Positions 1-64,000 of a stretch of 64,000 nucleotides of DNA are shown here, in pieces. The notes below the pieces were generated by a model, which saw only the letters and a list, made by a program, of their open reading frames with translations, did not search any database and was not told where the DNA came from. The position numbers and the translations under genes were made by a program. Within the stretch, counting starts at the first letter, position 1, and each line of letters opens with the position of its first letter. Origin of the DNA: Okamejei kenojei (Eukaryota); NCBI GenBank assembly GCA_035221665.1, contig CM069132.1, positions 62,930,001 to 62,994,000 on the forward strand, read 5' to 3'.

Positions 1-442
1 CCTTCACCTTTATCACACTCAGGCTGATGCTTAATAGGGTGATTGCTATTTACTTTGAACTAACAGCTAATCTGTTAATGATTGATTTTAAATTTCTAAA
101 GCTATTTGTCTCTGGCAAGAGTGTGTGGCAGTGAGCAGCAGTCTTAACCCCACTGATGAATTGGTATGGTAAAGAGGTATGCTTTGAATCCAGCATACAA
201 GGCTGCCGATAAAAATCACAAAGTCATTATTATTAGCACTAGCTGACAAAACATGGATAAAATTTTTACTAAAAAAAGAAAGCGATTAGGTTGTGCAAGA
301 GCAGGGAAGGGTAGTCAGGCAGAGGGTATTGATAGCTTGACTTGCTCCATTAATATTTCACGAGCTGGAGCTGTAGTCCCACTTGGCCCGGTGAGATACC
401 CTGGCTCCATCTGCTGTCAGCCATAGCAGGCCGAGCAGGAAG

Positions 443-457
443 CCAGCTGGGGGCAGC
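443..457 (+). promoter_or_regulatory. CTCF-like motif
   Basis: CCAGCTGGGGGCAGC, one mismatch to CCASYAGRKGGCRS. Confidence 0.35.
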
Positions 458-884
458 GACCATGAGGTCCCACAATGGTCCATTGACCTTTCCGTGAGGC
501 AGATATCATGTGACAAAGATTGGCGATCCCAGCAGATGCATTGGAAATGGGAGAAAGTGTTAAATATAACCAGGTGGACATTGATGAATTGACACTGCAA
601 AAATCGAACGCTTCAGTAATCAGCCAATAGATCTGATATTACCAACATTTTTCAGTTTTGTCCAAACCCATTGAGAGTGGCACTTCAGCCACATCAGTTC
701 CTATTGGCTGGCCTTTTCATCTTTCCGCAGATGTCCTGATTGAAATCTTTATTTCCTCATTGGTTTTGTAATTCTTTATATAAGGTGGAAAAAACAGAAA
801 TCCGAAACCAGCTTTGAATAAATGTTTTTTGGCAGGCAGGCAACAAGCACTGGCGGACACATAAAAATAGACATTTGCATTCAA

Positions 885-932
885 CACACACATACAAATG
901 TATACATATATAAATATATATGTATGTATATA
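885..932. repeat. Compound CA/TA/TG microsatellite
   Basis: cacacacatacaaatgtatacatatataaatatatatgtatgtatata. Confidence 0.7.
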
Positions 933-2049
933 CAGCATGACTAGGCCACATTCATTAGCAGTCAATGGATTAATTGTACTGTAGCATTCAAATCCCAGGG
1001 TGGACATATTGTCGCCTACATAGAAACAAAGCTGCAGTTGCTGTGCATAATTGGATCATTCAGTTGGTAATACAGGGGCTTACAGATCAGCTGGGGACAC
1101 TCCATTTGAATATCAGTTCTGCCATACTGAGGCAGCACTGACAACTTCATTACCTTCACATATAAAAATGACTGCAGGGTAATGCAAATGGCTCTCAGTC
1201 ATACACGCAGTTTGCATGCAGGCAGAGGGCATCTTGAGACATCACCAGGAGCAAGACAGCTTTTGTCCAATTTAATAAGCAATATTCAAAAAGTATTCCT
1301 CCTACTCTCAATTTATTATGAAGTCCGGTGCCCCAGCCTTTCAGAATTTCCGAGGGGGGTGACATCCCCCGGTGCCACTTGCTGTCAGTCAGCGAGAAGT
1401 GGAGTTATTGTTTCTACACTCCGAATTTATAATGAATGTTAAACAAATTTCTTGCTGCCTGACATGTGAATACAATTACTATTACAGAAATGTCAAGTGA
1501 ATATCAGTATAAAGATAATATTTATCACCTTTGGACTTGCAAATCGATGATAGGGGAAAAAACACTGTCTTTGTGACTGCTGTTGATTAAATGAGACACA
1601 AGTATCAATATTTTACTTATTTCAGAGTAGAGACTTCATACAATTGCATTTCACTCAATCATTTATTGTGTCTCCGAAAAGAATGTATCAGACTACCAAT
1701 ACATTCTGATTTATATACAGATTGAGGCCGAATATGTATTCTGCATGTATGATTCTCTTTTCATGTTACAAATAGATGTTGCTGTCAGCCTTCTTCCATT
1801 CAAAGAGCCCGGTAGAGCCCCCAGCTGGTAATAGTCCTAGTATATCACTTTTATATGATATATCGATTCTAATCCAGCATACCTATTTCATTTTTTAAAG
1901 AGACAATGTCCTTTCCAGTGACATATGACCCACTACAATTTTCATTGCAATTCTAAAAATTAACAAAGCACCAAAAGTAAACACACGCATGTACATTATG
2001 AACCTTGTAGAATGAATATCTGCCTTTAAATTCAGGGCAAACTATAGAT

Positions 2050-2200
2050 AGCAAAAAAACAAACTGCTGGAGGAACTCAGTGGGTCAGGCAGCATCTGTG
2101 GAGGGAAGATGTCTTGCATCGGGGCCCTGCTTCAGACTGATGGAAAAGAGGGGAGATGGTTGATAGGAAAGGGGGAGGGGAAAATGCAGACAGTTCATTA
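2050..2200 (-). mobile_element. Penelope-like terminal-repeat fragment
   Basis: tgctggaggaactcagtgggtcaggcagcatctgtggag...cttcagactga, same family as 2350-2480 and 47505-47650. Confidence 0.6.
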
Positions 2201-2349
2201 AAAAAGGAACAACAATGAGGCAGTCGTATATCAGCGTTTTCTCACTCTCTAGGGTCCCCTTTACCCAGGAAATTCTTACCTCAATTGAACAGGCATTCCT
2301 TAAACAACTGTCTGCATTTACACTCCCCCCTTCCTCCTTTTATCAACTG

Positions 2350-3500
2350 TCAAGACACAAGGAACTGCAGTTGCTGGAATCTTGAGCAACACACAAAGAG
2401 CTGGACTAACTTAGTGGGTCAAGCAGTATCTGTGTTGTGGACTGACAACATTTTGGGTCAGGGCCGTTCTTCAGACTGATTGTGGTGGGGGGGGGGGGGG
2501 GGGGGGAAGCTGGAAAAGAGGTGTGAGTGGGACAAAGCAACTGATGTGTAGAGATAGACACAAAAAGCTGGGGTAATTGAGCGGGTCAGGGAGCATCTCA
2601 GGAGAAAAAGAATAGGTGCCATTTCAAGTTGAGACTTTTCTCCAATCTGAAAAAGGGTCTTGACCCAAAACGTTACCCATTATTTTTCGCCTGCGACGCT
2701 GCCTGACCCGCTGAGTTACTCCAGCTTTCTTTGGTGTAAACCAGCATCTGCAGTTCCTCCCTACGCAAGTGATAAGTGGATACAGGTGAGGGGAATTATA
2801 TTGGCAGATAGGTGGATAAATCAGAGATGAAAAGAAGATTCAATAGTTAGATAAGGAGAGAAGAGGAGTGAAATGTAATGATACAGGGAGGAATATATGT
2901 GATAGGGAACACGGGGCAAAAGGGGGAAAGAGGGGCAGTATATTGGGAGAAATGGGTGCACACCGAGGTGGGGGTGAGGAGAGGGGATAGGTTGGGCATT
3001 ACTTAAAATTAGAGAATTGAATGTTCACATCATTGTAAACTACCCAAGCGGAATATGAAATGCTGTTACTATAGTTTGCATGTGGCCTCACTCTGGCAAT
3101 GGTAGAGCCCCAGGACAGAGAGGTCCGTATGGGAATGGGAGTTAAAATGGTTCAAACTGGAAGATCCAACATTCCTTGGTGTAAGTGTACATCAAAATGA
3201 TCGCCTTGTCAATGCTTGGTCTCTCCGATGTAAAAGAAACCACATCAGGAGGACTGAATGAAGTAGATGAGTTCAGAGGAGGTGTATGTGAATCTATGTG
3301 TCATCTGGAAAGGCTCCTGGGTGCCTGGATGGAGGTAAGAGAGGAGGTGTAAGAATGGGTGTTCGGGAGCAGTTTGGGTGGGAAGGGATGAGTGAACCAA
3401 GGAGTTGCGGAGAGAGTGGTCTTTGCGGAAAGTGGAAAGGGGTGGAGATGGGACGATGTGACAGCTGATAAGATCTTGTCAAATGTGGCAAAAATATTGG
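2350..3500 (-). mobile_element. Decayed Penelope-like retroelement (GIY-YIG end plus terminal repeat) with nested fold-back copy at ~2555-2765
   Basis: Minus-strand translation at ~3180-3298: RFTYTSSELIYFIQSS*CGFFYIGETKH*QGDHFDVHL (LIY...YIG endonuclease); terminal repeat with degenerate CTGAnGA...GAAA core. Confidence 0.85.
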
Positions 3501-3529
3501 AGACATTATTCAGTTTGAGAATGAAAAAG

Positions 3530-3900
3530 ACAGGTTTGAAGCTAGTGTCTTAAAATTAAATAAAGGCAAAGATACGGATAGGAAGAGTTGCCTTTTGTTG
3601 ATTGGGAAAATTGATTAAAACAAAGGGACAGAACTACAATGGGACATAACTGAGCCAGGTACTAAAAACAGAGGAAGATAGAAACGTCTTCACATAGAGT
3701 GAGGTGACTCACTGTAATTCTCTGCTCCAATGGGTGGTGGTAGCTGGATCATTATCAGGATTTAAAGTGGATGTAGATAAATATTTGATAGATCAAGGAA
3801 TAGAGGGCAATGGAGAAATGGAAGAGGAATTGAGTCCACCGTAGATCACCCAGGATCATATTAAATGGTGGTGCGTGGAGGAAGGGCTCGATAGCCTTGC
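3530..3900 (+). mobile_element. Old CR1 LINE fragments (internal piece plus 3' end)
   Basis: Degenerate [15 protein letters not shown]-type 3' sequence and UTR (ggatcatattaaatggtgg). Confidence 0.6.
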
Positions 3901-3919
3901 TGCTGTGCCCATGATGGCT

Positions 3920-4350
3920 GCAGCCCAGGCACACGCGCTCTACCATCAGAAGCATCCATGAGGTATTGCTCAAGAAGGAAGTATCTATCATTAAGGATGC
4001 CCACCATCTGGGCCATGCCCTCTTCTAACTGCTACTGTTGGGCAGGACATGTAGAAGGCTGAAATCACACACCACCAAGCTCAGGAACAAACACTTCCCT
4101 ACAATTATCAGGTTCTTGAACAGACCTGTAAAACTCCAATCCTTCCTTAGCAATGGAATACGAGAGAACATTACTCTTGAACTGCATCAATTTGCTTTCT
4201 AATCATGTTTTGTATTAATTTCTGTTTTTTGCACAATTTCTTTCTTCACTGTCTTGGAAAATTTATGTGTAATTGATGTATAACTTTGATTGTCCTATTT
4301 TGTCTGCGTCTCTGTACCAATGATGCTGCAGCAAGCAATATTTTTGTTGT
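3920..4350 (+). mobile_element. Rex1/Babar-type LINE 3' fragment
   Basis: Translates to IIKDAHHLGHALF*LLLLGRTCRRLKSHTTKLRNKHFPTIIRFLN, typical C-terminus of this clade. Confidence 0.7.
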
Positions 4351-4376
4351 GATGTGACAGTTGTAAGGCCCCAGTT

Positions 4377-4990
4377 CATAGGTCATAGAAACAGAATTAG
4401 GCCATTCAGCCCATCAAGTCTCTGCCGCCATTCAATCGTGGTTAATTTAACTTTCCTTATCAACCCCATTCTTCTGCCCTCTCTCCATAATCTTTGATAT
4501 CCTTACTAATCTAGAACCTATCAATCTCCACTTTAGAAATGACTAAAACTTGGCCTCCACAGCCAGCTGTGGCAATGAATTCCACACTCTCTCCAAAGAA
4601 ATTCCTCCTCATATTTCCAAAGGTACGTCCTTTTATTCTGAGGCTGTGCCCTCTCGTCCTAGACTCTTCTAGTGGAAACATCCTTTCGTGTGCTGCAATG
4701 GTAAGTCAAATTTCACTGCACCAATTGGTGTATGTGATAATAAATGTCCTTTGTATCCACTCCATATCCACTCAATTCAGGCCTTTCACTATTCGGTAAG
4801 TTTCAATGAGGTCCCCCCTCATTGTACTAAACTCCAGTGAGTACAGGCCCAGTGCCATCATACGCTCATGATACATTAACCCAGTTATTCCTGGGATCAT
4901 TCTCATAAACCTCCTCTGGACCCTCTGCAACACCAGAACATCCCTCCTCAGATATGGGGACCAGAACTGCTAACAATACTCCAAATACTC
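4377..4990 (-). mobile_element. CR1 LINE 3' end, with a ~65-bp foreign LINE tail inserted at ~4690-4755
   Basis: Tail cataggtcatagaaacagaattaggccattc; RT C-terminal ERVQRRF / LYSLEF motifs on the minus strand. Confidence 0.85.
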
Positions 4991-5364
4991 CACGCCTTTA
5001 TTCCCACTCCCAAAGTGATAGGGGATAACATCGATGGTTGGCATGAACTCAATGGGCTGAAGGGCCTGTTTCCATACTGTATTCTTCAATCAATAAGGCA
5101 AGTGGCATTTGGCTGGATTATGCTGGAGAAAGTGTGGCAAAGCTCATGCTTTCTCATTTCAAATTCAATTGCTTTCTCAGAGTATTGCAAATATCTTATA
5201 TTTACCTGCTATTTCTTCATTGGGTTCATATCTGAGTATTTCCTCCCATCCATCTCACAAGTGGGCAAAGATAGGGTAGACAGTCAGAAGCTTTTCCCCA
5301 GGGTGGAAATGTCAAAGGGTAGAGGGCACAGTTTTAAGGTGAGAGGGGTAAAGTTTAAAAGAGA

Positions 5365-8300
5365 CTAGACAAGTGCAGACCCGTTGGGTCTGGTCCCCCA
5401 ACATGAGGTTGCGGGGGGGGGGGGGGGGGGGGGGGGGGCAGCATGTGGCGTCACACATGCTAACTACCCCCCTTGATATTATATTAATATTATTAATTTG
5501 CTCCTTTTACCCCATAACCGCCCTATCCACTGACGCATAGCCCCCAACTTGCAGGCATGTCTGGGGGGGGGGGGGGGGGTGTAGAGAGTGAGGGCAGAGA
5601 GAGAATGGGGAGAGAAAGAGAGAGTGGGGCAGAGACAGAGGGAGAGGGGGTGAAGGGGAGGAGGAGAGGATGGGGGGGGAGGTGGGGGAGGAGGGGAGAT
5701 GGAGATGGGGAGAGAGTGGTGAGGGGGAGAAGGGGAGAGAGTGGAGAGGGGGGAATGGGGATGAGGATGGGGAGGGAGGAGAGCGGGGAGGGTGAAGCGG
5801 AGACTGGGGAAGGGGGTGGGGGGGAAGGGTGGTTGAGGGAGGTAGAGGGGTGGGGGAAGGGGAGGGGAAAGGAGTGGGGAAGAGTGGGAGGGGAGAGGTG
5901 GGGAGGAGAGGGGGGGGGGAGAGAGGAGAGGGAGAGAGAGAGAAGGGGGAAAGTACGGGGAGGGAGGGGGAGAGATCTTCCACCCCTGTCCCATTGTGAT
6001 ATCATATGTAAATGAGATCCATTGTGATTTTTTTTTTAAATTTCAAAATATACTTTATTCAAATGATAAATATATACAATACATTAACCTTGCGGAAAAT
6101 CCATCCGACATTTTCGGAGGCTGTACAATAGATCAATACAGTTTAGACATTTCCTTTCCCCAAATTTCCACAAATCAGTCCCCCACTCGTGCCACAATGG
6201 CGTGGGATACCTTCCCTTATATTGAGGGGCGTCTCCACCATACCGTACCCCCCATGTCCAGCAGCGGAAGGACCCTACACTGTGGCCCTCCCCCACCGAG
6301 CCTTGGCGTTGGCTGCACCGAGCTTCAGTGCGTCCCTCAGCACGTACTCCTGCAGTCTGCAGCGGGCCAGTCGGCAACATTCCCTGACGGACATCTCGCT
6401 CTGCTGGGTGGTGAACAATGCTCGGGCAGACCAAAGGGCGTCTTTCACCGAGTTGATGACTCTCCAGCAGCACTCGATGTCAGCCTCTGAATGTGTCCCT
6501 GGGAACAGTCCCTAAATCACCGAGTCCTCTGTGACGGAGCTGTTCGGGATAAAGCGTACCAGGGACCCTTGCATTTTTTCTCCAGACTCTTTTAGCAAAC
6601 CCACTCTCTGTAAAGAGGTGGGCAATCGTCTCCTCTCCATAGCAGCCGTCCTGAGGGCAGTGTGCGCTGGCAGTGAGGTTCCGACGGTGCAGGAAGGATC
6701 TGACTGGGAGGGCTCCCCTCACCGCCAGCCAAGCCAGGTCTTGGTGCTTGTTGGTGAGTTCTGGCGATGAACAGACAAGCTGGGCAGTCTGCTCAGGGAA
6801 CCACGCCACCTGGCCCATAGAGTCCTTTCCCTGCAGTGCCTGCAGGACATTCTGTGCTGACCACAGCCCGATGGACATGTGGTCAAAGGTGTTGGTCGGG
6901 AAGAACCCTTCCACCGACAACAGATGGGGCGGCAATGTCCGGCTGACTGGCACATTGCGGGCACCTGCGCCAGGCCCATCCTTCTCAACACCGGGGACAG
7001 GTAGAACCTCAGCAGGTAGTGACACTTGGTGCCCACGTGCCTTGGCTCTACACTCCGCCTGATGCAGCCACACACGAAGGTGGCCATCAGAATGAGGGCA
7101 ACGTTGGGCACGCTTTTACCCCCGTTGTCTGCTGACTTGTACATTGTGGCCCGTCGCACCCAGTCCATCCTCGACCCCCAGATGAACTGGAAGATGGCCC
7201 GGGTGATCCCTGTGGCGTATGAGGGAGGGACAGGCCACACTTGTGCCAAGTACAGCAGCCCTGAGAGCACCTCACACCTGATGACCAATTTCTTTCCCGT
7301 TATGGAGAGGGAGCGTTGCCTCCACAGCTCCAGCTTCCTCCCCACCCTGGCTATCCGCTCCAGCCAATTCTTGTTACACACCTTAGCCCCCCCGAACCAG
7401 ATCCCCAGCACCTTCAAGAGGTTGGGCTTGATGGTGAAGGGGACGGAAGATCTGTCGGGCCAGTTGCCAAAGAGCATGGCCTCGCTCTTCCTGCGGTTCA
7501 CCCTGGCTCCCGTGGCCGACTCAAACTGGTCGCAGATACTAATCAGTCTGCGGACCGACCCTGGATCCGAGCAGAAGACAGCGACATTGTCCATGTACAG
7601 GGAGGTTTTTACTTGAATGCCCCCACTGCCTGGCAATGTCACTCCTCTTATGCTCGCATCCTTCCTGATGGATTCAGCAAAAGGTTCAATACAGCAGACA
7701 AACAAGACAGGAGAGAGAGGGCAACCCTGCCTAACTCCAGACCTTACAGGGAAACTGTCTGATTCCCACCCATTGATTTGGACGGCACTACGGATGTTGG
7801 TGTAGAGCAGTTTGATCCAATTTCTGATTCCCTCCCCAAAACCCATTTTGGAGAGCACGTCCCTCATGTACGTGTGCGAAATCCTGTCGAAGGCCTTCTC
7901 CTGGTCCAAGCTGACTAGGCAGGCATCCACCCGTCTGTCCTGCACGTAGGCGATGGTATCTCTCAGCAGCGCTAGGCATTGTGATTGTACATCTGTGAGA
8001 TGGCGCTGTGACTCATGGAGCAGTTTGATTTTAGTGGGACCATGTGAAGGTTCCAATCTCCCACCCCTGTCCCATTGTGATGGCATTTGTAAATGAGATC
8101 CATTGTGATTAGACATATGTGAGATGGCACTGTGACTCATGCAGCAGTTTGATTTTAATTTTTTTAATGTTTTGTGAACAATTTTATTCAAAGTCTGGGG
8201 AAATAATTGACCAAATCTAGAGAGGAGTGGATTTCTGAAACCGTTAGTTAAATCCCTACCAAAATATGTAAAAATCGCCGCGTTTTTGCGTCTGGTTTTT

Positions 8301-8372
8301 GAGGAAATGCGTTTCAAAGGCAAAATGACACACACCCACACACCCACACACAGAGTTTTAATAGATATATGA
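5365..8372 (-). mobile_element. Non-autonomous Helitron (~1.05 kb once the nested Tx1 is removed)
   Basis: Minus strand A|TC...CTAG|T, no TSD; perfect hairpin CAGACCC-GTT-GGGTCTG at 5376-5392, ~11 nt from the CTAG end; internal purine tract and two ~125-bp tandem units. Confidence 0.9.
6030..7976 (-). mobile_element. 5'-truncated Tx1-clade non-LTR retrotransposon (RT to zinc knuckle, AATAAA, poly-A)
   Basis: SLDQEKAFDRISH, SGVRQGCPLSP, YMDN (catalytic D lost), CPQDGC..ETIAHLFTES; frameshift near 6960; poly-T at ~6028-6037; 10-bp TSD cattgtgatt at 6020-6029 and 7977-7986. Confidence 0.92.
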
Positions 8373-10479
8373 TGTGCGGGGCAAGTTTTTTTTTTACACA
8401 AAGAATGATGGGTGTCTGGAATTCACTGCCAAGGGTGGTGGTGGAGGTAGATACAATAGTGGCATTTGAGCGGCTTTTAGAAAGGCATATGGATGCAGGG
8501 AATGGAGGGCTATGGGTCACTTGCAGGGCAGAGAAGATTAGTTTAACCTGTTTGGTATAGACACTTTGGCTGAAGTGCCTGTTCCTGTGCTGGTACCGGT
8601 CTAAGCACAGGGAGTGGGAAGAAGAGGCTAACCACTTTGACGGGACCTGATCAATAGTTGCTGCCATGCACTAGTTAATTCGCCAATGGTCTCACTGGTG
8701 CAAGCATCATGGAAATAAGTTCAGCAGTCATGAGAGATGTAACCTGATACTCTTGAGAACAAAAACACAGGAATGGAAGATTGGGTAGCGTTGTCCCCGT
8801 GCAGGTGGGAGAAATGGCCTTGATACCAAGTCTCAGGAGCTTTCATTTTGCGGGACAGTGATTTGGAAGCAATAATCTCATTGCACGCACCAAAACCAGT
8901 GATAGATCAAACATTAGTGCATATACTGATAGTCAATAGGTCATTCTATATCTTTTTTTAATTTTCTTTGCAACCACCAAACAAAATGGTTGCCTCAACT
9001 ATTTAAATCTTAACATATAACATTTAGAACAATGTATTGGTTCCCCCTATGATTCTTTCCCCTTCTGCAAGTTTCATTCATCCATACTATTTTTCCCCTT
9101 TTAAAAGTTTTAGTACGTCAAGTTTCTTTTAAGATGTTTAAGTAGGTTTATATTTCATCAGAGGGCCTCTTTTTCTTTTAATAAATATCACAGAAGTAAC
9201 CAGAACACCATGGATTGTTATATAGCACCACTCAAAATGAAATCAGTTAATCACACAGTTTGAGTTTCTCCCGTCCACAGTCTGTAATGGAGGTCCTGGT
9301 GAATGTTTTCTGCTGTCACCACCAGTGCAAAACTCCAAGTACTGGCAACTGTTGAACAGGCAACACATCAGCTCACTCCAGACTTTCCAGCCCCACCCAC
9401 CTTTAACGTGAGATGATTGTCTCAAATGCTAGGCATATCAAGAAGGTTTTGGGCAAGGGCTATTACTGGGAGCGGCTCGTCCCAGTATGGCTCTTCAGGT
9501 CATAAGCACATTTAAAAGGGAAAGAAAATCCATCTGTCTTTTGACTTTTTTTTTAAATCTGCTTTTCTGGACTTTGAAATAAAGATCATTATGTTAATAA
9601 AACCTTCAGTCAGTGTTTCTGTGAGGCGGAGTGCATACATTCACTGCCGGTGGCTGTCGCCAGCAATGTACTGACACAGGAAACCATCAGGCCCATTCAT
9701 CAAATAAATTGCCATTTTATCAAGTTTTAAATGTTTTATATTTGTTTTATTTTCGTAACAGCTATCCAATTTTAATTTAAATAATCAAATTTAGCATCAC
9801 GTCTAAAGTACTTAAAGGACTAAAGCCCAAGAAATAGCAGGAACTATCTCAGAGGTAATTGTAGAAAACCTTTGTGCGGACTATTGGATTTGGATGAGTA
9901 TAATTAAATTGAAAAGACATTATTAAATGGACGTACTATGAAACATTTTTTGTGTCAAAGCTTGTTAGAAGCCAATGGGACAAATAGGAAAATACAATCA
10001 CTTTTGTGTGTCCTATTTGATAATGCAAAGACTGTTTCTTTACTGGGCATTAATGACTAGCACTCCCTCCTCTGTGCGTCACTGCACTTGTCATATTTTA
10101 AAACAAACATCAAGAAAAGTAATAGTTTGAACATTGCTTTAATTGCTAGCAACATTAACAATGTTGTTCTATTTGTTTGAGAATGTGACCTATTTAAAGC
10201 GTTGGATAAGTGTTAACCGACAGCCAGGAATATTTCTATCTGACATTCAGATGTCACTTAAATTGTACAAGGGACAGGGGAGCAGCTCGTTCCTCAGCAG
10301 AGTTTTTTTCTAGTGGCCAAGAGCAAAAATGGCACAGGGCACAATAAACTCGACCCAACCACTCTGATGTGGTGTGAACCAATAATGGTCACCTCTGGCA
10401 AGTCTGCTGAATTTAAGCAGTACTTAGTTTGGGGGATAGATCAGCCTTACTATCTTAAATTTATCTGTTTATATCCGAT

Positions 10480-11050
10480 TAAGAAGGCACAGATTATAAT
10501 GTTTTTTACTCAAAAGAAGTTGTACAAAAGTGAATGAGATCTCATGAATATGCAAGGTTTTGGTCAGGCCACATCTGGAATATGACATGGCATTTTAGTC
10601 TTATAACCTAAAAAATGATTTTAGGATATGACCTAAGGTTGCTCTGAGAAAAGAAACATTGGACTATGCACCCTGGAGCAGAAGAATAAAAGGGTATTTA
10701 ACTGAGTCATGCACACATTTGTAAGGGATTGGCAGTGCAGATGTTGAGAACCGATTTTCCCTGGTCAAGAACCTAGAACTAGATAGTCAATAGATATGTA
10801 GTCAGCCATGAACAATGGCAATGAGGGGAAGTTTCTTCATGCAAATATTTGGAATTCTTAACCTCAGAGGGGAGTGTGGTCACTTGGTTGTTGAGTATAT
10901 TTAAAACTGATACAATAGATTTTCAGATATTGAGAGAATCAAACAATGTGACAATTGTGCAAGGTAGTTAGAAGAGCCACAATATGCAGAATCACTTGGA
11001 ACAGCAGAGTAGGCTTGAGGGGTCATTTGACCCACTCCATTCGACCTAAA
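10480..11050 (+). mobile_element. Old CR1 LINE 3' portion
   Basis: Degenerate LVRPHLEY (ttggtcaggccacatctggaata) and 3' UTR. Confidence 0.7.
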
Positions 11051-11510
11051 CCTTCTATTTCTCATTTATACAGAACATTTACAGCTTTGGTTAACTCTAA
11101 ATTGCACACATTTGGGGCACATGTAGGCATTTTGGGAAAGAAGTCATGAGAATATTCCATTGCTGTATGGTTATGTCAGACTGGAGGGAACTTTATTCTT
11201 TAATGGACTATACAACTACACTCCCAGTACTCTATGTTTATTTTTATCTTGAGAAGATTGAAAATGCATTGCATTTATTAGCTATTGTTTTAAATTAGCT
11301 TATGAATTAAAAATACAGCAGAAAATGTGATGTAAAATTTAAAAAAAATAAAATATTTAAAATGTAAATTAAAATCTTAGAAGGGTCTCAGCTGGATTAG
11401 CAGGATGAGATAGTAAGAAATGTGGGAGGGAGAGGGTACATCTGTGGGTGATAGTTCGTGAGATGCAGAATGAAGACATGACAAGCAGTTGGGAAGACAA
11501 ATAATAATAT

Positions 11511-11725
11511 CATAAGATCATAAGTGATTGGAACAGAATTAGGCCATTCGAACCTTCAAGTCTACACTGCCATTCATTCATGGTTGATTTATCTCTCCCT
11601 CCTAACCTTATTCTCCACATTAGCACTGACACCTGTACTAATCAAGAATCTATCTATCTCTGCCTTAAATATATCAACTGACTTGGCCCCCTTCTGTACC
11701 AAAGAATCCCACGGATTCACCACTG
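11511..11725 (-). mobile_element. CR1 LINE 3' tail
   Basis: cataagatcataagtgattggaacagaattaggccattcg, same family as 25238-25800. Confidence 0.8.
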
Positions 11726-13483
11726 TAATGTGTACAGTACAAGGGAGCATGGACATGGATTTAGCCAGGGTTTCTGATCATTGTGCTGGATGAGAATAGA
11801 ATGGGAATTGGACTTTATCAGTGGCATGGAAAAATGTCCATCAATGCTCAGATTTCCATTCCTTAAATTTACGTTACTTAATAAGGTATTGGAAAACTAA
11901 TCAATGGTACTGGATCCAGAAATCATACATCATACCTACATTTAACACCGGGGGGGGGGGGAAGGAAGAGAGGAAACTTGAGCAAACAGTGTTTCAATGT
12001 ACTCCTGTCAAAATTATAACAGTCCTGAGATATTTTACTGAGTTGTCAAAAAGAGTTCTGTTTTAAATATCATCCACCTCTTATTTCACCAACCATGAGG
12101 TTTTATTTTACTGTTTGGATATCAGCGTTCAATGAAACAGGAACTGAACGTTTAATTAAACAAATAGGTTAATTAGTTCCCACCTAAATAAAGTCAATAA
12201 TACATTTTCTAAGTCATTACCTGTACACTTAGCATGTGATTACTACCATAAGAATGTAAGCTGGGATAACCAAATCACGAAAAGAATTTGTAAATGATGA
12301 GAGGATCAGCTTCAAAAAGTTATTCAGGTGTCTGCTTCAAAAATGCTCTCTGTCACACAGTGAGGAAACACCCAGAACAGCCACAATAAACCACATCCCT
12401 TGTTCAGCAAAATGTGCGATGTGATTAACGTGATAACTGGCTTTGTGACCTACATGTGTTGCGTAAATAATTTATGTGTGGATTAGTTAGGATCCCATGA
12501 TAGTAGACAGACACTGGATAGACCATTTTCTCAACAACATGCGCTGCACAATAGACCAGCACTTGCATTGCCTTCTCCTCGCTTCTACAGCAATTTGAAA
12601 GCTGAATATCTGGGAGTCTCATTTCCAATGCTAATTAGTACTGGGATTACATATTTTCTCTACAGCATTTTTATTTGAACTACACATTCTGTTTATACCT
12701 TAAGCAACAGAAATATGTTTTCTATCAACATTCTACATTGTAATTTACGACAAAAAAACAAGGTAAAGTGAAGTTAACGACACAGCAATCCTTTTTTTAA
12801 ATTAGCCTTATTTCCAAATAAATTGATAAAAATCAATTCTCTCACAGTTTTGAAATGGGGCACTAGGGGAGTCACCAGAGTTATATGTAATATTTATTTT
12901 TATGTATCCATGATGTAGAAGCAGAAATACAGCAGAGGAAAACATTAATTACAAATAAGAACAATATATTACACAGATATGTGGTTGCTTATTTACAACA
13001 CTAGTTGTGTTAACTATAATCTTTTGAGAAGATTTTCTCTACAGAAGATGACTTTTAAACAACAGCTCATGAAATAGCAAAGTTCATCCTGTCAGAAATA
13101 ATACCTTATTGTATTGACAAGTAGACAATGAAATCAGAAGACACTGGCTTCTCTCAGTGGGTGTGTACTCCATGGTTTCCTCCTGGGACATTTACTGCAC
13201 TTCCTTACAGGAAATCTCTTCGAAGGAAGTGGCAGTTGGCCCCTCAGATGTTTTATTAAAACGGTCTTTTGCCATTTTAAGCTATGGGGTGTCAGGCAGA
13301 CGACATTACCAACAGTCTTCTCTTTGTAATGCTGAAAAGATTTGGCAGAAGTAGTTATAACAGCAAGGTGGCGATGTTTCTGTCAGCAGCTGTCAAAACG
13401 ATATGGTAAACAGGTTAGAAGTGACAAAGAGCAGGGCACAAAGAGCAAAAGAAAGATATGGACTCAGAGAGACAGGGAGTCTG

Positions 13484-13517
<34 letters not shown>

Positions 13518-15481
13518 GGGGAAGGGGGGTAGAAAGGGGGGGCATGGGTGCAGATACTGGCCGAAGCAAAGTGGTAACATTGATCCAAATAAATAATTCA
13601 TTGGAAAAAGAGAGACCATAACTATATTTCTCTCAGATTATTAATGTAACAAACAGCTTATCGGCAAAAAGTATCATTCTCAAAGAAAGTTTGACCCACT
13701 GGTTTTATTGCTATACGAAGAATTTAATTGATTTGACACACCAAGCTAAAAGTAATGAAAAATAGCAAATGGCAGGTAAGCATATATCAAACTTTAGAAA
13801 CATTGCATGCATGGAAGTAAGTGCAAAAATGTAGAATTTAGCTCAATTTAGTGACATTACGCTCCAAAGAAGCTTAATCCGGGCTGCCCTCTCCATCCCG
13901 GGATCTTGAAGCAGCTGTCCATATCAGGCACCATATAGGATGAAATAGTTGCGAAAGTACAGGATAAAAGAGATGAGCCCATGCCAGGGACTTTCCCAAG
14001 TAGCATATTGATCACAGCTTTTACCTATGATGGGGGGATGTGGCAGATAAATCGTCTTGGATTCAGAAACAGGCCAGTAACAGATCTAAGAACTGAAGAG
14101 AAACCATACCACAGGCAGTGGACATAACACTTCTCAAAGCCACATGTCAAGCATTTGTTGCTTTATCCTTTATAACGGCAGAAATAAATTAACCTCAGGT
14201 CTGCCCAAATGTTCACCAATCACAAAGATTACCAGTAGGCATTACCAAAAGCAATCAAGAAAAAAATAAATAAGAACTTGCTCTGTCCTGCCAATGAGCT
14301 CAAAAGAGCTTCCTTTCCATTGTACATTTTCACAATCATACAACGGTTTACCTGCATACATGATGCTAAAGAGGTCACATGCTCTTAGCTTATTTTTGAA
14401 AGAAAACGTTTTTTTAATTTCCTGGAATCCTTCAATTTTTTTAATGATACCCCAAAGTGATTCAGAACCAATGGTTCTGATTTAACAGATCATGGTGAAG
14501 GAATTGAGACATCCATTTATATATTTAAAAAACTTGTCAACAGAAATTCTATTCTGGGGAACTTGGTAGAATCAGATTGACATTCTGGCATGGCACCTTC
14601 CACAGAGGGTCTGCCACCTGTGTGGAAGGATATGCAACTTTGCCTATGCCATCTCCTTAACCCAAAATATTGAAAAATTATCTTTTAACAAGTGTCCTAA
14701 CAAGAGGGAGCTAATTAGAATAAAGGAGTATATAGTTCAGTGTCAACATCTTGTCCTAAATCTCAAATGAAGACAGAAGAAAATTAGGATTGCAAGAGAA
14801 ACAAAAAGATAGAGAAAAAAATCAATTTTTATTTTTTTAATCTCCAACAATAATTTAACTGTGAAAGAACAAGTCTCCACATATACTAAATCTTGTTTTC
14901 TATATCAGAGAAGTAGTTTGACAGTAATATAGACTTACTTTGCCATTAAAAATTTACTTAGACTGGAACAGATGAGCCTTAAATTATAGGTAACATTGAG
15001 TAGAGTAGGAATGGCAGTCCAAGGGTGTTCCATCCATCTCAGTGCCAGGTGTTACGGCAGAGCTTTTGGACAAAAGCCACTCAGGCAAAAACCTTCCCAG
15101 CTCCTGAAATTATTGCCTTTGTGCATCACTTAATATTGCCATCAGGCCTATTCTTCAATAACACTGTGTGCCAATACTTCTGCACAAAGTTAGTCCTTTC
15201 AGTTATTGCGGATATGCCAGTCTCAACACCCCAAGCAACCTGTACAACATAAATGAATAAATCTGCAAAAGAAAACTATATTTTAAGTTAAACCTCAGCC
15301 AGTGTGATTTAGTCTATATTAAACTAAAGAAAAACGTAACAAAAAAAAAACCTAGTCTGTGGATATACGTGGATATACCACATGTTTGCTGTTGATCTCT
15401 GCAATCCACAAGAAGTACAACACCAATTTCATCCAGTGATTAAATGGAAGGCTTTAAGCCAGGCATTTTCAAATACTTATT

Positions 15482-15898
15482 ACAATAGACAATAGACAAT
15501 AGGTGCAGGAGTAGGCCATTTGGCCCTTCGAGCCAGCACCGCCATTCAATGTGATCATGGCTGATCATCCCCAATCAGTACCCCGTTCCTGTCTTCTCCC
15601 CATATCCCCTGACTCCGCTATTTTTAAGAGCCCTATCTAGCTCTCTCTAAAAAGCATCCAGAGAACCTGCCTCCACCGCCCTCTGAGGCAGAGAATTCCA
15701 CAGATTCACCACCCTCTGTGAGAAAAAGTGTTTCCTCGTCTCCATTCTAAATAGCTTACTCCTTATTCTTAAACTGTGGCCCCTGGTACTGGACTCCCCC
15801 AACATCGGGAACATGTTTCCTGCCTCTAGTTTGTCCAAGCCCTTAACAATCTTTATATTTCAATGAGATAACCTCTCATCCTTCTAAACTCTAGAGTG
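15482..15898 (-). mobile_element. Young CR1 (HER1-like) 3' end
   Basis: (acaatag)3 tail; [26 protein letters not shown]...[16 protein letters not shown]. Confidence 0.9.
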
Positions 15899-15899
15899 T

Positions 15900-16733
15900 T
15901 TGGTCAATTTCCTCAATTGACCAAAGGCTGTGCTTCCAATTGAAGGCAGTGATCAATCTTGGCATTAATCTCTGCTTTCACTGAGAGGTGGCTTTCATAA
16001 TATGGGAAGTGGTCCATTGTTTCAAGGGTCTCTTCATGAACAGTTGTTTCTTCAGAGAATTTGTGTAGTGCAGTGGGGGCCGGTTGGCAGCAGACCTTAG
16101 CCTTGCAGATGCTGAGGTAAGTCCAATACTTTAGTGAGTCGTCAGTGTCTTGGAGCTCTGGCAGTGATTGAGCAGTCCCATATACTTCACAGACCTGGAT
16201 CACCTAGAGCCGGCCTGTCATGGCACCGGAAAAACGTCACTGACAATGTTTTGGCAAAATCCTCCATGTTCACTGGAAGGAAGCTCCCTTTCCCAAGCCA
16301 ATATCCCTGACACCGAGGCCGCCCTTGTTACACTCAGTCAGCTACCCCTGGCAGGCTTCTTTGACTGCATACTTAATTTTAGACCTCTGAAACGCTTTTC
16401 AGAACTCTGTTGTGAGAGAAGATTGCCAGGTAAATACAGAAACAGCTTCTCACTGACTCTTGAGAATCTCCTGTCCCTGGCTACTCAGATTGGAGAAGGA
16501 GCATCCAGGAAGGTATTGAGAACCTCCAGGACATGCATCAGGAGCACAGAGGCCCTGTGTCAGTGGCAGACTTGTTCCACAAACTACCCATTCACCTGCC
16601 TTGACAAGCACCTCCTGCCTGTGTGGAAGAGCCTATACGGGTCTCACATTGGCCTCTTTGGCCAATGTAGAAGCCACAACACTGTGATGGAAACAAGTCC
16701 TCCTCAATCCTGGGGTACTGCCTAAGAAGAAAA
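15900..16733 (+). mobile_element. RTE (BovB-like) LINE 3' part with inverted 5' segment (~15900-16150 on minus)
   Basis: Minus: ETLETMDHFPYYESHLSVKAEINAKIDHCLQ; plus: YTSQTWIT*SR...LSQANIPDTEA..LSQLPLAG; tail ggtactgcctaagaagaaa. Confidence 0.8.
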
Positions 16734-18429
16734 TATCATGAAAGTATATCTTTATAAGTTAACATTTGTTTACTTGAATGAGAAAGGGTAACTTGGCCCA
16801 TTAAAATTCTTTCTTAAGATGCATTCCTTTTTGTGTAATTTCAGAAAATGCAAAAATTACTTGGTATAATCCTGCTGACTTACATGCTGAATTCTTGTTG
16901 GCATTTGCTCTATGCTAGTCGCACAATTTTTCAGAATCTACTTTCTTTCATTTTCTTGCCTGTTTTGCACTACTACTTCAAAAGCACTGAAAATGTTTGT
17001 TTGCGTGCTATCTAGTCAAATCAGATAATACTAAACGGGAATACAATCAAGCTGTCCACAAGTATAACAGGTAGAGCAAAAAGAAAAATACCAGAGTGCA
17101 GAATATAGTTTTCAACATTGTAGCGTAAATGGCCAGAGGAAAAGTCCAGGAATAATTACAAATACATTAAACTACTGAAAATAAATATTAATTGTTTATA
17201 ATATTAACAGCAATGAAACATCAAAGAATAATAATCATTTTACTTTGTATTTTAATTTCACTAACGTCCACATTTAACTAAATATATTAAAACATTTTGC
17301 TAAATATATAAAAATAGAAAGGGGAAAATGAAATTATTGCTCCAAGTTTGTGCATAAATTTGACAGTAACCTACTCCATGAAACCCACATGTCCATCTTC
17401 CCCTAATGCCAAATCTCATTGCCCATCATTGTAGCAGTTGATGAAACATCTAGAGAAAAAAATAATTATGTATTCAAACCAGGGAAAAAAAAGAGTGGAG
17501 GACTGTGCATCTAGTTACAGGTAAAAGGGGATGAGAGGTTTTGCTGCAAAACGCATTGTAATTTTTAGTTGCCGATGACATTTGCAAGTATTTCAGGTTT
17601 CAAGTTATATATTCTCCAAATTATGCTGATTTTCCTAACTTTTAACACTTGTGCAGGAATATATGGGTAATGTGAACATATGGGTAGCCACAGAAAGATA
17701 ACCGAGAGGCATGCTGGGAAAAATGTTGATGGAAAGCTGAGTCTGAGACTAACACAGACGGCCTGGAATGCTGAAACTATGGAAGGAACTCGACTGGCTG
17801 AGAATATAAGCTCCATGGCAACCTGGAGATAACAAAATGTTCTCATGGAAAGATTTACCAGCTGTTAAAAAATCTAAATTTTTGAAGAGGTGCTAAGAGT
17901 AAAATAATCAACAATGTGGTCAGCTATCAATCATTGATGACTTCACGGGGAAAGGATGATATTCTCATTTCATTTAGCTATTTCAGAGTGAAATTGGTAG
18001 TGTTAATTGACATGAAAACATAAGTTCTTGGTTGTAAAGAAGTGAACCATAATCCATACCTGCCAGAGAAATCCACATAGCTGGAGCCTGACTCGTCTTA
18101 GAAGGGTCTTGACTAGGATATATTTGGAGGCCTTCATCCTGATAAACTTGGCTGTCCTCTATCAATAGCTAGATTATCAATGAAAGGTGACCATCTCTCT
18201 CCTAATCTCTCATTTGCTACCAGACCTGCTGAGTGTTTTAAAATGTTTATTTTCTATTACTGGAACAGATAGTATGGCCTAATATTTGTTCCATTATTGA
18301 TAGCTATCACTTTAAAACTAACAGTGCTTCACTATACTGGTTTTGTGGTATTGACAATCAAACGACATATTTTAACCAGTCCTCAACAAAAGATTGAATT
18401 TTACCTATTCTAATTTTGCTTAAAAGGAA

Positions 18430-19180
18430 GGAAAAACAAGATCGCATTTATTTAATGTCTTTCAAATGTATGAACATCTTGAAGCATTTTACAACCAATG
18501 AAATACATTAAGCATGATCAATGCTGTCACATAAGAAATTATGTAGACAATTTACATACAGCAGGCTGCCCGAAACAGCAATGTTACAATGACCAGGTAA
18601 CCAGGTTTTTAGTGATGTTGATTAAAGGATGTTTTGGATAGGATACTAAATACTACACACTACTCTTCCTTGAAATATATATTAGTTTAGAGTTTATCAA
18701 TTTAGAGATATAGTGCAGAAACAGGCCCTTCGGCCCACCGGGTCTATGCCAACCAGAAATCCCTGAACACTAGCGCTATTCTACATACTAGGGACAGTGT
18801 ACAATCTTTACCGAAGCCAATTAACCTACAAACCTATATGTCTTTGGAGTGTCGGAAGAAACCGGAGCAGCAGGGGAAAACCCACAAGGTCACGGGAAGA
18901 ACGTAAAACTGCGTGCAGACAGCACCCGTAGTCAGGAACAAACCTGACCTCTGGCGCTGTAAAGCAGCAACTCTACCACTGCACCTTCTTGCCTACTACT
19001 ATTACATCTCCAGCATTTATCTGATGATCGGCGAGAGCATTAATTAGAATTGTAGCCAGAAATGACAAGGCCCTACATTCAGTGTAGCATAGTCTCAGCA
19101 TCAAAATTAGTGCACTAATTTACTTGAACCGTCAACTTCCTGACAGGGGAGAGAGTTCCAGCTGTGCCACGGTTGACACA
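18430..19180 (-). mobile_element. Ancient DeuSINE (SacSINE1/AmnSINE-like) interrupted by a V-SINE
   Basis: Degenerate Deu-domain wording (agtgatgttgattaaaggat...ctcttccttgaaata) that resumes after 18985. Confidence 0.55.
18683..18985 (-). mobile_element. tRNA-derived V-SINE (HE1-like)
   Basis: Reverse complement has tRNA A/B boxes, V-domain (ctccggtttcttccgacactccaaagac) and CR1-like tail. Confidence 0.85.
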
Positions 19181-22100
19181 TGTTGCAGTGATTGCATGGC
19201 CATCAACTGCACCACCAACTTGGCCAAGTTATGCTGTGACATTTTGGTGACAAATATAATCCAGCCAAATATCCTCGGCATGGTTGACAGTCTCAAGTTC
19301 ACACATGATGCAATAAAAATAATAAATGCAAATCATTATTTATTACAATATGCAAAATTATGAAATGTCCACTAATGTGGACTCAATTAAAGTTAGGGTT
19401 TGGCACTGTAAAATGAACTTTTATTTCAATATCTGAGGTCTGTTTCATTTCATGAGATGGAATTAAAAGAAGAGTTCACTGCTCTCCATAGCATATTCTA
19501 TTTATGGTATTCGTGCAATCGTAAAATTAAATATTTTAATAGCCATTTGAATCTAATTTAATTTTAATGAAGATCATTACAAACACAAAGGCCCTGATAA
19601 AATTCATCACTGTCCCACGAGCTGACCCCTAACTCTCTCCAAAGGCAATGCCCAGAAATTACAAAATTCCCACAACCAGGATTACATACATTTCTTGAAT
19701 TGTCCTTGTCCCAAATTATTTGTTCTGCCAGTGAACCATATTTCAAATTTATCGTGTGTTACTGTGCAGAAATAGCTCTAATTAAGACCTCCTTTCCCCC
19801 ACCTGCAATTGCAAAAATACTTTAATTTATTTGGTATGTCTGAAGGCAAGGAAAAAGCAGGATGATTGTGGAAAGTATATTTGATTACTAATGAATGGTC
19901 ATCAACCTGAAACATTAACACTGCTCCCCTCTCCACGGATACTCCCTGAACAGCTAAGAATTTCCTGCATTTACTGTTCTGCGTTGTTGGACAGGCTGCT
20001 TCCGGAGGAAACACTCTTTCTTACAGTGATGACCATTATATTAACCATGAAATGCAACACTCCTTTTTAATAGCAGACCACCCTTATGCCAGGATCAATG
20101 TTAGCCCTTTGCTAATACTGATTATATTTTTTTATTTGTCCTCATAAAGACATAATTGAAGGTGACCTAATAGTTAAGTGTACTTACTAGCAGACTTGCT
20201 GCAACATAAGCTGGGGGTTCAACTAATTGCACAAACTGTTCAACCATCTACACAACTACAAACATTTACTCAAAATAATTGTTTTTAAAAGCTTTAAACA
20301 ACTTTATTTTTAGCTTCATACAGCTAAAGGAGTCATAATGCAAAAAAATCTTTGTGCAGGGGGAGTAATGAATGTATCATGTAGTTAAATAAGTGAGTAT
20401 GTGCAGCAGTCTGTGACAGCAATGTGTTTGGTTATCCTTCCATCAGAGCATCCCAAATGAAGTCTGAGCCTTAGAATACATTTGCTGGTAAATTCTCCCA
20501 CTCACAGCCTGAAGCTGAACATCTGTCTCTTGACCTAGAAATTGACTTACAGCTTACTATTAAACCATACTGTATTATACATTACTATGCAACATACCAG
20601 CAATGCCTGCCAGTGATACATTCTTTTGTAACACTTCCGTATATCATTCCCTGGTCATGATTAAAAACCATCTCATTTAGAAATGTATCCAAATATTCAT
20701 TAATGTCTTCTGGATCATATGAAAAAAATATTTCTTCTAGATTATATGAAAAAAAAAGAATTCTGTTCATGTAATTATATTAATTCAATAATATAATTAA
20801 TATATTAGTAATTTTAATTTATTAATATAAAGTCAACTGAGAGAGAGGAAAGCTGAAAAAATACATTGGAATTTCCAAAATCTCTATTGTACATTGCATT
20901 TGTATAAAACAGCCACAATTAAACTCATCTGCAGTATTTATATTCATCCTCTATCAACATTTTTTAAATATAACTGCAAGAACCAAGATTTTGTTTTCTC
21001 TTAGATATGCTCTGTGAGTACCTTCAGCTTCTAAATTTACTTTCCATTCTCAGTACTGACAAGTGGGCACCATTTTAAACATGCGCATACCTCCCACCAA
21101 CTCTTCTAGTCTTTCCAATCCCATTGTTACTTTCTTCCTGTAACACTCCCCATAACATCCCTTAGTCACATATAATCATTGCTCCAAAGTTATTATCACC
21201 ATCCGCAATCCACCAACAGTTATATTTCCTTTAGGTTTAAATGTCCCTAGAAGAATATTAACACATGGTTAAACCGGTGAAACAACATCCCTTGTTTGCT
21301 TCAATCAGGCATGTTTATAAACCTTAGAGCATATACCTCCATATTTCAGTATTCAACACGTAATAATTCCGAGGGAGGAAACGTGTTGGAGCTCCACGTG
21401 TTCAAGCAATAGCAAACCTGATGCAAGTCGCAAAATGCAATTCTCTGCCTTCGTCATCCCCTTTCTACATTTTCATTCATTTATTTCCTTAGCCATTTTA
21501 ACTATTTATATTCTGATTTTCATTGTTGGTTTCCTGTGTCTGTTTAGCCAGCCTCATTCTTCACCTCCTCTCCCAGTCCAGTGGCAGTGAAGGCATTGGG
21601 CAAGTCAGTCTTTTGTTTAATGTTGCTATTTTCTTTTCTCCTGATTTGCTTATACATCAACAGGGAGAATCATTGCTGATTGCTGGAGATTCTAGCTATT
21701 CCTGAAGAGCTGGAAATATGACTTGCCTACTATAATTTATATTATATCAAAACTCAAAATACCACTGTACAGAATTGGGAAATGGCAGTCATTACCAATG
21801 GATTGATGCAGTGTGGTTTATCCATTTCATCAATTTACAAACAGTGTAAACATCCCTCATTCCAAATGCATTGTATGAGACTAACTCCAGATCAGTCACT
21901 TTCCTCATTCAATAGTGTGCATTCACGTCCTAAGTAGAAATAAATATGTTGCTTCCATAAGTTGTCTAACTAAAGTTTAAGTAATAATTGTCATTAGCTC
22001 ATGTTGATAATGCACCATCACAAATAATAATGTGCTCAAGAGCTATTGACTCTCCCTTTCCCTATAAGTTTGACCCAGGATCTTTACTTACACACAGCCG

Positions 22101-22939
22101 AACCTCCTCTCAACTATACCTCCAGAATAACAATTCCAGGCAAATCATGTATGATAACAACATTGTAGTATAGTATTTGCCTCCACAAAGACAATAATAA
22201 TTATTTAATAATTTAATGTCAATAATTTTGTTTATCACTTTTTACTCAATGTCTTTTTCTGCCCCTATCGTTCCTGGTGGTGGTAAATTATATGGTTCCA
22301 TAGGCACCAGCAGTTCTCTCTCATGTGGCCATTGCTCATCTATTCAACATATACAGTACTGTGATTCTTAGATGCCATTTCATTCATAAATTAGCTGTCA
22401 ATATTAAATTCTATCCAATCCTTCTTCCAGTACAACAAATACACTTATCAGTAGGAGACAATGGATGAAAACCTTAAACAGGTAAACCTTGGCTGATTTT
22501 TATTCTTCCTAGCCTGGGGAAGGTCAGATCAAATGTCACACCCTCACTTCCAGCCTGGAGTTCAGCGAAAACAGCAACGATCAAACCTAGGATATTTATG
22601 ATCTGCAAAATAACTAATTACATGCACTTTAGTTGAAAATATACAGACCTCAAATTCACAGCATGGATGAATTCCAAATAAACACTCACTATATTTGTCT
22701 CAGATTGCTCTCTAATACTTTAGCAGAAGCTTTGCCCCATTTCAGATTAGTCAAGGTATACCTCTAGAAAATGAGCACAGGAATTTCAAATTAGCACGTT
22801 AAGCTAACGTATTTTAATCAAACAGCACAATTTAAGGTACTGGTTTATTCTTCATACAGATCTGAATTTAAAGCATATCTATTCACAGGATTATTTTATT
22901 TTAAAGATAATCTGAAGCTCTCATCTAACAATTGATAAA

Positions 22940-23250
22940 AAGGAGGAACTTGCCTTTACAAAACTACTTCAATGATCACGAATAAACCTAATGTGCTTTA
23001 CTCATTGCTCATGAGGAGTCGGCTCTTTTGCTCCTGAACAGCTGATTTTTACACAGCAAGGTCCCATAAATAGCAATGTCTAAATAAACAGATTTACTGA
23101 TGTTAGATGATGAAGAAGTGTTGGCCCGGATAGCGGTAGATTCCCCCTGCTCTTCTCAGAATAATACTGTGTAATTATTTATATCTACCCAAGAGGGCAG
23201 GCAGGTCTCATTTTCAAGTCTTTTTCAAAGGAAGCTCCCCCTGTCTCTAT
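22940..23250 (-). mobile_element. Ancient DeuSINE remnant
   Basis: ttggcccggatagcggtagattcccctgctcttctcagaata...ctacccaagagggcaggcagg resembles the Deu domain reverse complement. Confidence 0.6.
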
Positions 23251-24149
23251 AATCGGTTTATATAATTAACAACACACAGCAAATCACCATCTATTTGGCT
23301 TTAGCTAATTAGCTGTCCAGCAAACACTATGTAGCGATGTACAATTTATATGAACTTAAAAGTTGCAAGACAACACATAAGTTTACAAAATCTGTTTAAT
23401 GGTGTAACCAGCACATGTCAGCCTGTGTTTTACAAATAATATTTCATTTTCTGAAATTTCAAATAAAACTTGTTCATTCAAGTTTTAGATAAAATCTTGA
23501 CAGATTTTTTGCATATGGCACTGTGGCTAGTTTGATACATCATTTTTAAACAATTTGCTCCTAAGGAAATACAGACAAATCTATTTTCATGCAAACCTAA
23601 GTTCCTACAGTGCATGAAGAGAAAGGACGACATGAAAATGACAAAACTGTAAAAGCTAAACTAATGATAATGAAACATTCAAAGGAATATATATGTTAGT
23701 TCTGGATCATCATTCTGGATTGAGGAAAGGAAATAGCATTCAGTTATTAACAGATGTAGCATATAAAAATGATTTAAAGAGAAAAGTAAGAGCAGCCTAT
23801 AGGTCATTCAAATTTCCTCTAGAGTATTTAATGTTTGCTCCTGTAAATTATGAGATGTTCTTCAAAGTATTATAGGTATGCATTTTTTTTTTGAGTAAAT
23901 CATAGGCAAAACATGTTCTTTATGGGGTTAAATTGATTTTAAAGTGAATGCTTGCTATAATTGAATTGAAATATATTGAGATCCCCTCCCTATTTTAATG
24001 ATTTAAATAAATGTAACAACTTTTTAATATAGGTCCAGTTCTAGTAACACAGCGTCAATCCCAAGTAAAATGTATACATATTTTTACTAGACATTTATTA
24101 TATTTTCCAAATACATGCTCTTTATTGTCTTTATTATCCAACATGGTAA

Positions 24150-25112
24150 AGGCTTACTGGAAACATAATTGGCTTGATGGTAGGGAGCAGAGGGTGATGG
24201 AGGAAGATTGTTGTACTGGACTGAAAATCCATGACTAATAGTTTACCTCAGGGGGCCAGTACTGGGGCTTTCATTGTTTGTGGTTTATATCAATGACTTG
24301 GTTGAGAATGTATAAGACATGGTAAGTGAATTTGCAGATCATACTAAAATAGTTGGTATTATAGACTGTGAAGAAGGTTATCAGGAATCACAGGGGGATA
24401 ATGATCAACTGTCAAAGTGGGCCAAAGTATGGCAAATGGATTTTAATACAGCTAAGTGGAGGTCTGTATTTTGGGAGGTCAAGGTAGGATAGGAATTTCA
24501 CAGTGAAATGAAGGACCCTGGGGAGTGTAGTAGAATAGAGGGACCAAAGAGTATACGTTTTCTGAAAGTGGTATATCATAGGTAGACGTTGTGCACATAG
24601 TGGTCATTTTGGTCATCCTGCGTAGGAAATATGTCATTAAACTGGAAAGAGTACAGAAAAAAATGAGGATGTTGCCAGGATTCGAGAGATAGAGTTAGAG
24701 TGAGAGATTAGACAGGCTTAGACTTTATTTCTTAGAGCATAGGAGACTGAGGGACGTTCTTACAGACGTGGGTAATATCATGAGGGGCATAGATAGGGGA
24801 TGTAATCTTTCTTCCCTGGGTTAGGGAATCAAGAACTAAACGGCATAGGTTTAAGCTGGGAGGGGAAAGATAATAGGAACCAGAGGGGCAACATCTTCAT
24901 AATGAGGGTAGTACATATTTACAATGAGTTGCCATAAGAAATGGTTAAGGTGGGTTCAATGACAATATTTAAAAGATATTTAAGCCAGTGCATGAATGTG
25001 AAAGGATTAGAGGAATCAAATGCAAGCAAATTAGACTACCGTAGATAGGCACCTTCGTCAGTGTAGATGAATTGGGCTAACGGGCCTGTTTAGGCACTGT
25101 ATGACTCTATGA
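24150..25112 (+). mobile_element. Old CR1 LINE (RT C-terminal half to 3' tail)
   Basis: Degenerate PQGPVLGLSLFVVYINDL, FADHTKIVG; tail ctgtatgactctatgac. Confidence 0.85.
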
Positions 25113-25237
25113 CACTGCTGAGTGGACTTAGTAGTGGGTAGTGTCAGGGTGTGAGTAAAATGAGAAAGAGGCCTCCATTTCAACATAGGTCATTTCTGCC
25201 TATTCACTTCTATTAAAAGGCTAGTAGTAAGAGTTGG

Positions 25238-25800
25238 TCATAAGGTCATAAGTGATAGAAGCAGAATTAGGCCATTTGGCCCATCAAGTGTACTCCGCTA
25301 TTCAATCATGGCTGATCTATCTCTGATAACCCTAACCTCCTAACCCCATTCTGCCTTCTCCCCATAATCCTTGGCACGTGTACTAATCAAGAATCTATCG
25401 ATCTCTGTCTTTAAAATATCCATTGACTTGATCTCCACAGCCTTCTGGGGCTATGACCTCTAGCCCTAGACTCTCCCACTAGTGGAAACATCCTCTCCAC
25501 ATCCACTCTATCCAAGCCTTTCACTATTCGATATGTTTCAATGAGGTCCCCCCTTATCCTTCCAAACTCCAGCGAGTACAGGCCCAGTGCTGTCAAACAC
25601 TCATCATATGTTAACCCACTCATTCCTGGGGTTGTTCTTGTAAACCTCCTCTGGACCCTCTCCAGAGCCACCACATCCTTCCTCAGATATGGTGCCCAAA
25701 ATTGCTCACAATACTCCAAATGCAGCCTGACCAGCGACTTATAGAGCATCAGCATTACATCCCTGTTTTTGTATTCTAATCCTCTTGAAATATATGCTAG
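25238..25800 (-). mobile_element. CR1 LINE 3' part
   Basis: ORF 25411..25755 LYKSLVRLHLEYCEQFWAPYLRKDVVALERVQRRFTR. Confidence 0.92.
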
Positions 25801-25927
25801 CTAGGTATGGCTCTCCTGATTGGCTTGAGTAATATTGTAATTAACTTGTCAGGACTAGAGTTTAGATCCAGATCAACACTCCATTACTTATAAATTCTAT
25901 TCATCTTTAAGTTGCAGTTTACAGCAT

Positions 25928-25967
25928 CGCTGCCCCCAAAAGGTAGTGACAGCTGCCCTCTGCTGGT
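25928..25967 (-). promoter_or_regulatory. Strong CTCF motif with a weaker tandem neighbour
   Basis: Minus strand ACCAGCAGAGGGCAGC (25952-25967), full match to the core consensus; second CCTTTTGGGGGCAGCG (25928-25943) in the same orientation. Confidence 0.6.
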
Positions 25968-27299
25968 CTGTTTCCCTTTAATATAACATCAAGGAATTCT
26001 GTTATTATTTTCCGTCTTTTTCATTACCTTTTATTACCCAGCAGAGCTGATGATTGCAGGCGAGGCAGCTATGTTCTGACACGGGGTCTTTTTCTGCTAA
26101 ACTTCACTGTCATGTAAAATTCTAACTGTTACAAAGAATGAGCGTTCCAATTCATTTTTGCCAGTCCTAATATGAAAACTGTCAGGGCCCAAATTAATGA
26201 GTTCCAAATTCCTTACATCACAGTAACTATTTAAGACTGGTCAATTAATTACATAAAAACCTTCTCGATTCATTGTGCATTTCCAGCCTAGACCCTACAT
26301 ATTCCATTACTTCATGACACAGTGTTTCAATGAGGCCTTTTGGCTTTTGTTATTGCACAAAAAGCATCACTTAAGGAAAGACCATCTGCTGCAGCAAATG
26401 GTAAATGTCAGTAAAGAATGTTGCCTTTTTCTATCATAACATACCTTAGATATTAACCTTTACAGCGCTTGAACAAATGAAATAGTGATAATTCTTTAGG
26501 TTAGAAAATGCTGGAGGTTCATTCTTCAAACATTATTGATTTAATGTCTGCACGACTCATCATCACAAATAAGCTGTTTCGTACTTTATATTGAAGCTAC
26601 AGAATTTTATCTTTGAAACGATTCCTCGACTTAAATCTGGACATTTCCTGTATCAGAGGAGTGTTTGTCTCATCAGAATTTGTTTTAATACTTTTGTCTC
26701 CATATTAAATATTCATGTCCAAAATGAAAATGCCTGCAGCCAGATCTGCTATATTACACTGTTTTATTTGTCTTTTCAATCTCTGATGATGGTGTTGAGT
26801 TGCATTGCTTGTCCAACGCCTTTTTGGATGAATTGGGATCTGACCTGAACAAACCAGCTAAAAGGAAAAGTGTCAACTAAAAGTGAGATCAACTACAAGA
26901 TTTAAACTGCATCAGTTTTACGTGACACATCAAATAGATTCATTAGCATGTTTAACTTATACACTGAGAGGTTAGAGTGCAAAGAGACAGCAGTGCTGTC
27001 TAATCATGCTTCTGCCTTGGTCCATTATATAGTTAGTCATTTTGGTCTGACAGTGACCATTGTGTACAGCAGCTGGTAGATGTGGTACAGTACTTGAGTG
27101 AATTGATATACTGACCTTGTGTTCTTTCCCTCATACTTGACAACTACACTTTGGGAAAATACAAAAGCTAAACCCAAGTTGTGTGAAGTTACCCTACAGG
27201 TAATTTCAGAATATAACACAATGTAAATAGTGCAGTTTTTCACCCCTGCCAGCTGAAGGAGTCTCTTGCCATTGGTGAAACAAAAGTGATTGAGTGACA

Positions 27300-30200
27300 G
27301 TGTAATAAGCCTATTAAACAGTGAGCTTGGGCCAGGTGTGTACCACTGCAACATCAATCTGCACCCAGCTCCCGGGCCAACGGGGCTGGCTGCCTGATGG
27401 ATCTCGATCTGCTTGGTATACCAGGTGAAACCGGATAATTTCCTTTGTGCCTCACAGAAACAAGGGACATTGTTTAAGTCGGGTTTATCTGAGGATACGG
27501 CAGTTTGTGGATTTCAATATGAATTAAACTAAACATACCAACCGTAAGATGAGTGAAGAGTGTTTAAATTTTGAAACATTTTTTTTAATGTGGCAAAGAG
27601 CTGCCACGGCCCTCAGAGGATCAATAAAGAGAAAAGTGCGCTGTGAACAGCTGGTTGTTTTCATTACAGTGTTTCATTAGGGAGGCTGTGCCTCAAAGCC
27701 AGTTTACATGCCTACATCAATTTCAATAGGCTCATTTTCAACTGATTTAATTGGCCAATTTAAATTAGTTTAAACACTCAAAATGCTGTAAATGTAAAGT
27801 TAAGGGCACAAATTCACACAGGCAGTTTTCCATTGCCGTGGTGAATATCCGCAAAGAGAGTTTCTGGCCCTTGTCGCTCTCTCTGACCCGGCTTCAGGTA
27901 GATAGATACATTTCCTTTGTGCTCGCTAACCTATTGGTCCCAAATTTACGAAGCACCGACGTCCAGAAGAGATAAGAAAGAAGACCTTGCATAATGTTAT
28001 TCTCGATGTTAGAGCTTAAATTAAATCAGCTCATGTCCCTCATCGGTAAAACCGATTTTCCTGTCTTGATTTACACAAAGCAAATATCCCAAGAAATCTT
28101 CATCTTGTAATATACGTAACCGTAATATGGACTTGATTCATATGATAGGAGCTATAAAAAATTGTAAAATCAATTATTAAAAACACGTATTAAGTGCTAA
28201 TGCAATAACAATAATTTAAGAAAATCAATAACTGCTACGGTCATAACTTCGGAAGTAAAAGCTGTCATTGATAGATTGCTTGAAAGGATAAAGAAAATAA
28301 AAATTGGGAGTTTATTTTGGAGATATCCTATTTTTCTTCGGCAATAAATTGTGTGACCGTTGGTGTAAACCTTCTTTATTCGGCACCAGTCAACGTGTGA
28401 TCAATTATGTTACTTTTCAGGAATTCAAGCGCAGTCCGCTGGCTCTGGGGAGGGTGAATCTCGCCCAGCCCCTCCAGTGGGACAAGGTGCTCCCACCTTC
28501 CAATCAGGTTATATCCTGCATAATTCGCCATCATGTTCTAATAGTGCTTACATCATAAAATAAGTAGGCAAATCTGCAACACTGTCTATGTATTTCCTGA
28601 AAGCGAAAACATTAGAACTGCACACAGTCTCAATTTGCCCCAATGAATCTATTGTCACTCCAATCTGCCACGTTCTTTTGCCAAGTTTTGTATTCAATTT
28701 TAAAGAAATCAAAATGTAGCAATGTTAAAATCTAATCGGGAGAAGGTTTTGACCTATTCCGCACTTTAAAATTAATGCACTATAAATGGATCTTTTTTTT
28801 TCACCTAATACGTACACACTGTAAATCCGCTGAGCAGGCGTTTTAAAAATGTCACATTCTGCGACCTAACGTGACGCCCAGAGGAAAGACGTGTTCGACG
28901 AATGGAGGCTCTAACATGCATTTGCCCACTGTTCGACAAAATAATCAATTGATCCACGAACATTAGATGGCTCATCTGCTTATCATAAATATATTACAGG
29001 GTTGAATCTATGCAAAAAATGTCGATATCTGATTTATTCTTCATAAAATCGCGTGGTTTCTAAACGTATTTATGTAAGGTGCACACACACACACACATAA
29101 TATATTACCTGTCTACTATATATGTCTATGTATACACACATAGGTATATAGGTCCTGAAATAGAAATGCGTGAAAAACAGTTTTGAACTAACCGAATATG
29201 CATGGTTTAATTTGCCTCCTGATAATCTGAGCTCTTATTACATGTATGGACCATAGCATCTGTTTATTTTTCTCTCTAATTTTAATATCGTGCGATCCCG
29301 TATTTTCAATTAAACCATTCTTTGACGTGCATCAGTGCTAATTCGATTGCCAATATCTGGTTTCAGGACAGTCATATGCAAACAAAAAATAAGGTCACGG
29401 AAGTTTATTTATTCGTGCATCATAAGAGATATCGATTAAGAAAACAATTACACTCGTTTGATAAAACGTGCAGGTCCGATATCATCCAAGACTATGATAA
29501 TGAAACCAGAATTTCCTCTTTAGCGTACGACAGCAACTGATTATACAGAGCTCGAGGAGATCTGCATTGGGAAGCACGGGCTGGTTACATTATAAAATGA
29601 ATGCATCTTTTGCAGCTGCTGGGGCACACATCTTGCTCAGCGCTGGGCCATTCTGATAACGTGTGATATAGACATTCGGTGCTTCTTGTTACTAACATTT
29701 CCACTCACAAATAGTTGGTGTCTGCAACACCTTTCAGCTGGGCGCGGAACGGTATTTTAAGTGGCGCGGAACGGTATTTTAAGTGGATGCTCCTTCCCAT
29801 GAACAATGCGCTTATATATAAACGGCGGGTGTTTGTAGGTAATGAACTACATTGAAGCTCCATTCCGATTTTTAAAATAATTTTATAACTCATGGAAGCA
29901 ACAGCACATGTAAATGAAACATGAAACCGTTTCCTCATTGAGCTAGGTACAAAATCGCAATCATTCAGGAAAATAAATCGCAATGTAACAAAACACGTTT
30001 ACATTAAGACGTGATGCTTAAAATATATGATGTGATTTTTAATCACTTCAATTTGCTTAAAAAATGTCAGATTATTTATTTAATACTGCTTTTCTCTGTT
30101 AACTGACCTAATTATTGGCTGTGTCTAGTTGCAGAGACGCTTTAACAAAGAAGGCTGATTTGTGGTTTCAAAGACAATTGAACAGGGAGCGTGTGTGTTT

Positions 30201-33200
30201 CCTTCTTTGAATTCACAGATCTGCCCAATTACAAGAGACAATAAAGAATACCAGATAATATAGAAAACGAGTGTTGCATGCTGCTTCATCTCGCAATCAA
30301 TTGATACAATTCTCAACATATAATAAAGGTCCAATAAAGATGAATATAAAGTGGTTCATCCTGTCTCTATAAAGAATAGGTTGATTATATCAACGCGGTG
30401 AATTATTCTCAGTTACTTTCTTTTCTGTTTGGTAAACCTCTTGGTTCTTGGTTTCTTGGTCCTCCAAAATATTCCAAATGGAATTTAAACTGGAGGTGGT
30501 GGAGGGAGGACGTAAGCCAGAAAGGATTTTCAACCCCATGATTGAGTCGAACAGCCACTAAGAAACAACGAAAGATATGCTGTAAAGCACAACATACAAC
30601 ATGTTTAATTTGTGCAACACTTCTGCAAACGTTAAATTTGTGTAAAGGTTAGAGCTAAAAATAACAAAAGATTTTAAATATAATCTCTAACTTCCTTTTT
30701 TGAAAATGAAATCGCTCGTGCTTTTGATTTTATCCCCAGCTAAATGTGCTGTTTCATTTTTGTTTCTTTGTTGGATGAATGTAGATAAATAGTCATGGTT
30801 CGGTTTTCCAGACACCCACGATAGGCATTAGTACATGCTGCCGAACTGCTTCAGATATTTGCACTGTTTCCTGGTTCACATTGGTGACAGTGAAGGTAGG
30901 TGGTTGGAAGTTACGGGAGAGGAGGGTTGTTGTGTCTCATGCCCCCTCCCTGCCCCAGCCGCCCGCGGGCTTGTTGTGTCTGGCTGCACCAATGCTGACT
31001 GCCGTCTCTGGCTGGCTCGCACGCCGTTGCCATGGGTTACCGCTACCTGCCACTAAAAAGAAACTGGCAGAGAAATACCACCAGCGTCGGCAAACAGCAT
31101 TTAGGGATTAAACTGCCAGAGAAAGCTTTGCAGCAATAATAACAACAACAACAATTACAACATTTTAAATAATGGTCGCTGTATGCAAGGAAAGCAGGAA
31201 GGTCCAACCCTTGGCTGACGTTGGGCCGGCTCTGACTGAGGTGAGAGTGAGATGGGATATTACACAAGGCAGGTACACCGCTTTGCCGCTTTATTTCGGG
31301 AATGTTTGTTGTTGTGCCATGAAACATTATTTACATTGCATTCTCATCAGAGGAATGGAATCGTAAATTGGCAGTTTGTTGGGCTTTTGAAAGGATGTTT
31401 CTGTTTGTCTTGATAGCATTCGTGCCAGTTCAAGTACAAGGTAGTCAAGGGTCACTTAGTTAGTATGGATCACTGCATGTTATGAATAAGTACACTTCAC
31501 TTGAGTTTGTTGTTTAACACCCTTTAGCTTATTTACAGCGCTGGATGTGCGTATAACAAACTTCATTCGAGTCTCCCTCGAATTGAGGTGCATTGGGTGT
31601 TGAGTTTCTGGCTTTTTTGACAACGGAAAGGATTTGCTATTCAAACGGTTATTTATAAGCGCCCGCTGATGGCACAGCCACGGGAGATGGGTCAAAACAT
31701 CTAATGGGGAGAAATATAATTGTAGGAGAATTTCGTTGTACAGCAAGTTTCTCTGAAAATAACATGTAACCCTTTGAAAAGTGCGATGATCAATTTCAAT
31801 TGAACCAATCGGATATTATCTTAATGTGTTCCGAATCTCATTCCCAATTTTGATGATCTGCAATTGTGAAGGCAGTTTAGGTACACGTGTGGTCCTTTAA
31901 AGTTTCGCGGTGTGTTCTTTAATGACTCGTGTGTCTAATCCAAACTGATGAAAATCGCGGTGGGTGAAAACCGCTATGCATAAAACACAGCAGTTCAAGT
32001 CTTTCCAATGCAATTAGACAAGGTCTATGTATTCAGTACTGAATTGGAAATTACGTTTGTAACTTTTACCCATTCTATCCTCTCGTTGAAACGTGCCGAA
32101 TGCCTGCAATAAATTTAGATCGACTTTAGAAAGTTTGTTAAACGAGTTGTCAGACTACGCATTTTGTGAGCTGTCAGTCATTTCTTTCCCTCTTATTCCA
32201 ATTTATTGGAATTCCTGAAGTAAACAGGAATAAAGTTAAAGTTAGGGTGTAAAAGCATGGCGAATGGAATATGTTGTAATATAGGTATTTCGTACTTCAA
32301 TTACGATTAAAGTTATGGACAACTAAAGGGGTGAACTCTAGGCACTGCTTCAAGGCGATCCCCAGACAGGAACAACTGCCTCCATAGACAATACAATACC
32401 CCAGTTCAGATCTGCATTAAACTAGAGAACATATACCGAAATCTTTAGATAATCAATACGTATGTCATCAAAACAGCACCTGCAGTTCCTCGTTTCTGCC
32501 CAAACCAAATGAATCCTATAACATTACACACAATAGCCCAAGGATATGTTTGTTTACTAAATAGATTTTGGAATAACGAATTATGTGGGAAATGATAATT
32601 GATTATGTGGTAAATTTGAAGCTACATTTTCATGAATTCTCGATGCAAAATCGGAAAATTTCAAAACAACTGGTTCATTGACCTTAGTTCAAACTCTTGA
32701 TTTTTTTTAATGAGCTACTGCCGTCCTAACTATCAAAGCTGTGACCACTTTTTTGCATGGCTCGCTGGTTTAATTCTGAGACCGTCTATATTAATCACGT
32801 AACCAAAGTCAGAACAGATACAATTGGAGCAGAGTTGGTACAAATCCATGAAGAGGATCATTATCACTGGGCACTTTGGGTTTATGCGGTTCCTTAAAAA
32901 AGTATTCCCATTACCCTTTCCAAGGAAAACAAAACAGGTAAATGTCAAAAATCAGATATACCGGGTCTTAATTGATACGCTTCCAACAATTCAGCGCATT
33001 CTACAATGGCCTTATTTTTTGCACTGTCCAGAGACGTTATCTCTGGGTTTATCGCTGATTTCCAATCCTGTTTTCGGCTTGCTTTGTCTGTAACAAAAAT
33101 GTTAACACTTACAAAGACCACGTTTTGAAATCAAACAAACGAATACGTAATTTCAAATTGTGACTTGCCAAATAACCTAATACCGTGTTAATGTTCTTGG
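27300..33200. promoter_or_regulatory. CpG-retaining (probably unmethylated), repeat-poor regulatory domain
   Basis: CpG dinucleotides visibly much more frequent than in the flanks despite AT-rich composition; no sizeable TE from ~25.8 to ~33.4 kb; no credible coding ORF. Confidence 0.6.
30930..31260. promoter_or_regulatory. Promoter-like core: GC-rich tract, CCAAT, RFX X-box-like site, splice donor
   Basis: gccccctccctgccccagccgcccgcgggc; CCAAT ~30989; GTTGCCATGGGTTAC ~31026-31040; GAG|GTGAGA at 31240/31241. Confidence 0.45.
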
Positions 33201-33489
33201 TGAAAGTAAAATATTATGATCACCATGAATCCTAACTTATCATTTTCAACACACCTTGCCTTCTCTTGTTGATTTAGGATAATAAAACAATTACCATTAT
33301 GAATAGATAAGATCTAGATTCTTAATTATTTGCCTAATTGAGTGACAAACATTTTTCATTATAGAGCTCAAATGAAACTAGGTAATTTGGAGATTATGTT
33401 GCACGTACCACTATATGTATTTATATATCTTATATATTTAGTGCAGGTTTTCACCAATAAAGAAATACATACAATTGAGTAGATGGTGC

Positions 33490-33960
33490 CATTATTCAGT
33501 GACATCATGGCTTATCCATTTTGCCCATGATCCTAACATAACTTCCTTTGATCCCAATAGAAGTCGGCTATGAACACATTTAATTCTTTAGGATCAACTT
33601 CCCTTGGGGACGGAAGATTTCCAAGATTCACAACCTAGTATGTAAAAATCGTTTCTCCCCACTCAGAGCCAAATAGTTGACTCCTTACCTGGTTGTAATC
33701 CAATTTAAAATACTTGTTGATTTTTAATGCAGAGTTTATATTTACCAGACAGACTAAAATCAGGCTTTTAGATTCAATCATAACATCTTTCATTGTCTCA
33801 ACTCCAGAGAGCATAGATCCATCTTACTCAAAGGTCAACACACTTATCCAAAGAATCCATCTGGTGAAAACTCACAGCACTGACTCCATATGCATCCCTG
33901 GATAAGGCAACCAAAAATGCATGCAGCAATCCAGATGTTGTTTCACCAAATGCCGAGTGG
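33490..33960 (-). mobile_element. Old CR1 LINE 3' part
   Basis: Degenerate aaggcaaccaaaaatgcatgcagcaatccagatgttgtttcacc, equivalent to the CR1 RPHLEY..QFW region on minus. Confidence 0.65.
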
Positions 33961-34648
33961 CTTATTTGAAAAGCAGCTAATAAATGACCAGTGACAAGAA
34001 TGAGACCAAAAACAAGATTTAGGAAAAAGCAAAAACAATTCTCAGTTGGATTTGCATTGGTAGTGGTTACCCAAAAGGCTTTGAACATTTAATAATAAAG
34101 TACAAAAGTAAAAATGTGTAAATAAATAATTGCTACAGGTAGGTAAAGTAATCTATTGGCAATGGATAACTATTACTGAATCAAAGTACTGAATCAATCA
34201 GAACGCATGCTTACAAATTATGCTGGGCCTATAGAAGGTAAAAAGTGTTTGAAACAGTGCTTCAGTTTCTTATTTTAAATTGTTCCATTTACAACAGGGT
34301 TGCAATAGGAGAGATCGTAGACTGATTACAAATGGAAAGCGATCAAGCCAAAATATTAGGGAAGAGATTGTTTCTAAGTTTTGCAAAATCAGTAAACCAA
34401 ACTAAAATTGTTCTGGTTGTCTAATTCAAGGCATCTGCTACATTATTTTGCAAATACAAAAATATTAGCAAAGCTTTTGATCTGTGTTTGACAATTCCTG
34501 TGATACCCCTTGAGACATTTTCAAGATGGTATATAAATGGAGCAAAAATACAAATTGATGGAGGAACTCAGCAGAGCAGGTAGCATATGTGAAGGCAGAA
34601 GGATGGTCGACGTTTCACGTAGATAGACACAAAAGAGTGAGCAATATT

Positions 34649-34673
34649 TTATGACTTCACATTGTTGTCACGT
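34649..34673 (-). CDS. Candidate alternative terminal mini-exon of SNX10 (RDNNVKS*)
   Basis: Near-copy of the end of the terminal exon (gacaacaatgtgaagtcataa vs gacaacaacgtgaagtcgtaa), preceded by ttttcaatatgcag, which puts it in frame at phase 2. Confidence 0.35.
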
Positions 34674-34899
34674 CTGCATATTGAAAATGCAAATACGGCC
34701 TGAAAGAAAAATAATCTTAATGTGATGAGCTCTGAAGGACCAGATGTCCATTTCTAAGCCTGCATTTTATAAAATAGCAAATCTCTCCATCCAAGTATCT
34801 ATAATAAAGAACAATAAAACTAAAAACTTCCCAAATCTCAAAAATAACATTTCAGTTTCAACCATGACTGCAAAAAAAGCAAATCAATGACATTACATC

Positions 34900-37326
34900 T
34901 TTTGTTCACTTCAATTTTTATTTGCATATAACAACATAAAAAAAAGTACTACCAATTCCAAGTGATCTTACATTAACCAAGAGGGAAAAATATGAATTCT
35001 GCTTCCAGTTCAAAGGGAAGATCGCTCCTGCAAACAAAAACATGTAATGACTTATGGTCAAGTTGACAAACTGCACAGGCACATTTAGATTTCATTCTGA
35101 AGCCCACTAAGCTGTCAAACTATGCCAGAGTCCTTTAATTGGTCTAGACAATCAAGTAAGTCTTTCAAAACCACCTAATACCATATGGTCAAGAAGAACA
35201 GGCTTCTGTTGACAAACTAAGTGCTAATGGTCTACTGCAGTGCTTATAGAGTAAGAGAGGATCTGTGTACATAACTCACAAGAAGCTGTAGATTTGTTTT
35301 TTTTTCCTGCTATTAAACATGTACATTTGAGAACAATCTAAAACTTTGCACGGCATTCCTACATTTTAACCTCAAGATATGAAATAATTCCTGCTGTTTA
35401 TCAGAACAAAGGTTCACTTTACACAAACAATCTCAAATTATCATTGCAATACCTTGCTCTATTTGTAACTCATAGTACATCACCAATAATACACATTTGA
35501 TTAATTTATTATAAGATAATTGCACAATTCCATGAACATTGACATTGAAATATAAAATATAAAACATTTATATAAATGAAGTGTAGCATCCCATCAGACA
35601 TCTCATAAAGTTCCAGTGTCTTTCATTCTCCCATTTTCTGCAAAACTGTCCTTGACTGCAGAGTTTATTTTCACATTCACAATGGCAACACCAGATGACC
35701 ACTGTGACCAGCAGGCTAAATAATAATTCACAACTCCATATTCAAAAAAACTCAGACAGGTGCAGATTTCCAATATCAGGAGACAAATTTTAATAAAATG
35801 TTATCTTTAGTAACATGAGAAAGTCAATTTTTTGTTTATTAAAGGTAAAAATAGAAGATGCAGTACATAGAAAGTTAGGATACATCTGCAGAGGGCCAAT
35901 AGTTATATTGCTTCATAAATTCCTAGGTAACTTTAAAATCTGAAATCCAAAGATGGAAAAAAAAGTGAAATATATCAGAACAAATAGCTTTCGGCAGAAC
36001 ACTGAAATTACAATCAAAATCCATCCTTAAAAGAGGAAATTACAGTTTATTTTCTTTTAAAAAGCTCATTTACAATAAACATTCGATGAACATTCTCCCT
36101 CCAATAAAGATAACTCCCTGCTGTGTCAAGGTTCCGTAAGTAGTGCTCATTTGTTAACTCAACCAAGTGGCCATTTTCATGTAACGCATGGAACCAGGTT
36201 TTCTTTTGCTGCCTTTTGTCTAGAAGTGTAGCCGAACGATGTCAACACCTACACTTCAAGCAAGGATTTTTAGCAAGCAAGTAGGCCAATATTCCTTTGC
36301 CTAGAGAAGCATCTTACTATTCAGGAAAATAATGGAATTGCTATTTGACCCAAGGGTGTATTTAACAATTTGAAGACTAATAACACATTTTACAAGGAAC
36401 AAGCTAATACATTCTGAAAAAAATACCCAATTACCAAATTGGGCAATTCCAAACTAAATTCCTCCTCACACATAAAATAACACTGCTCTGATAAGTAAAT
36501 CAAATGTTAAATTTTACACAGCGTCAAGTAAAATACCACCTGAATCTACAGGATAAAACTCAACAGAAAGTTCTATAAACCAATCCTGCCATAATTAATG
36601 CAGGATCACTGAATGATTTAAATTGAATGAATAAGTTAAGGCAAAGAGTTATCCGTTTATTTTACCTCACAATGAATGTTGCTGTCTCAATCAAATGTAG
36701 CTAAATTCATAGACTTTTTAAAAAATGCTTGCTTAGCAAATAAGTTATTAAATCAAGGCAATGGATGATAAATTTCCATAAATTAATCCAGAAGCAATTT
36801 ATGAATGGCTGATTTACATATTCAATGTGCAAGAATAACATTTTCTTCCAACAGCTCTTGTATTAAAAACAAACCATGATAACTTTGGGATTGCCATTTG
36901 TAGCACACAATATGCAAACTCACAACCAACATTTAGGTGCAATAAAATTTTGTGTTCAGTTCATAAAAAAGGATTCATCAAATGCATTTTACATTTTCAG
37001 TTACGTTTAAATTTCTTTCAATTAATTGCAGTCGTTTATTTTGGTGCTTTCTACAAATGAACGTCTTACAAAAAGGCCCAAATTTCTTCAGGCTTTTTCT
37101 CTCTTTTCATTCCAGAAGTTGCAATTAAAAATAAAACAGCTCAGAGTCAGACTTTCCCATCTACAAAAAAAAACACTGCATCAAGCTCCGAGCTTCCATG
37201 AATTTATTTTGCAAATGAGGTCTATATGGATGATTTAGATTTGGAGAACAGTCTAGACTGCAGATTTGGAACACATGCCCAAAACAGAAAATGAGCCACA
37301 AAACAGATCCTTGCAATTTTCATCTT
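34900..37326 (-). other. SNX10: Probable SNX10 3'UTR
   Basis: AT-rich, free of recognisable repeats, follows the stop codon; several minus-strand AATAAA (e.g. ~37035, ~35505, ~34917). True end unknown. Confidence 0.5.
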
Positions 37327-37381
37327 TTACGACTTCACGTTGTTGTCACTGCTGCTATTTCCAAGCCCTGAGGATGAAGTG
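37327..37381 (-). CDS. SNX10: SNX10 terminal coding exon ([17 protein letters not shown])
   Basis: ttattttattttcatcag|C, phase 2; SSSGLG matches the mammalian last exon; TAA at 37327-37329. Confidence 0.88.
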
Positions 37382-40300
37382 CTGATGAAAATAAAATAAT
37401 AAAGAGGAAATTGGTTTCTACAACACAGTTAAAGCCTGAGTAACAGAGGAGAACCTTAATTATCTCCAGTCTCAGAGAGACAGGAAATTTGGTCTTTTAA
37501 TTAGGTGTTTGCAGTAGAGTCTGATATTTTTTGCTAGATAATTTAAAAGGAAATAACCCAAGTCTAACAAAATGAAATTCAGATAATCAGAATACAGATA
37601 ATTGAATTTTCACTGCATTCATTAAGTCAGTGTGGAGGTGTGAGCAGCTTTCTATGATGAGCTGTCACAGCTCTATAACAATGAGATGAATTAACAATGC
37701 TTTAAAAAAATATATAGGATTAAAATCCTTGCATCTCAAATTTAAACAGATCTTTAATTTTTACGCTTCCTCGACAGGGAACCTTTGGTTGGACGTTGCG
37801 TGCCTATGAACAGCATCAGTAACTGTATAGTCGGTCAGACCCGAGACGCAGGCCTCAATCTCTGTGGTGCTTAGTTGTGTCTGCAAGAAGAGATGCAATC
37901 TACTGTCGGAAAGGAGGATGTTGCTCTGCAATACTCTGCAAAACAAAAAGGATCATGTCAAGCACTTTCTTTAAAAATGTATACATTGGACAATGAATAG
38001 GCTATTATGTGATTAAATACAGAATATGATGGGGGAAGAAAAAAGCAAGAGCAGCTGATATATTTCAGTGAACTGCATGTTGTTTGTTTACTACAAAAGT
38101 AGAAGCTGTACGGTCAAAATATTGTGTTTTCTCACAGCTCAGTTAAAGCAGTAAGTTGCTGGGAGAGGGAGAGGGAGTGGGAGAGGGAGAGAGATCCTTA
38201 GTCTTGCAATTGACTCTCTCTCTTTCTAATTGAGACCACACCACAGGAAGGTCAAAACCAATCAACTTCACATTCATTGGTTTACATAAAACTTTACAGT
38301 TGTGTGTTTGACTAAACTCTGGATGCAGATGGTCTAGGAGATGGGGCAACTGTGGTTCACCAAGAAAACAAATAACCGCAAGGACCTAAAGAGATGTTGG
38401 CCACTCTTAGTCAGCAATGATGCACCACTACGGTGAATTACGTCTACTTTTCAAACAAGAAAAGTGCACAGATTATTTACCTATTTAAGCATATTGCAAT
38501 TTCCCAAATGTCTTCACAAATTTATATTACCTTAAATTTAAATCAGTACGTCTTTTCATTAAGGAGCCTGCTATGATGTGACCATAGATTGTTTTATTAA
38601 CATAAGTATTAGATGGATAACAGTTCTGGTTAAAATAAAAGTTAATGCAATCATATCAAATGCAAACAAACACATGTAACAGCAATCATTCCCCAATCAA
38701 AACTATCTTATACTAGCCTACTCTATCATCTTCAAGATTGGTCGGCACTTTCAAATGCAATGCAATATAATCCTAGGTTCTAATGAGAATTCAGCTGCAA
38801 CTACAGAAACATCATGACAAAAACTTGCTATCTTTCATACTTGCACAAAATTTCATATTAGTTATTGATTTTAGCTTAATAGTTGAATTTGATAGTCTGA
38901 AATGGCAGTTTGTCAAAGCCATGATTTGCTGTATTAATACAGCAACATTTTTCATTACAAATCATTTAAACAAGCTTACTTATAGAGTGAAGTACCTCAG
39001 TTATAGGTGCCTATTGACCAATAAATGGCTCTGTAATGAAAGCCTTTTGGGGAGAAAATAATATTTTCCAATTTATTTGTGAAAATAAATATAAACTGAT
39101 TTATTTTGGGGAATTCGTAATTATCTAGAATTAGCCCAAAAGCCAAATTTGGAAGATATAGCCAGCCTTTAGACATGTATGTGCCTTGTATCCAATTGTT
39201 GAAACCAATGATAATTTTTAAAACTACAATTATGGCACAGGTGAGTAAAATGGGATTTTAGCAGTTTGCATGCAAGATGCTGCTCGCTAGTGCAGATTTC
39301 ATAAGAGCAATTCCCCTCCAACTTACATACAACAACCCTTTCAATGCTTTGAAGCTAGATTCAAAACAAACAAAATTATTTATTCCTTAAATATTTCTAT
39401 GGTATATGTAGTTTATGATTAATAGTCAATGAACATAGAAAAAATTAGCCAGAAACATTGGGTTTGCACTGACAACAAAGCCAATCTAAACTAATACTGT
39501 TTGCCTATAAATGGTCCATATCCTCTATTCCCTGTTTGTTCATTAGTCTTTGTAAATGCCTCAAACCCTGCCATTCTATCACCTCCCCCAACACCGACCC
39601 CTCTCTGTATAACAAAAATATGCCTCGCAATTCTCCTTTTCCCCTTACACCTTAAAACTATTTCTCTGGTATTTTACATCTCTATCCTGGAAAGAAGACT
39701 CTGACTATCTACCCTATAATCAATGTTCCATTTTTCAATCTTTACAATCTTCTGATCACGATTCTATGGCTGATAGAAAGAAATACAATGTCATATGAAC
39801 TATATAATACCTTGTGTCAGCTCTGGACTTAGAAGACATTATGTATCTGAATTCTAACTTGTACCTTTTTTGTCCCTACATTCAGCTTTTGTCAAGTATC
39901 CAGGCAACACTAAAATACTCAAATACTGTAATTGTTATATGGTTATATGGTTATACAAATTTTACTTTCAATAAGCCTTATGGATTTCGCTGCTACCATT
40001 TGAAATTTCTGATGGATATATAACAAAATGGCCATCAATGAAACCTCGTCGAATAGTCCTTTAGGTTAAAATCATACAATGTATTTAGTCTCTTGGTCCG
40101 GAAGTCCAAATATTTGCAGATATGCAGCTCCATTAATTAAAAAAATAACATTAGCCTTTACATTTATTGAACTGTAGTATAAAAAGAGACCGTTTTGATA
40201 GTCCTTTTCAAGCACATGTTAGACCACACCTGGACCACTGTGTAACATTTTGTGTATTGTTTTTGTCAAGGAAAGAGTACACCATCATGATATTAGTGTT

Positions 40301-43300
40301 TTAAGCATTAGATTTTGAGATATTAAATAAACGGATCTTGTGTCATTTGGGATATAGATAGTCAAGGATGATCCTTAAATAGAAACATAGAAAATAGGTG
40401 CAGGAGGAGGTCGTTTGGCCCTTCGAGCCAGCACCGCCATTCATTATGATTATGGCTGATCGTACCGAATCAATAACTCGTGCCTGCCTTCTCCCTATAT
40501 CCCTTGATTCCACTAGCCCCTAGAGCTCTATCTAACTCTCTCTTAAATCCATCCAGTGATTTGGCCTCCACTGCCCTCTGTGGCAGAGAATTCCACAAAT
40601 TCACAACTCTCTGGGTGAAAAAGTTTTATCTCACCTCAGGCTTAAATGGCCTCCCTTTTATTCTAAGACTGTGGCCCCTGGTTCTGGACTCGCCCAACAT
40701 TGGGAACAGTTTTCCTGCATCTAGCTTGTCCAGTCCTTTTATAATTTTATATGTTTCTATAAGATCCCCCCTCATCCTTCTAAACTCCAGTGAATACAAG
40801 CCTAGTCTTTTCAATCTTTCCTTATATGACAGTCCGCCATCCCAGGGATCAATCTTGTGAACCTACGCTGCACTGCCTCAATCAAAAGGATGTTCTTCCT
40901 CAAATTAGGAGACCAAAACTGTACGCAATACTCCAGATGTGGTCTTACCAGAGCCCTATACAACTACACAAGAAATTCTCTACTCCTGTACTGAAATCCT
41001 CTTGTTATGAAGGCCAACATTCCATTAGCTTTTTTCACTGCCTGCTGTACCTGCACGCCAACTTTTAGTGAACGGTGTACAAGGACACCCAGGTCTCGCT
41101 GTACCTCCCCCTTACCTAACCTAACCCCTTTGAGATAATAATCTTCCCCCTTGTTGTTGCCACCAAAGTGGCAATAATCCTTGACTATCTATATCCCAGA
41201 TGACACAAGGTCTGTTTATTTAATATTTCATAATCTAATGCTTAAAACATTAATATCTTGATGGTAGGGAAGGACAGTGGTATTAAGAGGAATGTGCAAG
41301 ATAATTACTCAGCTGTAAGATGGCGCCACTTAGAGGCCAAACAAAATCAGTCAACAAGTTCACAATGATGTTCCTTGGTATCCAGAGTATAAAAATGGTG
41401 GAACTCATATGGTCTTTCCTCAAAAAGCTTAATGACAAAGTAGAATATACACACACACACACACACACACATATATGGATAGAACCATGGAAAATTGAAT
41501 TTAATCTTGGAAAATGCAAGGCAGTGATTGAATAAAGATAAGACATTAACAGTGAATGCTAAAGTCCTAGAGTGTATTGTGGAGTATAGAATCTTGCTGA
41601 ACAATCCACAAAGCAGAGGTAAAGTGGTGAAGCAGGCATGTGGTATGCTGGCCTTCATTAGCTCGGGGTTTGAATTAGAGCAGGAAAGTCTTGATACAAA
41701 TCAATTAAAACATTGGTAGACCACAGCTGAAGTGCTATATGTGGTTCTAACCACCATACTGTAATAGCGCTGAAGTGGTGCAGAGCAGATTCACTGGGAT
41801 AGACAATAGGTGCAGGAGTAGGTTATTCGGCCCTTTGAGCCAGCACCGCCATTCACTGTGATCATGACTGATCATCCACATTCAGTACCACGTTCCTGCC
41901 TTCTTACTGGATCCCCTGACTCCGCTATCCTTAAGAGTTCTATCTAACCTGGGATGGAATGTTTCGGTTATGAGGGGAGCATGAATAGGCTGGTTTATCG
42001 TCTTTGAGCTCTGGTGGCTGAAGGGAGACCTGACAGAGGTATACAAAATTATGAGGCCATAGATAGGGTAAACAGTAGGAAACCTTTCCCCACAGCAGGC
42101 AGACCTACCACGAGAAAATAGACATTTAGACCAAGGAGGAGGAGGTTTATGGTGAAGTTGAGAACATTTTTTTCACCCAGAGGATGGTTGCACTTGAATT
42201 GCTGAGGCTCAGAAGACTACAGACCAAGTACTGGCAAATGGGATTAGTATAGATGGACAATTGGTGGTTGGCATGAACATGGTGGGCTGAATGGCCTGTT
42301 TCTGTGCTATATGGAAGAGACATAGTTTTAAATAAATAAAAACAAACCCAGGTATACAATTTGCAAGAAAGTGCATTCCAAATATTCAGTAAAACTATAG
42401 AAGTAAATACATGTTTGAAAGAATGAGCAAGTTGCTGCAATCTGTAAATTATCAGATTTTTAGCTTGCAAATTATGAGTCAATTTACACAACGCAATGTT
42501 CATACCCCAACCACTCTGGCATTAATTCCACTCAGTCTAAGTTATATCTTGATACTCCTTTTTTTGGGAGGATGAAAATAAATATTTTTCCTTATAATAA
42601 ATAAATATTGTTCCTTATAATAAATAAATATTTATTATAAGGAACAGTTCTTTGATGTTTTCATAATATCACATGTTTAAACTATCATTTCATAAATTCT
42701 GTATGCTATGTCTTCAGCATGCATACATCCACTGCATTAGCACCAATAGATTGACTTGGAGCTGTCCTGAGCAGGGTAGAATATTTGCGAGGCCATAAAC
42801 AATAAAGACTATTTCCACCCCCTCCCCCAAATGCATTTTGGAAACTGGCATGGCAAGTCTCAATAGGTCTTGTAAAATCATTGAAATAATTGAAAGGAAG
42901 GTTCTCCAGAACACTCCACTGATGAAAAGTGATCACCACTTATTCCACAACCGAGTGGTTGTACAGAATCACACATTTTAATTCAGATTACAGCCTATCC
43001 TTTTCCTGATCTACTTGCCTTCATAAATTTACAACAATAAATATTCAGCCAAAATAAATACACAAGTCCCCCCCAAAAAAATTATTGGATGAGTCACAGA
43101 CCTTAGACCAATTTAAATCATTCAATAAATTACCATTGCAACCCTTGGGAGCAAGCTCTAAAGCAGACATTTTCAAACCAAAAGTTTAAGATCCATTTGA
43201 AATATTGATCAGCAGTTTCCAGCTCAGAGTTTCACCTTGCTGGTGCTACAGGATGCCATGCTCCAGTTAAGTCAGAGCTTGAGGTCCAGAACGCTTGCAC

Positions 43301-46300
43301 TACTTGACAAAAGTAATACCAGCAGAAGCAATGCACAGAAGGCACAGTTATTTCTTATTTTAAAACAAAAATGTACACTTCTGCAAGAAATAAGAGATGT
43401 GGTTAATTTTCCCACAATCATTGCCCTGATCCAGTGATTTAAAGCTGGAAGGTCTTTGGAATAGTTGGCTTGTACCCTAGTATTTGGGAAAAAGTTCAGG
43501 CTTCTTATCTAGAGAAATGGCAGAAATCCTGACCATGCTCCCAACTGAGCTCTGATCTGGGGACTGCTCCCCTCTGATGGACTCCCCTAGACTGGGAGAT
43601 CTGCTGAACCTGTGCCAATGCATTCATTTTAAATGACTGCTGAGCAGGGATGGGGAGAGGGAAAATATAGTTCCCTTTCTTTAGGTCAAGTTATCATTCC
43701 AAATGGCTTAAGTGTTTTAAATGAGATTTTTAAACATTAAACTCCATTGCAGTATTTTCAGTTTTCAAAACCTAATTTCTTTACATTGGTGAATGTCAGA
43801 TATCAAATCAGCTTGGCAGCGGGAAAGACTGAGGGCACAAAATGTTTTTTAGAGAACATGGCTTGTCAACTTGGATCAGATAGGCCCCGAGCTGCACAGG
43901 ACATTGCCTGTCAGCAGCAAGATGGTGTGCACCCTGATGCAGGGAAGCTAAGGAAAAAGCAAGTTTATGTTTCAGTGATGTGCAAGCTTGACTGTTCTCC
44001 GAGTACAGAACAATTGGGCAAATAAAGCCTTGATTACATAAACCATACAGCCTCCATATTGTCTAGTGCACCAATCAGATTCGAATGTCATTGTCAAATC
44101 TGCCACAAGCTGTGTACAAGCCTAGGAATAAGGGGTAGGCCATTTAGAACAGAGATGAGGAAAAACTTTTTCACCCAGAGAGTTGTGAGTCTATGGAATT
44201 CTCCGCCTCAAAAGGCAATGAAGGCCAATTCTCTGGATGCTTTCAAGAGTTAGATAAAGCTCTTAAAGATAGCGGAGTCAAGGGATATGGGGACAAGGCA
44301 GGATCAGGGGTACTGATTGTGGATGATCAGCCATGATCACATTGAATGGCTCAAAGGGCCGAATGGCCTACTCCTACACCTATCGTCTGTTGTCTAAGGT
44401 TACAATTATGCAGACAATTTTGAACAGCTTTATTGGGCTAGACTATTAAATTTTCCCAATTGAAACAAACTACAGTGCCTTCCGTAATGTTCGGGATAAA
44501 GACCCATCATTTATTTATTTGCCTCTATACTCCAGAATTTGAGATTCGTAATAGAAAAAAGCACGTGGTTAAAGTGCACATTGTCAGATTTTAATAAAGA
44601 CCATTTTTATACATTTTGGTTTCACCATGTAGAGATTACAGCGGTGTTTATACATAGTCCCCCTATTTCAGGGCACCATAATGTTTGGGACACAGCAATG
44701 TAATGTAAATGAAAGTAGTCATGTTTAGTATTTTGTTGCATATCCTTTGCAGGCAATGACTGCTTGAAATCTGCTATTCATGGACATCACCAGTTGCTGG
44801 GTGTCTTCTCTGGTGATGCTCTGCCAGGCATGTATTGCAGCAATTTTTAGTTTATGCTTGTTTTGGGGGCTAGTCCCCTTCAGTTTTCTCTTCAGCATAT
44901 AAAAAACATGCTCAATTGGGTTCAGATCGGGTGATTGACTTCGCCATTTTTTAGCTCTGAAAAATTCCTTTGTTGCTTTGGCAGTATGTTTGGGATCATT
45001 GTCTTGCTGTAGAATGAAATGCCGGCCAGTGAGTTTTGAGGCATTTGTTTGAACTTGAGCAGATCAGATGTGTCTATACACTTCAGAATTCATTATGCTA
45101 TTGTATCATCAATGAAGATAAGTGAGCCAGTACCTTCAGCAGCCATACATGCCCAGGCCAAATCACCCCCACCACCGTGTTTCACAGATGAGGTGGTATG
45201 CTTTGCATCTTAGACAGTTCCCTCTCTCCTCCATACTTAGCTCTTACCCTCACTCTGATATAAGTTAGTCTCCATCTCATCTGTCCCCAAGACCTTTTTC
45301 CAGAACTGTGGTTGCTCTATTAAGTACTGCTTGGCAAACTGAAACCTGGACATGCTATTTTTGCGGCTAACCAGTGGTTTGCATCTTGCAGTGTAACCTC
45401 CGTATTTCCGTTCTTGAGGTCTTCTGCGGACAGTGGATATTGACAAATCCACACCTGACTCCTGAAGAATGTTTCTGATCTGTCGGACAGGTGTTTGGGA
45501 ATTTATCTTTATTATAGAGAGATTTCTTCTGTCATCAGCTGTGGAGTACTTCCTTGGTCTGCCTTTGCGATTTGTAGGCTCACCAGTGCTCTCTTTATTC
45601 TTAATGATGTTCCATACAGTTGTGTTTGGTAAGCCTAAGGTTTGGCTGATGTCTCTAACAGTTTCATTCTTGTTTCTCAGTCTCATAATGGCTTCTTTGA
45701 ATTTCATTGGCACAACTTTGATCATCGTGTTGATAAACAGCAATAAAAGTTACCAAAGATGATGGAAAGACTGGAGGAAAGACTAGGTGCTGAGAGCTCT
45801 GATACCTGCATTAAGGAGGCAATTAAACATACCTGAGAAATTATAAACAGCTGTGAAGTCATGTGTCCCAAACATTATGGTGCCCTGAAATGAGAGGACT
45901 ACATATAAACACAGCTATAATTTATACATGGTGAAACCTAAATGTATAAAAATGGCCTTTAATAAAATCTGACAATGTGCACTTTAACCACATGTGATTT
46001 TTTCTATTACAAATCTCAAATTGTGGAGTACAGAGGCAAATAAATAAATGGTGGGTCTTTGCCCAAACATCATGGAGTGCACTGTACAAGGCCAGTGACC
46101 ACCTTTAAGGTTACCTCAGAGAAGACTCTAGGTTGGGAACAGCCATGCAGTCAACAAAGAGAGGAGGAGGCCATACAGCTTCTATCACATCCAACAGGAA
46201 GCTCTGAGAGAGCCATGGGGTCTGCACAGTCTGTCAACACATTTAAGCAGCCAAGCAACCACTCACTGTGCCAGCTAAGGTGGCTCTTAGTCTCTGCATC

Positions 46301-49300
46301 ACAGTGCTGATCAGTTGAACTGTTCATCCCAGCCTATCCAACACCAGTCCTTCCATGCAGCCTCTGCACTCTGCTGTTCAATCCATGCTGAGCAAGCAGC
46401 ACCAAAATTCCCATTTCATTGCTATAAAGGCTCATACCAGATCCTCAGCACAGTGTTGCACAGCCTGAGTGGCTGGCCATTTTATGGAAGTGGCAAGGGG
46501 CAGTGCACAGGTATGAGCATTAGCACTTCAGGGCAAAGAGTGCAATGACGAACCAGTGCTCTTGCAGGGTAAATCTTGCAGGGTGATGTGCCTTTGAAGA
46601 ATAAACACCACCCAAATCAAATAGCTGTTAAAACTAATTTGTAAACCAATAATAAACCAGCATCTGAGCTAGATGCTGTGCAATTAAATAATTCTACAAA
46701 TAACTCCGTACTTTAAAATAAATCCATAATTTTGCTCTAGGTATTAAGTGATTTGAATAAAGTGCCTTTATTAAAACACAGGGAATTTCAGAGCAACTGA
46801 ACATATTAAATGTTGAGCATCAATCGTGCATGACTCCATGCGTATTTGCAGGGATTTTGGGGCCTCAGAGATCCTTCAGAGGTATTACAAGAATGCACCA
46901 GAAACAATTGGTTTAAATAGTGACAAGTTTAAGGTAAAATGGTTACAAATTCTTGATGATGAGGAGCAGCAGTGAGCAATTTCCATGTTTCATTCGAATC
47001 CAAAGCACCAGAAAATAAAACAGATTTCATCAGTACACCCCACCTATTTGGATCTGGCAATGAGGGCAGGACAGTGGTGCAGTGGTAGAGCTGCTGCCTT
47101 ACACTGCAGAGACCTGGGTTCGATCCTGACTACAGGTGCTGTCTGTACGGAGTTTGTACATTCTCCCAGTCACCCCGTCGATTTTCTCCAGGTGTTCCGG
47201 TTTCCTCCTACACGCCAAAGACGTATACGTTTGTGAGTCAATTGGCTTCTGTAAAATGTAAATTGTCTCTAGTGTTTACAACAGTGCTAGAGTACTTTGT
47301 GGTCATTATAGCGATTGTGGTTGGCACGGACTCACGGGCCAAAGGGCCCATTTCCACGCTGTATCTCTAAAGTCTGAAAGCTAAAATTTGTGAATTTTAA
47401 AGACCTGTAAAACCGTACAGGCCTTTAGAGTAGCAACAGGCCACTATTTGGATAAAGGATACACGAATGCATCTTTCTATGAAATAAGACCAATAACTGT
47501 ACGTACAAAAATGCTGGAGAAACTCAGCGGGTGAGGCAGCATCTATGGAGCGAAGGAATAGGTGACGTTTTGGATCTCAACCCGAAACGTCACCTGTTCC
47601 TTCGCTCCATAGATGCTGCCTCACCCGCTGAGTTTCTCCAGCGTTTTTGTCCAACTTTGATTTTTTCCAGCATCTGCAGTTCTTTCTTAAACAGAATAAT
47701 TTACACATATGTAACTGCTTGCCTACATTTCATTTTTGAGCAGTTTACTTCTGTTGCTGAATCTGCCTCAGGACTAAATATTAGGAAACTGGGTGAATAT
47801 ACAAAGAAAAGCCCATCTTAATTGCAGGAATCACTTTAATAGGCCAGAGCAATAACCACTTATTCACTGCAGTACCAACCTGTAGCCACATGATGGGAGT
47901 GGAGATTCAATAAAAGACAGATTAAGACATCCAGGAAACAGGAATATAGCAAAGCTGAGCCCGCAATAATTTATTGGCGATCAAGGGCTTAAGGCATTAT
48001 TTTTAAACTAAAAAAGTGCATATGGAATGCCCAATGCAAAAAATTACCTCAAATTATTAACCACAATCTAGGAGCATATATTCCTTAAAAATACAGACCC
48101 TCAATTCAAATGGTATATTAAAACCAGGTGCTAGAAACAAATCTGCAAACATTCCAGTAATTATTTTCATTTCCACCATGTGTGCTTTTTTAAGTTGCAT
48201 CATTTGGTTGAATGCCAAAAGGAGACTGACTTTCCCAGACTGGTTCTGAGGCCTGAGTAGCTTCATTCAAGTTCTTATATGGGGCAATCCCACATCTAGC
48301 ACTGTGCTATTTCAGATCAGAATGACATGTAAAATGATAAATTTAAGCTCCCAAGGCACATAAACCAGACAACAATAAATATTCTGAGCAGTGGAAGATC
48401 AGTGCTTGGAGGGAAAAAGAGAAATAGTGAACTGAACAGGTACCCAGAAAATATATATTACTATTACTTACCAAGTAAGTTCCCCCCTCTTGAACGATGG
48501 GACAAAAGAGTTATCTTAACCGAGATAAAACCTGGCCTCCACAACAGTTTCAAAGTATCGCTTAGTTTAATTTAGTTTAGTTTAGAGACACAATGCGGAA
48601 ACAAGCCCTTTCGGCGCCCGGGTCTGCGCCAACCAGCGATCCCCGCACATTAACACTATCCTATACCCACTGGTTACATTTTTTTTACATTTACCAAGCC
48701 AATTAACCTACAAACCTGTAAGTCTTAGGTGTGTGGGAGGAAACCGAAGATCTCGGAGAAAACCCATGCAGGTAATTGGGAGAACGTACAAACCCCATAC
48801 AGACAGCACACATAGTCGGGATCGAACCTGGGACTCTGGCGCTGTGAGGCAGGAGCTCTACCGCACAAGGATCACAAGTATTGCCACAATGGCAATATAA
48901 GTTTACATACTTTTCTAGGAATTCCTGAAGTCCTTGACGACGCTGCTCTAAGACCTTGGCGTTACTGGTGCTGAGGAAGGTGATTTTAGAAGGAATCTCT
49001 GGTAAACTTCTATAAAGAAAAGAATAGTAGGGTTTTCAAGGTCCGATCAAATGGTTTTTAACATTCAAAAACATTACAAAATCTGATCATCGGGTAGGGG
49101 GGAAGGGAGGTTTTATGAGGATCTCAAAAATACAGAACAAACTTTATTGTGAAAGGCCGAATAATAGGAAATATTTGTGATAGCCAGTTACATGCAACCA
49201 ATACATTACACAATCAAGACAAAACTGAAGATTAAAAAATATATGCATTGCTTAGTCTTAAATTATATTATGTGACAATAAAAACTATTGCAACTGTGGT

Positions 49301-52300
49301 GCATGCTCATGATTTAACTATTTTAACACTAATGAGCACTTTTTATTTCTGATCAGTCTGTGACTAAATGCCAAGTAGAGATAATGATATTTACTGACTA
49401 AGACTCAGTGGAAAGAACGCAGTCTAAAACTGGTCAATATCAACCAATGTGAGCATACAAATTGCCCCTGATGGCTTAGGCATGTTTGAGAGAGTTGGGG
49501 CAGGGGACATTGCAAAAGTTGGGAAAAGGAGGATAATGCTTTTGGGTTACCTATTGGGAGTTGCACCAGTAAATTGACAAATCATCTTCATATTAGTGCA
49601 AGATTCAAAGCTAAGCTAGATAGATTGTTATAGAGTAGAAAATAAAACCGTACATCAGCACAGCATTGTCTTGTAGTCGTTGCCTAAGCCAAGCAAATTC
49701 CTTGTAACGTCTTCTGACACAAGATGTCTTCTTTGTAAAACACATGCTATTAGTCTAGATTCAAAAAATTTAAAAAGCACTTCATTAGGACAAGCAAACA
49801 AAGTGTTTAGCCCATGCATCAAACATTTCCATTAGCATTTTAAAATGTAGAAAACTATCGCCAATGGTTCAATGTTTCGTCATTGAAATATCAATAGAAT
49901 TAGCATCTTAAATAATTCTAAAACGTCAGTTATACAACACATGGCCAAGAACAGATTTTTTTTTAAATACTAGAGTATTGGAACACATTTCTGCAGCTCA
50001 TAGCAAGGGAAAAATCTCTCCAGCTATAGATGAAAAATTGTGTTAAATACTGCACTGTGCAAAATCTAGATACTGCCGTGAATGTTTTTCTTTCTGTCCA
50101 GCATTAAATCTCAAATTTTCAAAACCTGAAAAGGATAGTGCACATGCAGACATCACATCAAGCAAAGATACCTGAAAAATACCATGTGCTGGCCTCATGA
50201 AAAACAGAGTACATGATTTAATCTAACTGCCTTTTTAATTTTTTTTAATTATATTTTTATTTTATTTATTAGAATGTACATTACAGTGATACAAGCCAAA
50301 AATAACAATCCTTTTCCTGTACCACTTCTTGTTTTAAACTTTAAGAAGAAGAAGAATAGAGAAAGTTAGATAAGATAGTAAGTGTGTGAGAGAGTGATCA
50401 GGAAGAACCTGTAGAAGCGTAAAACACGAGAAAGAATAAACAAGAAAACCAAAGGAAAAGAAAGAGAAAAATAGAAAACAGAAAATATAAGAATGTAAAA
50501 TAAGATAAAAGGGCTGTACCTACTTTGTATCTTTACACACCCCTCACCAGTTCCTGAAACCATTTATTTTCAAAGTTGTGTTGCACCCTATGCTTGTAAT
50601 GTCGATAAATGGAGACCAAATCCTTTGGAAATGGTCTGATTTGCCTGCTAGGAGGAATGTCATATCTTCGAGGTGTAACATTTCGGACATATATGAAATC
50701 CACATTTTTATCGTGGTGTGGGAGCGTTTTTCCAGAATTTAAGTAAGTTTTTTTGCCATTATTAAGCTATAATTAAGGAAGCACTTTTGGAACGAAGTCA
50801 GCTCAAAGCTAGCTTCTATTGTTCCAAAAATAATCAATTCTGCATTTGGTTTCAGTTTTATTTTGAATAATTTTGGAAGAATTTCAAAGATTTCATTCCA
50901 AAATGTTTGGATTTTTATGCAAAAAACAAAGGAATGTGCTATAGTTGCTTCTTAGGATAGACATTTATCACAAATTGGGGAGACATTGGAAAAAATGTAC
51001 TTATTTTAGTTTTTGAATAGTATAGTCTGTGTAAGGTTTTAAATTTATTAGAATATGTCTCACATTGATCGAGCATTTGTGCATATATAGTAAGTGTTCA
51101 TCCCAACTCTCTTTCGAGATTTTTATAGCTAGTTCTTGTTCCCAATCTCTTCTAATTCTATCGGATGATGGTATTTCTATATTTAGGATAATATACAAGT
51201 ATGGTATTGAATTAGTTGAGTCCGCCTTTATATTCATTGCTTCGTTTAATGGGTCTGGAGATATTCTTGTGTATATTTTTTCAAATAATCATGGATTTCA
51301 AAATATTTAAAATATTGATTACTTCTCAGATTGTATTTAAGTTGTAGTTGTTGGAATGCTAAAAAATTTCCATTTTCATACATGTTAATTGCCATTTTTT
51401 ATGTACTTGAAATTTTTTTTTAATAAGCATACAAGACGAAGTGGCACCCTTTCGAACCCATTCCCCTACACACACGTACGATGCCACAGGGGAGGGCTGG
51501 TCCCTGAACGCAATATTGCACCATTCACCCATAGGTCCCAATACTCACCACCCCATAGAGAGGGAGGGGGTAGAGAGGGAGGGGGTAGAGAGGGAGGGGG
51601 ATGGGGTAGAGAGGGAAGGGGAGGGGGTGGAAAGGGAAGGGCAGGGGGTAGAGTGGTAGAGGGGAGTAGAGAGAGGGTAGAGGGAGGGGGAATGGGGCAG
51701 AGAGGGAGAGGGGAAGAGAGGGAGAGGGGGTAGAGACCCCACCCCATTTCGCTCCTCCTCATTTCCCTCCTCCTCCTCCCCTTACTCCCTGCCCCAGCAC
51801 CTACCCAGGTCATAGAGCAACGCCGGGGCCTAGAACTCGACCTGGTTCTCGTACTCGGGTTGGCCCTGGCCGTAGACTGCAGCCGTCAGCTCGGCCGTTG
51901 CTTGGGCTGCAGTCCAGGCCCCGACTTCATCTCCAAGCTCGTCCCTGACCAGGGACCCAGGCTGGTCCTTGGTTCCACCGGCGGCTTATTTCTCGGCTCC
52001 GATCACGACCCCATTCCAAGCCCCGGGCTCGGCCCTCACTCCGGCTCCAGCACCAGGTTCGGCTCCAGCCCAGGCCCAGACCAGAGCGAGACCGCTGGCG
52101 GGCGTGGACTCGAGTACCCGAGGACTGCGACTGGGCGAGGCAAAGGGGGGGTTTTCCAGAACATTTCAGCATAGCGGCAACCCCCCACGCCCCCCCCCCC
52201 ACCCCCGTGAAGAGCCGGAGTGTCCCGTCCTGCCTTGTGAGTGCATTGTGACATCACTCGGGGGGTTTTTTGCCGAAAGTTGGTGAGTTTGGGCTGTTTT

Positions 52301-55300
52301 TAAAAGAATCAATAACTTTGTGGAAATGCAAAGGAAAGATGTTTATCACCTCCATGGGAATAAAGTAAGCAGAATGCATAATGACAGGAAGGCTGTGGCC
52401 TAATGTTTGGAAGAAAATAGGAATTAATCAGATTGTGCCCAGATGACACAAACACACACAAACAAGAGAAGAGTTTTAGTAATAAAGATATTACCAAATA
52501 CTCAATAACAAGAGGAAGATTACTGACCAACCTTGGAGTAGATAATTTTGGAAGCAATATGTGTGGTGAGTTAGCAGTCATAGAACTGGTAGTAGTGCCA
52601 TCCAAAACCACTACACCAAATAGAATGTGCAAAATTAATTACCCATTCTGCAGAGCTACATTGTAAAATAGTATATGGGAATGATTAGAAGCAATGTGTG
52701 GCTCAGGATTTTTAACAAAGTTGAGAATGTCCAAGACAGAAAAGAGGATTACCCAATATTTTTTTAAAAATCCAAGGCTGTGCACCAATGCAACATCCAA
52801 ATAATGCTGATGTTACATTGCATTGGTGGTCATGCCATCATTCTGAAAGTACTCAACATCAATGTGAATTGTAAATAAAATAGCAATAACATGTTGAAAC
52901 ACGCAACTCTGAAGCAACTTAGTATGGAGGTAATCTGATTACACAAGTATAACTATTTTGAATTTAGTTTCTTTTATAACCCAAGGTATATTTCTAGAAA
53001 TGACTTACTGAACGATCAAATGTACTTACATGAACACAAATTTCATAATCTACAAACGGATACCAGGAATCTTCCTTCTGAATTTGCGGGTCTCGTACCC
53101 ACACCGTGATGAATTCCTGGTTTGGCATATTAGAGAACGTCACTGGAATTATCACTTCACAGCAAAATGTACAGAAACTTTACTGTACTGCTTTTGTACA
53201 AGCATCCATAACATATTGCAATTTCTAAGAAGTTAGACGTTGAATCATAACACCTTTCTTTCATCTTCATGATCAGATTTACAAAACCCAGAAACACAAT
53301 ATTGCCAACAGTAGAATATATAGATATCACAAACATTGTCCACTGTGATACGTGGGGCAGGGCATTGTGGCACAATGGACATGAAGCTGCACTTGTAACA
53401 GACTATGTGTTTCCAGATCTCATTGGGATTCAATCTAACTTCTATAAATATAGTAATTCATAGATGGGGAGACACATCGCTCCTGCACATTTTGTGATCC
53501 ACTCAATGCTCTCAGGATTATGAGGAATCAGACTATAACCACTGCCTTGTCATTGTTACCAAGAAAACAAAAAGCAATAAAATACACAAAGTGCTCGACT
53601 AATTCATCAGGTCGGGCCGCATTACTGGAGAACTTGCAAACAAACAAAATTTGCAAATGTATTCTGCTGTGTCACCAGTCCACCATTGGGGGACAACATA
53701 ATCAAAACAACAATTAAACCAACAACAAAAGCAAAATGTCGGAGTTAATGAAAATCTGAAACAGGACGTACAGATAACGCACGTTTTAACAGACCGGGGG
53801 GGGGGGGGGGGGGGAGGATGCTGTCTGTCATTGCCGATTGTCCGCTAAAAACGAGTAAGGAATTCACTCCAACCACCGGGCAGTCACTGCGTGAAAGAAC
53901 AAGTTGTTTTCAAAGTTTTTTTTAAACAGCTAAAAATGTAAGCAAGGTAAAAAATGTAAAGGCTGTTTGTTACATTATTCAATAGAGTGTCATTGCACAA
54001 GTCTCAGTCGAACCCATTGCTTGTCAATTTCAATGGCCGCCCGCAGTGTAACTTGCACCATGCATTCTGAAAGAGGCAGTGGTGTCTGATTACTATGGGG
54101 ACACTCAGTCCGCTATAACCAAAACCCATTATAAAGAAGTTGTTAATAACGAGTGTAGACTGTACTCAACATCAGCAGAACACAAAGACAGAAATGGGCT
54201 ACTTTTCAGCTCACTAGTCATCAGTTTGGATGGTGTCTGACTTTCTGGGCATTTCCAGCATTTCTTTTTAAATGAAAAAGCATGTTGATACAGAAAAGGT
54301 CTAGAAACAGACCCAGAGAAATTCAGAGCAAAGTTAGGAGGTATGACACACTGCCCTATGGAGTTAGCCTTTTCACCAATTCCTTCTCAACGGCCTTAAT
54401 GCTGGAATGTAGCGCCACTAACTGCCATCCTTAGCCTGATCATCAGTCTACCAGTTTACTCATTGGCACATTTGAGTTTAATCCTGTCTCAGTGTAGTGC
54501 ATTTCCAGTACGGTTATTGGAAGTCAAGTGATCTATTGCGAAACTTACTTCCACATGCTGAATTATTGAGTTGAATCAGGTTAAGCAACTGTGGAAATTA
54601 CTGTGGACCTGAAAGCCTAAATGTGAATCACATTTTCCAAAATAAAATAAGTATCTAAAATCTTCAATGTTTAAAAACATTGGCAAGACAGGGAAAAGGA
54701 AAGGTAAAAAACAAAAGACAAAAATGCCTTACCCACAACAGGTCAGCATATAATAGGACAAGCTCAGAGATTGGTTCTCCAGTACCTGTTGGTTCGCCTC
54801 ATTCAGACAATTCCTTTTCACCTATGTTTATTATTATATACAATACCCCAGCCCACACCGACCCCAGCTTTTCCACATAAGACTTTATCAAAGGTTTTGT
54901 AAAAAATAAAATAGTCATATGTTCGGAGTTTAGTGAGGCAGAGTTTGCTCCGACAAAAGTGATTTTCGCTTTCACTTGCCAAATAACTTCCATGCAAGTT
55001 TTTAAGTAGAATTGTAACCTTTTTTACCAAAGCAGAATATGATGTGCTATTCCTCCAGTTTACATGTGGTCTCACTCCGACAATGGAGGTTAGGACAATA
55101 AGATCAGTATGGGTATAGGAAGGGACTGTGGGCAGTGTGATTATTAACAGATATTTTCAAAAAGAGCCAATTGGGATGAAGCCACGTCTTGTTGATAAAT
55201 TCTGCCATTTAATAAAATCTCAATGCTGTATTGTTATTAATTACACTTGTGTATGAATCTGCACAGTGTGTTTACAAGACTGTTGTCACAAGATTTAAAC

Positions 55301-55528
55301 CTCACCATGATCGCTTGAAGCAATTTTCTTCTAGATATGGGCACTCAAGTCTGAAAATGCATCTTGCTTACAAACTCAGTGATACAGAATTCCCAGGAGT
55401 TTCAAACATTAAAATTAAAGCATTAAAACTCCACAGCCCTGGAAAGATTTCAAAGTTACTTTCATATTTGAAAATATGATAAGAGTTACACTTCTTACCT
55501 TTTTGCCATCCTTCATCATGTTTTCCAT
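37327..55528 (-). CDS. SNX10: Sorting nexin 10 (PX-domain protein), spliced CDS of 6 coding exons, 543 nt / 180 aa
   Basis: Joined translation [180 protein letters not shown]. All introns GT-AG with consistent phases. WVRDP, TNSMCFT, ACVSG, RFP and SSSGLG match SNX10 rather than SNX11 (from recall). Confidence 0.95.
37765..37935 (-). CDS. SNX10: SNX10 exon ([18 protein letters not shown]...RFPVEEA), 171 nt
   Basis: ttttgttttgcag|A ... GC|gtaaaa; matches ORF track 37761..37946; PX end plus the extension helices of SNX10/11. Confidence 0.93.
40281..41265. repeat. 89-bp inverted repeat (40281-40369 / 41177-41265) bracketing a CR1 insertion
   Basis: Hand alignment: 82/89 identical, no gaps; the arm itself derives from an older plus-strand CR1 (~40100-40375). 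Confidence 0.9.
40378..41171 (-). mobile_element. Young CR1 LINE 3' part
   Basis: [50 protein letters not shown]; tail atagaaacatagaaaatagg. Confidence 0.92.
41340..42312 (+). mobile_element. Old CR1 LINE with (CA)n at ~41448-41471 and a nested minus-strand CR1 tail at ~41798-41950
   Basis: [24 protein letters not shown]; 3' end ggcctgtttctgtgctat. Confidence 0.8.
42575..42646. repeat. AT-rich 23-bp tandem repeat ending in a perfect 18-bp palindrome
   Basis: tgttccttataataaata-aa-tatttattataaggaaca (42609-42646). Confidence 0.9.
44116..44396 (+). mobile_element. CR1 LINE 3' end
   Basis: [34 protein letters not shown]. Confidence 0.9.
44473..46084 (-). mobile_element. Full-length inactive Tc1 (IR/DR type) DNA transposon, 1612 bp
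   Basis: TA|CAGTG...CACTG|TA; ~220-bp TIRs each with two direct repeats (ccataatgtttgggaca type); HTH ORF 45237..45743; [11 protein letters not shown] and SPDLNPIE motifs with stops and a frameshift. Confidence 0.95.
47064..47385 (+). mobile_element. tRNA-derived V-SINE (HE1-like)
   Basis: A box ggtgcagtggtag, B box ggttcgatcc, V-domain ccggtttcctcc...ccaaagacgta, tail ctgtatctctaaagtct. Confidence 0.9.
47505..47693. mobile_element. Penelope-derived fold-back (palindromic) element
   Basis: ~65-bp arms 47505-47570 / 47585-47650 with two mismatches. Confidence 0.85.
48563..48865 (-). mobile_element. tRNA-derived V-SINE (HE1-like)
   Basis: (tttag)n tail, V-domain and gggatcgaacc B box on the reverse strand. 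Confidence 0.9.
48911..49009 (-). CDS. SNX10: SNX10 exon (SLPEIPSK...[13 protein letters not shown]), 99 nt
   Basis: tttctttatag|A ... AA|gtatgt; PX proline loop and RRxGL helix. Confidence 0.96.
49654..49754 (-). CDS. SNX10: SNX10 exon ([33 protein letters not shown]), 101 nt
   Basis: tctag|ACT ... AT|gtacgg; contains the PX RRY motif. Confidence 0.96.
50232..51385 (-). mobile_element. 5'-truncated L1-clade LINE (ORF2 C-terminus with zinc knuckle, 3'UTR, A-rich tail)
   Basis: [17 protein letters not shown]...KTLHRLYY...[25 protein letters not shown]. Confidence 0.85.
51432..52300 (-). mobile_element. Degenerate Helitron-like non-autonomous element
   Basis: caagacgaagtggcaccctttcgaaccc resembles the ctagacaagtgcagacccgttgggtc end at 5365; followed by a similar purine tract and GC-rich body; the other terminus was not found. 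Confidence 0.45.
53030..53116 (-). CDS. SNX10: SNX10 exon ([29 protein letters not shown]), 87 nt
   Basis: ccaaaccag|GAA ... CAT|gtaagt; N-terminal PX strands. Confidence 0.96.
53771..54162. mobile_element. Tigger/pogo-like non-autonomous DNA transposon
   Basis: TA|CAGATAACGCACGTTTTAAC ... TAATAACGAGTGTAGACTG|TA. Confidence 0.7.
55499..55528 (-). CDS. SNX10: SNX10 first coding exon ([10 protein letters not shown]); whole exon 55499-55544 includes 16 nt 5'UTR
   Basis: Acceptor ttttctacctag, donor AAG|gtaaga; phase 0 into the next exon; 46-nt exon, similar in size to the short mammalian exon 2. The peptide is poorly conserved, so this exon is less certain. Confidence 0.75.
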
Positions 55529-56826
55529 TACTTCTAGTTGGAGTCTAGGTAGAAAATCCACACATATTATCTCAATTTCTAGATATAGCGCACAGAATTA
55601 GAAACCAAACAATGAGAACATAACAATTATAAAATTAGATAAGGCAGATCAATAGAAAAAAACGTACTTTTACATAAACAGTAGCAAAAACATTCAGTTC
55701 AATAAATAAATCTAAACCCTAAAGTCCAGCATTTCCCCATTCCCTTTCTAAAATACCCTGCATCTCCAGTCATCTCTACTCCTTTCAGATTTGTTAAACC
55801 AGGAATTGGGACTACTGTCCTAATACTGTGCTTAGGTCAAAACCGGTCCATTATTGCTCCCATGTTGCATCATATGGTGTTAAAGGATGCCAAACAACTG
55901 TAAATTGTTGCTTTTGAAATCAACTGCAGCCCGAGTTTACGGAAATGCCTTTAAAAAAAAAAAAAATTATATGAACTGCCCAATCCTGCATTGTTAAATC
56001 TAATATCCCACAAAACTGGTTTTAAAATTTCCAGGTCATTTCAAACTTGGATGCTCAAGCTGGGCATGTCACTTCTTTGAAATTCAAAATGATGACAGAT
56101 GTGCTTATATCACGTCAGAAGAATTATTTTTCTGGAGTTGAATGTGTCTTGCTATCCTGATGATGCAAAAGCCCCTGCAGTCAAATATCAGGTTACATAA
56201 GGGAAACATTACTGAAAAATCATGTAACTGAGGCATTAGTGGCCATGAAAAATAGGGGGAAAGGGACCTGGTACCAACATTTGATAACCTGGTCTGTCTA
56301 ACACCAGCCCTCAAAGACAGACTTCCACCACTGAGATGTGGAACAATTAATTGCTGTGGAATTGCCACCAAATGGCAAGGGTTGCTAATAAAAGCAACGT
56401 GCAGCCACTGGGAAGGTCGGCATTCACACGAGGTTCCCGCATGCCAGCTAGGCATGGCTAAAATGATTTTATCCCTGATCTCATGAGCATGTTCACTCCT
56501 GAGCACTGAGGTAGTAACATACATTGTAACGGTGAAGCAGGGAACCAGTCGCCACATGATAGGGAGTGCGCATATAGGAGTCACTGTAATGACTAATTTC
56601 ATTTCTTTAGTTACCCGAAAAGAAATTTCAAAATTAATTCCAGAATGTGAAACATTCCATAAAAATGACAATAAAATATAACTTTTTAAATTAAATTGGA
56701 TTGTACTTGCATTAATCCTACTGACTTATTCAATGTTCATTTAATATTTGATTGGCTGTGCAGACATTATTCCAGTATCTCACAATCTATGTTGCTAGTA
56801 AGGCTATGATGTGGAACAATCAGATA

Positions 56827-57287
56827 CAGTCTACCCTCGTTATTACGGATTTATTTATAATTAATTTTCGTTATAAAGGACCGAAGCATCCCTTCATGGT
56901 GGCGATTGCTGGACAGTGCATAGTGCAGTGTTGTGCAGCGGTAAGTTGGCTGAAGGGAGAGTGCGAGCAGTAAAACATTCTTGAAAAGCGTTGCATTGGG
57001 CAGGGGTTTGCAGCGCTGCAATAAAGCGAGGTCGGGGGGGGGGGGGGGGGGGGGGGGGGGCAGGAGACGCACCTGTGTCACCCTATCAACACATGCCTCG
57101 GTCACCTGATAACAGCGTGAGGCTTCCTTTGCTCTGCCCCTGCTACTACCAGGTTACCGATAACCTGGTGCCACATGACGTGCTCACAGTTGCGGGAGCA
57201 GAGAGAATGAAGGTGGCATGAGCATCTGCTGTACCATGTGTGGAGCCAGGGCTCTGCAGCTCCCCGCCCTGTGAATTCCCCACAGTA

Positions 57288-57334
<47 letters not shown>

Positions 57335-57501
57335 CTGAGTGCTTCTTCCCACCCGGCCTTGGGTTAAAATAGCTAACACTTACCCCCCTTTACTTGGTTA
57401 TAGTGGACAATAGGCAATAGTGGACACCATCGCTTCCCTTCCCCCCATCCCTTCCCCCCCCCCCCCCCCCCACCGTGGTCTGTTATAACAAGGATCTACT
57501 C
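56827..57501. mobile_element. Tigger/pogo-like non-autonomous DNA transposon, same family as 53771-54162 in opposite orientation
   Basis: TA|CAGTCTACCCTCGTTATTAC ... GTTATAACAAGGATCTACTC|TA; shared subterminal ggacaat(a/c)ggcaat. Confidence 0.7.
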
Positions 57502-57544
57502 TATACAAGATGTCTCAATAGTCTATTTTCCAATTCATCATAGA

Positions 57545-58570
57545 GGAAATTAATTATCATCTCCAAACTCATGGAACCTGGAGTCAGCACTCCCATCTAC
57601 AGATAGATCCATGACTTCCCAACCAACAAACCATAATCAGAGAGGATAGGTAACAAATTATCTTCTACGATAATCCTCAACTGGTGCCCCATAAGGATGG
57701 GTTTTCAGTCCCCTACTCCTTGTACACTCATGACTATGCAGCCAAATATCAAACAATCTTGATTTATAAGTTCACAGATGACACCACTATAATGGGCTGG
57801 ATATTAAATAATGACAAGATTGTGTAAAGGATGGAGATTGTAAATGTCACAACCCGGTGCCAAGATAACATCTCCCTCCAATATCAGCAAGACAAAGAAG
57901 ATTGCGCTTGACTTCCGGAAGTGAAGCAGTACACGTACCCTGTTATATATTTATGTCACCGAAGTGGAGATGGTTGAAATCTTCAAGTACGAGGAATAAA
58001 CATTACCAGCAATTTGTCCTGGACCAGCCACATCAAAGCCATGGCCAAGAAAGCACACCAACGCCTCTACTTCCTTAGAAAGCATTTTATCCGGATGGAT
58101 CATAACATGAAATTGCAGAGTTGTAGACAGAGCCCAGACCATCACCCAAATCAACCGCCTTTCCAACGACTCAATCTACACTTCACACTACCTCGACAAG
58201 GCCAATTGCATAATCAAGGGACAGTTTTACCTCGGCCACACCTCTTCTGCACTCTCCCATTAGGCAGGCGGTACAGAAGTGTGAAAACGCATATCTCCAG
58301 ATTCAGGGAGAGTTTCTTCCCAGCTGTTATCAGGCAACTGAACTGTCCCTTCACCAGCTTGAGTGTGGTTCTGACCTTCCATCAACCTCACTGGAGACCT
58401 TTGAACTATCTTTAATGGGACTTTATCTTGCACTAAATGTTGTACCCTTTATCTATACTGTAGACGGCGCGATTCTAATCACATAGTCTTCTTTGACCGG
58501 ATAGCATGCAATGAAAAGCTTTACACTGTTCTTCGAAACGCGTGACAATAATAAACTCAACTAACTCAAA
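57545..58570 (+). mobile_element. Rex1/Babar-type LINE, RT to 3' tail, decayed
   Basis: YKFTDDTTIMG, SWTSHIKAMAKKAHQRLYFLRK, LPLGRRYRSVKTHISRFRESFFPAVIRQLN. Confidence 0.85.
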
Positions 58571-59084
58571 CAGAGGAGTGGATAGTGTGCCAGTAGAGAT
58601 GGCCACTCAGTCCTGGATGATGCTGACATATCCGTTATTATTGTAGCACACAGTCTGTTAACTGGTAAACCATCGACTGTACCTTACAGATGGTGAAAGG
58701 ATATAGGCGAGTCAGGAGACGAGTCGCTGGCTGAAGAATATCCAGCATCTGACTTCCTGTAACCATATCATCACAACACAGGCACAATAGTTTTCTGTTC
58801 ATAACCCTCAGGATGTGATGCTAATATTTTGAGAAGCTATTGCCCAGCATTCTGGCTCAAATTCTGCTGGGCACATATCAGCACAGGTCTGAATTTTGTC
58901 TCGTTCTGGCCAAATGCTTACAATATACATGGACTGGCCATGAAAAATTGCAAGATGAAGTAAATATCCCACAGTCGCCTGCAGACATGCCTACATCTGT
59001 CTTTAATATGTAGGCAAGATGGTTGAAGCAGCAAAATAACATAACATAAAGTCCAAGTAAAGATAGTCTGAGGGCCTCCAATAA

Positions 59085-59295
59085 GGTAGATGGTAAGGAT
59101 GGCTCTCTAGTTGGTGATAGGATGGTTCAGTTGCCTAATAACAGCTGGGAATAAACTGTCACTGAATCTGGAGGTATGCATTTTCATACTTCAGTACCTC
59201 TTACCTGCTGGGAGAGGGGAGAAGAGGGGGTGAACGGGTTAAGACTCGTCCATGATTATGCTAGTGGCCTTGCCAGTTGGCGCGATGGTCTGGGA
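59085..59295 (-). mobile_element. Rex1/Babar-type LINE 3' fragment
   Basis: Reverse complement encodes ...FSDSLFPAVIRQLNHP, same family as 58250-58400. Confidence 0.75.
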
Positions 59296-59524
59296 AACAA
59301 TTCTGTTTCCAGCTCATCTAATTCACATCCACCCTGGTGATATGAATCATGAGTGGTGAGCTGCTGCTCATTCACTACTGAAATAACATTCTTTAATCCA
59401 AAGCTGCAATGTATTATGGAGCCTGTGGGTGAGCATTAGTTAAAATTGTTGGCAAGCGAGTGCCACTGATCACACTGTTGACAGCAATTTCCCTCACAAT
59501 CCTACAAGTGGAAATAGCTGGAAA

Positions 59525-59690
59525 CATCATGTACTAGAGGGGCAAGTTTAAGGTGAGAAGCAAAAACATTTAAAAGGTAAGTTGCAAAGCGTTCTGTTAA
59601 CACAGATAGAGAAAGGTGCCTGGAACATGCTGTCATGAGTGGCAATGGAAATAAACATAATATAAATGTTTAAGAGGCATTTAGAGAAAT
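59525..59690 (+). mobile_element. Old CR1 3' fragment
   Basis: actagaggggcaagtttaaggtgaga...gcctggaacatgctg. Confidence 0.65.
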
Positions 59691-59797
59691 CAGGAAGTTG
59701 GAGTCCAAGAGGAGGAGCTATCCTCCAGGGGCTTTAATGCAACCATAACACAACCAAACACTTTGCTGTCAAACATACAAAAATGCAGTGAAGCTGG

Positions 59798-59902
59798 ACT
59801 TACCCAACACCCAGGAAAGATTAACTGTTCATCTAAATGTTGTCAATTCTTAATCACTGCCAAACAACTTTTTTCTGACGCAAGAAATTTCCTTTCACTT
59901 TC
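59798..59902 (-). promoter_or_regulatory. Candidate immune-responsive promoter/enhancer and non-coding first-exon donor for SNX10
   Basis: TGACGCAA (59876-83), AGAAATTTCC (59883-92), GAAAGTGAAAGGAAA on minus (59888-59902); minus-strand donor GG|GTAAGT at 59804/59803. Confidence 0.4.
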
Positions 59903-60247
59903 TGTTAGTGATTCGTGGTTGCATTAACTCAAAATATTCCAGCACTTGCTGGATCAACAACAAAATGCATTGAATTATGAAAATTTGACAAATGGAAACA
60001 CCAACAGGTGCAACAGTACATCTGAAAGGAGAAAACGCACTGGACATGTCAGAGGATGGCTCTCCGGACATTTCTTGGTTAAGACTCCGCCTCTTCTCAG
60101 TAAACATTCCACAATCTGATTGACTTAGGAGATACGCAAGTGCACACTCTATTTGCAGTTCCCATATCAAGATCCCCAAACCCAGTGGTTTGCTGCCCTG
60201 ATTGTTTCTCTGCAGAGCTCCTTGAAACGCTGTGGGTAAGTGTTACA

Positions 60248-61381
60248 TAAATACATAGAAAATAGGTGCAGAAGGCCATTTGGCCATTGGCGCCAGCACC
60301 GCCATTCAATGTGATCATGGCTGATTATCCACAATTAGAACCCTGTTCCTGTCTTCTCACCATATCCCTTGAATCCGCTGGCTCTATATAACTCTCTTAT
60401 GAATGCATCCGGTGAATCGGCCTCCACTGCTTTCTGAGGCAGAGAATTCCACAAATTCACAACTCTCTGGGTGAAAATGTTTTTCTTCATCTCAGTTCTA
60501 AATTTCCTTTTAAGTCCTTCATCTAAATAACCAATATATGTTGTAAATAACTGCAGTCCCAGCACCTTGCGCCACACCACTCACTAGTCACTGCCTGCCA
60601 TTCTGAAAGGGACCCGTTTATCCCTACTCTTTGTTTCCTGTCTGCCAACTAATTTTCTAATCATGTCAATACCCTACCCCCAATACCATGTGCTATAATT
60701 TTGCTCACTAATCTCCTGTGTGGGACCTTATCAAAAGCGTTTTGAAACTCCAGGTGCACTACATCCACTGGCTCTCCCATATCCATTTTACTTGTTACAT
60801 CCTCAAAAAACTCCAGAAGATTAGACAAGCAAGATTTCCCCTTCTTAAATCCATGCTGACTTGGACCGATCCTGTTACTGCTATCCAAATGTGCCGCTAT
60901 TACATCTTTAATAATTTGACTCCAGCATCTTCCCCACCACCGATGTCCAGGCTAACTGGTCTACGATTCCCTGTTTTCTCTCTCCCTCCTTTCTTAAAAA
61001 GTGGGATAACATTCTCTGCTCTCCAATTCACAGGAACTGATCCAGTATCTATAAAACATTGGAAAATGATCACCTATGCATCCACGATTTCTAGAGCCAC
61101 CTCCTTGAGTACCTTGGGATGCAGACCATCAGGCCCTGGGGATTTACCAGCTTTCAGTCCCATCAGTCCACCCTACACCATTTCCTGACTAATGTGAATT
61201 TTCTGCAGTTCCTCCGTCACCCTAGATCCTCTGTCCCCTCGTACATATGGGAGATTGTTTGTGTCTTCCTTAATGAAGACAGAACCAAAGTACCTGTTCA
61301 ACTCGTCTGCCATTTCCTTGTTCCCCATAATACCTGTTTCTGTCTTCAAGGGATCCACATTAGTCTTAACTAATCTTTTCC
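60248..61381 (-). mobile_element. CR1 LINE with large internal deletion (RT N-terminal half joined to the 3' end at ~60500)
   Basis: GNKEMADELNRYFGSVF, SQHGFKKGKSCLSNLLEFFEDVT..VDVVHLEFQNAFDKVPH, then [19 protein letters not shown]. Confidence 0.92.
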
Positions 61382-61689
61382 GTGTTTGTTAATGACTAGC
61401 TGGACTTCCTCATTTGCCGCTGACTACAAAATTTGGGTAGTACATTGACTTGCGCTGACATGCACAAATGGTTTACAAAGAAATTTAAGGGTCATCATAA
61501 AAACCCATTTTATTCACTCCTAGTTCTACCTACCCATCAAAGCACATTCAATATTTTTTTATATCAGTTCAAAAAGTTTGCTCGTTGAACATTCATTTCA
61601 AAATTTGCCACCGAAACCACCATCACATAACAAAAGGTAACTGCAGTCCCGGCACCACACTAGTCACTAACTGCCATTCTGAAAGAGAC

Positions 61690-61853
61690 CCGTGGCTCAC
61701 TGGAGACCTGGGAACAGCAGCTAGTCCCGAGTCGCGAGGGAGCTGGGAACAGCAGCCAGTCCCGGGGCACGCAGGCCATCTGGAATCTGTAGATCGCCAT
61801 CCGCTCACAAACATGGGTCCTGGCCCCTATGTAAAAAAGGTTGCCAACCCCTG
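61690..61853. mobile_element. hAT (Charlie-like) transposon end fragment
   Basis: Ends aaaaaggttgccaacccctg (CAGGGGTTGGCAACC-type TIR); partner TIR not seen. Confidence 0.5.
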
Positions 61854-61879
61854 GACTAAAACCAAACCCTTGATCCTGT

Positions 61880-61965
61880 CCCACCAGCCTTTTTTTCAAA
61901 ATTTAGCAACTCAAAATGGGGGTGCGTCTTCGACGCAGGTGCGTCTTCATTGCCGGGAAATACGG
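61880..61965. mobile_element. Tc2/pogo-type transposon end fragment
   Basis: ggtgcgtcttc x2 then gccgggaaatacgg|TA (CCGTATTTCCCGGC TIR). Confidence 0.55.
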
Positions 61966-63689
61966 TATCTAAAATAAAATAAAACCTGGTCATCCCCGTG
62001 TTAGCTGGGAAATAATAACACTGCTGGGTATAATTTAGGTAGTACGTCATTAATTCAACCATTAATAAATATTCAATTTAGAAAATCTGCAGCTACAGTG
62101 ACCTCAAGAGTCACATGTTTGGTCAACCTCAAATCTACAAATTATTGCTATTGTCAAATTTTACAATTGTGAATACCCACCCAGAAAGATTTATGTGCAT
62201 ATATAAAAGTGGTCAACAGATCAAATTTAGTTCTTTGAGAGGTTGTTTTGGCTATCGTGATAATTAATCTCCAGGGCAACATTAACAATTTTAATGTATC
62301 ATAAACACGATACAGAAAACGAGATACTCCAGTTGACATCACATAAAACTAGTGGATACACTTAAATGCATGTAAAATCCATTCATGTACAACAAAATAA
62401 GGGATGCTAAATCATACTTCAATTAAAAAACTTAAATATAGAGTTAACTGTGGGCAAAAACATGAGTTTTAACATGTTTTAAATATCTATTTTTTGGCAT
62501 CAAAAATCACAAAAAAAACTGTGCCAGTGGGAATTAGACTAAGAGTCAACTCTGTGAAAAATTATTAATACAAAAGACTGATTCCGTAGACAGATGAGAT
62601 ACAATATCCCACTAGCTTTCAAGTTTCCATATTCTAGTATTTGTTACAGGAGTAGCCCCAAAATTTAGCACATTTTCAAAGTTTAAAAATTTAAAAACTC
62701 AAAATTGTAATTCTGTTTGAAATATTTTGAAATAAGATGCAATTAATTATAAAATGATCATGACACTACACCCACTAGAACAGAAAAAATAGGTGGAACA
62801 TAAAAAATAACTCAGATTTGCACTCACTTTGTCCTGCATTATTGACATCAGTCAGTCATTTGGTGGATCTGATCAAAGTTCATTCAGTTGGCCAGATAAT
62901 TCACAACTTCCTTCCCTGACTGTGGTTTTACTAAAGTTTCTTCAGACCATTCGGCAGAATAAATGACCAAATTTAACAGAAATTTGCTCTCAATATATAC
63001 AGCATCAATTGCCAGTCTGTATAAGCGGATAAATTAATTTATCAATTAACAAGGCAACAACACCAGCCGGCCTTCAGAATTAGACATTAGACATAGTAAA
63101 GCCCTAAACCTAGACGGGATCTTTACTTGAAGCCTGTAAGTTATCACACAAATGGAACATAAACCAATGTACAATACTTATAAATCACATAGCCACTGCA
63201 GTGTAAACCACCAGTAAAACATACTTTTTGAAAATTGGAAGTAAACATGGTAACAGATTGAATATTACAAATGCAGCTATATGCAAGATTGAAAGTATTT
63301 GTCAGCAACTCCAATGTTGCCAATCCATCCACTAAACAACAAGCAGGCAGATGAAAAGTCCAGTGTTTGAACCTGTGTTTAATTAAACAGTGGCAATCAG
63401 TTGAGAAAGGTCAATGCCTAACTTCCAAATACTTATTTTCCAGTTCTGAGGGGTCATTGACCTGAAACATTAACTTATTTTCTCTCCACTGAATGCTGTC
63501 TGACAGGCTGAATATTTCAACCCCCCCCACCATTTTTTTATTTCAGTTACTCATGGCCACGCTTAAATTGGCCAACACTAACTATTAAGCTCAGCTGTGA
63601 TATTCCTTGTGACAAACAACATTCACTGAATAAAGAAAGCAGTCAGTAAGACTAAATGCCAACAAAAGAAAGAAACTCATGAAAAGAAC

Positions 63690-64000
63690 CATTAAAAAAG
63701 GCGAAGCAATGAATATAAAGGCAGACTCAACTAATTTAATATCATACTTGTATAATATTATCCTAAATATAGAAATACCATCATCCGATAAAATTAGAAG
63801 AGATTGGGAACAAGAACTAGCTGTAAAAACCTCGAAAGAGAGTTGGGATAAACACTTGCTATATATGCACAAATGCTCGATCAATGCAAGACATATTCTA
63901 ATCCAATTTAAAACCTTACACAGACTATATTATTCAAAAACTAAAATAAGTAAATGTTTTCCAAATGTCTCCCCAATTTGTGATAAATGTCTATCCCAAG
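63690..64000 (+). mobile_element. 5'-truncated L1-clade LINE, same family as 50232-51385, runs off the window
   Basis: [77 protein letters not shown]. Confidence 0.88.

Follow-up and report, generated by a model that had tools for sequence, protein, structure and literature searches.

Results

Gene order at the locus

The window, i.e., the whole 64,000-nucleotide stretch of Okamejei kenojei contig CM069132.1 that was analyzed (62,930,001 to 62,994,000), carries SNX10 on the minus strand. Coding exons at 55,499-55,519, 53,030-53,116, 49,654-49,754 and 48,911-49,009 (overall 48,911-55,519) were assigned by a PX domain (E 7e-6) and canonical splice sites, and the last coding exon with the stop codon (37,761-37,935) by its translation, its splice sites and a match to the SNX11 exon. 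The four exons within 48,911-55,519 are 53-73% identical to their paralogues on the HoxB contig. AATAAA motifs at 34,917, 35,505 and 35,835 are candidate ends of the SNX10 3′ UTR, which likely terminates at one of the three. Downstream of SNX10 lies a CpG-retaining island (27,801-33,200, no strand assigned). The gene order in this genome is HoxA, SKAP2, island, SNX10, CBX3, HNRNPA2B1, which bears out the linkage to HoxA presumed in an earlier note on this DNA; the island is 994 kb from HoxA and sits on the HoxA side of SNX10, at a fraction of 0.90 of the distance between Hox1 and HNRNPA, counted from Hox1. The gene maps used here come from Pfam scans with 119 of 868 ORFs listed on the HoxA side and 52 of 1,410 on the HoxD and HoxB sides, and are incomplete.

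The earlier note had described the domain as an orphan. This holds only in part: 4,561 bp separate the end of the island from the stop codon of SNX10, and the repeat-poor run around it takes in the last exon of SNX10. That the island lies 4.6 kb from this stop and 994 kb from HoxA, in a repeat-free run continuous with the SNX10 3′ UTR, speaks for an alternative in which it acts locally, as the non-methylated promoter of an RNA antisense to SNX10 or as a regulatory island of the SNX10 3′ end, with no real role at HoxA and with its CTCF motif simply one of many. Weighing the evidence set out below, we regard this local role as possible but rather unlikely.

A low-GC, CpG-retaining island

The best CpG segment in the window was 27,801-33,200 (~5.4 kb), with a CpG rate of 0.80 inside compared to 0.33 outside; it contains 164 CpGs at a CpG o/e of 0.82 and a GC content of 0.39. 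The top 6-kb window reached a CpG o/e of 0.785, the best window not overlapping it 0.48, and none of 2000 block permutations matched the segment. The CpG retention claimed earlier was thus confirmed by the sliding-window check (0.82 against ~0.33 elsewhere), and of the limits then given, ~27.3-33.2 kb, the right one stands and the left one moves to ~27.8 kb. Flanking repeat-poor DNA has a CpG o/e of 0.30 in 25,802-27,800 and 0.26 in 33,201-40,280. Since repeat-free stretches of at least 3 kb (n = 58 in 1.99 Mb) have a median CpG o/e of 0.31, the lack of repeats has no power to explain the retention of CpGs. Across 0.69 Mb, from C2:62.30 Mb to the right end of the window, the island is the strongest CpG segment in unique sequence (LLR 51.5, next 26.7).

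No window passed the Takai-Jones criteria (500 bp, GC 55%, o/e 0.65), and only 30,890-31,163 passed a looser CpG-island rule (200 bp/50%/0.6). Non-methylated islands of zebrafish combine a high o/e with GC at background level, as described in excerpts of PMC3583005. The skate island has this profile, its CpG o/e of 0.82 at a GC of 0.39 standing against a background of 0.26-0.33, and we class it as a fish-type non-methylated island, with the methylation state a prediction from composition; methylation is likely absent from it in the germ line. DNA directly 3′ of HoxD1 in this genome has a like composition (o/e 0.82, GC 0.40), and the HNRNPA2B1/CBX3 island spans 2.2 kb. Both comparisons weigh against a local promoter: 5.4 kb is large for a plain one, and in composition the island resembles Hox-flank DNA.

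Repeat content, copy number and variation between relatives

The island is part of a repeat-poor run (25,802-40,280, no strand) that also covers the CTCF motif described below, the SNX10 3′ UTR and the last coding exon. Of 1,348 gaps between repeats in 1.99 Mb, it is the longest, at 14.5 kb. The domain of ~7.5 kb proposed earlier as poor in transposable elements is indeed so, and its true extent is about twice that. Repeats make up 0.9% of 25,800-33,400 compared to 32% and 37% of the flanks, all three values being lower bounds from a mask built by self-comparison of ~2 Mb. Inside the island, a young dispersed repeat of 97 bp (30,439-30,537, no strand), with 39 other copies at 94-99% identity among the 40 scored of 1,461 candidates, is a lineage-specific insertion which the contigs of two related organisms pass over; its sequence reads as LINE-tail-like. 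On either side of it, 25,800-30,400 and 30,560-33,500 were single-copy in a genome search that leaves out common words, save for three weak matches of 67-78 bp at a CA/TA-rich patch.

These features bear on whether the island is regulatory at all. It might be suspected to be an unrecognized mobile element that is young or present in few copies, the remains of a gene, or a product of chance in composition, given that other nearby CpG-rich ‘unique’ segments turned out to be transposon pieces, that the mask derives from just 2 Mb and that the genome search omits common words. Set against this, the island is single-copy genome-wide and is present and collinear in two relatives, its three ORFs of at least 100 aa hold no transposon or protein family, the permutations failed to reach its CpG content in all 2000 cases, and it gave no old repeat fragments, whereas six of seven real control stretches matched at E 0.003 or better. 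We consider such an origin highly improbable.

Between relatives, substitution rates were 2.6% in 27.0-30.4 kb, 3.7-4.2% in 30.5-33.7 kb and 3.3-3.7% in the right flank. The difference between the left half of the island and the right flank gave P values of 0.04 and 0.13, and no clear excess of conservation sets the island apart from its flank. Among the substitutions in 27,000-28,560 common to the two relatives (25 of 341 rows, with no flank control), transitions fell at 1 of 66 CpG positions compared to 7 of 556 other C/G positions, a small sample in which CpGs show no hypermutability; for the same 25 rows, this count has P 0.08 against an assumed fivefold CpG hypermutability and P 0.01 against an eightfold one.

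A promoter-like core and a candidate transcript

The promoter-like core expected at 30.9-31.3 kb was recovered, as sequence, at 30,890-31,163 (no strand), the GC-rich part of the island that passes the looser rule. It contains GC-box-like motifs at 30,943 and 30,959, a CCAAT motif at 30,989 and an RFX X-box at 31,026-31,040, all of them pattern matches; the X-box pattern has 4 matches in 464 kb.

Overlapping the core, 30,989-31,272 on the plus strand is a putative first exon of a non-coding RNA that would be spliced and would run toward SNX10, antisense to it. The contig from run X1 covers 30,989-31,241 and that from run X2 aligns over 31,001-31,273, so that each ends one base beyond a plus-strand GT donor, after 31,240 and 31,272 respectively; DNA contigs of X3 and X6 continue through. 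Among the 52 GT sites in 30,900-31,700, the donor after 31,240 ranks first and that after 31,272 fourth. X1 and X2 belong to one study whose RNA status is a guess, X2 being flagged ‘probably DNA’ and none of the nine runs being recorded as RNA, and their contigs give neither the start, the strand nor the level of a transcript. These contigs hint weakly at a spliced transcript from the core in antisense to SNX10. A candidate transcript directed into SNX10 is a further point for a local promoter. Its hinted direction is plus only, and nothing points to a pair of divergent lncRNAs, in contigs that are unable to show absence: neither X1 nor X2 covers 27,000-30,371, a gap that does not speak against leftward transcription. 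A further 157 letters of the X2 contig have no place in 27,000-35,400, and may alternatively be an insertion in organism A.

A coding first exon starting at the ATG at 31,172 (33 aa) was considered and rejected: phmmer against 1.84 billion proteins returned two matches, both to tandem-repeat proteins, the two donors imply different phases, and both substitutions listed there alter an amino acid. The family scan of the three ORFs and the phmmer search agree with the earlier view that the domain holds no coding gene. Rfam at gathering thresholds gave no match in the window; a mir-3149 match on the CA/TA repeat (E 0.13, 27 bits against a cut-off of 100) was discarded.

CTCF-like motifs

A CTCF site had been placed at the left edge of the domain, and one strong predicted motif is present there, at 25,951-25,969 on the minus strand, facing HoxA (19.4 bits against a JASPAR-type matrix). 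Its score was reached by none of 300 shuffles, and it is the only match of at least 10 bits in 24,001-41,000; a distance of 1.85 kb separates it from the CpG segment. A second, weaker HoxA-facing motif (41,321-41,339, minus strand, 16.5 bits) lies in an SNX10 intron. Matches of at least 16 bits number 11 in 473 kb of unique DNA, seven of them facing HoxA, a frequency that again suits a local promoter beside a motif of no special standing.

Comparison with the HoxD and HoxB 3′ landscapes

The earlier note had further proposed that the island is the ohnologue of the HoxD CS38-40 region with Hog and Tog, an ancestral boundary and lncRNA promoter copied in the vertebrate genome doublings. Sensitive alignment lends this no support. 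Compared to 800 kb of HoxD and 300 kb of HoxB 3′ DNA, the island gave no alignment above shuffles: blastn against masked sequence from HoxD and HoxB (1.0 Mb) gave a best score of 34.6 bits (33.7-41.9 in 20 shuffles), blastn against a further 100 kb of HoxB gave 31.9 bits (27.4-35.6 shuffled), and nhmmer gave no match to the HoxD and HoxB DNA. Smith-Waterman scores of the core fell within the null in all five candidate regions, and the CTCF flanks had no match in them. An atlas search with a HoxD-side peptide gave no usable match. Two short likenesses, a 15-bp X-box at C7:75,879,053 that is identical and a CTCF core at C31:13,147,429 that is similar, have unrelated flanks and for that reason were set aside as evidence of ohnology. 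At such an age alignment has low power, and its absence is weak evidence against ohnology. Excerpts of PMC12675288 report that a sub-TAD boundary on the 3′ side is maintained in mouse and in zebrafish despite little sequence conservation, so that lost alignability would be expected even of true ohnologues.

Position and architecture were also compared. The mouse CS38-40 region, as portrayed in part of bioRxiv 10.1101/2020.07.12.199109, resembles the skate island in having a CpG island at a lncRNA start (a candidate one here) and cluster-facing CTCF (predicted here) within a Hox 3′ landscape, i.e., like ingredients in paralogous Hox1-to-HNRNPA intervals. Its own features, in the same excerpts, are three bound CTCF sites, divergent lncRNAs, the CS39 limb enhancer and a domain split in two. 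The skate island, in contrast, has one motif where such a hub would lead one to expect three (the next match of at least 10 bits beyond 24,001-41,000 being the one at 41,321), hints at a single direction of transcription, adjoins a gene end and has no alignable sequence. Its relative position of 0.90 compares to 0.32 for the best skate CS38-40 candidate; the 800 kb of HoxD DNA yielded no paralogue of SNX or SKAP, and for this reason the position of the island is not pinned against HoxD. On the HoxB side, the SKAP1-SNX11 interval is the paralogue of the SKAP2-SNX10 interval, with the 3′ end of SNX11 at ~C31:13.112-13.117 Mb. It carries a strong HoxB-facing CTCF motif (22.4 bits), a point for common descent, and shows no comparable island 3′ of SNX11, a point against it. 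Taken together, ohnology with CS38-40 appears very unlikely. A broader proposal, namely that the island belongs to a gnathostome-wide anchor, an unmethylated lncRNA promoter with a convergent CTCF site from skate to human, whose counterparts are the CTCF site in SKAP1-SNX11 and CS38-40, so that a boundary inside the 3′ Hox landscape would be older than the genome duplications and would persist as architecture with no alignable sequence, is in our judgement unlikely as well.

Discussion

The CpG excess at background GC, the lack of repeats, the gene order and the motifs are direct observations, and they describe an element of an ordinary kind in an interesting place. The explanation toward which we lean, by a modest measure, is that of an unmethylated island 3′ of SNX10 that would combine the promoter of a spliced non-coding RNA with a distal loop anchor for HoxA, and that would probably match the human SNX10 3′ element. 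Its CpGs have very probably been kept through escape from methylation-driven decay. The CCAAT, GC-box and RFX motifs would in turn probably drive plus-strand transcription, with splicing at 31,240 or 31,272. Cohesin extruding from HoxA may well halt on meeting the CTCF site in convergent orientation, and the CpG tract, unmethylated in this reading, could recruit CxxC proteins with Polycomb or Trithorax, favouring contact with the CpG-rich cluster; this step is somewhat favoured. Positional orthology with the human element, suggested by location and not by human sequence, seems fairly probable.

We take the human ncRNA past SNX10 to be SNX10-AS1/AC004540.4 (T-RECS), presumably with a CpG island ~2 kb beyond SNX10. 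In excerpts of PMC7657955, human HOXA in leukaemia cells loops to the SNX10 3′ end, with H3K27ac on the downstream ncRNA, and the loop relies in part on CTCF sites within HOXA. The skate island occupies the position of this anchor with respect to SNX10, SKAP2 and HOXA. The human counterpart suggested earlier is upheld in part, an ncRNA and a HOXA loop anchor being reported there (PMC7657955, in excerpt) and the human CpG island being presumed. The same excerpts cut both ways for a purely local role: that HOXA does loop to this position counts against it, and that HOXA expression survived in AML cells when the loops to SNX10 were weakened counts in its favour. The excerpted text of PMC10882889 terms AC004540.4 ‘not conserved in other species’ and makes no tie to SNX10, and SNX10 was not found in the supplements of PMC5853149 and PMC10882889. 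In openly accessible papers and the main texts of preprints, we found no description of the element in a cartilaginous fish and no proposal pairing such elements of HoxA and HoxD.

Should the island correspond to the human element, jawed vertebrates would share the position of a lncRNA locus that has been termed unconserved, and a specific candidate anchor, one that can be deleted, would be added to the HoxA 3′ landscape. Were it also the ohnologue of CS38-40, internal Hox 3′ architecture would date to before the genome duplications.

Comparison with known systems

Among vertebrate non-methylated islands, those of the intergenic and broad classes (PMC3583005, as excerpted) resemble the skate island in having a high o/e at background GC, a length of several kb and, as a candidate here, a lncRNA start. 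The skate island differs in being predicted from sequence, in covering no transcription-factor gene and in lying partly less than 5 kb from a gene, so that it is not strictly ‘intergenic’ in the sense of that source. The HOXA ‘Geneless Canyon’ and the craniofacial global control region, in the excerpts of bioRxiv 10.1101/2020.04.16.017533 and PMC10762089, are likewise large and gene-free, are unmethylated as the skate island is predicted to be, and contact HOXA over more than 1 Mb from its 3′ side. They are located 1.3-1.5 Mb from HOXA, beyond SNX10-CBX3-HNRNPA2B1-NFE2L3, whereas the skate island, on the HoxA side of SNX10, is a different element. The closest likeness in location is to the human SNX10 3′ locus, which has an equal position in an equal gene order and an ncRNA directly past the SNX10 3′ UTR (PMC7657955, in excerpt); the evidence there comes from leukaemia cells, and the skate element is known from its sequence and a weak hint of a transcript.

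CpG retention and repeat scarcity 3′ of SNX10

The maximum-likelihood CpG segment spans 27,801–33,200, with a rate of 0.80 inside vs 0.33 outside, and the best 6-kb CpG window was equalled in 0 of 2000 block permutations; the CpG retention described in the earlier note (~27.3–33.2 kb) is borne out, with its left edge moved to 27,801. Because GC across this island is just 39%, a classical island rule is passed only by its 270-bp core (~30,890–31,163), where a match to the RFX X-box and a CCAAT box occur together with GC-box-like motifs, in keeping with the promoter-like character ascribed to it.

As a control for repeat scarcity, repeats were masked by self-comparison in 1.93 Mb from three Hox 3′ landscapes. 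The repeat-poor run at 25,802–40,280 was the longest among 1,348 inter-repeat gaps, so that the proposed TE-poor tract of ~7.5 kb is repeat-poor as claimed and wider than claimed. Since the run extends across the SNX10 3′ UTR and last exon, its right half calls for no special explanation. Median CpG observed/expected (o/e) was 0.31 across 58 repeat-free stretches of at least 3 kb, and the highest values belonged to DNA directly 3′ of HoxD1 (0.77–0.86, GC 0.38–0.42) and to the HNRNPA2B1/CBX3 promoter region; the island therefore resembles Hox-flank DNA in composition. A 97-bp repeat inside it, missing in two relatives, is young.

Several further elements were seen. A perfect 22-bp tandem duplication with CpGs lies within the island (29,741–29,786), a CpG-rich reverse-transcriptase element to its left (6,029–7,868), and one SNX10 intron holds a Tc1-like transposon bearing terminal repeats (44,471–46,086). 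Other multi-kb CpG-rich segments of the Hox 3′ landscapes (C7:75,329–75,337 kb and 75,784–75,791 kb; C2:63,009–63,022 kb) are made partly of low-copy transposon pieces, and that at C7:75,784 kb bears a CTCF-like motif pointing away from HoxD.

Four sequencing runs were compared over 27,000–35,400, which DNA contigs of two relatives, organisms B and C, cover collinearly. Substitutions in these amounted to 2.6% in the left half, 3.7–4.2% in the right half and 3.3–3.7% in the flank, and the island shows no clear constraint relative to flank. Within the 25 shared substitutions listed, which extend to position 28,558, transitions fell at 1 of 66 CpG vs 7 of 556 other C/G positions; these few counts, which compare site classes rather than island and flank, would fit an unmethylated germ line.

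The island is linked to HoxA

A homeodomain search of the 2.76-Gb genome located three Hox clusters, at C2:61.86–61.96 Mb (HoxA), C7:75.09–75.18 Mb (HoxD) and C31:12.51–12.67 Mb (HoxB). The window (G000:C2:62,930,001–62,994,000) shares its chromosome with the first, in the order Hox cluster, SKAP2 SH3 exon, island, SNX10 (minus strand, right of the island), CBX3 chromo-shadow exon and HNRNPA2B1 RRM exons. The SH3 exon has a counterpart on C31 (the SKAP2/SKAP1 pair) and the RRM exons have counterparts on C7 (HNRNPA3), where a metaxin-type exon (75.283 Mb) and a CNC-bZIP exon (75.941 Mb) also lie; gene and cluster names are our assignments from these domains and the known synteny. The last HoxA homeobox and the island are separated by 994 kb; the linkage to HoxA given in the earlier note holds, and an unlinked scaffold is excluded.

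In a bZIP_Maf search (28 candidates scored), CNC-type exons adjoined HoxD and HoxB, and none was found on C2, including beyond 63.08 Mb; NFE2L3 may have been lost, moved or become too diverged there. Between SKAP2 and SNX10 (L126:2,769–2,815 of the fetched DNA; C2:62,832,769), an AG acceptor precedes five Gly-X-Y triplets, without a donor and with a stop immediately after, either chance or a relic collagen exon. ColQ is described as adjoining snx10a in zebrafish (PMC3897358).

The predicted CTCF site at the left edge held up as a motif: a minus-strand match at 25,951, directed toward HoxA, scored 19.4 bits with a JASPAR CTCF matrix, a score that none of 300 shuffled versions of the 7.6 kb attained. 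Across 473 kb of unique sequence on the HoxA side, all three CTCF-like matches of at least 19 bits, this one among them, were HoxA-facing, as were 7 of 11 of at least 16 bits.

A candidate transcript from the core

Two runs of organism A from one study, X1 and X2, their RNA status guessed and X2 flagged as probably DNA, gave contigs over the core (X1, 30,989–31,241; X2, 31,001–31,273). The X1 contig ends 1 base beyond the best donor motif of 52 GT sites nearby, and the X2 alignment stops 1 base beyond another donor, leaving 157 more letters without a place in 27,000–35,400. We read these contigs as candidate spliced plus-strand RNA with two donors, running into SNX10 in the antisense direction; the X2 contig would also be accounted for by an insertion in organism A. 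A protein search with the 33-residue frame in the candidate exon gave no credible homologue, and Rfam gave no match at its gathering thresholds.

Comparison with HoxD CS38-40

Mouse CS38-40 is reported to contain three CTCF sites, bound and facing the cluster, along with the CS39 enhancer and a CpG island at which Hog and Tog start (10.1101/2020.07.12.199109). These lncRNAs are described as positionally conserved in a paper whose text leaves SNX10 unmentioned (PMC5853149). When 27,000–33,500, with two small repeats masked, was compared with the 3′ DNA of HoxD (800 kb) and HoxB (300 kb), the best blastn scores were at the level of 20 shuffles and nhmmer gave no match; paralogous exons were recovered in the same 2-Mb comparison. 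Several CpG patches are present in the HoxD desert. One, at L039:4,400–5,400 (C7:75,414–75,416 kb), has an o/e of 0.86 and an exon-like stretch that opens with ATG and closes at a GT donor; its 43-residue peptide had no Atlas match. With four predicted HoxD-facing CTCF-like motifs within 24 kb (C7:75,415 kb, 75,420,059, 75,435,135 and 75,438,192), this patch is our guess at a candidate skate CS38-40. The core aligned neither to it nor to four other candidates. The 800 kb from the HoxD side yielded no paralogue of SNX or SKAP, so pairing by position is no finer than the 630-kb MTX2–HNRNPA3 interval. In mouse and zebrafish, the HoxD 3′ domains are reported to have a sub-TAD boundary in common, with little of the sequence conserved (PMC12675288), and a true ohnologue might therefore not align. 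On the HoxB side, the scan's highest-scoring CTCF-like motif (22.4 bits, cluster-facing, C31:13,094,641, L161) lies in the SKAP1–SNX11 interval, paralogous to the gene interval of the window's motif; its flanks are not similar to those of the window's motif, and no comparable island accompanies it. The ohnology with CS38-40 put forward earlier is thus unsupported, and we consider it very improbable.

Relation to known elements

On balance, we lean toward a real fish-type CpG island that likely serves as the promoter of a lncRNA, may also anchor a HoxA loop, and corresponds in position to a human element. The main rival, a purely local element of the SNX10 end, into which the repeat-poor run continues, seems distinctly less probable. 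In human, AC004540.4 may be the SNX10 antisense RNA. It is assigned to chromosome 7 and called unconserved (PMC10882889), and its promoter is reported to gain methylation in tumours (PMC9102946). In human AML cells, HOXA is reported to loop to SNX10 (anchor chr7:26,350,000–26,375,000), the contact drops on deletion of HOXA CTCF sites, and H3K27ac marks an ncRNA downstream of the SNX10 3′ UTR (PMC7657955). The Geneless Canyon and the craniofacial control region, as described, are distinct elements lying farther out than the island. Zebrafish non-methylated islands are reported to have low GC and high o/e as a rule, and often lie at lncRNA starts (PMC3583005); the island would belong to an already known class of element.
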